In this document: in pieces, positions 1 through 64,000 of the stretch
How positions within the stretch are numbered: position 1 is the first letter of the stretch
How the letters are laid out: each line of letters begins with the position of its first letter
Virus record (IMG/VR): IMGVR_UViG_3300026980_000004
Length of the DNA: 64,000 bases
Strand: one strand, 5' to 3'
DNA from: a virus
Lineage: Duplodnaviria; Heunggongvirae; Uroviricota; Caudoviricetes
Translations under genes and position numbers: made by a program
Notes under the pieces: generated by a model
Databases searched by the model: none
What the model was told of the DNA's origin: nothing
The model's input: only the letters and a program-made list of their open reading frames with translations

Positions 1-98
1 ACAACACCAAATAAAACCAATAGCCTGTCTTTTGCTTCTTGCTTGCTTATTTCGTGTTTACAAAGTTCATCTATAATTGAGTCTATTTTCTTTTCCAT
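1..98 (-). CDS. Cassette protein, partial (MEKKIDSIIDELCKHEISKQEAKDRLLVLFGVV...)
   Basis: Hand-translated. ATG at 98 lies in the first hairpin loop, the GTT core is in frame, and the ORF runs off the window. Confidence 0.6.
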   Translation of the reverse strand, partial: MEKKIDSIIDELCKHEISKQEAKDRLLVLFGV

Positions 99-125
99 AC
101 GGCTACTGTTTTTATTTGTGGAACG

Positions 126-386
126 TTAGCAACCATGTAAGATAACAAACTCCTGCCAAGGCTGTAACTGTTTCGCAAAGTCAACCGCTTTCTTTGCCTC
201 TTTATAACTTTTGAATGGTTCTACAAAGTGAATTGCAAAATCCACATCAATTAACCATGATTCTGGGGCAGTTTCCATGCTTTCAAGTCGTTTGAATTTA
301 CGGAAAACCCAATAAACACGGTTGCTAACAACAAACATACTTAATGCCTGTTGTAGTGCGTTTTTGAACATTTTTACTATTTTCAT
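126..386 (-). CDS. Cassette hypothetical protein
   Basis: Starts in the loop of site 329..446; its stop is the TTA of the GTTA core at 125. Confidence 0.7.
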   Translation of the reverse strand: MKIVKMFKNALQQALSMFVVSNRVYWVFRKFKRLESMETAPESWLIDVDFAIHFVEPFKSYKEAKKAVDFAKQLQPWQEFVILHGC

Positions 387-458
387 AATTCTACTATTTT
401 GATTGTTAGTTACTATTTAATCAGGCACTAAGCATGTTTGCAGCCGTTATAGCCAATG

Positions 459-680
459 CTAAGAAACTACATCCTTACCAAATTTCGGTAAAGACAACAA
501 CTCGAAGCGTTTTATTAATTCTGACAAAATCATATCGGTATCGTCTAATCTTGGTGGAACGGTCATAGTAAAACTTGCACCACCTGTTGAACATAATTTA
601 CTCAATGCTGATTGAGCTTTTTCGGCTAATTTTAAATTTGGAATTGCTTCGAGTTGTTTTTGAAATTCTTCGTGTGTCAT
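459..680 (-). CDS. Cassette hypothetical protein (MTHEEFQKQL...)
   Basis: ORF track; the likely ATG at 680 lies within the cassette body. Confidence 0.7.
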   Translation of the reverse strand: MTHEEFQKQLEAIPNLKLAEKAQSALSKLCSTGGASFTMTVPPRLDDTDMILSELIKRFELLSLPKFGKDVVS

Positions 681-830
681 AATTATTGATTTAAGAAGCA
701 CTGGCTATAACAGCATATACCCAAAAGAGGGGTTTTAGTGCTGAAATGAACGTCTGTGCTTCGGTTAATATTCATTGTTAATTGATAGTTTAGTGTTTCA
801 AAATCCCCTCCTTCGGGTATATGCAAACCG

Positions 831-1037
831 TTACCCACCATTTATTTGAACAGGTAATCCATTATCAATCACAAATTCAGGGCAAATACTTTTTTTAGTA
901 TATCTGCATAATTCATTGTTCCAAACTTTCCATTTAACACGTTTCGATAATCCTAATGTTTCCACAGCTTCCTCGATTGAAGAAAAAATGGTGGGTAACA
1001 CAGGGTATAGTTCATTGCTTTGTTCTTGCTTATTCAT
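831..1037 (-). CDS. Cassette hypothetical protein
   Basis: Starts in the hairpin loop and stops at the GTTA core; the core is read in a different frame (VLPT). Confidence 0.65.
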   Translation of the reverse strand: MNKQEQSNELYPVLPTIFSSIEEAVETLGLSKRVKWKVWNNELCRYTKKSICPEFVIDNGLPVQINGG

Positions 1038-1118
1038 ACTGTATTTCTTTTAATTTAAGTTCGTTTTAATTTGATAGGGCAGTGTTTCAATCACGCAACG
1101 AAACCATACCCAAGTCCG

Positions 1119-1328
1119 TTAGCAACCATACTCATTAAGTATATCTGCTACTAACATCCTAAGTTTTTTATTAAACGTACCTATTTTGGCAAGTTGGTGT
1201 TTATCCATGAAATTATGCAATCGTTCCGCAACATCTTGTGAAGTTTCTGTAAATGTACGGTTGCTAACATCGGCTATAAAATCATTGCCTTGTTCGTGCT
1301 TATCCAAAGTTTTTGTTTCTTTACTCAT
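1119..1328 (-). CDS. Cassette hypothetical protein (MSKETKT...FIADVSNR...)
   Basis: Starts in the loop, crosses the arm and stops at the GTTA core. Confidence 0.7.
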   Translation of the reverse strand: MSKETKTLDKHEQGNDFIADVSNRTFTETSQDVAERLHNFMDKHQLAKIGTFNKKLRMLVADILNEYGC

Positions 1329-1402
1329 GTCGTTTCTATTTTGAAAGTTCAAGCGTTTTTATCGGCAACGCTTCATAGCCTTGTTCGTTATAAAACATAA
1401 AA

Positions 1403-1585
1403 TTATTTGATTAATGCTTGTAATGTTTCAATAACTTCTCTTACTTGTTCGTTATTTAATTCGCAATACGAAATTACTTTTTTACCATTAAATACATTAT
1501 ATGTGGCTATTGAAACAATACCATGTAATGTATCTATTTCCAAATTTTCTTCTCCTTGTGCGTTATTTATTACCAATTTAGCCAT
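1403..1585 (-). CDS. Cassette hypothetical protein
   Basis: ORF lies entirely within cassette body 1387-1604. Confidence 0.65.
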   Translation of the reverse strand: MAKLVINNAQGEENLEIDTLHGIVSIATYNVFNGKKVISYCELNNEQVREVIETLQALIK

Positions 1586-1714
1586 AATTTTACGATTTTA
1601 TAACAACAAATATAAAACATTTATTTCAGTTTTCCAAATTTATTGTTGTGTTTTTTATTTATATTTTGTTTTTCAATTAAACTTTTCGTTATAAACGTTT
1701 TATATTTGCAACCG

Positions 1715-1927
1715 TTACCAGCAATGCTTGTGAACCCAATAGCTTTCTTGTACCGTGCAAACAGTATCTGGTATAAATACGTGCATCACACCCTTTTGCT
1801 CTTCAAGTTGTTTATAGCTTAGGAATTTTCCGCAATGTTTGCACTTACGCCACGATTGAGAAGCACTGCTGCTAACAGCACCTATACCCAATTGGGCGGT
1901 TTCATTGTTTTTTGAAGTTTCTTCCAT
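1715..1927 (-). CDS. Cassette small Cys/His-containing (possible Zn-binding) protein
   Basis: CKHCG and HKHC motifs; arm peptide LGIGAVSSS. Confidence 0.65.
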   Translation of the reverse strand: MEETSKNNETAQLGIGAVSSSASQSWRKCKHCGKFLSYKQLEEQKGVMHVFIPDTVCTVQESYWVHKHCW

Positions 1928-1996
1928 TTTATTAAGTTTTATCTGTTATTGAAAATTTGTTCATTTAATTGCCCAACTGGGCATAGCTGCAACACG

Positions 1997-2215
1997 TTAT
2001 GCGTAATGCTGTGAAATCCTTAACCATTTTTCATCTTCATACTGCTTCTTGCCATCACAATCAATCAAATACCAACCTTGTTCATCAAAGTAAGCCTTTG
2101 TGCTGTAAGTAGCATAACTCATTTCACTATCTGGTATATCAAAGTACAAACTACGCATAACATCGGCTATACTCAACGCCTTACCTTCTGCGTTAAATAA
2201 TCCTGTCTTTTCCAT
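1997..2215 (-). CDS. Cassette hypothetical protein
   Basis: MEKTGLF...ALSIADVMRS; stop at the GTTA core. Confidence 0.7.
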   Translation of the reverse strand: MEKTGLFNAEGKALSIADVMRSLYFDIPDSEMSYATYSTKAYFDEQGWYLIDCDGKKQYEDEKWLRISQHYA

Positions 2216-2296
2216 ATCAAATTTTGTTTTTAAAATTAGCTTAGTCTTTAAAAATTCGGCACTAAGCATAGCCGTGAACCGTTATGTATAATGTTT

Positions 2297-2566
2297 TTAC
2301 CCTTCCCAATCTCTATCAATATATGAAAGTTGTTCTTTTGTTTCTTCTATTGTTTTACCAATAAAATCTTCTAATTTACAACTATGTTCTTTTTCATAAT
2401 GTTTTATCCAATCATCAACACCAAAGACAACTTTCATTCTATCGTTATATTCTTTTCTAAAGGTTTCTATGTTATCAAAACTCAAAACACTATACATAAC
2501 CTCAGATATATGTAATTTTTCATTACTCTTATCTAAGTTTTGTTCTAAATTTTTACTTTCTTCCAT
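2297..2566 (-). CDS. Cassette hypothetical protein, paralog of 6777-6965
   Basis: The two share FGVxDWIKH...FIGKxIEE...IDRDWE. Confidence 0.75.
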   Translation of the reverse strand: MEESKNLEQNLDKSNEKLHISEVMYSVLSFDNIETFRKEYNDRMKVVFGVDDWIKHYEKEHSCKLEDFIGKTIEETKEQLSYIDRDWEG

Positions 2567-2619
2567 TTTATTAAATTTTGTGTTAAAACTACATATATCT
2601 GTAACCGTTAGTGGTAATG

Positions 2620-2844
2620 CTAAAACAACAAGTCAATAGTTTCCTTATCGTAATACCTTACCGTGTTTTTACTTCCGCAATTACCACATTCATCTTCAAA
2701 AGGAATATTGCACCCTTTCATTCCACAATCTTTACACCAAGTAAAAACACTATGTATGTTCTTACCAACAAGTTTTTGTTCCCAAGCACTACCGCTAACA
2801 AAGTATAAGCGTAATGCGTTTATCCATTTAATCAAGTTTTTCAT
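2620..2844 (-). CDS. Cassette Zn-ribbon-like protein
   Basis: CKDC...CGNC motifs. Confidence 0.7.
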   Translation of the reverse strand: MKNLIKWINALRLYFVSGSAWEQKLVGKNIHSVFTWCKDCGMKGCNIPFEDECGNCGSKNTVRYYDKETIDLLF

Positions 2845-2962
2845 ATATTTTAAGTTTCATTTTTTAAATTTAACCATGTGTAAGCACTACGCTTATACTC
2901 GACCGTTGTGGTGCATTAAAACGTACGCTTCGCCACCACAACACAGTATATAGGCAATAAGC

Positions 2963-3178
2963 CTACTTATTCCAGTGCTTTTTATAGCCCTCAATAAATT
3001 CCTTATCAAATTCACTTTTCCACCCGCATTTAGGGCAATTAAATTGTTCACCATCAAATTTGGTTCTCGGCCACCTTTCACCTTTAAGTGGGTAGCTTGT
3101 TCTTGGTTTACAAAGTTCATCACCGCAATACGGGCTATAACCTTGTCTTGTCATTAAATTATCTCTTACAATACTCAT
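2963..3178 (-). CDS. Zn-ribbon-like protein encoded wholly inside a hairpin loop
   Basis: YCGDELC...CPKCG; lies between the arms at about 2943-2966 and 3198-3225. Confidence 0.75.
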   Translation of the reverse strand: MSIVRDNLMTRQGYSPYCGDELCKPRTSYPLKGERWPRTKFDGEQFNCPKCGWKSEFDKEFIEGYKKHWNK

Positions 3179-3236
3179 AGTTTCGTTCTTTTAAGTCGTA
3201 GGCTTACAGCCCATATACTCGGCACGTTAGTGTCAA

Positions 3237-3413
3237 TTATTTTGTCCAACAATGCCAACAATCATTACATACAAGTTTTGTATCATCCCAAAAGTTCGTT
3301 CTTATTTCAGATTTACCACAATTTGGACAAAATAACTGTTCGCTTCGCCCACTAACAACAGATATATTCAATTGTTTGTGTCTTTTAAATAAGTTTTTAA
3401 TAAATTTTATCAT
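3237..3413 (-). CDS. Cassette Zn-ribbon-like protein, 58 aa (not in the ORF track)
   Basis: Hand-translated MIKFIKNLFKRHKQLNISVVSGRSEQLFCPNCG...CNDCWHCWTK; shares GRSEQL with 4164-4394. Confidence 0.7.
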   Translation of the reverse strand: MIKFIKNLFKRHKQLNISVVSGRSEQLFCPNCGKSEIRTNFWDDTKLVCNDCWHCWTK

Positions 3414-3475
3414 TTGTATTTCAATTTAAGTTTGTATTCAACTGAATATATCTGCAACCGTTGTAGCACATACGC

Positions 3476-3685
3476 TCAATCTGTCCGTTCAAACAAAGGA
3501 ATGTAATGCGTGACCCACCCGTCTTTCAAACCAAATTTCACAGTCGAGCCTTGTTCCCATTGCCACCATTTTTTACCATCAAACCAAGCCTGCCCATCTT
3601 CATCAGTACCAGCAGGTGTTTTAGCCTTGCACTGAGTATTTGGTTTAGGTGGGTTTGAGCTTTCAATCCAATTTTCGTTATTCAT
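3476..3685 (-). CDS. Cassette protein, DUF551-like
   Basis: WIES..PP N-terminus and VTHYIPL C-terminus. Confidence 0.55.
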   Translation of the reverse strand: MNNENWIESSNPPKPNTQCKAKTPAGTDEDGQAWFDGKKWWQWEQGSTVKFGLKDGWVTHYIPLFERTD

Positions 3686-3794
3686 TTTCGTTCGCTTTAC
3701 GATGCTACAACAATGGGTATAGTGAATAGCCCATTGAAGGCATCAGGTTAATATTAAATTTTGTGGGTAGGGCTACTCACCATACCCGAAACCG

Positions 3795-4016
3795 TTATCC
3801 ACCATTTGACAACAACTTCTCATGGTCATTAATCGACCTTTGAAGAAATGCCATTTGGCTACTAACTTTTGCTTGAATATTGTAAACTGCACCCGAATCA
3901 AAGTTTAGTTGCTCATTATAATCTTTGAAGGTTTGCCAAAATTCTTCAAGTTCCATTAACTCTTCTTTTCTCTGCCCAATGTGCTTTTTGATATTTATGT
4001 CTTTCAAATCAATCAT
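3795..4016 (-). CDS. Cassette hypothetical protein (MIDLKD...)
   Basis: ORF track; likely ATG in the body; stop at the GTTA core. Confidence 0.65.
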   Translation of the reverse strand: MIDLKDINIKKHIGQRKEELMELEEFWQTFKDYNEQLNFDSGAVYNIQAKVSSQMAFLQRSINDHEKLLSNGG

Positions 4017-4163
4017 AATAAAAACGGTGGCTAACAAAGTATATAGCACATAGCCTGTCAGCCATTTTTGAAACTATGTGCGGTTGTTAAATTATCTTCT
4101 CTTTTTTTTTAGGTCTGTGAGTGGCTACGTGCCATATACAAACCGTTGTAGGCAATTAGTTTG

Positions 4164-4394
4164 CTACTCTTCTACGTTTCTATCACACTGTAAGCATTGC
4201 CCGAAGTATATTTCTTTGTCAGTTAATTTGTTGCCACATTCGCAAACTAACTGTTCGCTTCGCCCTACAACATCGTGTATGCGTAAGGCTTGAAGTATCT
4301 TTTTAGCCTCAAACACTCTTCCTCTTTGAAAATCCGTTTGAGGGTACTTAAAATACTCAATCGTGTGTTCAAGTTGTCTTATTATTTCTTCCAT
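4164..4394 (-). CDS. Cassette protein with C-terminal Zn ribbon
   Basis: ALRIHDVVGRSEQLVCECG...CLQC. Confidence 0.7.
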   Translation of the reverse strand: MEEIIRQLEHTIEYFKYPQTDFQRGRVFEAKKILQALRIHDVVGRSEQLVCECGNKLTDKEIYFGQCLQCDRNVEE

Positions 4395-4445
4395 TGTATC
4401 AGAGTTTTTTTGTTAATAAATCACCCTACGCATACACGAGGAACG

Positions 4446-4745
4446 TTAGCCGTAATTTTGAAGAAGCTCCCGTAAAGCATCCTTATTACTTACAGCTATA
4501 TCATTTCTTTGCTCCCCATCTAAAAACCAAGTCCAAAATTCAGTAGCATTTATCGTTATCCTACCTTTTTTGTAATAGTATTGTGCAGGTCGCATACTAC
4601 TAATACTTATATATCCAGTACCTAACATCAACCGCTTTTCAAATCCAAGTTCAACCAAGTCCTCTTCGGATAAAAAACTACGGCTAACAACAGGTATATT
4701 TAATGCCTGTGTTTCTGCGTTATTTAAGTTCTGTTCTTTTTTCAT
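4446..4745 (-). CDS. Cassette hypothetical protein
   Basis: MKKEQNL...ALNIPVVSRS; stop at the GTTA core. Confidence 0.7.
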   Translation of the reverse strand: MKKEQNLNNAETQALNIPVVSRSFLSEEDLVELGFEKRLMLGTGYISISSMRPAQYYYKKGRITINATEFWTWFLDGEQRNDIAVSNKDALRELLQNYG

Positions 4746-4856
4746 CGTTATCTCTATTTTTAAAGTTATTGCTATTAAATCAGGCACTAAACATACCCAA
4801 ACCGTTGTAGCACATTAAAACGATGCTACAACAATGTATATAACACATACACTCGC

Positions 4857-5057
4857 TTATGTAGGCTCTTTTAATTCCGCCCAATGTGTTGGCAATAAAC
4901 TCAGTCGATAGTCTCTTGTCGGTACTACTGCAAAAGTTCCGTCCGTCCATTTAATCACACCAATATCCCAAACGTTAAAGTGTTTATTCCATCTCGCACC
5001 GAGTATTCGTGTTCCATCTTTGGGCGGGGTTTGTTCTTTAATTGAAATCCATTCCAT
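4857..5057 (-). CDS. DUF551-like protein encoded wholly inside a hairpin loop
   Basis: MEWISIKEQTPP...THWAEL pattern; lies between AAC 4832 and GTT 5112. Confidence 0.7.
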   Translation of the reverse strand: MEWISIKEQTPPKDGTRILGARWNKHFNVWDIGVIKWTDGTFAVVPTRDYRLSLLPTHWAELKEPT

Positions 5058-5112
5058 TTTATTAAATTTTAGTTGTTAAAATCGCTCGTTTTACGTGTCA
5101 TATACTTTGCCG

Positions 5113-5412
5113 TTAGGCAACATTAGCTTCGTACTTTAAATACGAGGGCTTTATATCGTAATTTTTACCTTTGTATTCTACATTTACATATCTACCTTCA
5201 AAGTTCGCCCAGCAGTAATTAACCTTTACTATTGTGTTAACTGGTATTGATTCTTTAGGGTTCTTTTCAAAATAGTGTATATCTGCCATACAAACAGCCC
5301 TCTCAGTTACTACTAACTTGTTTCCTTTTTCGCATACATATAGTCCGTTTTGTATTTCAATTGCTGTTTTATTTTCGTAGTGGTGTCCAAGCAATTTAAT
5401 TTGTTCAATCAT
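5113..5412 (-). CDS. Cassette hypothetical protein
   Basis: ORF track; ATG in the body; stop at the GTTA core. Confidence 0.65.
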   Translation of the reverse strand: MIEQIKLLGHHYENKTAIEIQNGLYVCEKGNKLVVTERAVCMADIHYFEKNPKESIPVNTIVKVNYCWANFEGRYVNVEYKGKNYDIKPSYLKYEANVA

Positions 5413-5557
5413 AATAACGTTGCCTAACAAAGTATAAAAACAAAAGCTATTATTAGGCTGTTTATAAGGCTTTTGCTTGTTAATTAATATAGTTTCTTTA
5501 CTCTAAGTTTTTGCGTACTTACACGCTTCAATTTTTATACAAACCGTTAAGGCGAAT

Positions 5558-5755
5558 TTAATACTCGCCCATTTGTCCCCTCATTTTTTCTTCAAAACAG
5601 TCGTTACATTCGTAGCAACCTTCAAAATTCCAATTCTCATCATACATTTTGTGTTTTTCACCTGTTTTTTCTTCACCACAAACATCGCATAAAAAACTCG
5701 CCTTAACACTATGTATAGTGCATGGCTGCTCGGTTTTTGAATGTTTTGTACTCAT
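5558..5755 (-). CDS. Cassette Zn-ribbon-like protein
   Basis: CDVC...CNDC motifs. Confidence 0.7.
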   Translation of the reverse strand: MSTKHSKTEQPCTIHSVKASFLCDVCGEEKTGEKHKMYDENWNFEGCYECNDCFEEKMRGQMGEY

Positions 5756-5827
5756 ATTTAATTTTATTTAAGTTTTGGAACTATGTGGCTTTGTTCGGAG
5801 GCAGCCACGTCACCATACATTTTAACG

Positions 5828-6148
5828 TTACCCAACATTTAAGTTAGGCAACTTTGATTCTATGTGAAATTTCGGACTAATCTGCTTCCCTCTCTGCTCA
5901 AGCCAACTGTAACAATCCAATCCTACTTGTTGCCTTATCAATCGAATACCACGCCATCGCAGCTTACCTTTGGTTATTTCGCCTTTGATAGGGGGTTCTG
6001 CCATAGTTCGTAAAGCAGTTGTAAATAGTTCTTCTTCCAGCCTGCGAACTTCATCAAATAAACGTTGGGTAACATTGGCTATATTTAATGCCAAGTCCTC
6101 GTCAACTTGAAAGTTCGGGTGTTCAATTCTTTTTAGTTCATATTTCAT
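5828..6148 (-). CDS. Cassette hypothetical protein
   Basis: Arm peptide ALNIANVTQR; stop at the GTTA core. Confidence 0.7.
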   Translation of the reverse strand: MKYELKRIEHPNFQVDEDLALNIANVTQRLFDEVRRLEEELFTTALRTMAEPPIKGEITKGKLRWRGIRLIRQQVGLDCYSWLEQRGKQISPKFHIESKLPNLNVG

Positions 6149-6190
6149 AATTATCGTTTTTTAAGTTGGCACTAAACATAGCCGTAGCCG

Positions 6191-6400
6191 TTATACGCAA
6201 TGCTTTGAAACATATCGGTCAGCGTGTTTTTCAAGTTTATCACTATTGTAATGTGAACCTAATGATTCGCCATCTAAAGCTGCTTGTAGTTGGTCGATAA
6301 CACGCTGTTCATAACCTGCCTTATAAGCATTGCGTATAACATCGGCTATATTCAATGCCGATTTTTCAACCTCATTCAAGTTTTCGTTTTCTTTACTCAT
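6191..6400 (-). CDS. Cassette hypothetical protein
   Basis: Arm peptide ALNIADVIRN; stop at the GTTA core. Confidence 0.7.
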   Translation of the reverse strand: MSKENENLNEVEKSALNIADVIRNAYKAGYEQRVIDQLQAALDGESLGSHYNSDKLEKHADRYVSKHCV

Positions 6401-6466
6401 TCTATCTGTTATTTAAAGTTTTTACTATTTAATACGCCACTAAATATAGCCGAGAGCCGTTGTAAA

Positions 6467-6715
6467 TCATTTGCCATCAAAAGTTTGGTTGCATTTTTGG
6501 CAGATGTCTAAATCCGAAGTGAACATTATTAGTTTACAGTCTTTACCATTAGGGCAAACGTCACTATCGTTATTTACAACATTGGCTATAAATAATGCTT
6601 TATCAGCAATAGCCTTTAACCTTTTTATTCTTTGCATCTTCGTTTCAGATGTAGGCTTTATTCCATATTTAGATATTTTCTCTAAAGCCTTTTTGTATGT
6701 TTCTAATTCAGTCAT
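6467..6715 (-). CDS. Cassette protein with C-terminal Cys cluster
   Basis: ALFIANVVNN...CPNGKDC...CQKC. Confidence 0.7.
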   Translation of the reverse strand: MTELETYKKALEKISKYGIKPTSETKMQRIKRLKAIADKALFIANVVNNDSDVCPNGKDCKLIMFTSDLDICQKCNQTFDGK

Positions 6716-6776
6716 TGTATTAAGTTTTGTATATATTAAGTCGCACTATTCATAGCCTTTACCGTTATGGGTAATA

Positions 6777-6965
6777 TTATTCCTCCCAATCCCTGTCTAT
6801 GTGTGAAATTACTTTTTCAACTTCTTCAATATCTTTTCCTATGAAGTCAGTTAAATTATATTTAGAATGTTTTATCCAATCATTCACACCAAAAAGTAAT
6901 TTCATTTTACAGTTGAATCTGTTTTTAAATTCTTCTAAATTATCTAATGTTAAAATACTACCCAT
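6777..6965 (-). CDS. Terminal cassette protein, paralog of 2297-2566
   Basis: The likely start is the ATG in GTTATGGGT. The longer ORF-track N-terminus overlaps another ORF. Confidence 0.6.
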   Translation of the reverse strand: MGSILTLDNLEEFKNRFNCKMKLLFGVNDWIKHSKYNLTDFIGKDIEEVEKVISHIDRDWEE

Positions 6966-6988
6966 AACAACAAATATATGTAATAAAA

Positions 6989-7117
6989 TTAAAATATCAA
7001 ATACCCAATCAAAATCCCAAAAAGAATTAATCCAATACCAATGGAAATAATAACCACACATCCATAATTCTTTTTGGGTGTTCCGTCTAAATTATAATCT
7101 TCTATTCCATCAAACAT
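6989..7117 (-). CDS. Small membrane protein, 42 aa (MFDGIEDYNLDGTPKKNYGCVVIISIGIGLILFGILIGYLIF)
   Basis: Hand-translated; one hydrophobic segment; abuts the array boundary. Confidence 0.55.
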   Translation of the reverse strand: MFDGIEDYNLDGTPKKNYGCVVIISIGIGLILFGILIGYLIF

Positions 7118-10100
7118 TTATCTATATTTAAATTTCTAAAATAACTTCTTCAAATAATTCTGGAAAGTTTTTGAAATCATTAAATTTCGTTGTTTTACGT
7201 TTATTGTCTAATGAATAATATTCGCCAAAATTATCATCATATATGTATTTTTCACCAACTTTAAAGTATGGGGATTCCTTAATAACAACCCATGCTTTTA
7301 TCTTTTTTGGAACATAATCCATTAATTTGATCCCATAAAAATAAAAACCATGATGATCTATATGTGAATCAATGTAAACTCTTTCCGCACCCTTATTTTT
7401 TAATGTTGTCAATTTTTCAATTAATTCATCAATTCTTGGGGGTGGAATATCATTATAATTATTCGGGGAATGTATTTCAACCCTATTATCATCATTATTA
7501 GGATAATAATATTCTAAATCGATATCTGTAATATCAAATTTACCTACAAGTACTTCTGTATATTTTTTACTCATCATCTTCAATACCTTTAAAAATTAAA
7601 TAAATTACAGAATATGTAATTGCTAATAAACCCAAAACGGGTAAATATGGTATTTCCCAGTTCACATTATGTAACAAGGCAATCCCTAATGCCATAATAA
7701 TTAATTTGTCAATAATTTTCATATAATATATTTAAATTTTTTTTGAAGATTTCGTTCTGCTAATTTATAAAAAAAAGATTTATCATGCAAGGGATTTTCA
7801 ATATTTATTAAATCCACATTCACAATTCCTTCGATATCTCTTGAAAAGTTATCCCATAAATCATTGCCATAGTATTGTGAATTCCCATTTCTAAAGTAAA
7901 CCAAATATCCGATAATATTTTTCTTATATAAATCTGATTTAATTGTTATTCTTTGTCTTTTAACAATTATCGAATCTTTAACTTTATTTAACTTACTTAC
8001 TTTGTGAACATTGTATGTGAATCCGTTTAATTGGAAAGACATTCCCTCGACAAATTCATTTATAATAGCTGCTGATAATTCACCGTTTTGTAAACAAGCC
8101 AAATCAAATACAGTCATTTTCTTATTAAATGTTTATAATTAAGCAAGAAACATATATCCAACATTTATTTTACTGGCTGTTTCCTCAGTATCAAACATTA
8201 AAGTATGTTCAGATTCTACTCCGTGAGAACTATCTTTTACTTTTATCCACCACCTATCATATTCACAATATGGGATTGAAAGTATTTTTGTTACTGTAAA
8301 TTCAATTACATTCATCGTTATTTTATTATTATTTTCTCATTTGATCTTAAAGCATCCATTATATATTCTGCATTATATCTTAATCCAGATTTAAAATTTT
8401 CACCATATTTTTTTTCTTCCTCTTCCAAAACTTTTTTAGCAATTGAAATTAAACTATATAAGTTGCTGGATAATATATATTTTTCCATTTTTAAATTAAA
8501 TTTAAATTTTTTAATTCATTTATAATATATTCTGCAATATATAATGATCGTATATTACTATGTGTCGTTGTATTATTAATTCTATTATCAATAATCGTAA
8601 ATTTATTTAAATTAATATGATCAATATAAATTGTATAATTTTTGAATAAATATTCTATATAATTTTGATATATTAATTTTTCTGTGTTAAATACAGGAAT
8701 ACCATATGATTCTAATATCCCCTCAACAACAAAAATATCAATATTTTTAGTTTCTAACTGATTTAAAATTTCGTTAATATATTTTCTGCACATTGTTACA
8801 TCAGTACCATCTTGACCATGCATCCAATCTTCACATCTTGTCAGAAATTCATCAATAAACTCAAGTTTTTCTACCATATCTTATTTAATTTTAATAACAT
8901 TACTTGATGATGGTATTATTTGTATCACTTCGCTAAAACCACCACCCAATTTATATATCCTCAACTCATTATCAACAATAGAACATGATAATTCACAATC
9001 ACCAAGTACAAATCTAATTGTTGTATCAACAGGTAACTCTTCTTCTGGTAAACCTTTCACCCTCTTTAAAACGTTATCAATTATTACTTTATTTTTCATC
9101 AAACCAATCAATTGAAATTAATAAACCAAACATATAAAACCATATACTAGAAGTACTTATTGATATTCCCAGTATTTTTTTATCAAATATATTTAAACCA
9201 CTATAACCATTATACCATTTAGAATTTCCATGACACAAATAATATAAACCTCCATATCTCGATTTTGTTATGTTAAATAAATTAATAACAATGTATGCGA
9301 ATAGAATTGTTATATATATTAAAACTTGTCTTTTCGTTCTAAGGTCTTCTCTAGGATTTGTTAGTACAATGTTATCATTGATTCTTAAGCCCATGAAATC
9401 AGCCCCAAAAACACTTAAACCAGTATATCCATCGTACCATTTACCAAAATATCTTTTATGGAAAACAGTACCCCAATAATATAATTTCATTTGTTTAATT
9501 TTTTTGCTCGATCTTCCAACATTTCCTTTGCTAATTGTATTGATGCGATATCAGCATACACATTATAATCACTTCTAACAACCATTTTATTTTTTACTGC
9601 AACACCATTTGGGGTATCAACCAAATTATATGTTATTAATATAAAATTTCTTCTTGTAATAACATCCCAGATTCCTTTTAATCTTTGTAAAAACCGATTA
9701 TTATCAGCAACATAACCATTTTTATAATCTTCTTTCATAATTTTCAAGTAATTTCATAAATCTTATTGCCGTCAAATTTTGATCGTCACTATAATACCAT
9801 GCATTAAAAACACGTAAAATATCATTTCTTGAATATATTCTTTTATGTGGTTTAACATATTTCTCTGCAAGGAATTCATCATAAAAAATTTTGTTTTTTG
9901 TTCTATAATTTTCATTCGATCTTATTTCATGTAAAAGATTTACTGCTTTTATTCTTCTAACAATAAAATCATCCCCAACAATATAAACAATTTGTTCAGG
10001 GTTAAAAATATCCATACCATCATCAGTTGTGAAAAACTTAGATACCTTTTTTATATTGTACAATGTATATGATGAACTTTTATCGGACATATTCTTTTTT

Positions 10101-13030
10101 TGAAAATCCATAAAAAATCTAACCTTATTTTTGTAGATAAAAATCTCCGATATTGGGAAAATACCATTCCAACATTCTACATATTCACCAACTTTAAAAA
10201 CTTCACAATCTGTTAATCTCTTTACTGATTTAATTTTTGAAATATTATTTGAATCCGTATAATAACCCAAAATTTCGTAATCTCTATTATTTTTCGGATC
10301 AATAAATTCCCAATATTCCTTATATAATTTATAAATATCTGTACCCAACCAATCCTCACTACAATCATTTTCATCGATATAGTAATGTATCGTACCCTTT
10401 TTGGGTGAATTTGGATATTCTTTAATTAATTTATACTGTATTAAATTTTTACTCATAATCTTTTTATTATAATTCTACCAATTTTTTCATCTAAAACATC
10501 CTGCATTGCATTTTTAATACAATTGATACTAAATTTTAAATAATTGTCGTTTAATGGATATGTTAATGTAATTATATTGGCTAATTTTTCATATGTGGAA
10601 AACCAAATCCGTTTTCTAATTTTCTCATATTTTTTTACCAACAATTCAACATCTGAAATATTAGATAATGTATTATGGTAAAATTCCAATTCTTTATTAA
10701 ATTGAATTAATTCATCAATAGAATATTCATATAATATTTTATATACTTTTTTTGGTATTAACATATTATTGATTTTTAAAATTTTAATATAATTTATGTT
10801 CTTTAATTTTAAAATCAATCCCTTTCTTAATCAATTCCTTTCTGATTATTTCCTTATCTCGTACATTGTTCTTAATAAATCTTAGCTTACCATTAACAAA
10901 TATTTCAAACTTTTTAATTTCTGTATTCATAATATTATAAATTAATTAATCCAATAATATAATCGTTCGTATCATATGAATAATGTGTTAATTCCTTTTT
11001 AAAAACATAATGATTATATCCATCAGAAATTAAAACCTCATCATCCGCCAATTTTTCAATTTCATTATATAGTTTCTCGATTATAACAATCTCAATTTTA
11101 ATATCATGAATTGTATCAAAATTATCAACAACAAAACTAGACTTAAATTCTTGAACAAAAAATTCATCAATGTCATTATATTTATTATAATAATTATTAT
11201 AATCATCACCAAAATCATCAGCACTTGGCATTAATGGTTTATATGATAATAAATTAGTTCTATACCACAAATCCCAACCACTTTTTTTATGAAAAGTACA
11301 TAAATCAAAACCCATACTATCTCCTAAGTCCCTTGCATCTTCAAAAGTTTCAAAACCAGTAATTGCCAATTTTAAATCTTTTGGATATCCATTTAAACCA
11401 GTTGTTGTTTCAATAACATCAAGTCCATATTCACTTGCAATATCCCTAATCTCCGATCTATCGTATATAACCCTATTCATCTTTATATCTGTCTTTTAAG
11501 TACTCATAATATTCAATACCATCTTCTGTTATACCAGTATCTGACCAATGACTAGAAATATCATGTAATAATTGTAAATCACTCCAAAAATGTATATTTT
11601 TAATATGTGAAACTTTATCATCCAATAAACGATCAATCTCATATGATTCCAATAGTGACGATATGGACTCAACATTTAAATGATAGTTGTTATTAAAATC
11701 AATTTTCATATATCTTCCAACCGCACATTTTTTACCATTATTCGAATATAAACATGTACCAGCAAGAGTTATAGACCTTCTTTCCAGTGGATTAACTGAA
11801 TAAAATTTCAGAGTATCCTCAATAATATCAATTGGTTTTAATTTCTTACTTTCCATTATATTTTATTTATTTTAATATGTCCAATATTTTTAACAAAACT
11901 TTTTAAATGTTGTGTTGAGCCATTATAAAAATCAATAAAATCATTTAATTTCATAATACCAACGGTATTTTCATCCATTTTAAAGTTGTAATTAATTAGA
12001 AAATTAATCACAGTCCTATTAATAGATAACATAATTTCATCGTCATTCATTAAATCATTTACTTTTATATCAAAAACCGTATGATTAATGAATTTGACAA
12101 TATCTAAATTATCAGAAGTTACAATATAAGTTTCCATATCTTTTAATTTATTTCTTTTTCAATAAAATTTTCAATCTCTTCATAATACTCTCCATCCCAT
12201 TCCCTATCTTTATTCTCTAGTTCAAATTTATCTGTAAGATCAATACATAAATCCCATATACCACCAGAACCATGTTGAATTTGAGTATCTTCTAATTTCT
12301 TGGGATAATTGTCATTATCCATCATTAATGTAATCATAGATACAATTTCATGGTGCGTCTCTGCCCAATTTCGAAAACCATTTGGAAATACCTTATTCAT
12401 GTTACTTTATTCAAAATCGTTATAAATACACTCAAATACATAATCTTTGTTTAATATAAAACTAATAATATATCTATTTTCGGGGTTTTCCAATGTAATA
12501 AAAATTTTACCAGAAAACCAATTATTACCACCCAATTGATTAAATTTATAATTATTCTCAATAGAAAAATTCTCAATATCATTAATATCGTATGTTTCGC
12601 CCTTTTTAAATTCTATTGATTCTTTTCTAACAGTTGGATAATAAACACCAAGCATATTACATCTATTATCGAATAGATAATCATTTGGGTTATCGATACC
12701 CGAAATATCGAAAACCTGTCCTTTAATTTCATTGAAAGTTTTTAACATTGTCATTTATATTTTTTGGTTGAACATTGTATCAGTAAATATAACACATTGT
12801 GAACAAAAAACAAAAAAAATCCCACAAATTTTTGCAGGATTTTTTACTCTTTTATTTAATTTTTTTAATATAATTAACAATTAATTTATCCAAAATAAAT
12901 ATTCTTTTATACCAAGACATTTTTAATATATCCAGAATAAATTTTTCAGCATTTATATATCTATCTTGATATTCTTCTGCCTTATTCATTAACCAATTAG
13001 CATCTTTTAATTCTTTTTTTTCCATAGTAA

Positions 13031-13396
13031 TTAAAAACTATCATCGTATGATAAACTCACATCGGTAATTAAATCAGTTGTTTTTTCAACAATAATTCTT
13101 ACTTTCTTATCTAATTTCTTAGATAGAAAACCACCCAACTGTTTAATCACATTACCATCTTTACCAACCAGTAAACCAGCTTCAATTAACACAATTGTAA
13201 CCGATAATTTCTCCTCATCTGATTCACTTATATCAATACTTGAAATTTTTAAAGCTTCGAAGCTTGGAATTTCTTTGTTATCGCCCTTAGAAAAAAATGC
13301 ATTTGTTAATAATACAACCTTTTCTTTCTCCTCAATTTTTGTACTTTTACCAATAAAGTTAAGTAACATATTAATTGTGTTTTGTTGTTTTTTCAT
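13031..13396 (-). CDS. Type II KH-domain protein (ribosomal S3 N-terminal-like)
   Basis: VTIVLIEAGLLVGKDGNVIKQL...KKVRIIVE, with the GxxG KH loop. Confidence 0.6.
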   Translation of the reverse strand: MKKQQNTINMLLNFIGKSTKIEEKEKVVLLTNAFFSKGDNKEIPSFEALKISSIDISESDEEKLSVTIVLIEAGLLVGKDGNVIKQLGGFLSKKLDKKVRIIVEKTTDLITDVSLSYDDSF

Positions 13397-14919
13397 AATA
13401 TAATTTATTTTATTTAAATAATTGTGTTTAAAATATCTTCAAAATCCTGACCATCATCAGTTGAATTATCCTCCCATTTATCACCTTCTGATTCAATAAT
13501 ATCCATTATAGATTTATCTTGAGTTAAATATCCCTTGCTATTGTCGGAAATTATATTTAATTCTTGTACCAATATTTTAATAGTATATCCATAATAATTA
13601 TTTAATGAATCGTTTTCAATATCTTTATTAATTTTATTTAATATCTCTTCCGATTTTTTAATCAAAGAATATGCTAAATCTAGTTTTTCTAACGTAGTCA
13701 TATTATTTAAATTATTTGTTTTACTATTTTTAAACCAGCCTCATAAATATCATATGCTTTTGCTTTTCTATCTTCTTTATTTAAGGATATATAAGTATTA
13801 GAATCGGGAATATATCCAATATCAAACATTGTTAATATTTTATTCCATTTATTACCATCGAATAATTCAAAATTGGAAATCTCTACTGCATTATGACACG
13901 TATATACAAATTTAACATGTCTATTTTTTATATTACCAATTATCGTAATATGAGTTTCCCTTTCCTTATTTGTCTCTGATTTATTTATTATATTCATTTT
14001 TATTTATTATTAAATAATTTCATAATTAAATCTGCAACCTTTTCAATGTCGTTTGTTGTGTATCTTACTGTTTCAAGTAATTCAATTAATTTTTCTCTCT
14101 TATCCATAACATTGTTAATATATTGAATTTTCAAAAATACATTCCGCAATTATTTGATCTGACCCATCACCATATGTTTCAATAACTTCATCCATTGAAC
14201 CATAAAAACCCTTTATTGCTTCGTTCTTTTCTTCATTTGAATATGTTCTTAGATTAATATTCATTTCGTGCATATATTTATCTTTATATACATACTCGAA
14301 ATACACCCAAAATTGATCATCGTGTTTATAACAAAATTGAACAGCATCTTCCCTTTCATCTGTATATTGAATTGAATCAAAATACATTTCCATTACAGTT
14401 TTCATTGTCGATTTTAAAATATGATTCTCATCATTATCATATATAAAATCAATATATGAATATGTACCATCATCCAACAATCGAATTTCACCCTTACCCA
14501 TTTTGGATTTTTTTATCACTTTCTTTCTCATAATAATATTATTTAACTACAATAAATTGATAAAAATCTTTATGATTCTTTAATTTATCATATATTTCAT
14601 CAACTGTTTTACCAGAAACGTATATTTTATTTATTTCAATCTCATGAAATTTTTTGGTTCTATAATATCTCTTCAATTGTTTTTGCCAACAAATACAATA
14701 TCTAAATGATTTATCGGGATTATCCCCATACAATACATCCGAAATAAAAATATATTTATTTCCATTAATACAGAAGTCCTTTGATTCATTTCTAAATTCG
14801 TATGGTTCAATTATGGCACTACCAAAAATAGAATCAATACTATTACTACCAAAATCCCAATCAAATTGTGGAATATCATTTTTTAATATTTTAATAAACT
14901 TATTCATTTCATTATTAAT

Positions 14920-15636
14920 TTAATCAATTACAAAACCACTTTCATCGTATCTTGCGTCACCCTTCGCTTTCAAACCAATAATAACACCACTTTCATTAGT
15001 GAATCTTAAATCATCAGCATCACCATCAATCACTTTATAACCCAGAAACTTTTCGGGTAATTTCTTTCTAAATACAACCGAAACATTATTACCAGTTTCT
15101 AAAATATCTTTAGTTAGTTGAATAATTCTACCCGAATAATAATCAACTTCACCACTAAATGAAAATGTTAGATGATAATTTTTTGGTAAGTTTTTATTAT
15201 ATCTATTTGCAATTTTGGTATAATCATAAAATGTAATATTTGGAAATAACTGAAAAATATTTTTATCTCCCTTAACTTTAATATTCTCCCACTGAATATC
15301 ACTTGTACCATTCAATCTGAAAACTGGAATCATATTATCTAATTTAGCTAATTTAATTGCAGTTTCAATTTCAAAAACTAATCTAGTTAAAAAATATTCT
15401 CTGTTCTCGATAAAAAGTAGTGTTCTTTTTAATCTCCCTTTTTGAACACTTGGAAATACACCCATACCTGCCGTATTTAGGCATGAATCAACACATCCAT
15501 TTGTCGCCATTGGACAAAGATTAACACCCTTGCCATTACCTCTATGAGGAATCAAATAAAGAATAAAGGTTCTATAACCCTTTTTTTCACCCTTAATTGT
15601 CTTAGCATTTCTAACATTTAATAAATCAAATCTCAT
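14920..15636 (-). CDS. Gp88-like phage protein
   Basis: CPMATNGCVDSCL, VFRLNGTSDIQWE and FYDYTK motifs. Confidence 0.75.
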   Translation of the reverse strand: MRFDLLNVRNAKTIKGEKKGYRTFILYLIPHRGNGKGVNLCPMATNGCVDSCLNTAGMGVFPSVQKGRLKRTLLFIENREYFLTRLVFEIETAIKLAKLDNMIPVFRLNGTSDIQWENIKVKGDKNIFQLFPNITFYDYTKIANRYNKNLPKNYHLTFSFSGEVDYYSGRIIQLTKDILETGNNVSVVFRKKLPEKFLGYKVIDGDADDLRFTNESGVIIGLKAKGDARYDESGFVID

Positions 15637-18600
15637 AATAATTGTTTTTTGTTCATTGAATACTCAAATATACGAAAGGATATCGGAAAACCAAAAAAGT
15701 ATAGTAAAAAAATAAATAATTTAATCAAATTAAATCCAAAATCTCATCAACTGTAAAATGTTCAATTGGTTCCCAAACCGATACAAAATCTCTTGCATAT
15801 GAATCACCTAAACCATCTTCACTCGCTTTAATTAGTTCATCATAATCATTTTCCAAATCATCACTAGATAGATAAAAACCTAATTTATTTAGGGTATTTA
15901 ATCTATTAAACTCAGGATCATTCACTATAATATCATCCGCCAATGGTATTAAATCAATATCCATTCTTAATCTTTCATTTATCTTAGTTAAGATATATTC
16001 AAATGCAGTATCCATAATATTATTTGATTAATTTTTTATTAAATTGTTTTACATACTCACCGTTGAAAATTTTAAAATTAATTTCCTCCGATAGCTTACT
16101 TTTAGTTAAATATCTTTTGAAAAATAATTTACCCTTATCGGTTAAACTATACCAATTTAATTGTTTTGGAGTTTCAGTATTATATGGTTTAATTAAACCA
16201 AATTTCATAATTGGTTTTACCTTACTCGGATATTCCATAAACATTAATCTTTCATCTAAATTACCATTGTGAAAGTAATTTAAATTTCTATAAATTTCCG
16301 TTAATACTTCATTTTCTTTTTTTAGAAAATGTTCAATTTTTGAATTTTTCATTTTACAATTGGTTTAAAATATCAATTAAATCGTGTATAGTACATTCAT
16401 CGAATAAGAAATATTGGTATCCTCTTGAATCAATGAATATTAAATTATCCTCATAATTACATAACTCCTCATAATTAAAAACTTCAACTTCCAATATTTT
16501 TTCACCCTGAATATGCTTCGAATATTTATCACTTTTCGAAATTTCATATTTTAACATATCAATTACACTATTTTCTAAAATCTGTAATTGAATATCAATT
16601 TCTTCTAATCTATTTTTATATTTTTCACCTTTCATTTTATAAGATATTTAGTCATACTCTGCGAAAATTGCAGTATTTGGATTAATTAACAAATAATAAG
16701 CACCGTTACCATAACCTGAAAACTCAGAACTATACCAACCTCTTAAAATACCATCTTCACCTAATTTAATTGAAATACTTTTATCTCTTTTAACTCCGTT
16801 AATTGCATATCTAAAATCTTTTTTATTTTCAATTGCATCTTTAACGGCATCCAAAACCCACTTAGGAAAAATACTTTTAATTGAAACTGTTTTTATTTTT
16901 CTCCCTGAATTTTCTCTAATATAACTCTTTTCATTGAAATTATCTAGCTTCAATTCATTTTTAATATTATCCCACATATTTTCATGTAGGTTATTTAAAA
17001 TATAATCACGGTTTTTCACATCCCAATTAATATTTTTATTTACCTTTTTTACCACTTCAATTGATTCTACGTCAGAATCATTAAATAAAACATATGGTGG
17101 ATAAACACTCCTAACCCTACTCGCTTTATTTGAAAGACAAATAGTACCATTAGTTGATTTATATAAAAATAATTTATACTCTTTTTTGGGTTTTCTAGTT
17201 AGTGTATAACCAACTAATTCACCCATTTCATTGTATCTTTTATTTGTTTTAACTCTCCCACAAAATGGAATTAAGATTTTTGGTTCTTTTAAAACAATTT
17301 TAATTTGTTTTTTTGGTTCATATAACTCAACCAATTTTCCATATACATCTTCCATAACCAATATTATTTATTTATTTTATTTAAATATTTATCAACATTT
17401 TCAAAAACATAATCCAAACCATATGAATCTACTTTTGAATCGGGGAAATCATCACCAGCTTTAATATTATCCCAATCAACTAAAATAAATTCTAAATCTG
17501 GATTATTACTTGCAACCGACTGCAAATTACCACCACTAATTTCAATAACCACTTTTACCTTTTCCATATCCTTGTTCGTTTTATTGATCAAATATAAATA
17601 AAATTTCCAAACAAAAAAAATTATTGGGAAAATTTTTCAATATTTTTTTCAATCTCCATTCTTTTTTGTGATTTATTTAAGTTAATTGTACTTTCAATTC
17701 CACAACTTTCTGCCAATCCCAAATAATACCAAATAAAATCATCTATCTCAATTACATCAATTTCAGTATTTATTTCCCAAATACCAATTTTATAATTATT
17801 TTCTTTCAAAAATTGTTTAATTAAACAATCTGTTACATAAATTTTACGTACACCCTTATCTGGATAATATTTTAATTCCCTTTTAGTTGGTACATAATAT
17901 ACAATATATTCAGTTAAACTAATTTTTTTGGTTTGAATATACCAATCATAGTTCTTTTGTCTATCTCTTGAAAACAAAAACCTCAAATCACTGGAAAAGT
18001 TTTCCCCATCAAATGGCTCAAACAAACCCCATTTATCTAATGTAATATTAATATTCAAATTCATGAAAATATTTTTTTAGTTTTTTAAGTAACTTAATAA
18101 CCTTCTTTTTTCCACCCCGATCTTTTTCAAACTCAATTAAATCTTTAATGATTTTAACCATTAGTTTATTTCCCTGTTCTGTAGTTAATTCCTCAAAGAA
18201 TAAATATTCAGTTAATCTCTTCTTTTCTTTACCTGTTAATTCAAATTGAATAAAATCAAGCAAATCCACCTCAACTTTATGTTTAAAATTTTTCATAATT
18301 ATTTTATTAATTTATATACTTTATTTTTTTCACCGTTATAAACTAAATCCGAAATTTGATTAGTAGCAATCAAATTAAATAATTCCATTTCTTTTTTCTT
18401 ATTTCTTCTTTTTGTAGGAAATAACAAGATTCTGAAATTGGTATTATTGGTTGGTATAACTCTTACCGAACCAAATTCAGTTCTTTTTCCAATACTGAAA
18501 TATCCCCAATATCCCTTTTCTTGCTCATTACCAGTAAACCAATTAGTTGTTGATTCATTAAAATCAACTGAAATAATTACACAATTATTGTTTTCTTTAT

Positions 18601-19477
18601 CAAATATCTTCTTCATTGTAATAACCGTTTGTTTCATTGGTTAAATTTACGAATAAAAAAACTAGAATCAAAGAAATTTTAAAAAATATTTAAAAAAATT
18701 ACTTAAAACGTTTTAAAAATTCTCCTATTTCAAAACCTTCATACATAGTTAAAATTTCAGCATATGTACTATATCCTGTTAATAATTTTAAACTATCCAA
18801 TATTGATATATTATCCTTTGTCATTAAATAATCCTCCCAAACATTATCAATAACTGTATCTTGATCTATTTTAGATAAAATAGATATAGCATCTTCAATC
18901 AAATATTCTGCATATTCAATACCTGATTCAATTGATCTTTCCTGACCACCTTGCATAACATTATTAATATATATTACATACCAAAATGTATTATATTTAC
19001 TTTCTGCTATTTTAATTAAATTGTTTTTATAGTTTTTCAACATCATGGATAACCAATAATTCATTTAAAATTCTTTTTTCCGTACTAGGTGCAACATTAC
19101 AACCCATAATTCTGATCATCTTAAAATAATCCTCCTTTGATTTAATAATCTTTAAATCACTCAAATATACAACACCATCAGCATCAGTCCTAGCTTCACC
19201 CATATCAAAGATATCTAATACAATTCCAATCGTATTATATCTTTTATTATATACAACATCGTTAATTTTTAACATAATTCCTTTTCAATTTTTGTGTTAA
19301 TAATATCATTTTCAACTGTAATTTTTCTTGTAAAAGTTTCAGAATCATCTGGAACTAAACCCGAAGTATTTGTAGCATGTACTAATGTATTTAAAATATT
19401 AATACATATCTCCGATATTTCATTATCAGTAGAAATTTTATCCTCAAATTCTAATTCAATTGTAAATCTATGCTTTT

Positions 19478-19723
19478 TCATAATTTATTTAATTTAATAT
19501 ACTCAGTTTCACTTAATGTAATATAATTTCGATATCCCGAACTAACAAAATTAAATAAAATGGATACGGGAGTACCATCAACATTTGGATTATAAACATA
19601 TAATTTAAAATCATAATTACCATTCATTTCAACAATTACATCGTCAATCGTATTTTCCATATTACAAATTAGATTAATAACGTAATCTTCACCAAATAAT
19701 AAATATATATTATCGTTTTTCAT
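19478..19723 (-). CDS. Hypothetical protein, paralog of 20582-20827
   Basis: Shared DVI...YxLYxYNP..D.P..IL..F..SG...Y.T pattern. Confidence 0.6.
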   Translation of the reverse strand: MKNDNIYLLFGEDYVINLICNMENTIDDVIVEMNGNYDFKLYVYNPNVDGTPVSILFNFVSSGYRNYITLSETEYIKLNKL

Positions 19724-20581
19724 TTTACTAATTTATCTAATGTTTTTTCAATAAATGGACAAGTTGTGGGTATTGTTTCAGTATTCACTTCATTTTCTGT
19801 TTTTTTACAAATAAAAACATCTTCACTCCAAGAAGTACCACCATATAAACAATATGGACAATCACCACATTTATCAATAACCATTTCAATTATTACTTTC
19901 ATCTTCTACAAATACTTTACTTTCATCAATATTTAAAACATCAACTGCATAATCTTGGATATTATCAAATAAATAAATTATTCCAAGTACCAAATCCTTT
20001 GTTTTTTTACTGTTAGTTGAATCATATATATCCAATAACATATTTTTTTGTTCCCTTAACATTTCCCAATCAATATCTTTAATAGGATTTTCCATAACTT
20101 TTAATTAAAACTATTTGTTTGTTTATTATAAACTCTGAAATCTAAATCAATTGAAATATAATTACTCCTATAAAAATGAAATGAATTAATTCCATATGAA
20201 GTAATATATACTGCTTCTGGAAAGTATATATCCCTTAAAATTCCACCATATTCTTTAAACTTTCTATTACAAATACCCTTGATTCTCTGAGCAACACCCT
20301 TACCATACAAACCACCCCGATATTTATATTGTAAACCAATATTTATAAAAATACTGAAATTACCAAAATCTCCCCAATCATTTATTTGAACAGAATCAAC
20401 AAATTCAAACTCATTTTTTAAAACCTCATTTAGTTCATTTACAATTAATTGAACCTTAACTATTTCTTCCTGTGTTGTCATTTCTTATATCATTTAAAGT
20501 TTCATTGATCAAATATAGGTAAAATAAACATGAAAACAAAAAAATCTCAGAAAATTTCCAAGATTTTTTTATTAATTTAAT

Positions 20582-20827
20582 TTATCCATTACTTAATCTC
20601 CTGAATTCTTCCTTTGTTATTGTTGAATATTCTTCTTCACCACTAATAATAAATTTATGTAATATAATAGCAGGACTATCAATTTCTGGATTATACTCAT
20701 AGAGTGTATATGAATGTCCTTCTTCTTCAATAATATTAATAACATCAGTAATTGAATTATTAATATCCACTAATGATTCAATTAATTCATCACACGCAAA
20801 TATAAAATATGTAATATTATTCTTCAT
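20582..20827 (-). CDS. Hypothetical protein, paralog of 19478-19723
   Basis: Same shared pattern as 19478-19723. Confidence 0.6.
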   Translation of the reverse strand: MKNNITYFIFACDELIESLVDINNSITDVINIIEEEGHSYTLYEYNPEIDSPAIILHKFIISGEEEYSTITKEEFRRLSNG

Positions 20828-23800
20828 TTTATTTATTATTTAATTCTTTTAAATATTGTTTAATATCCGATTTATTTATTTTTTCAATTTCACTATATTT
20901 AATATCATAAATAAAATCATTTATAATTCTCCGTTTTAGTTCCTCTGATACATAACCAATTGAATTTTCCTTCTTATATACATTTTTAAATATTTGAAAG
21001 TAATTACTAATATATGGATCATCCATTAGTCTATATGGACTAACCGTAGCTAACCTACCAGTAAATATTAATGAAAATAAACTACTAATAAAATATCCAA
21101 TCATTACAAATAATTTCATTATTATTATAATCATAATTTTCTTTATTTAAAATTTTACAATATATTTACTAACTATCTTATTTATATTAAATTCTGTATC
21201 TTTGCAATTCTTTGCAACAATCTTAATCATCTTGTCATAAGTTACACACCCATTATTAAAATGCTCCATAATCCTATGAATATTCATAGTTCTTCTATCA
21301 TCCATGTAATATTTTACATCTGGAAAATAAATAGAATCAATCTCCTTCAATACCTTATTATAAAAATTATCAACAATCTCCATATTATTTTATTTTAACT
21401 CATTTATTTTTATCGTAAATATTATTTAATTCCAATAATTTTTTTAACTTTCTGTATGATCTTCTTACACTCTTATTTTTTGTAATAATTTTTTTTGTTA
21501 CATACCTCTTTGGACTTTTATACTCAAAATCCCACATTGAATATGATATGTCAGGTAAATTAATATTCCTCTCAATAATATGATTAGATACACAATATAA
21601 TAATACCCTATTATTATGTAAACCAATTATAATATTATCATCAGTATAACCAAAACCAATGTTTTTTCCATTTACCCATTTCTCAATTCTTGGCTTAACA
21701 ATTGCAAATTTATTTGATAAAACTAATATTGTCTTATAATGCTCAGAATTTGCATCCAAATATTCATTAATACTTTTATACATAACTTAATTAATCAAAA
21801 GTAAAACCAACAAATTCAAAATCATCTAATATTAATAAACGTAGTGTTGTATAATCTGTATTTTTAGTCGATACAAGATATTTATAAAACTTGCTTCGAA
21901 TAGTAGATTTAAATTTTTCATCATAAAAGATATAAACACTAGAATATTTAGTCAAAAAATCTTTGTCACGACAATACCAACCCTTTGAATTTTCATCCCA
22001 AATAAATTTATTATCAGGGAATTTATTTCTTAGAAAATCTCCCAATAATTCGTACTCCCTTTTCATAATCAATAACCGTTTTGTTTCATTGATCAAATAT
22101 AACCAAATTTTGGATAATAAAAAAATATTATCCCAATATTTCAAAAAAAATTTTACCTACTAAAAACATCATCAATATATTTTAAGTTATATATTCTAAT
22201 TATTGAATATTCCACATCCGAATTTTCAAAATACTTTAACTTAATAAAACCTTCATCACCATAAATATTTACTAATTCTTTTAACCATTGAATAAATGTA
22301 CTTTCACAATTAATTTGAATAATATTCTTAGATAATGGTAACTCTGGAACTGATATAATAGGATATATAATATCTTTATTTTTAATATCCTCATACCAAT
22401 TATTTAATCTAATATTCATAACAATATAATATTATTTAATTTAAAATATTCAATAATTGCTTTCATTCTAACATACCCACATCTGTCAGACCAATAACTA
22501 AACGGAATACCATTTTCAATATTATATAAAATATATTCCTTATTTTCAGAAGTCTCTAAATCAAAATCCTTAAATCCACTCTTGTAAAATACCTTGACTA
22601 AATTCTTTGCATTCGATTTATCAATACCTCGATTATTATTGATATCATCCTGAATCTTTGACATTAATTCAATACGTCTATTGGAAAATGCAAAATATTT
22701 TTTATCTTCTTTAGATAATCTTTTCCTGTACTTATTCTTATCAAATAATGATAAGTTAATCCTTAATTTAGCACCCGAATTGTATTGCTTGTAATTATAA
22801 TAAACATCATAATCAGCAATCCAATAACAACTAGATAAATAATTCTCATATACTCTTACCAATCCATTGATAGAATCAGCAATACGACCGTTTAAAAAAT
22901 TATATAATTTAGTTTTTGACTTAAATACATAACTTCTCTTTCCCAATGAACTTTCATCACTAGGAAAAAAAATATATTCCCTTTTCCTACAATTTCTTAA
23001 TTTCATTTTAATCTAAATTTTTATCATCGGATAAATCAGGTAATTTTCTATCATTTAATGCAATAAATCTATTAGCCCTAAATGTATCAAACTTAAAAAC
23101 TAATTTATAATCAATTCTTTCTTGCTCCTTATTGAATATACCCAATAAATAAGATTTATCAGTCCTATAAAATACAGAACTGGAAAACCCACCATTAAAT
23201 GAAATAGATACCCTATCAACTCTATCCAATAATTCCAATATATACCCAATACCAACTATACTATCTTTACTCATTTCTTTATCACATTTAAATAATCAAT
23301 AATCACATGATATGAATACCATTTATTAACCAAATATACATCATTATTTTTAATTAAACAATACCTATATCCATATTTATTCAAATAATTATAAATCTTA
23401 TCCAATTCAATTGAATTACTATTGTATCTATTATACTTATTTACCAATATGGATACATCTATTAATCCAATCAAAATTATATTATTTAATTAATATACCC
23501 AAACTGATACCAATTACCAAAACAATTACAATAATAAGTATTACCACAACTATCGCAACCTCCCTGAAATATCTAAAATCCATATATAGATTATTTATTT
23601 TTATTTAAAACCCAATTTAAAATATTTATCATTGATTCATAGTGTGAAATATCATTAGAATTATCAACAAATTCATAATCCTCCTCCTGCCGTAATATAT
23701 ATATACGATCTTTGAGTTTCTTAATTTGTGCTTCAATCTCTTCTCTTGTTTTCATATCATTCACCATTTACAAAATAAATATCATCATCATTATTAAAAA

Positions 23801-24471
23801 ATGTATTAATTGGTTCAAATTTATGAGTTAATTGACCATTATCCATAAATACCCAAAATCCTTCAACACTATCACATTTACAAATATCCCTATCAATATG
23901 TCTATTCCAAGAATCTTTATAGGTTATTCTAATTATTGGATATTCACCACCCTTTATTTTCTTAAATTTATAGTATTTCATACATTATTCTACTTATTTA
24001 ATGCATCAATCAAACCCTTATTAACCTCAGTTAATTTATTAACAGTTTCAACCAACTCGTTAATCTTATCCATCATCACAACCATATTGTTAGTCGTAGC
24101 CTCTGGCACTGACTTAGTATCATAATCAACCCACTTTCTTACAGTATCAGGAAAATCCCAACCCGTTAATCCTTGAATTCTTAAATCATTCTTATTTTCA
24201 GCTTCCATAATTTTTTATTTTATCTATTACTAATTCAACCTTATTAAAATAATCATTATTCCACTTATGAGTTTTTTCTACATCACTTAACATAGTTACA
24301 ATATCATCAACCAAAACCCCATATAAAATAAGACCCATACCAACTTTTGGTTTTAATCTATTTAATAAATCAATATCTGTCATATACCAAATCCGTTTTC
24401 TTTCATTGATCAAATATACAAAAAAAATCCGAAACAAAAAATTCTAATGAAAATTTGTCCCAGAATTTTTT

Positions 24472-24885
24472 CTAATATTTCTTGTACTCATCTAAATCAA
24501 AACAAACTAACTTGTTTTCTTTGTTCCATCCAACTTCACCCCTACAACTATTTGCAAATAGTATCTCCCTTAATGTTAGTTCCTTACTCGAAAACTTAAT
24601 AGGTTCTACATACTCTTGCTCAACTATTGTATTATCTGACGATATCTCAGTAAACGCAAATTCACTCTTATCATCCGAATCATTGTAAATATCGTACTCT
24701 AGTTTATTATGATTTATACCATCTGAATTAATTAAAACCTTAATTACTTTAGTCTTGTCTTCATTAACAAATACATTTCTAGTTAATCCACTATCATAAA
24801 ACTTCCATTGCTCACCCTTGTAAAATATATACTCGAAATCCCTTTCTATATCATTTGTCTTATTTAATATTTCTATCTTACTCAT
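24472..24885 (-). CDS. Small protein-kinase-like fold protein
   Basis: SGLTRNVF...KVIKV...NKLE...VGW...LVCFD resemble kinase subdomains. Confidence 0.45.
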   Translation of the reverse strand: MSKIEILNKTNDIERDFEYIFYKGEQWKFYDSGLTRNVFVNEDKTKVIKVLINSDGINHNKLEYDIYNDSDDKSEFAFTEISSDNTIVEQEYVEPIKFSSKELTLREILFANSCRGEVGWNKENKLVCFDLDEYKKY

Positions 24886-25674
24886 TTTAAATCCCTATTT
24901 ATATAATCATTTTTTAATAAATTATAACTCGCAACCAATAAAGAATTTTTTAAATCCTCTATAAATTTAAGCGAACTACCATGACACTTTAAAAAATATG
25001 GTTCGTTGTTTAAATCATCCATATGCTTTTGATATATATCCAAACACTCCATCTCAGTCACAAAATCTTTAATATATGACTTATCTAAATTATCACCACT
25101 CGGTTGAAATACAAAGAACGTAGTTAATAATATAAACTCCTCCCTTGATATCTTCTCACAATATTCAAGAACTCTCTTCTGAATTGTTATATATAAATCA
25201 TTATTATTCATTATTACTTAATCTATAAACTCATTTTTTACACTCTTAATTAATTCACATAACCTATTGTAACCCTTCTCTCTCGGAAAGAATTTCATCA
25301 AACGTAATTTTCATAATATTTAACTTATTTTAAATTAACTAAATCTAATTAATTTACTCTCCATAATATGAGGAAATTCACTAATGTCCTCACCACTGTC
25401 TAAATCCCGATATATACCATGCTCATTAGTCTCAGTATCCCTAATTACCATATGATAACCATTCCATTCAATAGATATCTTTAACTCATCCATGTAATTC
25501 TCTAATGCCCTTAACTTAATTGTTAATGGATGCACCTCTGTAAGTCTCTTTGTCATAATAAATTTGTTTTTATTTTCATTGATCAAATATACAAATAATT
25601 TTCCGAAATAAAAAAACCAAACCCCAAATATTTTTTTACTATATTTGTCACAAATATTTAAAAAACCATTCAAT

Positions 25675-26157
25675 ATGAAAACATTCGAATATACAGCTGA
25701 ACTATCAATTAAAATTGGCGAAAATATATGGTATGAAACAATTAAAGCAATTGATTATTATGACGCAATTGAAATATTAGAAACACTCTACCCAAAAGCC
25801 TTTATAAGAAATATTAAAATAAATAACCTACATAAAAATATAAATAATTCAGAACTATTAAATATATTAAATAATAAATATAAAACAGAATATAAAAATG
25901 CTATCGTTGGTATTATGAATGATATAATTAATAATAATAAATATTATAATTATTTCCATTACTTTATCAATAGCCACCATACACTAAAACAAGAATTATC
26001 CGATATCCTGTTTAATAATAATGTATTAAACTATAAACACGATTATTCATTATATGATTCAATAACACTCTACTCAGCAATAAAATATAACCTCAAACCA
26101 ATCATAAACCAATACCAAAATGAAATTAAACCAATTAAAATAACTAAATTTAAATAA
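25675..26157 (+). CDS. Hypothetical protein
   Basis: Has its own plus-strand TATATTTG promoter at about 25641, divergent from the minus-strand promoter at 25584. Confidence 0.55.
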   Translation: MKTFEYTAELSIKIGENIWYETIKAIDYYDAIEILETLYPKAFIRNIKINNLHKNINNSELLNILNNKYKTEYKNAIVGIMNDIINNNKYYNYFHYFINSHHTLKQELSDILFNNNVLNYKHDYSLYDSITLYSAIKYNLKPIINQYQNEIKPIKITKFK

Positions 26158-26161
26158 TATC

Positions 26162-27070
26162 CTATCCCTCTACCCATATATTATCACTAAAATACTTATC
26201 TTTAATATAATCACCTAATAATATATGATCATAATCAACTATTTTATATATCCCATCATTAAAAATTGAATACTCTAAATTATCATCAATATAATAATCA
26301 AAATTAATACATTTATAATCATTAAAATTATTAACAATTTCATTATAATATATTCTAGTATCATCAGTAAAAGATTCCTTATCAATAACAACAATTGGTT
26401 TAAAATTAATATTATATACATCCTTAAACTTCTCCATGATTATATGCGAACCACATACTGGACTAAAATTAGAATTGATAATTTCTAAACTATCTAAAAT
26501 AATATCCATACCAACTTTTGGACTAAAATTAGAATCAATAACCCCTAAATTTTCTAAATATAATGCACCACCAACAATAGGACTGAATTTAGAATTAATC
26601 TTAACTAAATTATCTAAACCTAAATCACTACCAACTATAATATTAAAATTATACCCACCAATACTCTCTAATTTACTAATATCTATAATACCACCAACAA
26701 TAACATCAAAATTAGCATCAATATTCTTTAAATTATATAAAATTAAATTATCCCTGACTAAACAATTGAAATTCCCCGATAAATATCCCAAATTATATAT
26801 ATCAATCGTACCATATGACTTTAATGTAATATCACCCATAATATATTCTAAATTATTTAGAAATATATCACCATATACTATAATCGATATATCACCCGAT
26901 AAATACCTTAAATTATCCATGACTAAATAATTGTGAATAATACCCCTAAAACCACTCGGAATATACCCAACATACCTAAATCCTCTGTTGTCTGTAATAA
27001 CCGACCTACCATAAAATTGATCCTCAGTTATACCAACTTCCTTGCAAAAATTATTAATTACCCTGTCCAT
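26162..27070 (-). CDS. Tandem 22-aa repeat (LRR-like solenoid) protein
   Basis: Repeats of the form VGGxLxLxNLxxIxxNFSPx. Confidence 0.7.
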   Translation of the reverse strand: MDRVINNFCKEVGITEDQFYGRSVITDNRGFRYVGYIPSGFRGIIHNYLVMDNLRYLSGDISIIVYGDIFLNNLEYIMGDITLKSYGTIDIYNLGYLSGNFNCLVRDNLILYNLKNIDANFDVIVGGIIDISKLESIGGYNFNIIVGSDLGLDNLVKINSKFSPIVGGALYLENLGVIDSNFSPKVGMDIILDSLEIINSNFSPVCGSHIIMEKFKDVYNINFKPIVVIDKESFTDDTRIYYNEIVNNFNDYKCINFDYYIDDNLEYSIFNDGIYKIVDYDHILLGDYIKDKYFSDNIWVEG

Positions 27071-27199
27071 TTCTATCCTTTTTTTGTAAAAATAATATAC
27101 AAATATGTAAATAAAAAATTATTTTTAAGTTTATTTTATAAACTACTCTGTAACTCAAAGTACTTTGCTACGAATTAATAGTAGTAATGATTTTTGAGT

Positions 27200-27720
27200 T
27201 TATATATAAAAAATTGGATTATATTGTAATGTATTGTGGATTATATTGGATTAATTCATATATGAAAAAAATCTCGTATGTAAATATTGTGTAATTGGAT
27301 TTATTATACAAAAACCCATTTAAATGTATTTTATGTTATTTTAATTAAATTAATGTAAGCCCCACAAATATTTTATAAATACTATCTAAAATTTTTTAAA
27401 AATCTGACTAAAAAATACGTAATGATACTAAAATGATATCAAATATATAAAAAAATATAATTAAATATACTTATGATATCAAATATATAGAATAATATAA
27501 AAAAATATACAATATAATTCAATTAATAATATATAACCGATATAATATAATCCATATACTCAGAACGATAATATAATCAGAACAGCAATACAACCTATAT
27601 ATAATATAACCAATATAATCAGGATAGCAATATTTAAGTACATTGTATTGGATTAATCTTACCCCTATAACCATGAGTGGGTATATTGTATATTTAAGTA
27701 CATTGTATTGGATTAGTTTA
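27200..27720. repeat. Non-coding region with direct and inverted short repeats
   Basis: GGATTATATTG x2 (27216, 27238); AATATAATC x3 in the opposite orientation (27544, 27570, 27612); ATGATATCAAATATATA x2 (27433, 27473); 26-bp direct repeat at 27630 and 27690. Confidence 0.7.
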
Positions 27721-28041
27721 AAAAATATTATTTTATTTAATTTAAAAAAACCAAATAATATTAATTAGCCATAAGATAATATTATTTTCTTTTTTTCTTA
27801 ATAAGTATTTTTTCTGACATTTTTTCATCGAATACAATAAAAGTAGCTAAGTGTGTAATAATTGGTGCGATTAGGCATATGATTAAAATAGGTGAAAGCC
27901 ACATTGGAAAGTCATTTTCTTCTGTATATACATTAATAAAGTAATAGCATGAGTGGATACCTAGTAAAAACCAGATTATTAGAATAGTTGTGAGCATTGT
28001 GTTGTATTTAATTTTATTGAATATTTTGTATATATTGAATA

Positions 28042-28623
28042 TTATATTTCTGGATTAACTAATAACCAAATCCAAATATTTTCTTGATCTATTATATTTC
28101 TTGTATTTTTTAATAGATTTAATTCTTTTTCTAATATATGTAAATTTGTTGGGTGTGCAATAAATTCGGGTGATATTGAATTATCAAAACCGTATTTTAT
28201 ACTTATTTTATGATCTATATGATATGTAAAAAAATTTCTTTTTTCTATATTTTTTATATTATTTTTATTTTGTTCTGTTAATAATCTTACCTCTTCAGAA
28301 TAATAATCAAATTCATTCCAATATTTTTTTCTTTTTTTATTATTTTTTGTATATTTTGATTTATTTTTATCCTTATCCTTTTTATTAATATTATTATCCT
28401 TTTTTGTTATATCCTTTTTATTAATATCCTTTTTATTAATATCCTTATCTTTTTTTGTTATATCCTTTTTATTAATATATTTAATTCCTATTAATTCTCT
28501 ATATTCCTCACCATATTCTTTCAAGTAACATTCAATGCACCAAACAGAATATCCTTTACTAGATATTTTATCGAATTTATCTAAATTATATTTATTTTTA
28601 CATTTGGGACATTCCTTCATCAT
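28042..28623 (-). CDS. Putative HNH-like nuclease with N-terminal Zn finger and KKDIN/KKDIT low-complexity repeats
   Basis: CPKC..CIEC; YHIDHKISIKYGF...HPTNL...N. Confidence 0.55.
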   Translation of the reverse strand: MMKECPKCKNKYNLDKFDKISSKGYSVWCIECYLKEYGEEYRELIGIKYINKKDITKKDKDINKKDINKKDITKKDNNINKKDKDKNKSKYTKNNKKRKKYWNEFDYYSEEVRLLTEQNKNNIKNIEKRNFFTYHIDHKISIKYGFDNSISPEFIAHPTNLHILEKELNLLKNTRNIIDQENIWIWLLVNPEI

Positions 28624-28974
28624 AATATTAATTTATATTATTTAAGTTATATTCAATATTATCCATATTACTTTATTTAGGGTACATTGTAGGGGTTTAA
28701 ATATAATTTATATAACAATATACTATTTTTATAAGAAAGTCTCTTAGAATTAAGATATACTGTATTATTATTGAAATATTAGTACAATGTATATAATATT
28801 ATTCTTTAGAAGTTTTATTAAATGAATCCATGATTCTTTTATGCATTTTTCTATATTGTTCTTTATTTCCGTGTAATGGAGTTTCCCAGAACTGATTTTT
28901 TTCCCAAAATTCTTTTGTTAGGTATGGATGTCTTTTATCGTATGCCATTTTAATTAATTTTTATTTGTTATGTA

Positions 28975-29565
28975 TTATATTACGTAAGTCTTACAATAAT
29001 CATTTTTACTTCCCTTTTTCCATACAAAATGTGCATATTCAATACTATCGGTTGCACCATTCATAAATGAAATTCTTTTATGATGAACAAAGCAATATTC
29101 AGGCATATTATTTTCAAATAACTGCTTCCTTTTTTTACTTCCAAAAAAATTAAGTCTTAAAAGCATGACCACATAACCACCATCATTTACAAATTCAAAT
29201 GATTTTGTAATAAAATCTTCAGCCAAATAGAAAGGTGGATTACTAATTATAATATCGTGGTTACTCATATTTTCTTTTTCACAATCCAAATAATTCATAA
29301 TAATATCGGCTCTACTATCTTCTCTTATATCAATTCCACAAATATTATAAGGATTGAAAAATCTTTTTATTACACTTATATAACTCGCTTCATTTTCAGC
29401 ATCACCCCCACAACAAGGATCTAACCAATCAAGTTTTTCCATGCTTTTAGTATCTTTATCTAATACAGTATATTGTAAATGATACATAAATTCTTCAATG
29501 TCTTTTTGTGGTGTGACATAATAATCACTTTTATGTCTATCGTAACCTCTATTTGTACTACTCAT
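28975..29565 (-). CDS. DNA amino-methyltransferase (N6A/N4C type)
   Basis: LDPCCGG motif I and ISNPPF motif IV. Confidence 0.85.
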   Translation of the reverse strand: MSSTNRGYDRHKSDYYVTPQKDIEEFMYHLQYTVLDKDTKSMEKLDWLDPCCGGDAENEASYISVIKRFFNPYNICGIDIREDSRADIIMNYLDCEKENMSNHDIIISNPPFYLAEDFITKSFEFVNDGGYVVMLLRLNFFGSKKRKQLFENNMPEYCFVHHKRISFMNGATDSIEYAHFVWKKGSKNDYCKTYVI

Positions 29566-29589
29566 TTTATTTAATTTTTATTTGTTATG

Positions 29590-30165
29590 TTAATCTTCAA
29601 GATATGCAATATATGCTTTTATTACTTTAGTTATTTGTTTAAATTCCTGTGTATCTCTTGGGGTTTCAATTACCTCATCGGATTTTAGGAATTCTTTCCA
29701 TTGTTCTACTGTTCTTTTTTCACAACCAATATGGATTAAATTTTCATTTGTAATTCCATGATCCCATTTACAATAAATTGGAAATTTAGTAATATTACTT
29801 AAATTTGCATTACTTAAATTAGCATTACTTAAATCTGCATTACTTAAATATGCATTACTTAAATATGCATTACTTAAATTTGCATTAAATAAATCTGCAT
29901 TAAATAAATTTGCATTTCTTAAATTTGCATTACTTAAATTAGCATATCTTAAATCTGCATTAAATAAATTTGCATTACTTAAATCTGCATTACTTAAATT
30001 AGCATATCTTAAATCTGCATTAAATAAATTTGCATTACTTAAATCTGCATTACTTAAATCTGCATTACTTAAATCTGCATTACTTAAATTTGCACGTTTA
30101 CCACCTTTATTATTCAGCCATAATTTATGGTCTTCTAATATTTTATTTAATTCTAATTGATTCAT
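29590..30165 (-). CDS. Pentapeptide repeat protein
   Basis: About 20 A(D/N/Y)L(S/F/R)N repeats, from a 15-bp tandem DNA repeat. Confidence 0.95.
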
Positions 30166-30804
30166 TTTTATTTGATTCTTGCGTTTGGATTAACTAAATC
30201 TTGTGGAACGAATGTGCCATTATTTTTGATAATATTTTTACAGATTGATTTTAATCTGTCTTTTTTATTCCAATATTTTGATCTATATATTTCCCTTACC
30301 TTTTCACATTCTGCATATAGGGGTTTATCCATTTCATCATCATGAATAATACTTGTTTCAAAAGCAGTTTCAATTAAATGCATTTGATCTAATTCAAATA
30401 TTTCATTTAATTTTTTAACGATTGAACTATCACTACAACTAAAATCATCAATATCACCAATAATAAAATCATTTACTCTACCGACATATGATAAGAACAT
30501 TGCACCCTTTGCACATACGGTACATTCTGGAATTGATTTTGTATTAATAATATCCTTAACACTTTCATAATCACTATCAGTATAATCTTCTAAACCATCA
30601 ACGGTACATGTTCGATTAAAATTAAATTTATTTATATTAATTCTTAACAATGTATCTCTTGCAATTTCAACCCTTTTTTCTGCATCTGTCATTTTATTGA
30701 ATGCATCATTTGATTGTTCGATTCTTTCTCTGAGTTGTTTAAGTGACTTTATCATTATTTTATTTATTTAATTGATTTAAGTGTTTTTATTCTATTTTTG
30801 GTTG

Positions 30805-30890
30805 TGTTATCTATATATTAATAGATATTTCCGAGTGAATAAATTCCTCAGATTAAGGTTGCACAACCAACCTAATTACTTTCGTAATCA
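30805..30890 (-). ncRNA. Candidate structured RNA, copy 1
   Basis: About 85-nt intergenic repeat with four hairpins; near-identical to 32749-32833. Confidence 0.45.
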
Positions 30891-31818
30891 AATTAATTTA
30901 TTTAATTGGTCTTAGGCCAAACGGAACGCAATCTAGTCCATATTCAAAAGTATAACCTAATAATTCCAATTCATTTAAAAAGTTATTTAATTCATTAAAT
31001 GGAATTTCATTAGGAAACATATATGAATATTTTTCACAAACATTTTTTACCTGTGTAGGTACTAAGTTTAAATTTTGAAATAGGTCTTCCATAATTAAAT
31101 TAGATAAAGTCAATATTTTCAACTTTAAGGTTATAACCAACCAAATTGGTCAATTCATTATACAAATCCATATATTCTTCTTTTTTTGCATGAATTGATT
31201 CTGCGATATAGGCTCTATTAATCATTGTATGTTGTCCAATATGGGCATATCCACTAAGCAAATTGTAATTATATGGGTGAACGTCATCAATAAAGACTGC
31301 ATAAACCTCATTATCCTTTTCATGTTTAAAGAATTTTACCTTTGTCATTCCAGTTTCGATTGTTGTATTCATTTCTAATTGTGTTTTGAATTATGGTTCA
31401 ATATACGCACAAATTTTTTTATTTCCAAACGTATAATCCAAAAATTCTCCAAAAAGCAATAATATTCATACCAAAATAAAATATTAAAATATTTAACATA
31501 TTTGGATTATTTATCATTGGCATTGTTAAGGTACTAATTAAAATAAATGATAGAAATATTCTAATTAATTCATTTTGGGAATCATACCATTTATTTGATT
31601 CTTTTATTAACTGTTTCATATAATTTTATTTATTTTCTATACCAAATATTAGTTGTGCCATACAATGTAGTTTTATTAATCGGGATTTGATAATTAATAT
31701 TATCTTGATTAATATTATTATATGGTAAATAAAATTTATTCTTATTAATCGGAGTTATATAGATTAATAAGAATATAATTATAAGGAATATTTTTTTAAA
31801 CATATTTAATTTATTTTA

Positions 31819-32079
31819 TTACCACCTCACGATTAATGCTTCCAGTTTATCACCTAATATTGATGATCCATAATTTTCATATTTCATTTTAATTAATGGA
31901 TAATATTCACTCCCATTTGGAGTTGTAATAATAAAAGGTAATTTTCTTTTATCCTCACTAATTTGTAGTGCATCTAAAATAAAATCATTTAAGTTATTTG
32001 GTTCTCCATCAGAACTACGCACAACATTGTATAAATGTTCATTGCCTTGTTCGTCTGTAATTTTAAGTTCAAGTTTCAT
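31819..32079 (-). CDS. Cassette-type protein at the solo hairpin site
   Basis: Starts in the loop and reads ...HLYNVVRSS across the ACAAC core. Confidence 0.65.
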   Translation of the reverse strand: MKLELKITDEQGNEHLYNVVRSSDGEPNNLNDFILDALQISEDKRKLPFIITTPNGSEYYPLIKMKYENYGSSILGDKLEALIVRW

Positions 32080-32150
32080 ATTTAATTTGTGATTGATAAT
32101 TAAGTTCATTTAATAGGTAACGCCATTTATACTTTACCTTTAGCCGTAAT
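32014..32150. repeat. Degenerate solo attC-like site
   Basis: ACTACGCACAAC-attGTATAAATGttcattgcc...ggtaacgcCATTTATACtttacc-TTTAGCCGTAAT; the core GTT appears mutated to TTT. Confidence 0.7.
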
Positions 32151-32271
32151 TTTTTAATAAGCCATACCCAAACCCCATTTTACTTTTAATGTCTAAACAT
32201 TCCTCATAAGTTCCTTCGAATATAACTCTCATTGTAGGACTTAATAAACTAATTACTTTATAATTATTCAT
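32140..32271 (-). CDS. 43-aa hypothetical protein ending in the degenerate core (...LLKNYG*)
   Basis: Hand-translated; same NYG* ending as cassette ORF 4446. Confidence 0.5.
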   Translation of the reverse strand: MNNYKVISLLSPTMRVIFEGTYEECLDIKSKMGFGYGLLKNYG

Positions 32272-32748
32272 CTGTGTTATAATATTATAATTCAATTAAT
32301 TCACAATGATATTCAATTGTTAATTTAGGTTCTGTAATGATATTATAATCAATCCATTTACCTTCTTTGACTAATTTGATTTTTTTTCTGTTAAATAACT
32401 TTCGATTTTTTTTATTATCTTGAAGCATATTTTTAATCGTATCTTCTTTAAATTTACTATACTGAACAGGAAATAAATCTTCAACACTCAAACCAATAAT
32501 ATCTCCAAGTGAAAATGGATTGGAACTCATGTCATAAAAAGAAGTGATTATTGTTTCTTCTTGATTATTTAAATATAAGTGAATTGTCATTTTATTTTAA
32601 TTAAAATATTCCAATATCAATTTTGTATTAATTATTAACCAGACAATAACTGTTGGTACAAATAATCTCCAAAACCATTTTTTGTTTGCGTAAATCTTTT
32701 TAAATGAATTCATAATTGTATTTTATTTAATTTAATAATTTTTTGTTA

Positions 32749-32833
32749 TGTTATCTATTTTATATAGATATTTCCGAGTGAATAAATTCCTCAGATTAAG
32801 GTTGCACAACCAACCTAATTGCTTTTGCAATCA
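32749..32833 (-). ncRNA. Candidate structured RNA, copy 2
   Basis: Begins about 7 nt downstream of the TATATTTG promoter element (32840-32847). Confidence 0.45.
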
Positions 32834-32891
32834 TATATTCAAATATAAGCAAAAAAATATTAGAAACAAAAAAAATCCCCAAGAAATATTT

Positions 32892-33125
32892 TCAAAGGGT
32901 TTTAAATTTATTCTTTGATTTTTCTAGTTTATAATCAAATAATTCAATAAATTCAATCTTTTCCTTTTTAGTAGAATTATTAAACATATTTACAATAAGA
33001 ACATCCCAATCACCGCTTTCAATCATTAGATCACGGTATGAATCAGTAAGTTCTTTAATGTTCTTTGAATTATATCCTGTATAAAGATAATCTTCAGCTT
33101 GCTTATCGTATAATCTATAGTACAT
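32892..33125 (-). CDS. Hypothetical protein, paralog of 36536-36778
   Basis: YRLxDKQ...YxxTGYNS...ELxxSY...DWD...EKSKxKF. Confidence 0.7.
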   Translation of the reverse strand: MYYRLYDKQAEDYLYTGYNSKNIKELTDSYRDLMIESGDWDVLIVNMFNNSTKKEKIEFIELFDYKLEKSKNKFKTL

Positions 33126-33512
33126 TGTTATTATAGAATTGAATTAAATATTATGTCTTTTTCTTTTGGATTTAAATTAATTACTTTCCATATTGCTTGT
33201 TTATGAAAAGTAGAACCGTTGAATGCCAATTTAAGAATATGTCTTATTGCATCCATATCAGATTTAAATTTATTTTTATCATCAATTTTTTGAATTTGAT
33301 AATCACCGTCTTGAGAACCCTCACAAATGAAAATACCCCAACCTTCCGATTCTGCAATTAAATTAATTTGATCTATTGACATAACATAATTTGGTTGAAT
33401 TAATTATTCAAATATAAGCAAAAAAATATTAGAAACAAAAAAAAATCCCCAGAAACTTTCTGAGGACTTTAAATCAATCAATTTAACCTTAATCAACTAT
33501 GAAAGAAAATTG

Positions 33513-33587
33513 TGGGTGCGGAGTGATTCGAACACTCGACCTTTGTCTTATGAGGACACCGCTACCAACCAACTGAGCTACGCACCC
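33513..33587 (-). tRNA. tRNA with CAT anticodon (Ile2 or elongator Met)
   Basis: GGGTGCG/CGCACCC acceptor stem, TAGCTCAGTTGG D-arm, CTCATAA anticodon loop, GTTCGAATC T-loop. The G1-C72 pair argues against an initiator tRNA. No encoded CCA. Confidence 0.9.
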
Positions 33588-33594
33588 ATTTTAA

Positions 33595-34077
33595 TTAATA
33601 TTTACTATTTAAAATTGCATTTAAAGTTCCTTTACTTGAAATGTTAAATTTTTCCATCACTTTCTTATAACTTTTTACTTTGTTATGATATTCTTTTATT
33701 TCTTGATAATTATATTTTTTTAGAAATGAAGCTGCATGTAATGCCTTTTTTAATCTAATTTCTTCTGGGATATCATACATATTATCTGAATGTGTACCTA
33801 TTCCAATATTATCCCAAGAATTATCACTAGAGATACTATTTAAATGTCTAACTACAATACCTTCTTCGAAAATTTTATCACCAAATTTTTGATATGCTTG
33901 TAGTCTATGAAAATAGACTCTAATGCTTTTATTATGAAACCTAATTCCGAAACCTAAATATCCAGAATTTGAATATCCTTTTAATTCAATCCCTTTAGGA
34001 TTAATACATTTTCCATCATTTGTTATTCTATAACCCTTTTCATATGCAAATAATAACGCATCATTCAATTTACTCAA
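33595..34077 (-). CDS. Free-standing HNH homing endonuclease
   Basis: VYFHRL...VVRHLN...DNSWDNIGIGTHSDN; lies between two tRNA genes. Confidence 0.85.
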   Translation of the reverse strand: MSKLNDALLFAYEKGYRITNDGKCINPKGIELKGYSNSGYLGFGIRFHNKSIRVYFHRLQAYQKFGDKIFEEGIVVRHLNSISSDNSWDNIGIGTHSDNMYDIPEEIRLKKALHAASFLKKYNYQEIKEYHNKVKSYKKVMEKFNISSKGTLNAILNSKY

Positions 34078-34107
34078 TTTATTTTATTTTAATCTAATTT
34101 TTATTAG

Positions 34108-34670
34108 TATCAAGGGCGGGACTTGAACCCGCACGAGCTATGCTCACAAGATTTTACTTACTACTATTACTTTCGTAATCCGCATTTGCGTTGTAGTCTG
34201 GACTATATCTTCACCATATTTAATTTAATAAACTTAGGTGTTTCGTACATAGTCTCTGAACCTTCCTCATTTAAAGATATATACATTATCTTTATTTAGA
34301 GGCTCGGCTGCTGATTGTCCAATATCAGTTATTTTTATAACATTCACACCCGTCATTTCTAACCATGTTGTAGTTAACTGATCTCTAAGGATATTCCAGC
34401 AATTCTCGAAATTACTACCATTTAGTTTCCCAAATAGCGACCAATGTTGTTCAAGATAACGATGTAATTTTGAGTGATTATTTTTTTACCCTTTCTCTAT
34501 TATAGAGAAATACACACTCTCTACATCGTTTTCTTTCGACAACTTCATGACTCCCACAATCTACACATATTCTCATAGTATTTACATTAAAAATACTATG
34601 GTAAACACATTAAATTAATTTGAAGCCAAAAGTTTTAGTCTTGCGTGTCTACCAATTCCACCACCCTGAC
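34108..34670 (-). tRNA. tRNA-Leu(UAA) split by a group I intron (exons 34670-34637 and 34156-34108)
   Basis: 5' exon GTCAGGGTGGTGGAATTGGTAGACACGCAAGACT plus 3' exon TAAAATCTTG...GGTTCAAGTCCCGCCCTTGATA gives CAAGA-CTTAAAA-TCTTG with a long variable arm. Confidence 0.9.
34157..34636 (-). ncRNA. Group I self-splicing intron (480 nt)
   Basis: P AATTGCTGGAA, Q AATCAGCAG, R TCAGAGACTA and S AAGATATAGTCC occur in order. The 5' exon ends in U and the intron ends in G. Confidence 0.9.
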
Positions 34671-35165
34671 ATTTATCGAGACTTATTCCCGATTTTGTAT
34701 TACAAATATATACATTGTTGATTTACCAAACAAGAAATATTTTCATTTTTTTTTTATTTAAAATAGAATTTAAAAACTACTCGATCATTATTTACGAACC
34801 CTACATTCATCACGCTTCACTTTTTTTTAAGTTAAACATAAATTTAAATAACAATCAAGTAGTTAATAGTAAAATCATTGCATGGGTTTTCGACCATTTA
34901 ATTGTATTCTATTTCGCAATGATTTATTCTTTTAAATCTTTAATAGATATTTTCAAAACGCTTTAAAATTGGTAGTACCAACTCTTTTCTTTGCTCCAAT
35001 AAACCCTTTTCAATATATCCAAGGGGTCTCTTAGAACCATCACTCATCATAACATAATTGTTTTCGAGTTGTTCATGTGCTTCATTCCAATATGCGTTTA
35101 ATGCATTCATGATAATGCCAGATTCTAAATCATCTAACTCAATTGTTTTTTTCATTTTATTTTAA

Positions 35166-36026
35166 TTAAGCTTTTTCAAATTCTTCAATCACTTTTAAAA
35201 TATCCGAACCCTTCCATTTTTTACCATCAGTTTCGTATATACCACCATAATTTTTAATAAAATTATATAAACTTTTTAAATGATTAATTTCAAAAGTCAT
35301 ACAACCAACTTTAACATTGTTGTTATCAATTTTAGTTACAGTATATCCATTAACTTTAATACCATAAGGTTTAGCCCATTTACCATTTTGGAATACTATA
35401 TCATAAGATCCACCAGTAGCATATAAAGTATTAGATTTAGAAGAATAATATAAGTAATAACCTCTTAAAGTACCTTCCACACCATCTAAATAATATATAT
35501 TACATGGTACTGAATATCTTCTTTTAGCTTCTTCAATTAAAGCTTTCTGAACTTCTTCATTAGTTGCGGGTCTAGCATATTTAAATGCTTCTTCATTACA
35601 TATACAAGTTATACCATTATGATCTAATTTTTCAACCCATTGACCATCACTAAATCCATACCCATAAACAACACCAATTTCATTTACAGAAGTACAACAA
35701 AATATTTTGTTTGGGTTATGGGTAAGTATATACCATTTACCAACTTCTGGTTTAATTGATTCTATTTCAGATGCTAATTTAAGTGCTAAATCCCAATCTT
35801 TTGGTAATTTTAAAATAGTTACATTTGGGTGATTACCGTGTATTGGATTTGAATGACAACTGTACATTCCATTACCACCATATTGATTTACTTGTATATA
35901 ATCTTCTTCAACAGAATAACTATCAATATTTTTTTGATAACCTAACGAAATTAATTCTTCGATAAAGGCTTTTTTTAATGTAAATGAACCTTCTATTGCT
36001 AATTTATTTTTAAATATTTTATTCAT
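35166..36026 (-). CDS. Hypothetical phage protein
   Basis: 286-aa ORF with no recognised motif. Confidence 0.7.
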   Translation of the reverse strand: MNKIFKNKLAIEGSFTLKKAFIEELISLGYQKNIDSYSVEEDYIQVNQYGGNGMYSCHSNPIHGNHPNVTILKLPKDWDLALKLASEIESIKPEVGKWYILTHNPNKIFCCTSVNEIGVVYGYGFSDGQWVEKLDHNGITCICNEEAFKYARPATNEEVQKALIEEAKRRYSVPCNIYYLDGVEGTLRGYYLYYSSKSNTLYATGGSYDIVFQNGKWAKPYGIKVNGYTVTKIDNNNVKVGCMTFEINHLKSLYNFIKNYGGIYETDGKKWKGSDILKVIEEFEKA

Positions 36027-36535
36027 TTTGTTTCGGGTCTTTCTTATTTTAATACTTTTAAAATATCTTCTTTTCCAATCACAATCCTCCTTAGAATCAT
36101 ACTCAATGATTTATCATTAATTTCATTAAGTAAATCAGATAATAAATTTTTATGTTTATCATCATAAGGTTCTAAGTCATCAATTAAGTAGTCATCAATA
36201 TAGTATTCAGAATTTGCACAAGGAATAAATTTTTTACCTGAATCAGTAAAACCACTACCATTTAGAACAGTTAATGTTTCACCTGTTTTAGTATTTAATA
36301 CCTTCTGATATCGTTCAAATGCTTTCATGTGATTTTAATTTATCAATACAATATTTTAATTTCAAATAATCTTTAATCGGCATGTTAACAATACACCAAT
36401 CCGAATGGTATTTTTCAGTGAAACTTAATTCAGACGGATTAAATTCATATGAATTATTTAATTCCAAATGACTTAATATTTCCGTTACCTCAACAAATTT
36501 AACGAAAGATTCTGGATTTACAAATAAAGTAATTG

Positions 36536-36778
36536 TCATAACAAATTTTCTTCAAACTTTCTTTTAGATTTTTCAATTACGAATTCATTAGATTCGATTT
36601 GTTTTAATTTATCTGATTTAGATAGGTTATTAAAAATTTCCAAATCCTCATCATCCCAATCAGATTCTCCAAAATAATCTGAATAACTCTCAATTAATTC
36701 ATTTAATGAAGTTGAGTTATAACCAGTTGCCATATAACGACCAGTCTGTTTGTCAAATAATCTGTAAAACATTCCCAT
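36536..36778 (-). CDS. Hypothetical protein, paralog of 32892-33125
   Basis: Same shared motifs as 32892-33125; own promoter at 36799. Confidence 0.7.
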   Translation of the reverse strand: MGMFYRLFDKQTGRYMATGYNSTSLNELIESYSDYFGESDWDDEDLEIFNNLSKSDKLKQIESNEFVIEKSKRKFEENLL

Positions 36779-36875
36779 TTCATTGTTGTTTGATTAATCA
36801 AATATAAACAAAAAATATTATAAACCAAAAATCCCCAAGAATTATTCAAGAGGATTTTTGATTAGATATTCTATT

Positions 36876-37241
36876 TTAAACAAATTGATTGATATAATTA
36901 ATCAAATTTGGATTTTCTTTCTCAATGAATCTAATCCCATATTCGATATCTCTTGGAGAAGAAACAGCATCTGTACTATTACCCATATCATCCGTACCGA
37001 TAATTATTGCATTTGATACAATTGGATATCTCCAATCTGGATACATAAATGCACCCTGAATTGTTTCGGGTCTAAGCAAAGATTCATCATCGCAGTACAT
37101 TGCATCACCATTAGCATAACTAATAGGACAAGTAAATGTTGTACATTCATTTCCGATTGCCTCATATATGGAATCTAGTGAATTCTCAATGTTAATTTCA
37201 GTAACTGTCTGATTCTCAATGTCAATTTTGATTGCTCTCAT
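36876..37241 (-). CDS. DUF3846-like phage protein
   Basis: MRAIKID...LDSIYEAIG...MYCDDE.LL...GTDDMG pattern. Confidence 0.5.
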   Translation of the reverse strand: MRAIKIDIENQTVTEINIENSLDSIYEAIGNECTTFTCPISYANGDAMYCDDESLLRPETIQGAFMYPDWRYPIVSNAIIIGTDDMGNSTDAVSSPRDIEYGIRFIEKENPNLINYINQFV

Positions 37242-37308
37242 GTTGATATTTGTTTTTGATTGATTGAATGATCAAATATAAGAAAGTATCTTCGAATTTC
37301 CAAAAAAA

Positions 37309-37605
37309 TTAATTTAATAATTCAAATAAAATTGATTTTAATGCAGTCTCCAAGGTTTTATCATTGGTATTGCATGGATAGATTTCAAAATCAGGATTGT
37401 ATTCAAATAACCTATTTCCGTCCTTTGTGAAACGAACATTACCATTACTATCATCATACTTCTTATTCATCCAAACCCAAGACCATATCGTGTAATAGTC
37501 TCTTACAGATAAATCCAAATAATTTGGATAGTTTGGTAGATAAAAATCCAATACAGTCTTAATATCGGATTTCATTTGCTCTCTTACTTCTTTTGTGACT
37601 TTCAT
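37309..37605 (-). CDS. Hypothetical protein, paralog of 39471-39791
   Basis: MKVTKEV..MKSDIK.VLD.Y...YPCNTND.TL.TAL. Confidence 0.75.
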   Translation of the reverse strand: MKVTKEVREQMKSDIKTVLDFYLPNYPNYLDLSVRDYYTIWSWVWMNKKYDDSNGNVRFTKDGNRLFEYNPDFEIYPCNTNDKTLETALKSILFELLN

Positions 37606-38158
37606 AACAGTTAGAATTGATTGAATGATCAAATATAAGCAAAAAAATATTAGAAACAAAAAAAAATCCCCAGAAACTTTCTGAGGACTTTAAATGAATA
37701 AAAGTAATTAAATTTTATTTAATATTTAATCCGCATTTGAACCCAAGATAGCCGCAATTACAACCCAAGCTGCAACAAAGACAAATACCAATGCTCTACC
37801 GATTTTCTGAGCCTTGGTTGGCTTATATTTATCCTTTTTCTTTTTATCATTGTCATCATCCGAAATTGAGAAGTCAAACATGGACATTGTGGGATTATCT
37901 AAATTAGATAATTCAATTAAATTTGATGATGTTTTTTCAACCATAACTGTCTTTGGGTTAAAGACCGAAATAAACAGAATTCCAATAATTGCAAATAGTT
38001 TAGTCATTTTTTTTTGTTAATTATTTTGTGTTGTATTATCAATCATATATGCAAATATACAAATAACATTCTAATAAACAAAAAAAATCCCCAGAAACTT
38101 TCTGAGGACTTTAAATCAATCAACTTAACCTTAATTACAAAAACACAATCTTAATATT

Positions 38159-38473
38159 TTAAAATAATTTATTCCAAACATTGTTTTCTTTAATTTTAAA
38201 TGAAATATCTTCATTGAAATGTTTACATAAACTATTTTTTAAGCCGTCAATAGTTTGCCCACCTTTTCCAATGATAAGTCCAGGTCTATTTGATTCAATT
38301 AAAATAATAACATTGTTCTTGTTTTTATTTACTTTAATCGAACTAACAAAATCCAAAGGATATGTATTTTGCAGTTGATAAAAATACATATAAATTTCTC
38401 TACGATATTCTTTTGAATTAATCTCATGTGTTAATCCAAGAAGTCTTTTTAAATTATTTAAAACCATAATCAA
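38159..38473 (-). CDS. Type II KH-domain protein (ribosomal S3 N-terminal-like)
   Basis: ILIESNRPGLIIGKGGQTIDGLK...ISFKIKE. Confidence 0.75.
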   Translation of the reverse strand: MIMVLNNLKRLLGLTHEINSKEYRREIYMYFYQLQNTYPLDFVSSIKVNKNKNNVIILIESNRPGLIIGKGGQTIDGLKNSLCKHFNEDISFKIKENNVWNKLF

Positions 38474-39470
38474 TTTATTTATTCCTTATAATAATTTCCA
38501 AATCCAGACCCATTTTATTTACTTTTAATTTTAATTCATCAAGAATTTCCTCTAATGTTAGTTCCTTAACGGTACATTTATTCATATTATTTTCTTCAAT
38601 ATCGAAGAATTTATGAATTGATTGAACTGGAATATTTCCAAATGAATCTTTATCATGCGAAAATTCCCATGTATTAATACCTCCAAAGTATGTATATTCC
38701 CAATAATCAATAAGATTATTTGTGTGATCATTTGGATACGCTTTATCCAATAGTTCTTTTAACTGTTGAAAAGTACCGTTATTTTGAACAATACATTTAC
38801 CTTCTGCCAAATCTTTTACACTATAGATTTTATCATTTGAAATTAATTCATTGATTGAAACAGGTTTATATTTCATTTTAATTAATTTTTATTTGCCAAA
38901 TCAGATATCAATAAATTCATTGGATTATTCTCATTATCCAAATTCATATAAAAATAAAGTAACTGAGTTGCAATTTCAACTTTCGAAATTTCAGTCTCAA
39001 ATTTAAAAATATTTGACTGATTTTCTAATTCATCTAAAATGAATTCAATTCCATTTTCCCTATCCAAAATACCTTCTGGAAATGAAAGTACAAAATTGGT
39101 AAACTTTTTACCTGTCTGATAAACAAAAGTATATAATTTATTTTTGTTTACCCAAATTCCATTTCCCTGTGTTTCTCTATCCATAATTTATAAGGTTTGA
39201 TTGAATAACCAAATATAAGAATAAAATTGTTAATAACAAAAAAAATCCCCAGAAAATTTCTGAGGATTTTAATTAAATTAATTTAAATAATTACTTTCCG
39301 ATATTCTATATCTAGGATAGTCACTGGATACAGAAATTATTTCCTGAATTGAATCTTTCATTCCATAGTAAGCAGTCCACCAAATTGAAATAATTTGATT
39401 ATTATTTAATTTAACTTCTGCACTCCATGAATTTTCTAATTCATTTAACTTAATATCTTTCATATTTAAA

Positions 39471-39791
39471 TTAATTTAAAACTTGTTCAACTGCTTTTCT
39501 CAATGCTGTCAATAATGTTGCATCATTTGTATTACATGGATAAAATACAAAATCGGTATTTCTCTCCAATAACCTCTCTCCATTTTCTTTAAAATCCACA
39601 TTCGGATTTTCCTCCACAATACCGTTTATTTTGACCGTACTAGGCGAATAACGGTTTTGATATACCTTATGCCATATAGCAAACAAAACGCTCTCAGGGA
39701 ACTCTGTAATGATTCCAGAAACGTTATAATAATCCAATACCACTTTAATATCGGACTTCATAGTTTCAAATACTTCTTTTGTGACTTTCAT
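39471..39791 (-). CDS. Hypothetical protein, paralog of 37309-37605
   Basis: Shared N- and C-terminal motifs and about 50 bp of identical 5' DNA. Confidence 0.75.
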   Translation of the reverse strand: MKVTKEVFETMKSDIKVVLDYYNVSGIITEFPESVLFAIWHKVYQNRYSPSTVKINGIVEENPNVDFKENGERLLERNTDFVFYPCNTNDATLLTALRKAVEQVLN

Positions 39792-39897
39792 AACAGTTAG
39801 AATTGATTGAATGATCAAATATCGTAAATATAATTTTAAAAACAAAAAAAATCCCCAGAAAATTTCTGAGGACTTTTAAATATCTAAATTGATTTAA

Positions 39898-40854
39898 TTA
39901 AACCAATTCAAGGATTTTTCTCTTACCTCTTGGTTCTTTACCATCGTGTAATGCCTTGTAAGAATCAATTCGTTCGTTTTCGGTCTTGACAATTTGATTG
40001 AAATTTTTGACTGCCATCCCAATATTCAAATCAATTGATTTACTTGAAATAATTGAATCCGCTTTTGTGGTTTTAATCATGTCCAAGCTCATTGAATCAT
40101 GCTCTAGGATATAATTTAACCCAGCATAGGCCAAATATCTATTCATGGCCGTATAGCCCAATTCTGATGCCTCTAATTTCATTCTGTCATAAGCATCCTG
40201 AAATTTAGATGTAGGGAAAAATGTACCTTTGGTAGCCTCATAAAAGAACGGCAAAATATGTTCCTGCTTTAACTCCTGAGACTGCATTTTCTCTTGGAAT
40301 TCAAAAGCCAAATCATTATTATTTACCCAATCTTCGATCACTGGAATAAGCAAATCAAAATTTATTCCAAGCTTATTTGCATGGGTATTGATTGTATTTC
40401 TGACCTTTGCAAATACCTCATTTCCTTTGGATATTCTAGTCATGCCATTTAGACAAACCAAACGCTTAAACATTTCCACCATACCAAAAGACTGACCACC
40501 TGCAAGACCTCCGTTAATTCCTAGCATGGAACTAACTTTATCATGCAATTTTCTCTCCCCAGATTCTGTAGGAAATTCAAATCTAACTTGGTAGTTACCT
40601 CTTGCATCAATTTTGCCCGATATATCGAACTTTAAATTTCTGTCTGTAAATTCATTACCAAAAATCTCAATAATATCATTGGGTTGAGTTAATTTGAAAT
40701 TTTTGGATACAAATCCATACAATACCTTGTCATCGTTAATGACCGCCTTATCGTACCCAGATGGCAAAACAATGTTCGCATCGGATAGGACTGTTTTTGC
40801 ATTTACCAAATTTACTTTGGTTTTCAAATCAGATAGTTTGGTAGATATTACCAT
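39898..40854 (-). CDS. DUF932-like protein, copy 1
   Basis: GFVSKNFKL, RLVCLNGM; close paralog of 44901-45854. Confidence 0.7.
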   Translation of the reverse strand: MVISTKLSDLKTKVNLVNAKTVLSDANIVLPSGYDKAVINDDKVLYGFVSKNFKLTQPNDIIEIFGNEFTDRNLKFDISGKIDARGNYQVRFEFPTESGERKLHDKVSSMLGINGGLAGGQSFGMVEMFKRLVCLNGMTRISKGNEVFAKVRNTINTHANKLGINFDLLIPVIEDWVNNNDLAFEFQEKMQSQELKQEHILPFFYEATKGTFFPTSKFQDAYDRMKLEASELGYTAMNRYLAYAGLNYILEHDSMSLDMIKTTKADSIISSKSIDLNIGMAVKNFNQIVKTENERIDSYKALHDGKEPRGKRKILELV

Positions 40855-41012
40855 AATTTTTAGTGACTTGGTTTTGCCCCCAAGCGGGTTTTCATTTAAC
40901 ACTCTACAAAGTTAATTAACTTTTTTAGAATACAAAACATTTATTTAAATTTTTTTCAAAAAAAAATCCCCAGAAACTTTCTGAGGAATTTTAAATATCT
41001 AAATTGATTTAA

Positions 41013-41540
41013 TTAAACTGTGTGATACTGAATTGCTTCTGCCAAATATTCCAGTTTAATTTCTTTTGAATTGTGCAATTGTGCAATTACTCTAGAAATT
41101 TGAATAATTGAATCTAATTTAATTAAATCAATATTATCTAACTTACTATATGCATTACTTAGTAACGCTCTACCTGCCTCGGATAATTTAAATTCAGGTA
41201 AAACATTTGATTTTGCTTCATTTGAACGTTTCACAACTAAATCAACACTCTCTGATATTCTATTTGAAATAATTTCAGAAATATGAGGAACTGAAATTTC
41301 AAGATTCAAATGAATTTTTTCCAAGTCTCTCAAGCCATACTCTTCTGTTGTAAAATCTACCTCATCAAATAATTCAGATAAGATAATTAAATCATTATCA
41401 GTCGGTTTCTTATCATCTACATTAGAAGCCTTGACCAAGCGAATTGTAAATCCACCTAGTAAGGCAATTTCGAATGCTCTAGACAAATGTGAGTACAATC
41501 CAGTAACATTGTCTCTGTCTAATAAAACTAAATTTCTCAT
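41013..41540 (-). CDS. Internally deleted ComM/YifB (Mg-chelatase-like) homolog
   Basis: RAFEIALLGG, LEKIHLNLEI...SES..V..R...AK and ISRVIAQL.NSKEI...LAEAIQY match ComM segments. No Walker A or B motif. Confidence 0.65.
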   Translation of the reverse strand: MRNLVLLDRDNVTGLYSHLSRAFEIALLGGFTIRLVKASNVDDKKPTDNDLIILSELFDEVDFTTEEYGLRDLEKIHLNLEISVPHISEIISNRISESVDLVVKRSNEAKSNVLPEFKLSEAGRALLSNAYSKLDNIDLIKLDSIIQISRVIAQLHNSKEIKLEYLAEAIQYHTV

Positions 41541-43783
41541 AATTAATTTGTTTAGGTTGGAAATGATTGAATGATCAAATATACAAATAACATTGTGATA
41601 ATTAAAAAAATCCCCAGAAAATTTCTGAGGATTTTAAATCAATCAACTTAACCTTAACTATCTAACCTTAATCTTTTCAATTCAATTGAAAAATTAAATG
41701 CACGTTCCATTGGTGTGGGTTCATTATCAATTTCACGGAATTCGGGTGTGAAATAACCATCATCAGTATAAATATTCTCATTTGTTTCCCCATTAAATTT
41801 ATTTAAAATAAATTCAATTTCAGGTGTTTTCGGTAAAATCAAATCTAACCAAACATATGAATAATTTTGTTTAAAAATTGACCAAGGAAATACCGTGTTT
41901 TCAATTACTCGAACATTGTTAGGGAATTGGTAAATGTCTCTTACTGTCGATCTATTTACATTAATAGATTCTATTGCTTCTGCTTTATTAAGCCACTCAT
42001 TGTAAGCTAAAGTATTCATGTTAATATCGGTTAAATTTGATTTAATAATCAAATATATAAATAACATTGTTAAAAACAAAAAAAATCCCCAGAAAATTTC
42101 TGAGGACTTTTAAATACATTGTTTATTTTAATTAATCCTAGCATTTATTGTAGCTACATTAATTAAATGTCCATCTACTTCAATTAAAACATCCGATGTA
42201 TATGCACTATATTTTTTACCTCCAATTGAAATATATCCATCCAGATGATATCCAGATTGTTTGGGGTTTGACAATGTACGGTTTCCAAAAATTTCTGTTT
42301 TAATTAATTTAGGAAACATACCAGACTTATCGTAGGTATTTGATATGCACAATGCCTTGTAAGACCGTACAATATTCCACGGTCCAACTGTCTCCATTGT
42401 TCCACGGATCTCATCCTGAGTTATATCAATACCCAGAATCTCACATTGTTCCTTGGTTAACTTAATTGAACCAGTTGGATTAAATACTTCAATAGCTTTC
42501 ATAAATCACATTATTTAAGGTTAGAAATGACTGAATGATCAAATATAGCAATAACATTGTAATATTCCAAAAAAAATCAAATATTTTAATTACATTGTCT
42601 ACTTTAATTACGTAGTACATAATTAATTATACTAATTGTAATTAAAAATGTAACAATGTCTATAGTTGTAACTAATAACATTGTAAATATCCTATACGAT
42701 CTTTTTGATTTCATTTTATTTGAATTTATTTTTTTAACCTATATAAAATATTTCTACCAGTTGGATTTGCACTTACCTGACTTTCAACCCATTTATCCTG
42801 AGACTTAATAAATGAATTAAATTGATTATCGGATATTCCGATCAAAACATTGTCGTACTCAACTGTGATCTTTTTTCGCTTATTTTCAAGCGAATTCCAC
42901 ACTGCCAAACATTGTTTATGCATAAATGAATTATCCAGATTAACTACATTGTCACCATCCAGATAATACCTAGATTCAACGTTATAACTAAATAACATTG
43001 TAACATTCTTGAAAGTATAAGACTTCTGCTTCATTTTAACACGGGTTTAAAGTACAATCCAAATATAGCAATAACATTGTAATATACAAGCATATTAATC
43101 AAATTAATCCCAAAATACCGTAACAATGTTATTTAAATTTAAATAAAAAACCCCTACCAGATTCCGATAGGGGTTAAATTAATTTAATTGGTTTCTAATT
43201 CGATTAACTTGGTTTCCTGTTTGCTATCCTGTTCGTTATCCGATAGCATCACATAAACCATTTTAAAAAATTCTTCATTCCAAAGCCTGTGCAACCTTGC
43301 TTTTTTGTTTACTGGGTTGCCTTCGAAATCCACCATATAAACGGTAATATTCCGATCGTGGTTTCTCGAATTAAATAGGATAGTATTGTAAATCTCAATA
43401 CTCCCAGATTCTAAATCGTATTTCTTTAAGAAACTGGCTTTTGCAGGAAAAACAAATCTCTCCCTGTGTTGCATTGAGTTAATTAACTCAATGAATTCAT
43501 TTAAATTAGATGGCTTTTGCATGGCAAATACATGTTTGATTGAAACTGTATGCAATATATAAAGTAATATTTAAAAATCAAAATTTAATTTTAATAGAAT
43601 TTATCTATAATAACTAATTTTAATTACAACTAACGAGTAAATTTAGAATAATTCTAAATAATATTTATTTAAATTAATTTAAAAAATTTTCAATTATATG
43701 TTTGCAATTCAAATAAATTCAATTAACTTTGTATCAATGATTGAAACGGTTTCAATCAGTGTTTAACCTTAATTATCTTAATT

Positions 43784-44161
43784 ATGGCAAATGCCTTAAA
43801 AACAGCGGACTTTAAAGCCTTGGTAGAAATGAGCAAGGCGGAATTGGCAATTGAATTCGTTTCAAATGCTGAAAAAATTGCAACTCTTAAAGCTAACCTT
43901 AAAAAGCTTGAGGAAAGAAATAGCCAAATTGAGGCTATTTTGTTACCCCAAATTGGGCTAAAATATCAGCCCAAAGATACAGACTTTATTTTGATGCCAA
44001 AGCTTGTCAAAGGGCGCAAAAGTACCTCATACGCTTCAATTGTTAAGGATGCACCCAAAGCTTGTAAACTTTCGGATACTCAAAAAGCCGTATTTGCGGA
44101 CTTGGTTTCTGAAAATACCAAGTTTGGCGAAGACAAAAAGACTATTCAAATTATTGAATAA
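43784..44161 (+). CDS. Hypothetical protein with coiled coil
   Basis: TAACTTTG promoter at about 43724; terminator ATCCCTTGC-TTTT-GTAAGGGAT-T7 at about 44171. Confidence 0.75.
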   Translation: MANALKTADFKALVEMSKAELAIEFVSNAEKIATLKANLKKLEERNSQIEAILLPQIGLKYQPKDTDFILMPKLVKGRKSTSYASIVKDAPKACKLSDTQKAVFADLVSENTKFGEDKKTIQIIE

Positions 44162-44900
44162 AATCTTAAAATCCCTTGCTTTTGTAAGGGATTTTTTTAT
44201 GATCCTATAAACTATAAATTAAGTTTAAACGTATAATTTAATAAAGTTAAATCAATTATTAAGTACGAAATTAACTCGTTAGTTTAAAAAAAGGGTTTAG
44301 TTCAACTAATTTTATTCATAACTAATGTCTAAAATATTAGTTCCAGAATAGTGTTCCACGTGAAACTATAAACATATGTTTTAAGTATGAAATTAACTTG
44401 TTAATTCAAATTATATATTTCGTTTAAACTAAAAATTAAATTTAAACTAATATCTAAAACTTTAGTTCTATTATTAAGTTGGTTAACTAAACTTTTTTAT
44501 TATATAAGTAGGTTGGAGTCTACTCGGTGCTACTCTTTTGAAGTATTACAGTAGTAAAGTTAATTAATTATTTTAAATAAAACAAAATAAATTTAATATT
44601 TTTTTTCTTGGTTAATTTTTTGGAATTGTCCAGGATTTTTATTAAGGAAAATTTTTTTTAAATTATTTTAAATATTTTCGCTCAATTGTTTTTTATTTAA
44701 ATTAATTTAATTACTTTTGAATTGTCAATCGGGTTGGCATACGGCTAATTGAAGTATTGATGGGTGAACGGCACTCTTCCCTATATAACTAGGTGACAAT
44801 CCGAAGCGAAATAAAGGAAAAATTCGCAAGCCTATTTCAGGTATATAACTGATATAGCAATTCAATCAATTTATTTATTAACCTAAAAAAAAACTAGATT

Positions 44901-45854
44901 ATGAAAAATCTAAAAATTTCAAACAGCCTTGAAGACGTTTTAGCACCTGTTAATGCTGTTAATGCAAATAGTTTATTCAAAAATGAAACTATTGCATTGC
45001 CAAAAGGTTACGATAAAGCAATTGTTTCAGGTGACAAAGTTTATGGCTTTGTATCTGAAAATTTTGGTTTAATCAAACCAATGGATGCTTTCCAAACTTT
45101 CAGTGAAGAATTTGAAAAATTTGGTTTAGAATTCGAACCTGTTGGAAGAATCGATTCAAGAGGTAATTGGGAACTACGTTTCAAGTTCATGAATGAGGGA
45201 TATACTAAGCAAGTAGGCGATGAACTATTTGCTGCGTTATCATTTGGCGGTGGTCTTGCTGGATCAAGAAGTACATACCTTAACGATTTAGTATATCGGA
45301 AAGTATGTTCAAATGGAATGCACCGAATTGTTTCTGAAATATTAATGAATAAAGTACGGAACACAAAAAACAATCATGAACTAAAATTCGGAATTGATTT
45401 CGAAAAGCTTTTGCCATTGGTTGAAACTTTTGCAAATAATCACGATTACGTGCAAGAGCAAATTAAATTGCAGGATGCTGAATTGAAAAATGAGCATATT
45501 TTGCCATTCTTCTATGAGGCAACAAAAGGAACCAAGTTCCCAGAAAGCAAGTTTCAAACTGCATATGACAGAATGAAACTAGAAGCTTCGGAATTGGGGT
45601 ACACCAGTATGAATCGTTACCTTGCATTAGCAGGATTGAATTACATATTGGAGCATGATTCTATGGCTTTAGACCTAGTTTCAACTAGAGACATCGACCA
45701 AAAAATTATGGGCAATTCAGATTTAAATATCGGAATTGCGGTCAAAAATTTCAACCAGATAGTAAAAGCTGAAAACGAAAGAATCAGTTCATATCAGGCT
45801 GAAAATGATGGCAAATCGCCAAGAGGCAAGCGCAAAGTTTTGGAACTTGTCTAA
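44901..45854 (+). CDS. DUF932-like protein, copy 2
   Basis: RKVCSNGM; C-terminal half highly similar to copy 1; followed by a terminator at 45864-45893. Confidence 0.7.
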   Translation: MKNLKISNSLEDVLAPVNAVNANSLFKNETIALPKGYDKAIVSGDKVYGFVSENFGLIKPMDAFQTFSEEFEKFGLEFEPVGRIDSRGNWELRFKFMNEGYTKQVGDELFAALSFGGGLAGSRSTYLNDLVYRKVCSNGMHRIVSEILMNKVRNTKNNHELKFGIDFEKLLPLVETFANNHDYVQEQIKLQDAELKNEHILPFFYEATKGTKFPESKFQTAYDRMKLEASELGYTSMNRYLALAGLNYILEHDSMALDLVSTRDIDQKIMGNSDLNIGIAVKNFNQIVKAENERISSYQAENDGKSPRGKRKVLELV

Positions 45855-46102
45855 ACAAAATTAAGGCAAGGGATTTTTTCCCTTGCTTTTTTATTACCCA
45901 GACTAACTAAATATTATACCATCCCTTATTATTTAGTTCAGGTCCAATTGATCGCTGGATTAATGAAATTAATTTACTTTAATTATTTGCCTGAAATTAG
46001 CCGCATAGAGAAGCGCAATTATAAAAATGATATAAGACTATACCTGAAAATAAAAGTCTCTTAAACGGGCTTAAAATAGGCTTAAATATGATCAATGTTT
46101 TT

Positions 46103-46238
46103 ACCCTACCCCCAGAACACCCCCATACCTATACCCCTAGTTCCCCCCACTAAATACCCCGTCAACTACCCCTTTAGATACCCCGTATCCCCCCCGTAGT
46201 CCCCCTGGGGTTTTAGTTGATTCTGAGGTGGGGGGCTA
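46103..46238. repeat. C-tract cluster (TACCCC repeats) followed by G-tracts
   Basis: More than ten runs of C3-C7 in about 105 bp of an otherwise very AT-rich genome. Confidence 0.8.
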
Positions 46239-46580
46239 CAGATTCAATGTTTGTATAAAAATTTTGGTATATATTTTTTTATCTAATCAAATATACGGTC
46301 TATAATTTTTTATATTTTTTTATAGTACTAAATATAAATATGTACAATATAGTATAACATAAATTCATATATTAAAATATCAACAATACAAATATTATAC
46401 AGAAATAAAATTTCAATTTTTTTATTGGGGACCCCCCTCCCTTTAAAACAAGGTTTGGTTAAAAAATATTTTTTTGGGAAAAATAGGGTCTGATCGGATT
46501 AATTTTCTATAAATTTTTATAGTTTTTTTGTTTTTTTTAAAAAATAACATGATATTTGTTTTAATGAATAAATTCATAAT

Positions 46581-47858
46581 ATGGAAAATAAATATTTATC
46601 ATTTGAGGAGGCTAGAGAATATGTTAGGGGTTTGGGGTTAAAATCTTATAATGAGTGGTTATTATATAAAAAGTCTGTAGATTTTAATAAGAGGTTGCCT
46701 AATAATCTTTATTATTATAAAAAGGAAAATGAGGATTTTAACATTGGTAGATTTTTGGGATATAAAAAAGAGATTATTATTAAATATGAAGATATTAGGG
46801 AATTTTTAATAAAAAATAATTTAGAAAAAATAGAGGATTGGTTAGATTTTAAAAGAAAATATAAGGGTACTGATAAATTACCTGAAAACATACCATTAAA
46901 TTTAGATGAATATATTAGGAAATTGGGTTTTAAAAGTTTTTATTCTTTTATAAAAAATAATAAAAATGGTAGATTTTTACCATTTGAGGAGGCTAGAGAA
47001 TATGTTAGGGGTTTGGGGTTAAAATCACATAATGAGTGGAGGAAATTTTCAAAATCAGATAAAAGACCAAAGAATATACCCTCAAGTCCAAACACTGTAT
47101 ATAAAAATGATGGATGGGTTGATATTGGGGATTGGTTGGGTTATAATTGTGTTAAATATTTGTCATTTGAGGAAGCGAGGGAATATGTTAAAAGTTTAAA
47201 TATTAAGAGTATTAAAGAATATAAAAAAATGGATATTGATAATATACCTAAATGTCCTGATATTGTTTATAAAGACAAAGGATGGATTAATTGGAGAACT
47301 TGGTTATTTGGTGAATATGTTTCATATGAAAATGCGAAAAAATTTGGAAATTCTTTAAATTTAAAAACAAGAAATGATTGGATTCAAGCTAAAAAAGAAA
47401 ATAAAATACCTTTAAATATACCTCAAAATCCCGATAAATTTTATAAAAAAACAGGTGAATGGGAAAATTGGACAACATTTCTTGGAGATAGGTATAATGA
47501 TGTTGTTGGATATGATTTTATGCCATTTTATGTGTTTATGTCATTTAAAGAGGCTTGTGATTATGTTAGAAAATTAGATTTAAGAAATGAAAAAAATTGG
47601 AGAAAATATAAAAAATCTGGTAATAAACCAATTAATTTACCTGCACATCCAGACAGAACATATAAATCTGAGTGGATATCATGGCCTCATTTCTTATGTT
47701 ATAAATTTCCAAATGCAGATTTAATGTTTAGTTATTGTATTAAAAATGGTATTGATAGTTCTGAGAAGTATTATGAGCATTGGTTGAATAATCCTGGTTG
47801 TGGATTGCCCTATAATCCAATTACTTATTATAATTTAAGGGAAGTTGAAAAACTGTAA
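46581..47858 (+). CDS. Tandem-repeat protein (phage integrase repeat unit-like)
   Basis: About six repeats of YLSFEEAREYVRxLxLKSxxEW...P..P...YK..GW..W..FLG. Confidence 0.75.
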   Translation: MENKYLSFEEAREYVRGLGLKSYNEWLLYKKSVDFNKRLPNNLYYYKKENEDFNIGRFLGYKKEIIIKYEDIREFLIKNNLEKIEDWLDFKRKYKGTDKLPENIPLNLDEYIRKLGFKSFYSFIKNNKNGRFLPFEEAREYVRGLGLKSHNEWRKFSKSDKRPKNIPSSPNTVYKNDGWVDIGDWLGYNCVKYLSFEEAREYVKSLNIKSIKEYKKMDIDNIPKCPDIVYKDKGWINWRTWLFGEYVSYENAKKFGNSLNLKTRNDWIQAKKENKIPLNIPQNPDKFYKKTGEWENWTTFLGDRYNDVVGYDFMPFYVFMSFKEACDYVRKLDLRNEKNWRKYKKSGNKPINLPAHPDRTYKSEWISWPHFLCYKFPNADLMFSYCIKNGIDSSEKYYEHWLNNPGCGLPYNPITYYNLREVEKL

Positions 47859-47864
47859 TTATTT

Positions 47865-50534
47865 TTATTTTTTTATACCTATTATATAGATAAACATATC
47901 ATCAGTAAAATCATCATGTATTGTAAAGTTATTATTTTTTATTTCATTTTTTAATTCTTCTATTTTATCCATCCATCTATTTTTTGGTTCCACTATTAAC
48001 ACATATTGATATGGTTTTAATATTCTATTAGCTTCTTTAATATATTCGTTATAATTAGTTCCCATAAGAGATAATGAGAATATAACCACATCCATAGAAT
48101 TATCTTCTAGTGGTGTGTTAGATATATCACATGCAATTACTTCATCATTTATTGCTATATGATCAAATGAATATAATTTATTTTGTATTAGAGTTCTTAG
48201 AGGGTCTAATCCACAACCTAGGTCTGCCACAATCCAATCTGGTCTTTTATTTACATAATCAACAATATAATCAAGATGATTAGTTTTCCATTTAGATTTT
48301 AGTTCATTATAATATGTATGATATAGTTCCCATTCCTTTGGGTTTTTAGTTAGTTTTATATTTAGGTTTTTCGAATTTGAGTTATACCATCCGTTATTAA
48401 TATAAGTAAAATCCCTATATTTCTTTTTTGCTTTGTTATAGTCAATATCGATTAATGGTACTGTAATTTTATTTCTATTTATGATTAAATCATAATTTCC
48501 TGTTTGTATTCTATTAATAATATTATTTAATGCAATTTTAGCATTTTCAAAAAGAGTTTCTGGTTTAGGTATATTTCCGTTTGTTGGTAATTTACCATCG
48601 ATTGCAGCATCTGATATAGTTCTTTTATTTTTTATGATAGGTAACCTATAATCTCTATCAAAAGACCATTCACCATATGGTTGATGTCTTATTATGATTT
48701 GAGGAATTAAGATATCTACAGTGTTTTTGGGGTATCCAATTCTACACAACCTACCAACAATTTGATCGTACTCAGCAGTCGTCCAAGGAAGTGATAAGAA
48801 TATAATTTTATTAAAGTTATATTGAAGTCCATTAACTCCAGTACTAAGAGGCATACTACCAATAATGATATCAATATCACCATTGATTGCGGAATTTAAA
48901 ACATTATCTCTTTCTTTTGGGTTATCTCCAGTGAATTTTTCAATTCTATAATTTGTTTTTTCTCTTAATAAATTAAAAGCTTTATTAACAATATTAGTTG
49001 TGTATTGTGTATAGATAATCGTACCCTTTGTAATTAAATTATTTTCTAGTAAATAATTTAATTTAATTGGGGATAGAATGATATCCATATCTGGTGTTGA
49101 TCCGCTTCTTTGTATTTTGGTTATCTCATTTATATAGTAATGCCCATCTATTTCTATTTCTGTTTGATTTAGTTTAATATCACTAAAATCCAGTATATAT
49201 CTTAATCCGTTTATGGTTAATTGTTTAAATATACTAATACAACTATTAACATCATTTGTTGTTGTTAATTCTGGATATTCTTCACCAGTAATCATTTCCA
49301 AAATTGCTTTTGCCTCTGATAATTCATTTATAACTGGAGTTGCTGTCATACCTAAAACTTTCAAATTTTCATTTTTTTCACCAGCTTTTATTACCAAAGT
49401 ATTTATTAATTTTCTTCTTGTAGATGTTTCTGAATTATCTCTTTTTTTTACTAATTGTATTTCATCCAATACGATAAAATCAATGATATTGTTATCAACT
49501 ATTTTAAGTATATAATTTTGAAATGAGGTATTCTGATATTTTTCATAATTAAATATAACATAATTATGTTTATTCTTATTGAATATATAATTATTTCTAC
49601 TAGGATTTGTGATTACATTAGAATCTGGAAAAGCATTTTTTATATTATCTTTCCATGTTTTAACTGTAGAGTTATATACAACAATAATTGTTAATTTTGC
49701 ATTAATATATCTAGATGCTATTATTGCTGATAATGTTTTACCAGAACCCGTTCCAGACCAATTACCATATCTATTTTTTTTACTTAATCTATAGCAAATT
49801 AATTTTTGCATCAGATTAGGTTTTACAATATTATTATTAATATCTTTATATTGAAAACCTTCTGGTATAACAAGATTATTTACTTCTTGATATTCTTTTA
49901 GAAATAATTCTCTAAATTCAGTTAGATTTTTTCCGAAGTTTATTTCATTTGAATTTAATTCGTTTAAGATTTCTGTATTACCGTTAAGAACTTGATTCCA
50001 AATTTTATTTAAATTAATTTTAAAAATAAATTCTATAGTTTCCAGATCATCTGATTGTACTAAATTAGAATCTATATATTGAAGATTTTTTATTTTAACT
50101 TTTTGTTCTCTTAATTCATATTCTTTTTCTAGGGTAATGGTGTCAAATTCTTTTATAGGTAGATCATCTTGATCATTTATTATTGTTTGTGTATTATTAT
50201 TATTTTTAGTTAATTGTTCGGTTGTTTTTAATTTGATTAAATTATCAATTGAACAATCTTGTTCAATTTTTGATAGGATATTTTCTATAAATTCAACTCT
50301 TTCTTTATTAGTATTAGGTTTTGTTGAAAATTCGTTGAATATTGAAGAATTTAGTAAACATTTTATTGCTTCATCGTTTTGTTTTTCTCTGATTAGAATT
50401 AAAAGTTCTGCATCACTTAATACTGTGATGTAATCTTTCAATTTTTCAAGGAAATTAATCAGATTGGTTAACTCAAGGTTCTTCTTTTTGAGTATTTTTG
50501 TAAAAAAGTTAATATCTTCTTTATTCTCGTACAT
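47865..50534 (-). CDS. SF2 helicase fused to a C-terminal Rrp8-like SAM methyltransferase
   Basis: GTGSGKT, LDEIQ, MTATP, QIVGRLCR; then VADLGCG...SFDH...ACDISNTPLEDNSMDVVIFSLSLMGTN. Confidence 0.85.
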   Translation of the reverse strand: MYENKEDINFFTKILKKKNLELTNLINFLEKLKDYITVLSDAELLILIREKQNDEAIKCLLNSSIFNEFSTKPNTNKERVEFIENILSKIEQDCSIDNLIKLKTTEQLTKNNNNTQTIINDQDDLPIKEFDTITLEKEYELREQKVKIKNLQYIDSNLVQSDDLETIEFIFKINLNKIWNQVLNGNTEILNELNSNEINFGKNLTEFRELFLKEYQEVNNLVIPEGFQYKDINNNIVKPNLMQKLICYRLSKKNRYGNWSGTGSGKTLSAIIASRYINAKLTIIVVYNSTVKTWKDNIKNAFPDSNVITNPSRNNYIFNKNKHNYVIFNYEKYQNTSFQNYILKIVDNNIIDFIVLDEIQLVKKRDNSETSTRRKLINTLVIKAGEKNENLKVLGMTATPVINELSEAKAILEMITGEEYPELTTTNDVNSCISIFKQLTINGLRYILDFSDIKLNQTEIEIDGHYYINEITKIQRSGSTPDMDIILSPIKLNYLLENNLITKGTIIYTQYTTNIVNKAFNLLREKTNYRIEKFTGDNPKERDNVLNSAINGDIDIIIGSMPLSTGVNGLQYNFNKIIFLSLPWTTAEYDQIVGRLCRIGYPKNTVDILIPQIIIRHQPYGEWSFDRDYRLPIIKNKRTISDAAIDGKLPTNGNIPKPETLFENAKIALNNIINRIQTGNYDLIINRNKITVPLIDIDYNKAKKKYRDFTYINNGWYNSNSKNLNIKLTKNPKEWELYHTYYNELKSKWKTNHLDYIVDYVNKRPDWIVADLGCGLDPLRTLIQNKLYSFDHIAINDEVIACDISNTPLEDNSMDVVIFSLSLMGTNYNEYIKEANRILKPYQYVLIVEPKNRWMDKIEELKNEIKNNNFTIHDDFTDDMFIYIIGIKK

Positions 50535-50635
50535 CTTATTATAATTATTTTTTACAAATATACATGAAATATTTTTTAATACAAAAAAAATTAATTACAT
50601 TTGCCAAAACAAATAAATGATTATATCATATAGAC

Positions 50636-51052
50636 ATGAAAATTGAAATATCTAATTACGATGCACAGAAGAAATTTAATGCATTATATTGGGGTCAGCC
50701 AGTTGGTGAGACATGGGTTGCTATTGGTTATAAGGATACGAAAGTTTGTCAAGCACAGGATGGTTTTAGATTAAGGTTAAAATCGGTTAATGACATTAGT
50801 GATGAGGATGCCATTGAGATTGCAAAAATGTATTCTTTAAATATTAATAAGAATGAGTATAGTGTATATAAAAATGATTTTGGTAAAACGTTTGTTTCTT
50901 GGGGTGAGACATATTTAGAAAAATTATTAATCGATGATGTTCTTACTAAAAGTGAGAGTGTTGATTACCTAAGATCAAAAGGATATGCATTGCCATATTT
51001 AGGATTAAGCGTTCAAGATTTAATAAATGCAGGATGGGTCAAGCTAGTTTAA
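50636..51052 (+). CDS. Hypothetical phage protein
   Basis: ORF with TACATTTG promoter at about 50596; ends DYLRSKGYALPYLGLSVQDLINAGWVKLV. Confidence 0.75.
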   Translation: MKIEISNYDAQKKFNALYWGQPVGETWVAIGYKDTKVCQAQDGFRLRLKSVNDISDEDAIEIAKMYSLNINKNEYSVYKNDFGKTFVSWGETYLEKLLIDDVLTKSESVDYLRSKGYALPYLGLSVQDLINAGWVKLV

Positions 51053-51615
51053 TATGGAAAGATGTTGAAGGGTACGAAGGATTGTATCAAGTTTCAACAA
51101 CAGGGTTGGTGAAATCACTGTCTTCTAATAAAGGAAATCAATATTCTAATAAAGTGTTTCTAAAAAAACAATTTTTAAACAGGTACGGATATTTAATGGT
51201 AACCTTTAGAAAAAATGGTGTTAGAAAAAATTTTACTGTACATAAGCTAGTAGCTAAAGCATTTCTCTCAAATCCTGAAAACAAGCCTCAAGTCAATCAC
51301 ATAAATGGAAATAAGATTTGTAACAGAGTTGAAAATTTAGAATGGTGTACGTCAAGTGAAAATCAAAAACACCGATTTAATACACTTAATCATACTGTAT
51401 ATAATAGACTACTTAACAAAAATGAGGTTTTTGAAATATTATCTCAAAAAGGGAAAGGTTGGAGAAAAGAAATTTCTAAAAAACTAGGTGTTTCTGAGGC
51501 TTGTATTAAAGCAGTTAGATCAGGTAGAAATTATAGTGATTGGTACAAAGAATTTATGGGATTAAGTGTTGATGATATGGTTGAGGGTGGTTGGATTAAA
51601 TTGATTGAGATATGA
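51034..51615 (+). CDS. NUMOD4-HNH homing endonuclease
   Basis: WKDVEGYEGLYQVSTTGLVKS (NUMOD4); VHKLVAKAF...QVNHINGNKICNRVENLEW. Confidence 0.9.
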   Translation: MGQASLIWKDVEGYEGLYQVSTTGLVKSLSSNKGNQYSNKVFLKKQFLNRYGYLMVTFRKNGVRKNFTVHKLVAKAFLSNPENKPQVNHINGNKICNRVENLEWCTSSENQKHRFNTLNHTVYNRLLNKNEVFEILSQKGKGWRKEISKKLGVSEACIKAVRSGRNYSDWYKEFMGLSVDDMVEGGWIKLIEI

Positions 51616-53392
51616 TACCCATTAATTTTGATGAAAAATCACACAAGCTGGTATCGTTTAAAAAATTATCTAATGATTATGAATTAGTGATGGGCGATGT
51701 TGCTAGATATGAACTTAGGTTTAGAGTTCCTTTATTATTTGGATTTATTTGGGCTGAATTAAAAAGAGAAGTTAGATTTTATACTATTGTAATAGAAAGA
51801 GAAATAATGGAGAATAAATGGAATAAATTAATCGAATCATGAAACTAGATGAATTTGGAAAACAGGTTTGGAAACATAAAACCAACAAAAGACTATTCTT
51901 AGAGCAATCTTTTGCTTGGGTTGATGGGTTAATTCTTTTGGATGAAACAATTGGAAGACAGATAGTAGATGAATATAAAGCATCTAGTTATGATTTTAGT
52001 GCTTGGGAACCAATGACTAAAGAAGAATATAAATCAGTTAAATCAAAATACAGGGAAATATATAAAATAGATCTATGAAAATACAATTGGAAGAATATTT
52101 ACATCTACCATATCCGAGTGGGGAGATTGTGGATAGATACTTAGCAGTTTTACAAGAAAATGTGGAATATCCAGCATTTACAATTGATTCAAATCTTAAT
52201 GTTATTGAATGTGTGGGTATTATTAAAAAAAATGGTTCATATAATTATCATAATAATTATGATGATTCTAGCAATGAGTTATATTGTTTAGTTGGGAATG
52301 AATTTAATAATGTTAGATCGGAATATAATCAATGGTTTTCCCTTAATAAAAATGAAGTTATTGAACTACAGAAGAAACTTATTGTTAAGTGGAAAAGTGT
52401 ATTAGAGAGGGAGCTTAAAAGAATTAATGAATTATGAAACCTTTTTATTGGAGACCTTCTGTTGAAGAAGCGAAACAATTCTTAACATATTCATTTAGGG
52501 CAAATCCAATGAATGATGAATATGTTGGAGAATTTTGGAAAAATGATGTACCTGTTGATGTTTTATATCCAGCAAATACAAATCCAAAAGAAGTTGAATT
52601 TGCCAAAAAATGGTGGAAAAAGACTAATGAGGAAGATATGTATGTTCTTGAGAAAGAAAGAGAAGCGTTTGAATTATTTTATTCATCATTGAAAAATGAA
52701 ATTGAGATACATTTATGAAATATAAAACTAAAGATGAATTTATTGCTAATTATTTAGAAAATGATAGAAGATTAAAAAACTGTAAGTTACCATATGGAAT
52801 GGCATATTTAACTTTGGTTGGTGAGGTTGAGGAGGATGCTGAACGTAAGTGGAATAATTATAAGAAAAGATATAGTACAACTAAAGTGAAAGGTTAGAAA
52901 ATAATTATTAAATTATGAAAACATTAGAACAAGAAGCTGAAGAATATTTCGATAATAACATATATTGTGATGGGATTACAAATTTTGAGGAAGATATAAG
53001 TAAGCGTTGTTTTATCGCAGGGGCAAATAGCAAATCGGTACAAGCTGAGAAGATTATGGCTCTGATTGAAGAAAATGAATCGATATTACAAATGCTCTTT
53101 TTACATGGGAATGAATCTAGTAGAATTAGAGTCGCAGGGCGAATAGAATTATTGAAGGAACAATTAAAAAACATATAAAATGGATAACTATTATTTTACT
53201 TTAGAAAAGGCTAAAGAAATAAATAATAATCCTGAATTATTAGAAAAAGAGGCTTTAATAATGAAAAAATCTTTTGATACACAAGGTAATCAAAAACATA
53301 GTTTAGAAGGACAATTTAATTATCATAATGCATTATTTATGGAAAAGGTTTTTTATGAACAATTGGTACCGATATTTAGAAAATATGTTTGA
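51612..53392 (+). other. Operon of seven small hypothetical ORFs
   Basis: ATGA-coupled ORFs in the ORF track. Confidence 0.7.
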
Positions 53393-53712
53393 ATTAGAAT
53401 TGTTGTTAATTAAATATTAAAAATAATTTACCAAATATTCATTTTTTTATATTATTTATAAGTTCAATATATTTCTTCATATGTATTTTATATTTTTTTA
53501 GTAATCTAAAGTACATATATTTCCAGTCTAGTTCTTGTACAATTGTTTGTATTGCTTCTGTGAGTATTTTTGGTGGTATCATTTCAACATCGTCATTACC
53601 TTGTCTCCATTGGTTGTGTTCACTTAGTATTTTGATAGCTTCCTTATAGTCCATAACTATTTGTATATTATATGCAAATATAATGTTTTTTATTGAAAAT
53701 GTATTTATATGT

Positions 53713-54450
53713 ATGAAAATTATTTCTATAATTAATGAAGAGATTTCTTCTATATTAGGTGAGAATAAATTAGAAGATAATATATCATTTACAGATACAC
53801 TACAATTTAAGAATTGGTTTGGTAATTCTAAGGTAGTCGATAAAGAAGGTAATCCATTACCCGTATATCACGGTAGTCCAGTTGGTGGTATAGAAAATTT
53901 CAAGAATAAGGATGGTGTTATCGAAGTTTTATCAAGTGGGTTGAAAGAATATGGTATTTTCTTTACAACAAATATTGAGTTAGCTAAATTATATAAAGAA
54001 AATAGAAAATTATCACCAGAATATATTAATAATATTAAAAAAGAGATAGTAAAATTACAGAATATACAGAATGATACAAGAAACAGTAAAGAATATTATG
54101 AATATAACGATATGATTGAAAAATTAAAGAGGAAATTAAGAGGTGAAATATATCAGTCATATTTAAAAATTGTAAATCCTTTTATATTTGATGCTAAAGG
54201 TAAGGATGGATATTATGGTTGGAAAGAAGCCAAGATTGATATTGGTTATAAAACAGCTGTTGGTTTCGATGCTATTGAAGCTGTTGCAGGATATAATTCA
54301 ATGTATAAATCCAATTATGATGGGATTATTGCAAAAAATATAATTGATTTTCACACGTATGGTAGTGATGATCCAAAACATAAAAATTTTCACGGAGATG
54401 CTTATGTAGTTTTTTCACCATCACAAATTATGATTGAAAAGGAAATTTAA
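53713..54450 (+). CDS. ADP-ribosyltransferase-like (polyvalent-protein ART type) protein
   Basis: FKNWFGNSKVVDKEGNPLPVYHGS...GIFFT...YLKIVNP...YDGII...YVVFSPSQI. Confidence 0.7.
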   Translation: MKIISIINEEISSILGENKLEDNISFTDTLQFKNWFGNSKVVDKEGNPLPVYHGSPVGGIENFKNKDGVIEVLSSGLKEYGIFFTTNIELAKLYKENRKLSPEYINNIKKEIVKLQNIQNDTRNSKEYYEYNDMIEKLKRKLRGEIYQSYLKIVNPFIFDAKGKDGYYGWKEAKIDIGYKTAVGFDAIEAVAGYNSMYKSNYDGIIAKNIIDFHTYGSDDPKHKNFHGDAYVVFSPSQIMIEKEI

Positions 54451-54456
54451 AATAAA

Positions 54457-55137
54457 ATGAAAAAGGATATTAAGGAAGTAAAGAATAAAAAAAATAGAAT
54501 AAAGGGTATTATGGGTTATCCTATTTTGGGTGTTAATTATTTAAATAGTGATTCTGATGGAAGTGGTGAATCATCTGGTGATGGGGGTGGTATGGGTGAG
54601 TCCAAAGTAATAGATATTGTTAAGATGTTAGTTGAGGAAGTATTATCTGAAATGCCAAGGGATTTTGATGAGAATATGTTAACCTTCGATAAAATACCTA
54701 AGCAGATTTTAGATAATTATTATAAAAATATTACGATTAGTGTAGCATTCGTAAAAAAAGATGGTAGTATTAGACACATGGCATTTAGAAAAAAACTAAA
54801 TGCATATATTAGGAGTACAAACGAAAAGACTGAACTACAGTCAAATATTTTACAGAACAATAATTTATTGCAAGTTTACGACACTAATTTATTTATTAAA
54901 GCAAAAAAAGAGGGTAAAGACCCTAATATGGCAGCAAGAAGTTCATTCAGGAGGGTTACAATGGATAACGTATTGGGTTTTCTGACGGGTGGTAAGTTTT
55001 ATGATGCAAGGGGTATTAATAAAATAAAGGAAAGATATGGGGAAGATGTTTATAATAGTTTAACACCAGGAATGAAGAAAGCCATGCTTAAAGAAATTGA
55101 ATATATTGATGGTGAACTTAATTCTGGTGAAAAGTAA
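54457..55137 (+). CDS. Hypothetical protein with SH3/WYL-like 'FxKKDGSxRxM' motif
   Basis: VAFVKKDGSIRHMAF...VYD...SFRRV. Confidence 0.45.
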   Translation: MKKDIKEVKNKKNRIKGIMGYPILGVNYLNSDSDGSGESSGDGGGMGESKVIDIVKMLVEEVLSEMPRDFDENMLTFDKIPKQILDNYYKNITISVAFVKKDGSIRHMAFRKKLNAYIRSTNEKTELQSNILQNNNLLQVYDTNLFIKAKKEGKDPNMAARSSFRRVTMDNVLGFLTGGKFYDARGINKIKERYGEDVYNSLTPGMKKAMLKEIEYIDGELNSGEK

Positions 55138-55377
55138 AATGTCTCCAATGTGTTTCATTTAAATCCACATCATCTTCATAAATATATTTAATATTAAATA
55201 AAATTTCAACACACTTTGCAAGTTCAAATGTTGTTATATCTTCTTTTGGATTCCAAGATACGTTGAGTGGTTTTTTTAATTCTATACCAATTCCAGTATT
55301 TACAATAATTCTATTTTCTCCTTTTTCTATATTTTTCATGGTTAAATAATTTTATTTACAAAAATATAAAAAATTTT

Positions 55378-56175
55378 TTAATTATCAATAACTTTTTCAT
55401 ATTTTAAATACCAATATTTGTATAATGCTTTTAATAATTTTTTTCTATCTTTTATATCATCAATTTTATTGAGTTCAATTATTTCCGAGGATTTGAAATC
55501 GTCAAAAAATTTATGTATTCCTATATTTTTTAAATAGTTATCATTTTTCGATGATATGTATTCAGAAAATCTAGCCCAATATTCATGTGGTAAATTTAAA
55601 TATTGGCTTAACAATTCATTATCAATATTTGTTTTATTTGCTTTATTTTTATAGTATTCAATAGATTTTTTATCGGTATCAAATTTTGCTTTAGATTTAA
55701 AATCATCAAAAGCATGTTGTAATTCATGTACTAGTGTTGTTTTTGTGGTTTGATTTAAAACTTTTACTAATTTATCAACTGTAAATTCACCTGTATTGTT
55801 AACGATTTTTAAAAAATATTTAAATGATTTATCATCGTGATATAAATTAATATACGGATTTTCTCTATTTTTAGAATATGAACCTTTTGCTGTTAAGTTT
55901 TCAGTAAGGACAAAATTAATTGTGATATCATATTCTGGTTTATTTAATATTCTTTCAATAAATGGTTTGATAATATTAAATTGATCAACCAGTTCTTTAT
56001 TATCCATAAATAAATCATAAGAAAGATCCATTAAATAAAATCTTTCAAAATTTTTATTACGATTTAAATAATATTTTACAATATTTATATTTAATTCTGC
56101 AATTTTTTTTATAATTAAATCAGCTAATTTAACTAATTCATTAACTTCTCTATAACCTTCATTAATATTTTTCAT
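55378..56175 (-). CDS. Putative zincin metallopeptidase
   Basis: TLVHELQHAFD and a downstream YLNLPHEYWAR. Confidence 0.7.
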   Translation of the reverse strand: MKNINEGYREVNELVKLADLIIKKIAELNINIVKYYLNRNKNFERFYLMDLSYDLFMDNKELVDQFNIIKPFIERILNKPEYDITINFVLTENLTAKGSYSKNRENPYINLYHDDKSFKYFLKIVNNTGEFTVDKLVKVLNQTTKTTLVHELQHAFDDFKSKAKFDTDKKSIEYYKNKANKTNIDNELLSQYLNLPHEYWARFSEYISSKNDNYLKNIGIHKFFDDFKSSEIIELNKIDDIKDRKKLLKALYKYWYLKYEKVIDN

Positions 56176-56234
56176 ATAATTAATATATATAATATAAATA
56201 CATTATATCTGTATTTATATTATATATAAAAGCG

Positions 56235-56717
56235 ATGGATTTAATTAAAATAATAAAAGAGGAATACAATAAACTTGGAAGGGGTGCATTTGGTAGTGTA
56301 TATAAAAAGAATGGTTTTGCACATAAATTAACTAGTGATTTTGAAGAGGCCGTATTAAGTCAAATAATAAAAGATCGTCAACATAAGTTATCGACATTTC
56401 CAAAAATATATAAAATATTTTCGGATAAAAAAATGGATAAATTTGTTATTATAAGAGAATTGGTTCAATCATTGAAAAAACCAACAGAAATTGCTAGAAT
56501 TGATGCTAATATTTATAAAATTAGAAGTTATGTGAATACTGGTAATAAGATATGATTGAGGGATATAGAAAATTCTGGTCTTCCAGATAAATTTATTGAG
56601 TTTATAAAAAATTTACGTGAAGATGTTATTAAATTAAATACTAAATTTTTTATTGATATACATTCTGGTAATATTGGTATTAATAAAAATGGTGACTATA
56701 TATTATTTGATTATTAA
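56235..56717 (+). pseudogene. Protein-kinase-like gene interrupted by an in-frame TGA (56553-56555)
   Basis: GRGAFGSVYK...HK before the stop; in frame after it DIHSGNIG...LFDY*. Confidence 0.7.
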
Positions 56718-56736
56718 TATATACTCACCATTTATT

Positions 56737-57240
56737 TTATTTAATCCATTTTTTTAAATCTGCAGGACTATATTTTATTGATTTAAGTACCTTATGATCA
56801 TCACGTCTAAATACAACCCATTTTCCATTTACATTTTCTTTATATGTCGATACTCCCTTATCTTCATAATTATATATTGTATCATTCGCTTCTGCTTGTG
56901 ATGTACACGCTTTACTCATATTAGATCTATGTACTTCATCGAACATATCATCAAAAATATCCTTCATACCAAATTCTAATACCGCACCAGACAATACATA
57001 TTGTAGGTCACATAAAGCATCTGCGACTTCAACCAAATCTTCGTTAATTATTGCATCTCTTAATTCATTTAATTCCTCTTGAATTAAATCAATTCTTAAT
57101 TTAGCTCTTGATACTTGGGCCAATTGTGGGGTATCTAATACTGGTGCTTTAAATGTTTTTTGAAATTCTTCAACGCTTTTTAAATAATTATTCTTTTTAC
57201 CACTATCCATATTTATGTTGTTAAAATAATATACACTCAT
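56737..57240 (-). CDS. MazG-like NTP pyrophosphohydrolase (PRA-PH/DR2231 type)
   Basis: LIQEELNEL...EVADALCDLQYV...EVHRSNMSK...KVLK. Confidence 0.85.
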   Translation of the reverse strand: MSVYYFNNINMDSGKKNNYLKSVEEFQKTFKAPVLDTPQLAQVSRAKLRIDLIQEELNELRDAIINEDLVEVADALCDLQYVLSGAVLEFGMKDIFDDMFDEVHRSNMSKACTSQAEANDTIYNYEDKGVSTYKENVNGKWVVFRRDDHKVLKSIKYSPADLKKWIK

Positions 57241-57281
57241 TTTTTTATTTGTTTTTCGTTACAAAGATAATCAAAAAAAAA

Positions 57282-57935
57282 TTAATATGTGTAAATATTT
57301 AAAATTTTATATTCTTTATCTAGTGCCATTAATGCAATTTCAACTTCTTTTAAACATTCGTTTATACCACCACCAGTTAAAACAATATTTGATTTATTTC
57401 TTAAGAAGTCCATTAAATCTGGTATATTAATACAATCACCCGCAAATTCCATTAAATCTCTAATATCTTCATCACCATATTGATTAACAAAATCATCCCA
57501 AAGTTCTTGTTCGTCTAATTCTCTAGAATCATTGATATTATTTTCTATCATGAATTTAATTAAATTTACAATCTGATCATGGTCAATCCCTTCGTCCATA
57601 CAAAATCTAAAAAATGCATATCCTTTATCATAAAATGTTGCATTATTAATTACATCATCATTCAACCCATTTTCATATAACCAATTTATATATTCTTGTT
57701 CACTTGGAAACCCAAGATCTGGACCATTAAATAAAAAAATAATATTATTATTTTGATAATTTTTGTTTAAAAATTCAATCCAATCATTTAGAAAATATTT
57801 AAAACCATCCTCATATTCTGGTTGTATATCAACATTAATAATCGTTTTTCCAGATAAATTTACGGATTCATTAATATATTTTTTTCTTTTTAATTCTTTA
57901 TTATATTCTTCTTTGATAATTTTAGATAATTTCAT
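57282..57935 (-). CDS. Isochorismatase/cysteine-hydrolase-like protein
   Basis: IINVDIQPEY...DKGY...IVLTGGGINECLKEV. Confidence 0.5.
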   Translation of the reverse strand: MKLSKIIKEEYNKELKRKKYINESVNLSGKTIINVDIQPEYEDGFKYFLNDWIEFLNKNYQNNNIIFLFNGPDLGFPSEQEYINWLYENGLNDDVINNATFYDKGYAFFRFCMDEGIDHDQIVNLIKFMIENNINDSRELDEQELWDDFVNQYGDEDIRDLMEFAGDCINIPDLMDFLRNKSNIVLTGGGINECLKEVEIALMALDKEYKILNIYTY

Positions 57936-58441
57936 TATTTAGTCATAATTGAACCATAATTTTTAATTTTTTCTACCTCTTTAAAACCATATTTATTTTT
58001 TAAAATATTTACCATAATTGGGTTTATGGCTTCAATTTTAATTGGTAATTTTTCATCTTCGACAATATCATTTCTATATTCATATTCGTTCATTGCTTGA
58101 TCGATTAGAATATAACTCAATCCTTTATTTCTATATTTTTGATCGATGGCAATATCAAAAGAGAATTCATCTAGGTCATTATTAACCCATAATGCGCCAG
58201 CAACTGTTAATGTATCTAGATTTAAAATAATTCCTGTTAATTCTTTATTTCTTAATATACCGATATTTGAATTCTTTGCAATTTCATCAGCTTGATCAGA
58301 TAGATCATAAATATCTAAATCTAAATCGTCTAATTCTTCATTTTCATTATCAAAATCAATTGAAAAATATTTATATTCTTTATTAATATCTTCGGTAATA
58401 ATATTATTATATTCTTCTTTAATTATTTTATTAATATCCAT
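57935..58441 (-). CDS. GNAT acetyltransferase-like protein
   Basis: FDIAIDQKYRNKGLSYILI...NP...KYGFKEV. Confidence 0.7.
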   Translation of the reverse strand: MDINKIIKEEYNNIITEDINKEYKYFSIDFDNENEELDDLDLDIYDLSDQADEIAKNSNIGILRNKELTGIILNLDTLTVAGALWVNNDLDEFSFDIAIDQKYRNKGLSYILIDQAMNEYEYRNDIVEDEKLPIKIEAINPIMVNILKNKYGFKEVEKIKNYGSIMTK

Positions 58442-58830
58442 ATAATATAAATAGTTTACCTAATTATTTCATTAATATTAATATTTCCATTTTCAACCAA
58501 TTCATTAAACCTTTCAAATACTAAATCGAGTGTATCGTATGAATTTAGTTTTTTTGTTTCAATTTGATATTCCAATTCTTTTTTCGAATTTAGCATAAAT
58601 TGAAATATTACATTTGCCATTTCATCTGATTTATTATATCTTTTAAAATCCATTAAATCATCTGGATCAGTTAAATCGAATATTAATTTCGCTTTCATAT
58701 CTTTTCTGTTTTAATAATTTCGCACTCAATCCCAAACTTAACATCATTTATTGTTTTAAACATATATATTTTATATGTGACAAATTCATTATCTGCAGTT
58801 ATTTCTGTTATTATATGATCATTAATATTG

Positions 58831-59322
58831 TTACCTCTTTTTATTGTCGTTTTCATTATCTCTACATTTTTCACATAAATTATATATCCAATATTTACCA
58901 AATATTTCTACATTTTCTTTTGAACCACAAGATTCACATGTATTTTCACATTCTTTAATTGCAGTATTAACAATTTCTTCAACCTCTTGTGAAAAATACC
59001 CATATACCCTTAATTCGGCATATTTATCTTTAATATCTATTACCATTTGATTTTTTGTTAGATATTTTCTAAGTTTATCAAATGAATCGTATTTAACACG
59101 AACAACTGTATTACCTGTGGCCAAATAATGTATTAACCTTTTAACGAATAAAGGTAGATACTTTTGTGGCCACATTTGTTTTTCAATATCAATAATCATA
59201 TTATTGACAATATTTTTCCAACCATTTGGTACTCCAGGATATGAATATCCGATGTGTCTATATTTTTCAAAAATTGTTTTTGGAAAAAATATACTACGAA
59301 TATCTTCTATTAATCTATTCAT
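58831..59322 (-). CDS. Conserved-type phage hypothetical protein with C-terminal Zn ribbon
   Basis: GW..IV; IKDKYAELRVY; CESCG...LCEKC. Confidence 0.6.
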   Translation of the reverse strand: MNRLIEDIRSIFFPKTIFEKYRHIGYSYPGVPNGWKNIVNNMIIDIEKQMWPQKYLPLFVKRLIHYLATGNTVVRVKYDSFDKLRKYLTKNQMVIDIKDKYAELRVYGYFSQEVEEIVNTAIKECENTCESCGSKENVEIFGKYWIYNLCEKCRDNENDNKKR

Positions 59323-59698
59323 TATATTTTTTATAATTATTTAGTAAATCTTCAATATTTTTTTTACCAACTGGATTCATGGAATGTACATAAAATTCTG
59401 GTAATTTAAGATTATTATCCATACAATATTCAATCAAAAACTTTGCACAATCATATCCAGTTTTTTCGTTTATTTTGTTTGAATCATCCCAAAAACTACC
59501 AATTGAATAATAATCATCAGCTAAATCATGGTCGAACGATATAAATTTAGGTAATCCGAGTTTTTTAATATGATTTATGAATTCAACATAGGATCTAACC
59601 ACATCCCATTCTTTTTCTATAAATGGTAAGTATTTGGTATATCCATATGCGTGAATTGGATTACGGATATCGTCTAAAAATAGATATAAATTTTTCAT
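59315..59698 (-). CDS. Cyclic-phosphate-processing receiver-like domain protein
   Basis: LFLDDIR...ISFDHDL...TGYDCAK...HSMNPVG. Confidence 0.75.
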   Translation of the reverse strand: MKNLYLFLDDIRNPIHAYGYTKYLPFIEKEWDVVRSYVEFINHIKKLGLPKFISFDHDLADDYYSIGSFWDDSNKINEKTGYDCAKFLIEYCMDNNLKLPEFYVHSMNPVGKKNIEDLLNNYKKYNE

Positions 59699-59735
59699 AA
59701 AACAAAGATAGGAAAAAAATGGAAAAAATAATAAT

Positions 59736-60050
59736 TTATTTTACAAAAACAGGTTTTTTACCTTTAGATTTTGAAACCGCTTTTCTTTTTCTAGAGGTCG
59801 CATTCTTTTTTTCCTTATCTGTCATTTTATTTGCCTTAGCTTGTGGTCTACATTTAGGATATGCTCTTTTACCAGATTTACCTCTTGATTTATCACCTGC
59901 AGATGCACCGCATTCTGGATGTTTACCTGATTTATCTTTTCTGGATATATCTACCCATTTTTCATTATTGAACCATTTTCCGAGTCCGCTATCTTTATAC
60001 ACTTGTTCGTATAATAAATCTTGTATTATTTCTTTGATTTCTTCTTCCAT
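59736..60050 (-). CDS. Basic phage hypothetical protein
   Basis: GLGKWFNNEKWVDI...CG...YPKCRP. Confidence 0.65.
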   Translation of the reverse strand: MEEEIKEIIQDLLYEQVYKDSGLGKWFNNEKWVDISRKDKSGKHPECGASAGDKSRGKSGKRAYPKCRPQAKANKMTDKEKKNATSRKRKAVSKSKGKKPVFVK

Positions 60051-60241
60051 GTCCCTCCTAATTCTTTATATTTTTTTGCAGCCCAAGCATTTGAATAAGC
60101 ACTGGGATACACTTTAAATTTCTTTTTTGCTTGAGATTTCGCATACGCCCATTTTTGCTTATCGTTCGGTTCATTTTTACCTTCGGTAATCTCAATGATT
60201 TCAATACTTTCTTCTATTATTTTATCCCAATCAGAATTCAT
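60026..60241 (-). CDS. Basic phage hypothetical protein (DUF5872-like)
   Basis: AKKKFKVYPSAYSNAWAAKKYKELGGTW. Confidence 0.6.
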   Translation of the reverse strand: MNSDWDKIIEESIEIIEITEGKNEPNDKQKWAYAKSQAKKKFKVYPSAYSNAWAAKKYKELGGTWKKKSKK

Positions 60242-60591
60242 ATTTTTATATATAAATAGTTCTGTAAAATATGGAAATTTATCCATTTAATACATTTTTT
60301 TCCTAATTCAACGACACTTGCGTTGCAAATGCAACGTTTTACATTGTCTCCAAAGGCTTAAATTCGGGTGAACCCAACCCTATTTTATATATAAATACTG
60401 AATAAATTTATAAATATCTCAATAAATATCTAATTTTTAAATAAAGTTTTATTATACTTACAAAAAAAGAGATGTATTTGTTTACATCTCTTTGTATTAT
60501 TAATCATTCATTATCTAATCATAATATGGTTTTTATATGATTAATCATTCATTATCTATTCAAAACCACATCAACAATCCATATTCTTTTT

Positions 60592-61272
60592 TTAGTCATT
60601 TCTTTTTGTTAAAATCCCGTCAATAGCACCATATTCCAATGCTTCTTGTGATGTCAACCAATAATCTCTGTCACAATCCTTTTCAATCTTTTCGTAAGGT
60701 TGTCCTGTATTATGGGAAATTGTTTGGTATAATTCTGTTTTTAATTTATTTATTTCTTTTACGGTAATCTCCATATCAGAAGCTTGCGTTCCTGGGGAAA
60801 TTCCACTCATTGGTTGATGTTGCATTAATCTTGCATTTTTTAATGCAAATCTTTTACCTTTTGTTCCTGATGTTGAAATTACAAAAGCCATTGAAGCTGC
60901 CATTCCTGTTACTATTGTTGATATATCTGGTGTAATATATTCCATAACGTTTTGGATAGAATACCCTGCATGTACTCCGCCCCCTCCTGAATTAATGAGC
61001 ATTTTAATATCTTCTTTTTTGTCAGCATTTTCAAGAAACAATAATTGTGCAACAATAATATTAGCAATATTGTCATCAATTGCCGTCCCCAAAAAAATTG
61101 TTCTATCCATTATCAATCTTGAAAAGACATCAATTTCTCTAAAATTTTGTGGTCTTTCTTCAATTACAGATCTTGTCATATTTTCGATATGAGTTGTATA
61201 TCTGTCAATATTACTACCTGCAATTCCCTGATTATGTACTGCAAATTTTCTAAAATCTTCGTTTATATTCAT
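60592..61272 (-). CDS. clpP: ATP-dependent Clp protease proteolytic subunit
   Basis: DVFSRLIMDRTIFLG...AQLLFL...INSGGG...GMAASM...MQHQP...DRDYWL...EYGAIDGI. Confidence 0.95.
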   Translation of the reverse strand: MNINEDFRKFAVHNQGIAGSNIDRYTTHIENMTRSVIEERPQNFREIDVFSRLIMDRTIFLGTAIDDNIANIIVAQLLFLENADKKEDIKMLINSGGGGVHAGYSIQNVMEYITPDISTIVTGMAASMAFVISTSGTKGKRFALKNARLMQHQPMSGISPGTQASDMEITVKEINKLKTELYQTISHNTGQPYEKIEKDCDRDYWLTSQEALEYGAIDGILTKRND

Positions 61273-61570
61273 TCTGTATCAATATTTGTATTAGTTTTTA
61301 CTACTTTTAATAATAAATCATCGTATTCAATAACATCATAAAAAATATTTACAATCACAGGAAGCCTTGAGATATTTGTAAAGTCATTGATAGTAAAACT
61401 AATTTTATCATTCGGTGATATATCTAACCCTTTTCTAATATAGAAGATATCACCACCAATTAACATTGGTTTGGAAGTGAAACTACTATCAGTTGTTTGT
61501 TTTGTTGTAACGTATTTGTTTTCAAATTCGTTAAATGATTCTTCTTTAATTTTGTGATTTTTCATTTTTT

Positions 61571-61897
61571 TTATTGTTCAACTATATAAACTATTGGTAT
61601 ATTATTTTCTTCTGCGTATTTAATTTCCATTTGAATTCCTTTTGAATTAATCCAACCATCCATTTTATAAACATACATAATATCCGATTTTGATAATAAA
61701 TCTAAGCAAAAATTTTCCCAAAATTTAAAATCAGTTGGCATTTTTTTATATTTTAATAATGAGTGTCCATATGTGATTGGTGAAATAGCAACATGTCCTT
61801 TTGAAACTAAATCTGCCACATATTTGGTTACCTTTTCATATCTTTCTTCTCTTATTTTTCCATCTTCATGGCTGTAAGGTGATGCTACGTAAATCAT
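61571..61897 (-). CDS. DUF1937 / nucleoside deoxyribosyltransferase-like protein
   Basis: IYVASPYS...SPITYGH...GWINSKGIQMEI. Confidence 0.75.
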   Translation of the reverse strand: MIYVASPYSHEDGKIREERYEKVTKYVADLVSKGHVAISPITYGHSLLKYKKMPTDFKFWENFCLDLLSKSDIMYVYKMDGWINSKGIQMEIKYAEENNIPIVYIVEQ

Positions 61898-63374
61898 CTC
61901 TTTTATTATTTATATTATTATTCAATTCAACTAAATTAATATTATCAATAGTATTATTATATAATCTTTCGTTGGATATTATAATACTAATATTTTTTGC
62001 TCTTGTTAGTGCAGTATATATTGATTGTGATTTTTCTTTATTACCAGTTGGTTTTACTGACATTATATCTTGTTCATGAATAATTGCAATATCATATGTG
62101 GAACCTTGTGCCTTATGAATTGTAATCGCATATGCATAATCAATATTTGGAAATCTTTTTTTAGCTTCCCAAGCATCTTCTAATTTTTTACGATATAGGT
62201 CATATAATTCTTTAAGTTCTTTTTTTGATGAATTTTTTTCATTTTCAGAAATGAAATTTTTTACTTTAAATGCGATATTAAATTTATTTTTAATGATTTT
62301 TTCATAGTCGTTATATGAATCTGGATGTAATAAATTTAGTTGTTCAATTCTATCATCAACAACAATATCTATTGAATACAATTTAATATTATCAATTTTA
62401 TCAATAAAGGGGTCATATTTTTTAACGATTTGATATTCTGATGAATTTTCATAATCACCAAAATTATCATTAAAAATAATTGTTTCACCACTTTCAAAAG
62501 TATTTGAATTTTTACCAAAGAAATATTCGTGAATATATTTATTTATTGAATTTCTAGTATTATTTTTATATGTTAAAAATTTAACGAGATTTGAATTTTT
62601 ATTTTTTATTTGTTTTTCATATAGTTCTAATATTTGTTTGAATATTTCTTTTGTTTCGTTTACGAATATAATAGATCCCTTATCATTAATAATAGTATTT
62701 CTATATTTTATATTGGCTGGATTTTTTAGTGGTGATTCGTTTTGTGTATTTTCCCAGAAGAAATCCGCAAATGGTAATATTGGTGATTCTTCACCTTGTC
62801 TAACTCTTTTTAATAATTTAACTTTATTTTTAGTATTAAATATTGGTGAATTTTTTGATAGGTCAATATCGTTCCATTCACAATAATATGGATTTGATTT
62901 TGTTCTAATTGGTGGTAATTGTCCGATATCGCCTAAAAATATTAGTTTTGCATTTTTTTTCTTTTCTTTAAATAATAATTCAATCATTTCTTCATTTACC
63001 ATAGAAGCTTCATCAATTATTACGATATCGTAGTTATTTAATTTATTTACATTGGAACCCTTTGTATATATTTTTTTAAATGTACCAGTTTCTAAATCTA
63101 ACTGCATCGAAAGCATTCCTGCTATTGATGAGTAGTCTATTTTAATTTTTTCACGACTACTTTCAATTGATTCACGAATAACATATTTAGCTTTATGTGA
63201 TAAAGCACCTGCAATTATTTTTTTATGTTTAAATTTTTTTATAACTTCTTTAATAACAGTAGTTTTACCTGTACCTGCTTTACCTTCAATTAAAAAATAT
63301 TCGCTAGAATTTCCTTGTTTAATAAAATTAATACATGATTCAATCGCATTTAATTGTTCTTCGTTATAGACCAT
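61866..63374 (-). CDS. Dda/RecD-like SF1B DNA helicase
   Basis: GKAGTGKT, IIDEASM, GDIGQLPP, VRQ, YAITIHKAQGST, YTALTRA. Confidence 0.9.
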   Translation of the reverse strand: MVYNEEQLNAIESCINFIKQGNSSEYFLIEGKAGTGKTTVIKEVIKKFKHKKIIAGALSHKAKYVIRESIESSREKIKIDYSSIAGMLSMQLDLETGTFKKIYTKGSNVNKLNNYDIVIIDEASMVNEEMIELLFKEKKKNAKLIFLGDIGQLPPIRTKSNPYYCEWNDIDLSKNSPIFNTKNKVKLLKRVRQGEESPILPFADFFWENTQNESPLKNPANIKYRNTIINDKGSIIFVNETKEIFKQILELYEKQIKNKNSNLVKFLTYKNNTRNSINKYIHEYFFGKNSNTFESGETIIFNDNFGDYENSSEYQIVKKYDPFIDKIDNIKLYSIDIVVDDRIEQLNLLHPDSYNDYEKIIKNKFNIAFKVKNFISENEKNSSKKELKELYDLYRKKLEDAWEAKKRFPNIDYAYAITIHKAQGSTYDIAIIHEQDIMSVKPTGNKEKSQSIYTALTRAKNISIIISNERLYNNTIDNINLVELNNNINNKRDDLRSITLQP

Positions 63375-63656
63375 ATTATATAATGTGTGAAAAATAAGGA
63401 GGACTTTCAACCCATGTAGCTCTAATTTCCCTTATTTTATTTTATTGTTGTATCCAATTTATTAATTTACTTGAATCCATATCTATCTTAAATTCACTAT
63501 CGTCTGTTTCGGACAATGGTATTTGAAAATAAATTGTTTTCTTTTTATTATCAATAATAACATTACAATAATATAATGCAATATTTTTTTTTATTGATTT
63601 TAGGTGTGCTTCTGGATTATGTTTTATTAGAAATGATTTAATAATATCAATATCCA

Positions 63657-64000
63657 TTATTTACCTTTATAATTATAAACTTCAACAATTTTTGTTTCAA
63701 CAACATCTGGAACTGTAAAATCAACTAGCATATTCGATAAAGATTCTTTAATTCTATCGTATGCTTCTTTTACCGTGTGTGCCTCAACTAGCATATATTG
63801 TGTTACTTTCTTTTCTTTACCCGAATTTTCATCAGCAATAAAATATTGGATTTTACACTTATGCCAAACATATGCATCATTATAAAAAAATACATCCGTA
63901 TAGCTAGTTTTACTCATTGCATCAACTTCGAAATATCCGATTGCTTTTTGTTCGAATTGTTCATACATTCTGCTTTCAGCTTCAGTAAAACTATCAGCAT
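63657..64000 (-). CDS. DUF4494-like protein, 5' partial
   Basis: Duplicated DA.SFTEAE / LVEAHTVKEAY; DENSGKEKK; VETKIVEV. Confidence 0.65.
   Translation of the reverse strand, partial: ADSFTEAESRMYEQFEQKAIGYFEVDAMSKTSYTDVFFYNDAYVWHKCKIQYFIADENSGKEKKVTQYMLVEAHTVKEAYDRIKESLSNMLVDFTVPDVVETKIVEVYNYKGK

Follow-up and report, generated by a model that had tools for sequence, protein, structure and literature searches.

In integrons, which are known for spreading antibiotic resistance and include class 1 and sedentary chromosomal forms, a tyrosine recombinase adjoins an attachment site that is not a hairpin, together with tandem single-gene cassettes with GTT/AAC cores, whose end complementarity is regained only in the excised circle and of whose two strands one folds better than the other. 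These traits recur in the locus analysed here, which lies on a stretch of 64,000 nucleotides (the window) from a giant phage of Bacteroidota type with a circular, T4-like genome of 266 kb. The locus differs from integrons in that its recombinase lacks the IntI-specific insertion, its sites lack a conserved extrahelical base and its core is only GTT[A/G]; moreover, the folded strand is the one that carries the genes, which are read toward the recombinase, often start inside a site and may even occupy its loop, and the platform as a whole is phage-borne. The label integron-like therefore fits, whereas integron in the strict sense does not, because the insertion and the extrahelical bases are absent and the genes run antisense to the polarity of the site.

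Small early genes shuffled as units also recall the modules of the large phage T4. The promoter-stem-loop (PeSL) repeats of T4 are near-identical and recombine by homology, whereas the sites described here are diverse and come with a dedicated recombinase and an attI.

CALINs have been described in lytic phages, including the Polaribacter phage P12002L, whose site P12002L_attC1 was not recombined by IntI1 (Qi et al., 2023; PMC9892861). We found P12002L_attC1 to be a short member of the site family presented below, and several more sites in P12002L. Qi et al. name no cognate recombinase, attI or distinct system (PMC9892861), whereas a whole platform is present here. On the enzyme side, Smyshlyaev et al. 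(2021; PMC8138268) delineated an integron-like subgroup of tyrosine recombinases, to whose insert-less members the consulted part of that paper gives no function. Our literature search, which covered few subscription journals, returned no description of the present system. Most probably, a phage of Bacteroidota type here carries a complete platform for gene capture that resembles an integron.

The array and its folded sites

The platform comprises a 267-aa tyrosine recombinase, an attI-like site and 28 cassettes, six of which (cassettes 0-5; 263,819 to the contig end in G000, 17974-20000 in L001) lie left of window base 1. The array had been placed at 1-6990 in a preliminary description of the window; it does not begin at base 1 but crosses the circular junction, the end of body 5 occupying 1-5 (plus strand). 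We define a cassette as one body plus the hairpin on its right, which gives 28 bodies and 27 hairpins. The alternative unit, a left hairpin plus a body, was ruled out by the extents of the hairpin matches, which run left into the body end and halt at the right GTT, and by the extents of the cassette copies.

Bodies 6-27 (n=22, 29-317 bp, plus strand) span 125-6968, the first at 125-329 and the last at 6764-6968. Bodies 6-16 start at 125, 446, 830, 1118, 1387, 1714, 1996, 2281, 2607, 2905 and 3226, and bodies 17-27 at 3460, 3794, 4145, 4445, 4804, 5112, 5546, 5827, 6190, 6459 and 6764. The 22 hairpin sites previously announced were found exactly, from site 5 at 3-127 to site 26 at 6578-6766. 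Those following site 5 are on the minus strand, sites 6-12 at 327-448, 709-832, 997-1120, 1266-1389, 1602-1716, 1874-1998 and 2159-2283, sites 13-19 at 2498-2609, 2797-2907, 2940-3228, 3354-3462, 3709-3796, 4033-4147 and 4269-4447, and sites 20-25 at 4686-4806, 4830-5114, 5426-5548, 5705-5829, 6071-6192 and 6338-6461. After the last body comes a terminal half site, which consists of the left arm only (6966-7005, minus strand). Two more attI-headed arrays, satellites of the main one, lack a full recombinase and would qualify as CALINs; the main array does not, as its recombinase lies 52 nt from the first cassette and a CALIN has no cognate integrase adjoining.

Every body opens with GTT[A/G], and its end is the reverse complement of its start. 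In the seven variable bases that follow GTT, the mean own-body match is 6.41/7 for the 22 bodies of the window and 6.43/7 for all 28, against 2.07/7 for the outer ends of one hairpin and 2.6±0.3 for shuffled pairs; the own-body value was reached in none of 100,000 shuffles. The own-end complementarity claimed earlier for the 22 bodies thus withstands the comparison with shuffled pairs that had been suggested for it. The match length, given as 7-15 bp with at most one mismatch, was right in principle, but the range is 7-17 bp (4-16 bp for exact matches). Likewise, in the frame AAC-N4/6-TAT...ATA-N-CGTT, CGTT does end 27/27 hairpins, whereas the spacing between AAC and TAT varies from about 4 to 7 nt and TAA or TAC is found in a few sites.

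The sites are 86-289 bp long, with a mean column identity of 56%. The minus strand folds into an R stem, a bulge of 2-4 nt, a stem of about 15 bp with G.T wobbles and a variable loop, the unpaired spacer having 2-4 extra nucleotides on one arm in 27/27 hairpins. The arms covary, with double-sided changes in 13 of the 15 stem pairs (0/500 shuffles). In place of a conserved extrahelical base there are G.T wobbles, the 15-bp stem being gap-free in 21 of the 23 aligned sites. These wobbles number 47 on the minus strand and one on the plus strand, and the minus strand is demonstrably the strand selected to fold; in bacterial arrays the wobbles stand at 52:4, favouring the non-coding strand. Only 2/28 cores match the GTTRRRY / RYYYAAC consensus, and no Rfam family came close to its cut-off.

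The recombinase and the attI-like site

The recombinase had been expected either left of base 1 or from the host. Our search of the flanks for an IntI/XerC-like enzyme yielded an intact tyrosine recombinase of 267 aa (G000 262,963-263,766, corresponding to L001 17118-17921; minus strand), which lies left of the window and reads away from the array. The first placement was correct, but an insertion of the IntI type is absent: the insert region, at 56 aa, falls short of the 103 aa found in IntI1 and in two Bacteroidota IntI, and is even more compact than in XerC/D (67-72 aa). The catalytic residues R133, K158, H217, R220, H243 and Y252 are intact and invariant in 36 homologues, and the enzyme is the sole PF00589 match in the phage genome. 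XerA is its best-scoring model, with all curated cut-offs missed (177 vs 220), and TIGR02249 (IntI) scored 158 against a cut-off of 265 with a gapped alignment. A quick tree, whose deep branches are not resolved, groups the phage recombinases in a clade separate from XerC/D and from IntI. With scores below the model cut-offs and a separate clade, the enzyme differs from XerA / NF040815 and falls outside the XerC/XerD-dif systems. The closest solved structure to its predicted model is that of the integron integrase IntI4. The gene left of the recombinase, used as a query for close relatives, returned none.

The attI-like site, an AT-rich TATATA motif followed by A|GTT (the G at G000 263,819), lies left of the window, upstream of the recombinase and 52 nt from its start; no hairpin precedes its GTT. 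Upstream of 39/39 related recombinases, GTT[A/G] is found at 45-54 nt behind a near-invariant TATATA (background 10%), and the first cassettes after attI in those 39 loci are of 32 different kinds. Because attI and the sites have these bases in common, the exact cut position within GTT is not fixable from sequence.

Cassette mobility and cassette genes

The proposal that the cassettes are mobile single-gene units bounded at GTT is borne out by cassettes 14, 20 and 24, which recur in unrelated contigs, with homology stopping at the two GTT crossovers. Cassette 14 (2607-2907, plus strand) has a 91% identical copy in L030, where it is the third cassette and has other neighbours; cassette 20 (4445-4806, plus strand) has an 88% identical copy in L282, spanning exactly 4445-4806; and cassette 24 (5827-6192, plus strand) has 77-90% identical copies in L196-L203, most of which end within a few bases of both GTT and have differing neighbours. 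In L299-L302 one cassette is followed by differing successors. A point against the platform model is that some cassette copies are preceded by sequence that is neither attI nor hairpin. At the level of sequence comparison, the copies demonstrate that units move between phage genomes as wholes, with breakpoints at GTT. An all-against-all cassette comparison in the first set of loci returned only duplicates of the same phages. On the comparison of cassette order advocated earlier, copies elsewhere have different neighbours; a second assembly of the phage, in which the order is identical, counts against the model. The cultured Cellulophaga phage Ingeline_1 combines a related recombinase with a short array and an attI-like site. 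Beyond phages, related sites are present in 71/151 sampled Bacteroidota genomes, and recombinase homologues that lack the insert stand at the head of, or next to, several of the large chromosomal arrays examined. A true IntI was found in two of five array-bearing Bacteroidota genomes; the other three contained none over the cut-off.

The cassette ORFs (58-106 aa; 126-7061) all lie on the minus strand, i.e. the bottom, folded strand, whereas those of the chromosomal relatives lie on the top strand. Fifteen of the ORFs in the window start in a hairpin (or in the terminal half site) and continue through the arm, five start within a body, and two lie wholly within a loop. These last are a 71-aa gene (2963-3178, minus strand) in cassette 15 (2905-3228, plus strand), whose body is a near-empty 38 bp, and a 66-aa DUF551 gene (4857-5057, minus strand) in cassette 21 (4804-5114, plus strand), whose 29-bp body is empty. 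DUF551 was the one match of the cassette proteins tested against Pfam, PADLOC, PHROGs and ESM Atlas, which otherwise gave nothing informative. Elsewhere, the hairpin of cassette 20 and the 21-aa leader encoded in it stand at the head of eight or more further, unrelated proteins. The terminal half site contains, near 6971, a promoter of Bacteroidota consensus (TTTG, 19 nt, TATATTTG) that is directed into the array, and a second one lies in site 10 (about 1607-1640). Because the genes are on the folded strand, transcription would proceed from promoters in distal and internal sites toward the recombinase, and not from an attI promoter. The hairpin would often provide the start codon and the first 15-45 codons, and the GTT core the stop. 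The array likely serves to draw small early proteins from a pool common to Bacteroidota phages.

Proposed mechanism and competing explanations

We propose that the cassette site, as a folded single minus strand, is bound by the adjacent recombinase and not by an IntI or Xer of the host. Exchange within GTT would result in insertion when the partner is the double-stranded attI, and in excision when it is another site; the excised form would be a circle with its R stem paired again, and replication would resolve the products, as in integrons. The choice of strand would be set by the one-sided bulge of 2-4 nt and by the fixed G.T wobbles, replacing the extrahelical bases. The system may constitute an undescribed second integron class across Bacteroidota and their phages. 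In this class a minimal recombinase would process folded single strands with neither an IntI insertion nor extrahelical bases to rely on; new cassettes of the phage form would arise when coding DNA enters one or the other apex of a minimal hairpin scaffold, which contributes start, leader and stop. We give this reading a probability of about 0.55. A point against single-strand recombination by the phage enzyme is that it has no counterpart of the insertion on which IntI depends to handle folded sites.

The same enzyme and cassettes could instead recombine as double strands, like Cre/lox or Xer/dif, with a hairpin that is incidental or serves RNA functions. Such a mode would suit an enzyme that in its insert region is more compact than Xer and that scores best with the XerA model, as well as sites devoid of extrahelical bases. 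We nevertheless find it unlikely, as the arms vary freely in sequence yet remain paired (covariation in 13/15 pairs), which a double-strand enzyme reading sequence would not need, and as the wobble bias tracks site polarity and not the coding strand. It is also quite improbable that canonical host IntI or XerC/D moves the cassettes while the phage recombinase serves genome integration or dimer resolution. Homologues in the Ingeline and Freya phages have indeed been interpreted as lysogeny integrases (PMC8776804), IntI1 does recombine some phage-borne attC sites (PMC9892861), and two of the five Bacteroidota genomes tested also have a true IntI. However, a dependence on host enzymes is at odds with the fixed 45-54 nt between recombinase and attI in 39/39 loci, with the insert-less homologues beside several large chromosomal arrays and the three of five array genomes without IntI over the cut-off, with the fit of only 2/28 cores to GTTRRRY, and with the failure of IntI1 on P12002L_attC1, which belongs to the same site family (one site only).

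The repeats might finally be mRNA elements (processing sites, terminators or translation modules), the genes being swapped by homologous recombination as in T4 PeSL. The strand that folds in the phage is that of the mRNA, numerous ORFs begin in the loop and two sites contain promoters, all of which would agree with such a role. In chromosomal arrays, however, it is the non-coding strand that folds, and neither the breakpoints at GTT nor the linkage of attI and recombinase would be explained; homologous exchange between sites is further disfavoured because the sites are too divergent. The chromosomal folding strand and the cassette breakpoints have already largely refuted this explanation, and we leave it a very small probability.

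If recombination of folded single strands is within the reach of so small an enzyme, as we prefer, that chemistry would not depend on the insertion, a point that bears on the origin of IntI from Xer-like enzymes. Integrons are defined and detected via the IntI insertion and attC models, and the system would be missed by standard tools because it lacks both features; sites related to those of the phage nonetheless occur in about half of the sampled Bacteroidota genomes. The system would account for part of the mass of tiny genes without assigned role in Bacteroidota phages, and an 'integrase' in some such phages would not signal lysogeny. A testable handle on the genesis of cassettes comes from the bodies that are empty, from minimal hairpins sharing one apex, from genes borne in loops and from the combination of one hairpin with many different proteins.

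The ends of contigs also deserve mention. Exactly at base 127, immediately past the GTT of site 5, lie both the junction of the source contig and the end of an independent Logan contig, and 4/27 truncated contigs stop 126-127 nt past a crossover G. These contig ends, among them the break at base 127 in two assemblies of the phage, were compared post hoc and are suggestive of recombination.

Platform and recombinase of the array

All 22 hairpin sites and 22 bodies claimed in the preliminary description are present in the window where it had placed them. When the source, one virus record of 265,845 bp with a terminal overlap of 127 bp, is closed into a circle, six more cassettes appear left of base 1, and the joined region is contiguous and identical in the independent assembly ERZ508509. 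The recombinase, which had been expected outside the window, was also found left of base 1 at the array head: a 267-aa tyrosine recombinase (262,963-263,766 of the full contig, G000; minus strand) that matches PF00589, carries all six catalytic residues and is the sole PF00589 match in the phage genome, where a T4-like Gp23 capsid gene is also present. Judged from sequence, the array is real and mobile, with its own recombinase, and is a complete 28-cassette variant of the integron design, whose catalysis is predicted. Its G+C content is 34%, against 26% for the genome.

The first body starts at a GTT 52 bases upstream of the recombinase start codon, and no hairpin precedes it. All 39 related viral loci carry a GTT[A/G] 45-54 nt upstream of the recombinase, preceded by a TATATA motif that hardly varies (background 10%); this GTT is followed by any of 32 different sequences. 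The fixed spacing and motif, together with the varied followers, identify the first-body start beside the recombinase, at the sequence level, as an attI-like site, and demonstrate the anatomy of the platform.

The platform is alike in function to that of integrons, but its recombinase lacks the IntI insertion, which a passage of PMC8138268 describes as required by IntI. The interval from the catalytic lysine to HxxR spans 56 residues; in IntI1 and two Bacteroidota IntI proteins it is 103 residues long, and in XerC/D 67-72. The protein scores under every cut-off of the IntI and Xer models. Among solved structures, the best match to its predicted structure (pLDDT 88) is IntI4. The protein has matches in at least 4,602 protein clusters (E<=1e-40). 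A quick tree groups the phage enzymes with those of the cultured phages Ingeline and Freya in one supported clade, separate from XerC/D and IntI, without resolving the deeper branching order. In Ingeline, whose related recombinase has been interpreted as a lysogeny integrase (PMC8776804), that enzyme is accompanied by an attI-like site and a short array. We consider it unlikely that a host IntI or Xer moves the cassettes.

Two further arrays in the genome, both outside the window, each have their own attI-like site without a full recombinase. The second (G000 about 193,850-195,200, minus strand) has about four cassettes and lacks a recombinase; the first hairpin there shares 87% identity with the window site 4033-4147, but a different body precedes it. 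A 409-aa ORF, by eye reverse transcriptase-like, lies 4 kb away (G000 about 199,505-200,734). In the third (G000 about 243,850-245,050), with about four cassettes and decaying cores, a recombinase 5' stub (87.5% identical over 120 bp) precedes the attI-like site, and one 99-aa gene lies within a loop. An IS607-like pair, a serine resolvase (188 aa) and a TnpB-like gene (392 aa), lies some 1.2 kb further left than the recombinase (14205-15950 of L001, the stretch that also contains the recombinase).

Fold and strand bias of the sites

Each body starts GTT[A/G], and the claim that a body's end is the reverse complement of that same body's start is borne out: over seven variable bases the own-body match is 6.4/7, whereas the outer ends of a single hairpin in its place in the array match at 2.1. 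The possibility that own ends match no better than shuffled pairs did not hold, as these reach 2.6±0.3, and 0 of 100,000 shuffles attained the observed value. Double-sided changes occur in 13 of 15 stem pairs, the arm sequence varying while pairing is kept; none of the controls, shuffles and slid registers, came near. Rfam holds no family matching the hairpin sites. Outside any array, a lone site at window 32023-32141 belongs to the same family (model E 3e-5), but its crossover core is degenerate.

The minus-strand fold of the circle form consists of an R stem (10-14 bp), a one-arm bulge of 2-4 nt, a second stem of about 15 bp and a loop that varies. The G.T mismatches number 47 on the minus strand and one on the plus strand, and one particular G.T pair is conserved in 21 of 23 sites, which demonstrates a strand-biased fold. 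Unlike integron sites, the phage sites have no conserved extrahelical base, and they depart from the R box consensus, GTTRRRY being found in 2 of 28 cores.

By analogy with integron biochemistry (PMC8946536), the recombinase would bind the folded minus strand of a site and exchange one strand within GTT, between a site and a duplex attI or between two sites, and replication would then resolve the junction. We propose that the bulge and the G.T wobbles could substitute for the missing IntI insertion. Recombination on double-stranded DNA is, beside this strand-biased fold, an unlikely course of events. The repeats could also be RNA elements, with genes swapped by homologous exchange. This we find hardly credible, since in the Bacteroidota chromosomal arrays the genes lie on the opposite strand and the G.T bias (52:4) falls on the non-coding strand; wobble bias tracks site polarity, and the fold is thus a property of the DNA site, not of the mRNA.

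Movement and distribution of the cassettes

The claim that the cassettes are re-orderable units is supported by copies with different neighbours in other viral contigs, bounded at GTT. Cassette 24 (5827-6192) has copies at 77-90% identity in eight of them, where homology mostly begins and ends within a few bases of both GTT and the neighbours differ. The match of cassette 20 to contig L282 spans exactly 4445-4806, cassette 14 is third in the L030 array, and in contigs L299-L302 one cassette is followed by different successors straight after GTT. Hairpin matches extend leftward into the body end and halt at the right GTT; the moving unit is therefore the body with the hairpin on its right, which agrees with the polarity of integrons when read away from attI. 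These comparisons demonstrate movement between genomes and the unit boundaries. Cassettes 13 and 27 (window 2259-2516 and 6743-6984) are paralogues with 68% DNA identity and different hairpins.

Four of 27 truncated contigs stop 126-127 nt past a crossover G, a distance close to one assembly k-mer (post hoc, rough p 2e-5, the loci being partly non-independent), and two contigs of the phage itself, the source contig and one from Logan, break at base 127, directly past a GTT. Such breaks near crossovers are indirect signs of within-population variation.

The suggested covariance-model scan, run on 151 genomes sampled from the phylum of a Bacteroidota MAG, gave matches in 71. Of six chromosomal arrays examined, four have an insert-less homologue within the fetched region, three of them at the array head. 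The Bacteroidota chromosomal arrays L244-L245, L238-L239 and L240-L241 have up to about 25 cassettes with top-strand genes; some have a divergent recombinase of about 280 aa, others a co-oriented one of about 346 aa. On the Acinetobacter plasmid NZ_CP130330 (locus L189, 4037-6140), a related insert-less recombinase is followed by tet(X3), in a unit that begins after an attI-like GTT and whose far end is a left arm (7/10 end match); tet(X3) may here be a captured cassette of the system described here.

Within the literature covered, our search found no publication describing this system. In the CALIN that Qi et al. 2023 (PMC9892861) described for Polaribacter phage P12002L, attC1 was the single site that IntI1 failed to recombine; it is a short member of the site family of the array studied here.

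Cassette genes and their expression

Every cassette ORF is on the minus strand and directed towards the recombinase, an orientation that differs from that in integrons. Seventeen of the 28 begin in the hairpin, or in the terminal half site (6966..7005), and read through its arm, 16 of these 17 in the frame where GTT encodes valine; nine begin within the body, and two are contained entirely in an enlarged loop next to a body that is nearly empty. In 11 ORFs of the 28 cassettes the stop codon is a TAA formed by the core. Elsewhere, the cassette 20 hairpin heads at least eight unrelated proteins with a nearly constant 21-residue leader. Across many loci, the empty bodies (29 bp) and the minimal hairpins (45-47 bp) have one apex motif in common, which suggests a scaffold that can take cargo at two positions.

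The terminal half site and site 10 each contain a consensus promoter directed into the array. Consensus Bacteroidota promoter motifs number 44 genome-wide, against 5-15 in shuffles. They are frequent on the window minus strand, and this frequency supports Bacteroidota as the putative host group. One promoter cluster (TTTG, spacer, TATATTTG) lies on the minus strand at window 32840-43972.

Follow-up and report, generated by a model that had tools for sequence, protein, structure and literature searches.

How genes can begin inside the hairpins of recombination sites is the question raised by the window, a stretch of 64,000 nucleotides at the edge of a circular phage genome of 266 kb and of Bacteroidota type. 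Two answers had been offered by the initial annotation: either the genes are inverted and initiate in their own site, or recombination at the core GTT swaps N-terminal leaders in frame. Twenty-two hairpin sites spanning 3-6766 were recognized in the window (Table 1); shuffled DNA yields 0-1 sites per 8.5 kb and 0 validated cassettes. The cassettes have the anatomy G^TT, body, AAC, arm, loop, arm, G. The array runs from the window across the genome origin to an attI-like half-site and a recombinase gene.

Table 1. Features of the array. Coordinates are those of the window, except for the features beyond it (C1, L001).
Feature	Coordinates	Strand	Hairpin site	Gene and remarks
Integron-like array, distal part	1..6990	+ (cassette polarity)		all genes minus
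Site	3..127	+	3-127	ATG 98 (minus) in loop; 92-aa Val-frame gene, body beyond window start
Cassette	126..448	-	327-448	386-126, Val frame; stop on core
Cassette	446..832	-	709-832	680-459, body start, no read-through
Cassette	830..1120	-	997-1120	1037-831, Leu-frame read-through; stop on core
Cassette	1118..1389	-	1266-1389	1328-1119, Val frame; stop on core
Cassette	1387..1716	-	1602-1716	1585-1403, body start; Bacteroidota -7-like box in arm at 1614
Cassette	1714..1998	-	1874-1998	1927-1715, Val frame; stop on core
Cassette	1996..2283	-	2159-2283	ATG 2215 or 2269, to 1997, Val frame; stop on core
Cassette	2281..2609	-	2498-2609	2566-2297, Val frame
Cassette	2607..2907	-	2797-2907	2844-2620, Val frame
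Cassette	2905..3228	-	2940-3228	3178-2963, entire gene within loop; 38-nt body
Cassette	3226..3462	-	3354-3462	3413-3237, Val frame; GRSEQ class
Cassette	3460..3796	-	3709-3796	3685-3476, body start
Cassette	3794..4147	-	4033-4147	4016-3795, body start; stop on core
Cassette	4145..4447	-	4269-4447	4394-4164, Val frame; GRSEQ class
Cassette	4445..4806	-	4686-4806	4745-4446, Val frame; stop on core
Cassette	4804..5114	-	4830-5114	5057-4857, entire gene within loop; 29-nt body
Cassette	5112..5548	-	5426-5548	5412-5113, body start; stop on core
Cassette	5546..5829	-	5705-5829	5755-5558, Val frame
Cassette	5827..6192	-	6071-6192	6148-5828, Val frame; stop on core
Cassette	6190..6461	-	6338-6461	6400-6191, Val frame; stop on core
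Cassette	6459..6766	-	6578-6766	6715-6467, Val frame
Decayed last cassette	6764..6990	-		paralogue of 2297-2566 body (family D3); left arm retained (AAC near 6967); loop and right arm are gone
Five further sites, beyond window	C1 264084-265526			array continuation through genome origin
attI-like half-site, beyond window	crossover G at C1 263819 = L001:2324			
Recombinase gene, beyond window	C1 262963-263766 = L001:1468-2271	-		tyrosine recombinase, 267 aa

The more stable fold is that of the minus strand at 26 of the 27 sites of the array and at 536 of 579 sites overall, and the G:T wobbles (187 versus 17) show the bottom-strand signature (PMC5027507). The asymmetry of the sites resides in the internal loop, 2 versus 5 nt. 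A recurrent left-arm bulge, as formed by the attC-type extrahelical bases near L'', was not found (23 scattered among 348), and no family among the Rfam covariance models, such as Flavo-1, matches the hairpins. At 26 of the 27 sites, the 7-nt stretch following G^TT agrees at 5-7 positions with the one preceding the next AAC, as expected of a circular cassette. This flank complementarity was dropped as a polarity test, being compatible with both polarities.

The recombinase gene adjoins the array, with its start codon 53 nt from the half-site, and the protein matches the profiles PF00589 and PF13495. The I2 insert is specific to IntI (PMC9024848). The phage enzyme is without this extra domain, having 38 residues between the aligned blocks versus 86 in IntI4, and it scores 157.6 bits against TIGR02249, under the cut-off of 265. 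Relatives numbered 140 in one viral scan and 429 in metagenomes. A conserved half-site lies ~46 nt from the start codon at 123 of 128 integrase loci, and the DNA after its G^TT is variable, with 100 different 14-mers in this set. Many arrays are found without a nearby integrase, for example a second array and that of P12002L. It is likely that the recombinase acts on these sites.

Homologous cassettes break at the plus-strand G^TT, and the borders are exact, sharp to a single base between cassettes without other homology. Because the half-site is conserved, variable DNA follows its G^TT and cassettes break there, the genes are considered to be inverted and to start in their own site. The longest ORF opposes the cassette polarity in 384 of 400 phage cassettes (96%) and in all window cassettes. 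Among 16 pairs with body identity of at least 0.75, the start-side hairpin is at least 0.72 identical in 12, while the stop-side hairpin is at the background of 0.35-0.60 (11 measurable); the loci are metagenomic and partly related, and thus the pair counts are not independent. Inverted cassettes are nearly absent (no more than 7 of 742, most of them AT-rich calls with low scores). The first of the two alternatives is thus upheld as the routine behaviour and, as far as the compared sequences tell, cassettes bounded by G^TT and AAC move as units. The opposite polarity would make these genes classical minus-strand cassettes (gene, then attC), with the crossover at the Val codon and a leader routinely received from the upstream cassette. 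Such routine shuffling would explain the same-frame convention among genes, the presence of one leader family on many unrelated bodies and six swaps at the Val GTT described below, and flank complementarity alone fits it equally. It is nevertheless largely refuted and highly improbable: the half-site and the variable first cassette define the plus polarity, the folding asymmetry and bacterial arrays indicate the same, and in homologous cassettes the stop-side hairpin is never kept while the start-side one mostly is.

At 14 of the 22 sites, exactly the number first counted, an ATG lies in the loop, the arm is open, and the reverse complement of the left AAC is read as GTT (Val), followed by at least 35 codons. 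All nine recurrent arm peptides quoted earlier are present (FIADV-SNR, LGIGAV-SSS, ALSIADV-MRS, LHISEV-MYS, ALRIHDV-VGRS, ALNIPVV-SRS, ALNIANV-TQR, ALNIADV-IRN, and ALFIANV-VNN). The remaining window genes comprise one Leu-frame read-through (831-1037), five body starts, and two genes wholly in the loop. In 400 non-redundant phage cassettes the frames are distributed 124:26:10 with the Val frame leading, which confirms the suspected bias against 1/3 (p = 3e-30); against a null of 0.38, derived from non-coding bacterial arms, p = 1e-24. The ten ORFs reported to stop on the far core do so; only seven of them belong to Val-frame genes, and the rate among read-through genes (39 of 124, 31%) is no higher than the one in three expected by chance, so the core stop codon was rejected as a special signal. 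The position of the gene end is non-random, being within 21 nt of the cassette border in 104 of the 124. An arm promoter was also rejected as a general rule, with a -7-like box in only 46 of 585 non-read-through sites and no fixed -33 spacing.

The loop starts look real by several sequence criteria. A is found at -3 of the starts in 75% versus 37% (p = 1e-19), a known start signature (PMC6847099), and the start region is mostly unpaired in the predicted mRNA fold. The leader pN/pS is 0.52 (p = 5e-4), which is mild selection only. Proteins with dozens of diverged leaders share the start and a length of 106 aa, and their bodies contain no Met among the first 23 residues. In the predicted model of the 6148-5828 protein (pLDDT 71, pTM 0.46), the arm-coded residues open a long helix, 17-49; the comparison of this model with PDB gave no match, and the cassette bodies showed no convincing family in Pfam or PHROG. 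Read-through could be a gene-calling artefact if arms were open by chance in one frame and the true starts lay downstream of the core. The Val frame is also commonly open in non-coding bacterial arms (23 of 36), and the 4745-4446 body has some homologues that are ordinary genes, with their start at the point where the body starts. However, Val-frame read-through is seen at only 1 of the 36 bacterial sites, and the start signature, the pN/pS, the conserved start and length, and the helix all argue against an artefact, which is very unlikely. The leaders are probably translated.

Leader and body, whose linkage among homologues had been proposed as a check, are mostly linked. For 6148-5828, 250 homologues were found and 119 examined, and the leader is kept in 92. 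Where the N-terminus is complete, homologues of 2566-2297 retain the type of leader, and cassette 2607..2907 recurs with its own hairpin in the locus L030, there as the first after attI. The linkage is broken in six bodies, one from the window, each of which is found with two unrelated hairpins that have no more than 2 nt in common before the Val GTT; swaps were judged by eye on DNA, and automatic leader clustering merges unrelated leaders. The body of 4745-4446 is under another hairpin in L257, its hairpin is on another body in Cellulophaga phage phi19:3 (gp033), and a viral-contig scan for this body returned nothing. The leader family of 1927-1715 is also on the body family of 6148-5828 (P0119, L248, L268), and that of 5755-5558 is on at least seven unrelated bodies. 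Leader-tail reassortment is wide in the GRSEQ class, in which the 41-aa leader of 4394-4164 is found on 11 other, different tails and the swaps share 22 nt. An Arg/Gln polymorphism is also observed in this class.

In-frame leader swapping at GTT thus fails as a routine reaction and stands as an occasional evolutionary event, seen in the six bodies and in one class with wide reassortment. The breakpoint had been expected exactly at Val; this applies, within 2 nt, to the six whole-hairpin swaps, but in other swaps the junction lies within the arm or among the first few bases of the body. Several retain 10-15 nt of the arm or alter the first body bases, a pattern more compatible with homologous exchange than with a fixed cut. 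The earlier interpretation is thus partly supported: the two offered alternatives both hold, at different rates. The hairpins might instead be hot spots of general phage mosaicism through annealing proteins or replication slippage at short repeats, all swaps being short-homology events and the recombinase a mere neighbour. An enzyme without I2, arrays without an integrase close by, the 22 nt common to the GRSEQ-class swaps, and the failure of IntI1 to recombine P12002L_attC1, the one tested site of this geometry (PMC9892861), are in its favour. The fixed position of the half-site, the single-base-sharp borders, and the uniform cassette polarity are difficult to reconcile with it, and it is considered improbable.

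Integrons (IntI, attI, attC; IntI1, VchIntIA, PDB 2A3V) likewise have a tyrosine recombinase beside a non-palindromic half-site and an array of small cassettes with G^TT and AAC cores, variable-loop hairpins, and a more stable bottom strand. The phage system differs in the missing I2, in the 2 versus 5 nt internal loop, and in a left arm that lacks a fixed extrahelical base. An integron gene faces its attC and is transcribed from Pc at attI, whereas the phage genes are inverted. In addition, roughly one phage cassette in three, and two in three in this array, takes its start codon and N-terminus from the site. Short ORFs in attI1 (ORF-11, -17, -18) and within attC also provide a translation start crossing the core, but they encode separate peptides that aid translation of the next cassette by coupling (review PMC8876359); the phage site-coded peptide is the N-terminus of its own cassette's protein. 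Flavobacteriaceae chromosomal arrays (Aquimarina L111, Tenacibaculum L132, Croceitalea L127) share the site geometry and a related short recombinase (42-52% identity), but the array is downstream of the recombinase, the genes are forward and large, and the sites are non-coding. Phage-borne integrons and CALINs, including that of Polaribacter phage P12002L, were treated as classical attC without integrase, in 'divergent directions' (Qi et al. 2023, PMC9892861); the short recombinase, half-site, inverted genes, and coding hairpins are absent from that account. In P12002L, genes also oppose the polarity at eight or more additional sites of this kind, and two of these genes read through (gp37, gp60). 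Read-through cassettes are also present in the cultured phage phi19:3, and the cultured Polaribacter phage Freya_10 has the recombinase, the half-site, and a read-through gene. A literature search that covered few subscription papers found no description of this system.

These features are best explained, with a probability of about 0.8, by phage-encoded integron-like gene capture with inverted cassettes, in which the hairpin is the gene head and is occasionally re-joined in frame. The short recombinase would put circular cassettes into the half-site that precedes its start codon, and would cut folded hairpins on their minus (bottom) strand at the plus-strand G^TT. The genes run against cassette polarity, toward the recombinase and along the phage's own transcription; because they oppose cassette polarity, the hairpin lies at the 5' end and can be used as a head. 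Ribosomes would start in the loop, which would contribute 10-40 codons; the arm and core would add ~7 codons, the last of them Val, and the remainder would come from the body. Hairpin and body normally travel together. Less often, a whole hairpin becomes joined to a different body, at the left core or no more than a few bases away from it, and because nearly all genes read this core in the same frame, an in-frame chimera results. For the swaps, top-strand recombination has about an even chance and short-homology deletion or annealing a slightly smaller one. The top strand would be less well excluded because the extrahelical bases are missing, but its activity should also leave inverted cassettes, and the near absence of these counts against it. 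A stronger version is possible but rather doubtful: a two-way hairpin, whose bottom strand moves cassettes and whose top strand swaps N-termini at Val, would amount to a device selected for generating small chimeric proteins, and a hairpin head joined to a captured gene would be the birth of a cassette.

In the accepted picture, an integron cassette consists of a gene followed by its site and is moved by an enzyme that carries a special insert; the origin of new cassettes is an open question. The phage system described here is widespread, and in it the insert is missing, the genes are flipped, and the recombination site appears to be made into a protein head. The swapped pairs and the plain-gene homologues of bodies suggest, in concrete terms, how cassettes could be born and how phages could gain new small proteins. 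The system is testable now, as its parts are present in cultured phages.

The window harbors 22 attC-like hairpin sites, which in their plus-strand form consist of AAC, 2 nt, an arm, a loop, an arm, 5 nt, and GTT. No site was called on the opposite strand of the array, and shuffled sequence gave 0–1 sites. The 14 loop ATGs of the initial annotation, translated through the left core as Val, were re-derived exactly; of the other genes, one crosses the core as Leu, five start in the body (the cassette remainder), and two are wholly inside the loop. The ten ORFs reported to stop on the core also do so, and among read-through genes the core stop codon shows no enrichment over one in three. The frame bias holds in 400 non-redundant phage cassettes, where read-through frames are distributed 124:26:10 and the Val-frame excess is significant (p = 1e-24) against a null of 0.38 taken from non-coding bacterial arms. 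Bacterial sites show Val-frame read-through in 1/36. With 104 of the 124 Val-frame genes of the phage set stopping no more than 21 nt from the cassette border, the genes fill their cassettes. The hairpin array with its read-through frames is real and non-random.

Coordinates of the features discussed (window coordinates unless indicated)
Feature	Position	Strand	Remark
Val-frame genes	6148-5828; 4745-4446; 2566-2297		
ORF stops on the core	126, 831, 1119, 1715, 1997, 3795, 4446, 5113, 5828, 6191		
GRSEQ-class members	3413-3237; 4394-4164		
Near-empty cassettes	2905-3228; 4804-5114		Bodies of 38 and 29 nt; whole gene within hairpin loop
Hairpins with -7-like box	1602-1716 (box at 1614); 6978		Box on gene strand, in arms
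Cassette shared with L030	2607-2907		Whole, first after half-site
Site family on L257 body	5705-5829		
Site in phi19:3 gp033	4686-4806		
Site resembling first hairpin of second array	4033-4147		
tRNA gene	33513-33587	minus	
TnpB-like (392 aa) and resolvase-like (188 aa) genes	G000 C1 (whole circular record) ~260,050-261,800		1.2 kb past recombinase
Second array	G000 C1 ~193,800-195,230	opposite	Outside window; 4-5 cassettes, own half-site
Freya_10 recombinase locus	L245 3791-4962		Recombinase, half-site, read-through first cassette

The window starts close to the origin of a virus record that is circular and complete at 265,845 nt. Beyond the origin, the array continues with 5 further sites, followed by an attI-like half-site and, encoded on the minus strand, a tyrosine recombinase of 267 aa. 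The TnpB-like and resolvase-like genes look like an IS607-like pair. Shine-Dalgarno-like motifs in only 5/139 long ORFs, the Bacteroidota relatives of the recombinase, and hairpins matching those of Cellulophaga, Tenacibaculum, and Nonlabens phages point to a Bacteroidota host.

Four lines of evidence agree on plus polarity. In 123/128 loci a half-site ending in G^TT (the crossover) lies at a median of 46 nt from the recombinase start, and 100 different sequences follow it in this set. Homologous cassettes in different neighborhoods, including one found whole in another locus, share the body and the 5'-end hairpin and diverge precisely at the plus-strand G^TT, while the hairpin past the stop codon differs in every case. 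The minus strand bears the G:T wobbles and folds better, as does the recombined bottom strand of attC (PMC5027507). Arrays of Aquimarina, Tenacibaculum, Croceitalea, and Hyunsoonleella contain the same sites, but placed after forward genes. With this polarity, start, arm, and stop are all in one cassette, and the phage genes are inverted, their own site holding the start, the first of two alternatives proposed initially. Minus-strand transcription of the phage crosses the array and continues into the recombinase; alignment with it would be why the genes are inverted.

Predicted translation from loop ATGs is well supported by several features. A is present at -3 in 142/190 loop ATGs versus 198/539 out-of-frame loop ATGs, and at -11 to -13 in ~80%; in Flavobacterium, A-3 is a positive determinant (PMC6847099). 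The leader (hairpin-coded N-terminus) has a pN/pS of 0.52 (38 pairs), and in predicted folds the arms pair while the start region is mostly unpaired. Most homologues of 6148-5828 keep the 25-residue leader and the 106-aa length, with two strongly divergent leader subtypes, and in a model of moderate confidence a long helix begins with arm-coded residues.

Other site types were observed. In one (L248, P0135), the leader reads through the core in the Leu frame, and the far end begins with TAGC, not TAAC; the site finder does not pick up this type. Circles of the near-empty cassettes are dumbbells in which cargo is possible in either loop, and the body of 38 nt is similar to the beginning of GRSEQ-class bodies. 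The Bacteroidota -7-like box, in arms of one hairpin type, occurs in 46/585 sites without read-through versus 3/300 read-through sites; certain sites may supply a promoter in place of a start codon.

The second alternative, in-frame leader swapping at the GTT, stands as an occasional event in six bodies and not as the rule. The leader family was kept in 92 of the 119 homologues compared for the 6148-5828 body, whereas 17 had another and 10 were too short to judge; for 2566-2297, every homologue whose N-terminus is complete keeps its leader. The comparisons thus indicate that leaders do not usually swap, yet swaps exist. In locus L257, the 4745-4446 body carries a hairpin of another window family with both arms changed, and identity stops one base before GTT; five additional bodies with this type of swap share 1–2 nt before GTT and also the first body bases. 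The proposed breakpoint at the Val codon describes these six, but not L249, L250, and L236 versus L007, which retain 10–15 nt of arm, or L248 and L268, with altered first body bases; the junction zone is therefore the core ± ~15 nt. One hairpin can be found on many unrelated bodies, such as that in phi19:3 gp033. The GRSEQ class is the extreme: 99 of its 103 copies have a leader in frame, and the same tails recur behind different leaders, as do the same leaders before different tails; because 22 nt are shared, the crossover cannot be assigned to one position.

In attC, top-strand recombination is favored when extrahelical bases are lost (PMC5027507). The cut in such recombination would fall in the left-core AAC; if two neighbors recombined AA^C to AA^C, one body would be joined in frame to the next hairpin. 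This origin of the swaps would suit sites without extrahelical bases and an enzyme without the I2 insert of IntI integrases, as found here, but inverted cassettes are almost absent, although their silence might allow them to disappear. The same product would result if deletion or annealing took place across the short stretch of core and arm that the sites share.

Eight plain genes are homologous to the 4745-4446 body and carry their own Met at its beginning; in one of the compared loci, L259, no hairpin was seen, though just 40 nt of upstream sequence are present. They would fit an ordinary gene captured behind a hairpin head; cassette decay, the other direction, is possible. Homologues of 6148-5828 in L264 and L273-L275, with a recognizable leader peptide but no hairpin, are probably decayed cassettes fixed as ordinary genes.

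Related arrays were found elsewhere. In the second array of this genome, the recombinase gene appears to have been deleted, since at its expected start just nine codons remain, like the N-terminus of the L022/L026 recombinases. The cultured Polaribacter phage Freya_10 has a comparable locus; among Freya isolates, the length of the sequence upstream of the recombinase varies, which may partly reflect record start points or packaged DNA.

The closest paper describes sites resembling attC in Polaribacter phage P12002L; among six sites, its attC1 was the sole one that IntI1 did not recombine (PMC9892861). This attC1 has the same geometry as the window sites, and the failure fits a site family with its own enzyme. 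The phage system works like an integron but differs in three features by which integrons are defined, namely the I2 insert, the extrahelical bases, and gene orientation, and thus it is not classified as a classical integron. It is a phage-encoded inverted-cassette variant of the integron plan, in which the site is also a protein N-terminus and is occasionally re-joined in frame.

Follow-up and report, generated by a model that had tools for sequence, protein, structure and literature searches.

Small open reading frames (ORFs) that are enclosed by a terminal stem are familiar from the intervening sequences of 23S rRNA, whose RNA stems are cut by RNase III within the rRNA and whose ORFs belong to one protein family, the S23p type. 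In integrons, cargo genes are located on the top strand between the recombination sites, and the loops of these attC sites are non-coding. The attC sites span 57-141 bp, and the way in which integron cassettes are first made is "largely unknown" (PMC5371416). Loop length varies widely among attC sites; those with long loops recombine well when delivered as single strands, and their recombination from double-stranded DNA is lowered by up to four logs in true integrons (PMC8946536). The Vibrio cholerae repeats, which measure about 120-130 bp in all, likewise feature non-coding loops.

Phage genomes, including that of a Polaribacter phage, carry attC-like sites as well, and five of the six phage attC sites tested recombined with IntI1, according to the available part of Qi et al. 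2023 (PMC9892861). The phage CALINs and integrons described there comprise sites of ordinary length, detected with IntegronFinder and HattCI, with the genes between the sites, while loop-borne genes, a stock empty body and a short cognate recombinase are not reported in that part of the paper (PMC9892861).

The window analysed here, a stretch of 64 kb, covers the left end of a virus record that measures 265,845 bp and carries direct repeats at its termini. It holds part of an integron-like gene array in which one cassette carries its entire gene in the loop of a probable recombination hairpin. The explanation that we favour, and consider likely, is that of a mobile cassette of an integron-like Bacteroidota-phage system, belonging to a recurrent class with the gene in the recombination-hairpin loop and described by a two-looped dumbbell model. 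In the literature searched, in which subscription papers were thinly covered, no account was found of genes inside a hairpin loop or of this Bacteroidota system.

The array and its recombinase

The array comprises 27 hairpin sites in an uninterrupted run across the genome join, which starts beside the gene of a tyrosine recombinase.

Window 1..6968, plus strand: array part in the window; crosses the terminal repeat to genome position ~263,820, adjoining the recombinase gene
G000:C1:262963-263766 (= L001:1468-2271), minus strand: 267-aa tyrosine recombinase gene, outside the window; heads the array and points away from it

Read on the plus strand, the 27 sites consist of AAC, a spacer of ~3 nt, an arm, the loop, the opposite arm, a spacer of 5-7 nt and GTT, and the bodies carry 9-mers at both ends that are mutually complementary. 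At its base threshold, the site finder yielded 13 false positives per 119 kb of shuffled sequence. The ORF is encoded on the bottom (minus) strand in all 26 classified cassettes; 10 of these ORFs occupy the body loop, 14 straddle the stem and 2 lie in the hairpin loop. In 10 cassettes (window 126-6400) and in 28 of ~96 body or straddling genes across loci, the minus-strand stop codon is provided by the TTA of the crossover GTTA. The first body opens at GTT without a preceding arm, ~50 nt from the recombinase start, at a putative attI-like site, and at the distal end (window 6764-7000) the last body is followed by a left arm without a right arm. The gene at 6777-7061 of this distal end is a paralog of that at 2297-2566. 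A second small array of the same site type, with 3-4 cassettes on the other strand, is found at G000:C1:194238-194925 (L003) with no recombinase nearby.

The recombinase matches PF00589 (E 2e-36) and SAM_4, and its catalytic R, K, HxxR, H and Y motifs align with those of XerA and VchIntIA, the catalytic residues being intact. At least two cassettes accompany 33 of the 40 recombinase-homolog loci in viral contigs, with the arrays on the opposite strand, and adjacency of this kind suggests that the enzyme acts on the array sites. Its closest counterpart in INPHARED, from Cellulophaga phage Ingeline, is 38% identical, and the cassette itself is absent from the cultured phages in INPHARED.

With integrons the system shares a tyrosine recombinase gene divergent from the cassette array, hairpin sites framed by AAC and GTT with G|TT break points, a bottom strand that folds better, as computed here, and one small gene per cassette with little non-coding DNA. 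On the other hand, the recombinase, at 267 aa, is devoid of the IntI-specific insertion, 38 residues spanning what is 86 in VchIntIA 2A3V, and reaches 157.6 bits with TIGR02249, for which the cut-off is 265. Cargo genes occupy the bottom strand instead of the top strand; the site under study extends over 291 nt, about twice the attC range of 57-141 (PMC5371416), and has its gene inside the variable loop; no single extrahelical base is seen in its L box; and the spacer asymmetry (~3 vs 5-7 nt) constitutes a further difference. Compared with the Vibrio cholerae repeats, the whole cargo lies within the loop here and the body is the constant part. The system is integron-like, yet it falls outside the integrons on three tested features: the missing insertion of the recombinase, the strand of the genes, and the long site with a gene inside.

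The host is probably a member of the Bacteroidota, because the cassette also occurs in a Tenacibaculum genome and because repeated CAAATATA motifs of the window resemble the Bacteroidetes -7 promoter element. Many copies of the CAAATATA-containing motif, each followed by a small inverted repeat, are placed between minus-strand genes at window 17566-42574 and probably represent promoter plus terminator units. A 15-bp tandem repeat at window 29738-30154 encodes a pentapeptide-repeat protein and is ordinary.

A gene within a probable recombination hairpin

The cassette under study, whose 321 bp are close to the size of its array neighbours, and a second one of its kind comprise the following features of the window.

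2906..3226, plus strand: whole loop-cargo cassette, 321 bp; short body and hairpin between two G|TT crossover points
2905..2942, plus strand: 38-bp body, nearly empty, whose 9-bp ends are complementary; one version of a stock body seen with many genes
2914..2923, plus strand: minimal filler CATTAAAACG, which recurs in empty hairpin loops and other empty bodies
2945..2966, plus strand: left arm, with L-box-like GTAT, internal loop and an inner stem that includes the gene's stop codon
2963..3178, minus strand: 71-aa gene, wholly within the hairpin; Cys-containing small phage protein, probably Zn-binding
3198..3219, plus strand: right arm; on the gene strand, the ATG follows 19 nt after it
3226..3228, plus strand: right GTT with inferred crossover G|TT, placed by comparative break points
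4805..5112, plus strand: second loop-cargo cassette; its body has 29 bp (4804-4832), its hairpin interior 279 nt
4857..5057, minus strand: 66-aa DUF551-family gene within the second hairpin (ORF and profile match)

An earlier note on this DNA had described a near-empty 38-bp body, which proved exact, and a hairpin around the entire 71-aa gene with the TAG stop in an arm. The latter coordinates were confirmed: the stop codon occupies 2963-2965 within the left arm, and the loop of the site accounts for 230 of its 291 nt. The label "Zn-ribbon" given to the product is based only on conserved Cys residues and on profile matches that stay below threshold (Pfam Zn_ribbon_3, E 0.023); it is a probable Zn-binding phage protein. 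The arms of the second loop-cargo cassette are weaker, with a score of 22, and not uniquely cognate.

Pairing and folding of the arms

The same note had proposed to fold both single strands and conceded that the arms might pair no better than chance, which is contradicted on either strand. Taken by themselves, the arms reach -13.0 kcal/mol (top) and -15.9 kcal/mol (bottom) compared with -4.3 +/- 1.9 in 1000 base shuffles, none of which folded as well (z -4.6 and -6.3, respectively). Owing to the predominance of the 230-nt loop, the fold of the whole 307-nt stretch does not stand out from that of shuffled sequences (z -0.30 top, -1.72 bottom), and arms-only folds and base-pair probabilities were adopted in place of the whole-site shuffle test. 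The arm score amounts to 34 with the own partner and to at most 21 with any of the 26 other array sites. Since the left arm pairs best with its own right arm, the two do not stem from two different sites of the array. Stem probability is 0.95 on the bottom (gene) strand and 0.57 on the top strand. The arms are equal in length and contain 1x1 and 2x2 internal loops, and the sites share a conserved AT/AC mismatch at a distance of ~10 nt from their body box. Across 23 families, arm positions 6-19 are paired in 76% as opposed to 40 +/- 3% with partners cross-shuffled, a figure uncorrected for kinship among the families. The computed fold of the excised circle is a dumbbell, in which the GTT/AAC box is closed by the body loop and the GTA/TAC box by the hairpin loop.

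Better folding of the gene strand, together with G-T(U) pairs, fits RNA and bottom-strand DNA alike. The arms could accordingly be read as a processing or stabilising stem acting in RNA round a small ORF, with mobility brought about by homologous recombination. We regard this as highly improbable, since the G|TT break points occur without flanking homology, the sites form an array beside a recombinase, identical boxes close hairpins that have no gene, and Rfam returned no match. The rRNA intervening sequences differ as well: neither an rRNA location by Rfam nor a single S23p-type family was found here, the cargo being diverse, and the ends behave as DNA crossover points. An RNA role is possible as a side effect of the arms.

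Movement of body and hairpin as one unit

The nearest homolog of the 71-aa protein (92%) is encoded on a 35.7-kb phage-like contig with NinG and Gp157 genes (L013), where it is enclosed by the same arms and adjoins the same 38-bp body. A third copy of the cassette is present in Tenacibaculum haliotis (L081:7430-7830), next to one degenerate empty hairpin and with no further site found in that locus. The neighbours of the three copies differ on both sides, and similarity among them begins at the left GTT and ends at the right GTT. Likewise, across nine multi-copy loop-gene families, identity falls from 0.91 on the immediate inner side of the left GTT to 0.30 on its outer side, and amounts to 0.36 beyond the right GTT; ungapped identity inside the right GTT is lowered by spacer indels and was left out of the argument. 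Moreover, body length is anticorrelated with the length of the right hairpin (rho -0.70, p 7e-5) compared with +0.10 for the left one in this array, and the corresponding values are -0.47 and -0.05 in arrays found via the recombinase (n=127). GTT-bounded similarity and the anticorrelation with the right hairpin thus define the cassette as a body plus the hairpin to its right. As the same unit of body, hairpin and gene recurs among other neighbours and is cut at G|TT, it moves as a whole, and by these comparisons of sequence the cassette is real, recurrent and mobile.

Bodies and hairpins might instead form a two-part system and swap separately at the G|TT and AAC junctions, for example if an Xer-like enzyme carried out complete two-strand exchange between dumbbells, so that a stock empty body happens to join a self-sufficient hairpin. 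This we judge rather unlikely, although one hairpin is seen with many bodies, shared protein N-termini stop at the AAC junction, and the recombinase is the short form without the insertion. In addition, the related loop cassettes L085 and L086 have differing short bodies, and the body and outer arms in the window differ from those of L013 and L081 and resemble those of the first cassette of their own array. What speaks against separate exchange is that loop-gene hairpins found without the body motif still have short left bodies, namely in 5/5 credible cases beside recombinase homologs and in 11/13 of another set, whereas ~85-90% of bodies are long. Furthermore, in 57/57 pairs with a long body in common the right hairpin was also shared, though only 3 of these pairs are informative. 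The tight link between loop gene and short body limits two-part exchange, the main rival, which may complement the dumbbell model rather than supplant it.

Loop-borne genes in other loci

A 21-base motif from the body matched 60 stretches in viral, metagenome and genome collections, a set that is selected on the body and hence biased to it; two stricter DNA patterns had no match in viral contigs. Where a closed hairpin follows the stock body, it contains a whole ORF in 27 of 29 distinct cases, the other two being a read-through and a shortened derivative. At some of the motif matches the closing arm is not in reach, and in L051 the stock body is flanked by empty hairpins. Taking all loci together, 49 loop cassettes from 34 unrelated protein families were obtained, 18 of these families with the 38-bp body motif, and the bodies beside loop-borne genes measure 28-112 bp in all 34 families. 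In samples that were not chosen by body, loop cargo accounts for 2/27 in this array and for 5/176 beside recombinase homologs, always with bodies of 29-72 bp. In most loop cassettes the stop codon coincides with the inner end of the left arm or lies a few bases from it (mode -4 nt, 14/37), and the ATG of loop genes is mostly no more than 10 nt from the right arm. Judged from the loci compared, loop-cargo cassettes are a widespread, recurrent class of the Bacteroidota-phage integron-like system. The proposal that cargo can be carried in the variable loop of a site is thereby supported, with 34 gene families of this kind and a unit that moves intact.

Origin of the loop genes

Full-length homologs of the 71-aa gene that lack arms are present at 12 loci (L004-L011, L017, L018, L021 and L022), in operons of phage-like contigs. 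These free homologs share its start, and the nearest of them also agree with it at the C-terminal end, so that the 71-aa gene is not truncated. In a weakly supported tree, the three loop copies form a shallow tip among them. The search for the gene with and without arms, which the earlier note had recommended, thus recovered closed arms in L013 and L081 and bare genes at the 12 loci. An internal site that was simply deleted, as that note had considered, is at odds with homologs that have either the same closed arms or none, no two-site form being found. L015 retains only the arm on the stop-codon side and is most simply a decayed cassette.

A loop gene of L062 has a free homolog in the same phage as the window (window 12852-13025). 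L062 and L028 contain one and the same gene, which stops in the arm in L062 and reads into the body in L028, a pair that points to a route from loop genes to straddling genes. The straddling genes of L091, L105, L108 and L114 have in common a hairpin-encoded N-terminus of ~22 residues, which continues in frame across the AAC junction into C-termini that are unrelated.

Loop cassettes could also be products of decay: the inner halves of the sites may have been lost from an ordinary body cassette, or a stop may have appeared in the arm of a straddling gene whose body eroded. Deletions and half sites are indeed found, in that the body is missing from L083, the loop is shortened in L065 and a single arm is left in L015. 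Nevertheless, a decay origin is largely refuted and has only a slight chance of being right: the arms are cognate (34 vs at most 21) and covarying, the ends of the free homologs speak against truncation, independent erosion would not yield one 38-bp body for 18 families, and the comparison of loop genes with body or straddling cassette genes gave no match. The notion that loop cassettes are body cassettes recombined at the wrong (L) box was ruled out, because this would swap the boxes as well as the short and long spacers, whereas loop cassettes keep the normal polarity.

Stock parts and the assembly of cassettes

Several parts recur independently of the gene. In L086, arms near-identical to those at 2945-3219 enclose an unrelated 67-aa gene, and one other arm pair encloses six unrelated genes (L023, L040, L058, L078, L084 and L085), while one gene is found with two different outer arm sets, each self-paired (L055 and L058). 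Ordinary cassettes present the mirror case, in which a single hairpin type is combined with a variety of bodies that bear genes (184 pairs). The filler CATTAAAACG occurs both in bodies and in hairpin loops that are empty, and cassettes without any cargo are found in L069, L094, L123 and L127; an empty precursor with exactly the arms of the 71-aa gene was looked for and not found. From the recurring bodies, arms and fillers it follows that the cargo-free segment, be it the body or the hairpin, is a shared part. The idea that CATTAAAACG is a proven capture target was rejected, since it might simply be the shortest closure compatible with the conserved AT/AC mismatch.

The gene-filled body at 3460-3711 and the empty body at 4804-4832 have the same ends and differ only between CAT and ACG. 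An internal inverted repeat of 11-15 bp is present in the bodies at 3226-3356 and 4145-4271: coding sequence at one end is reverse-complementary to the stretch at the stop codon or immediately behind it. These inner repeats suggest templated copying of arms.

In the dumbbell model, each cassette would form two loops, the body loop and the hairpin loop, either of which can house the cargo, which may also straddle the stem. Folded bottom strands would be excised and inserted at G|TT by the short tyrosine recombinase encoded next to the array, in the way that IntI acts on attC. A new cassette might arise, which is less sure, when one loop of an existing scaffold takes up an ordinary phage gene that has been cut back to a short leader and its ORF, the other loop staying a minimal stock filler. 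The inner stem would come to end at the stop codon via templated copying or selection, and straddling genes could derive from loop genes via stop loss. Because long loops lower recombination from double-stranded DNA in integrons (PMC8946536), loop cassettes may move only via single-stranded routes, the likely one being the single-stranded phases of phage replication.

A more far-reaching version, which is conceivable but doubtful, holds that a dedicated de novo process loads a trimmed gene into either loop of a reusable dumbbell and uses the ends of the cargo itself to form the inner stem anew. The earlier hint that such cassettes may reveal how cassettes are born is plausible and gains strength from the stock body, the stock arms and the free homologs, with the loading of the gene being the part that we infer.

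Implications

The distribution of the cassette indicates traffic between phages and a Bacteroidota genome, and site finders with a cap at attC length would overlook the loop-cargo class. The system would, in addition, represent gene shuffling by a recombinase without the insertion that is thought essential for integron function. With a constant empty part, constant arms around different genes, free donors and a candidate enzyme all in hand, cassette capture becomes directly testable. If a dedicated loading process does exist, loop cassettes with the stock 38-bp body would be its direct products and would provide a visible route for cassette genesis.
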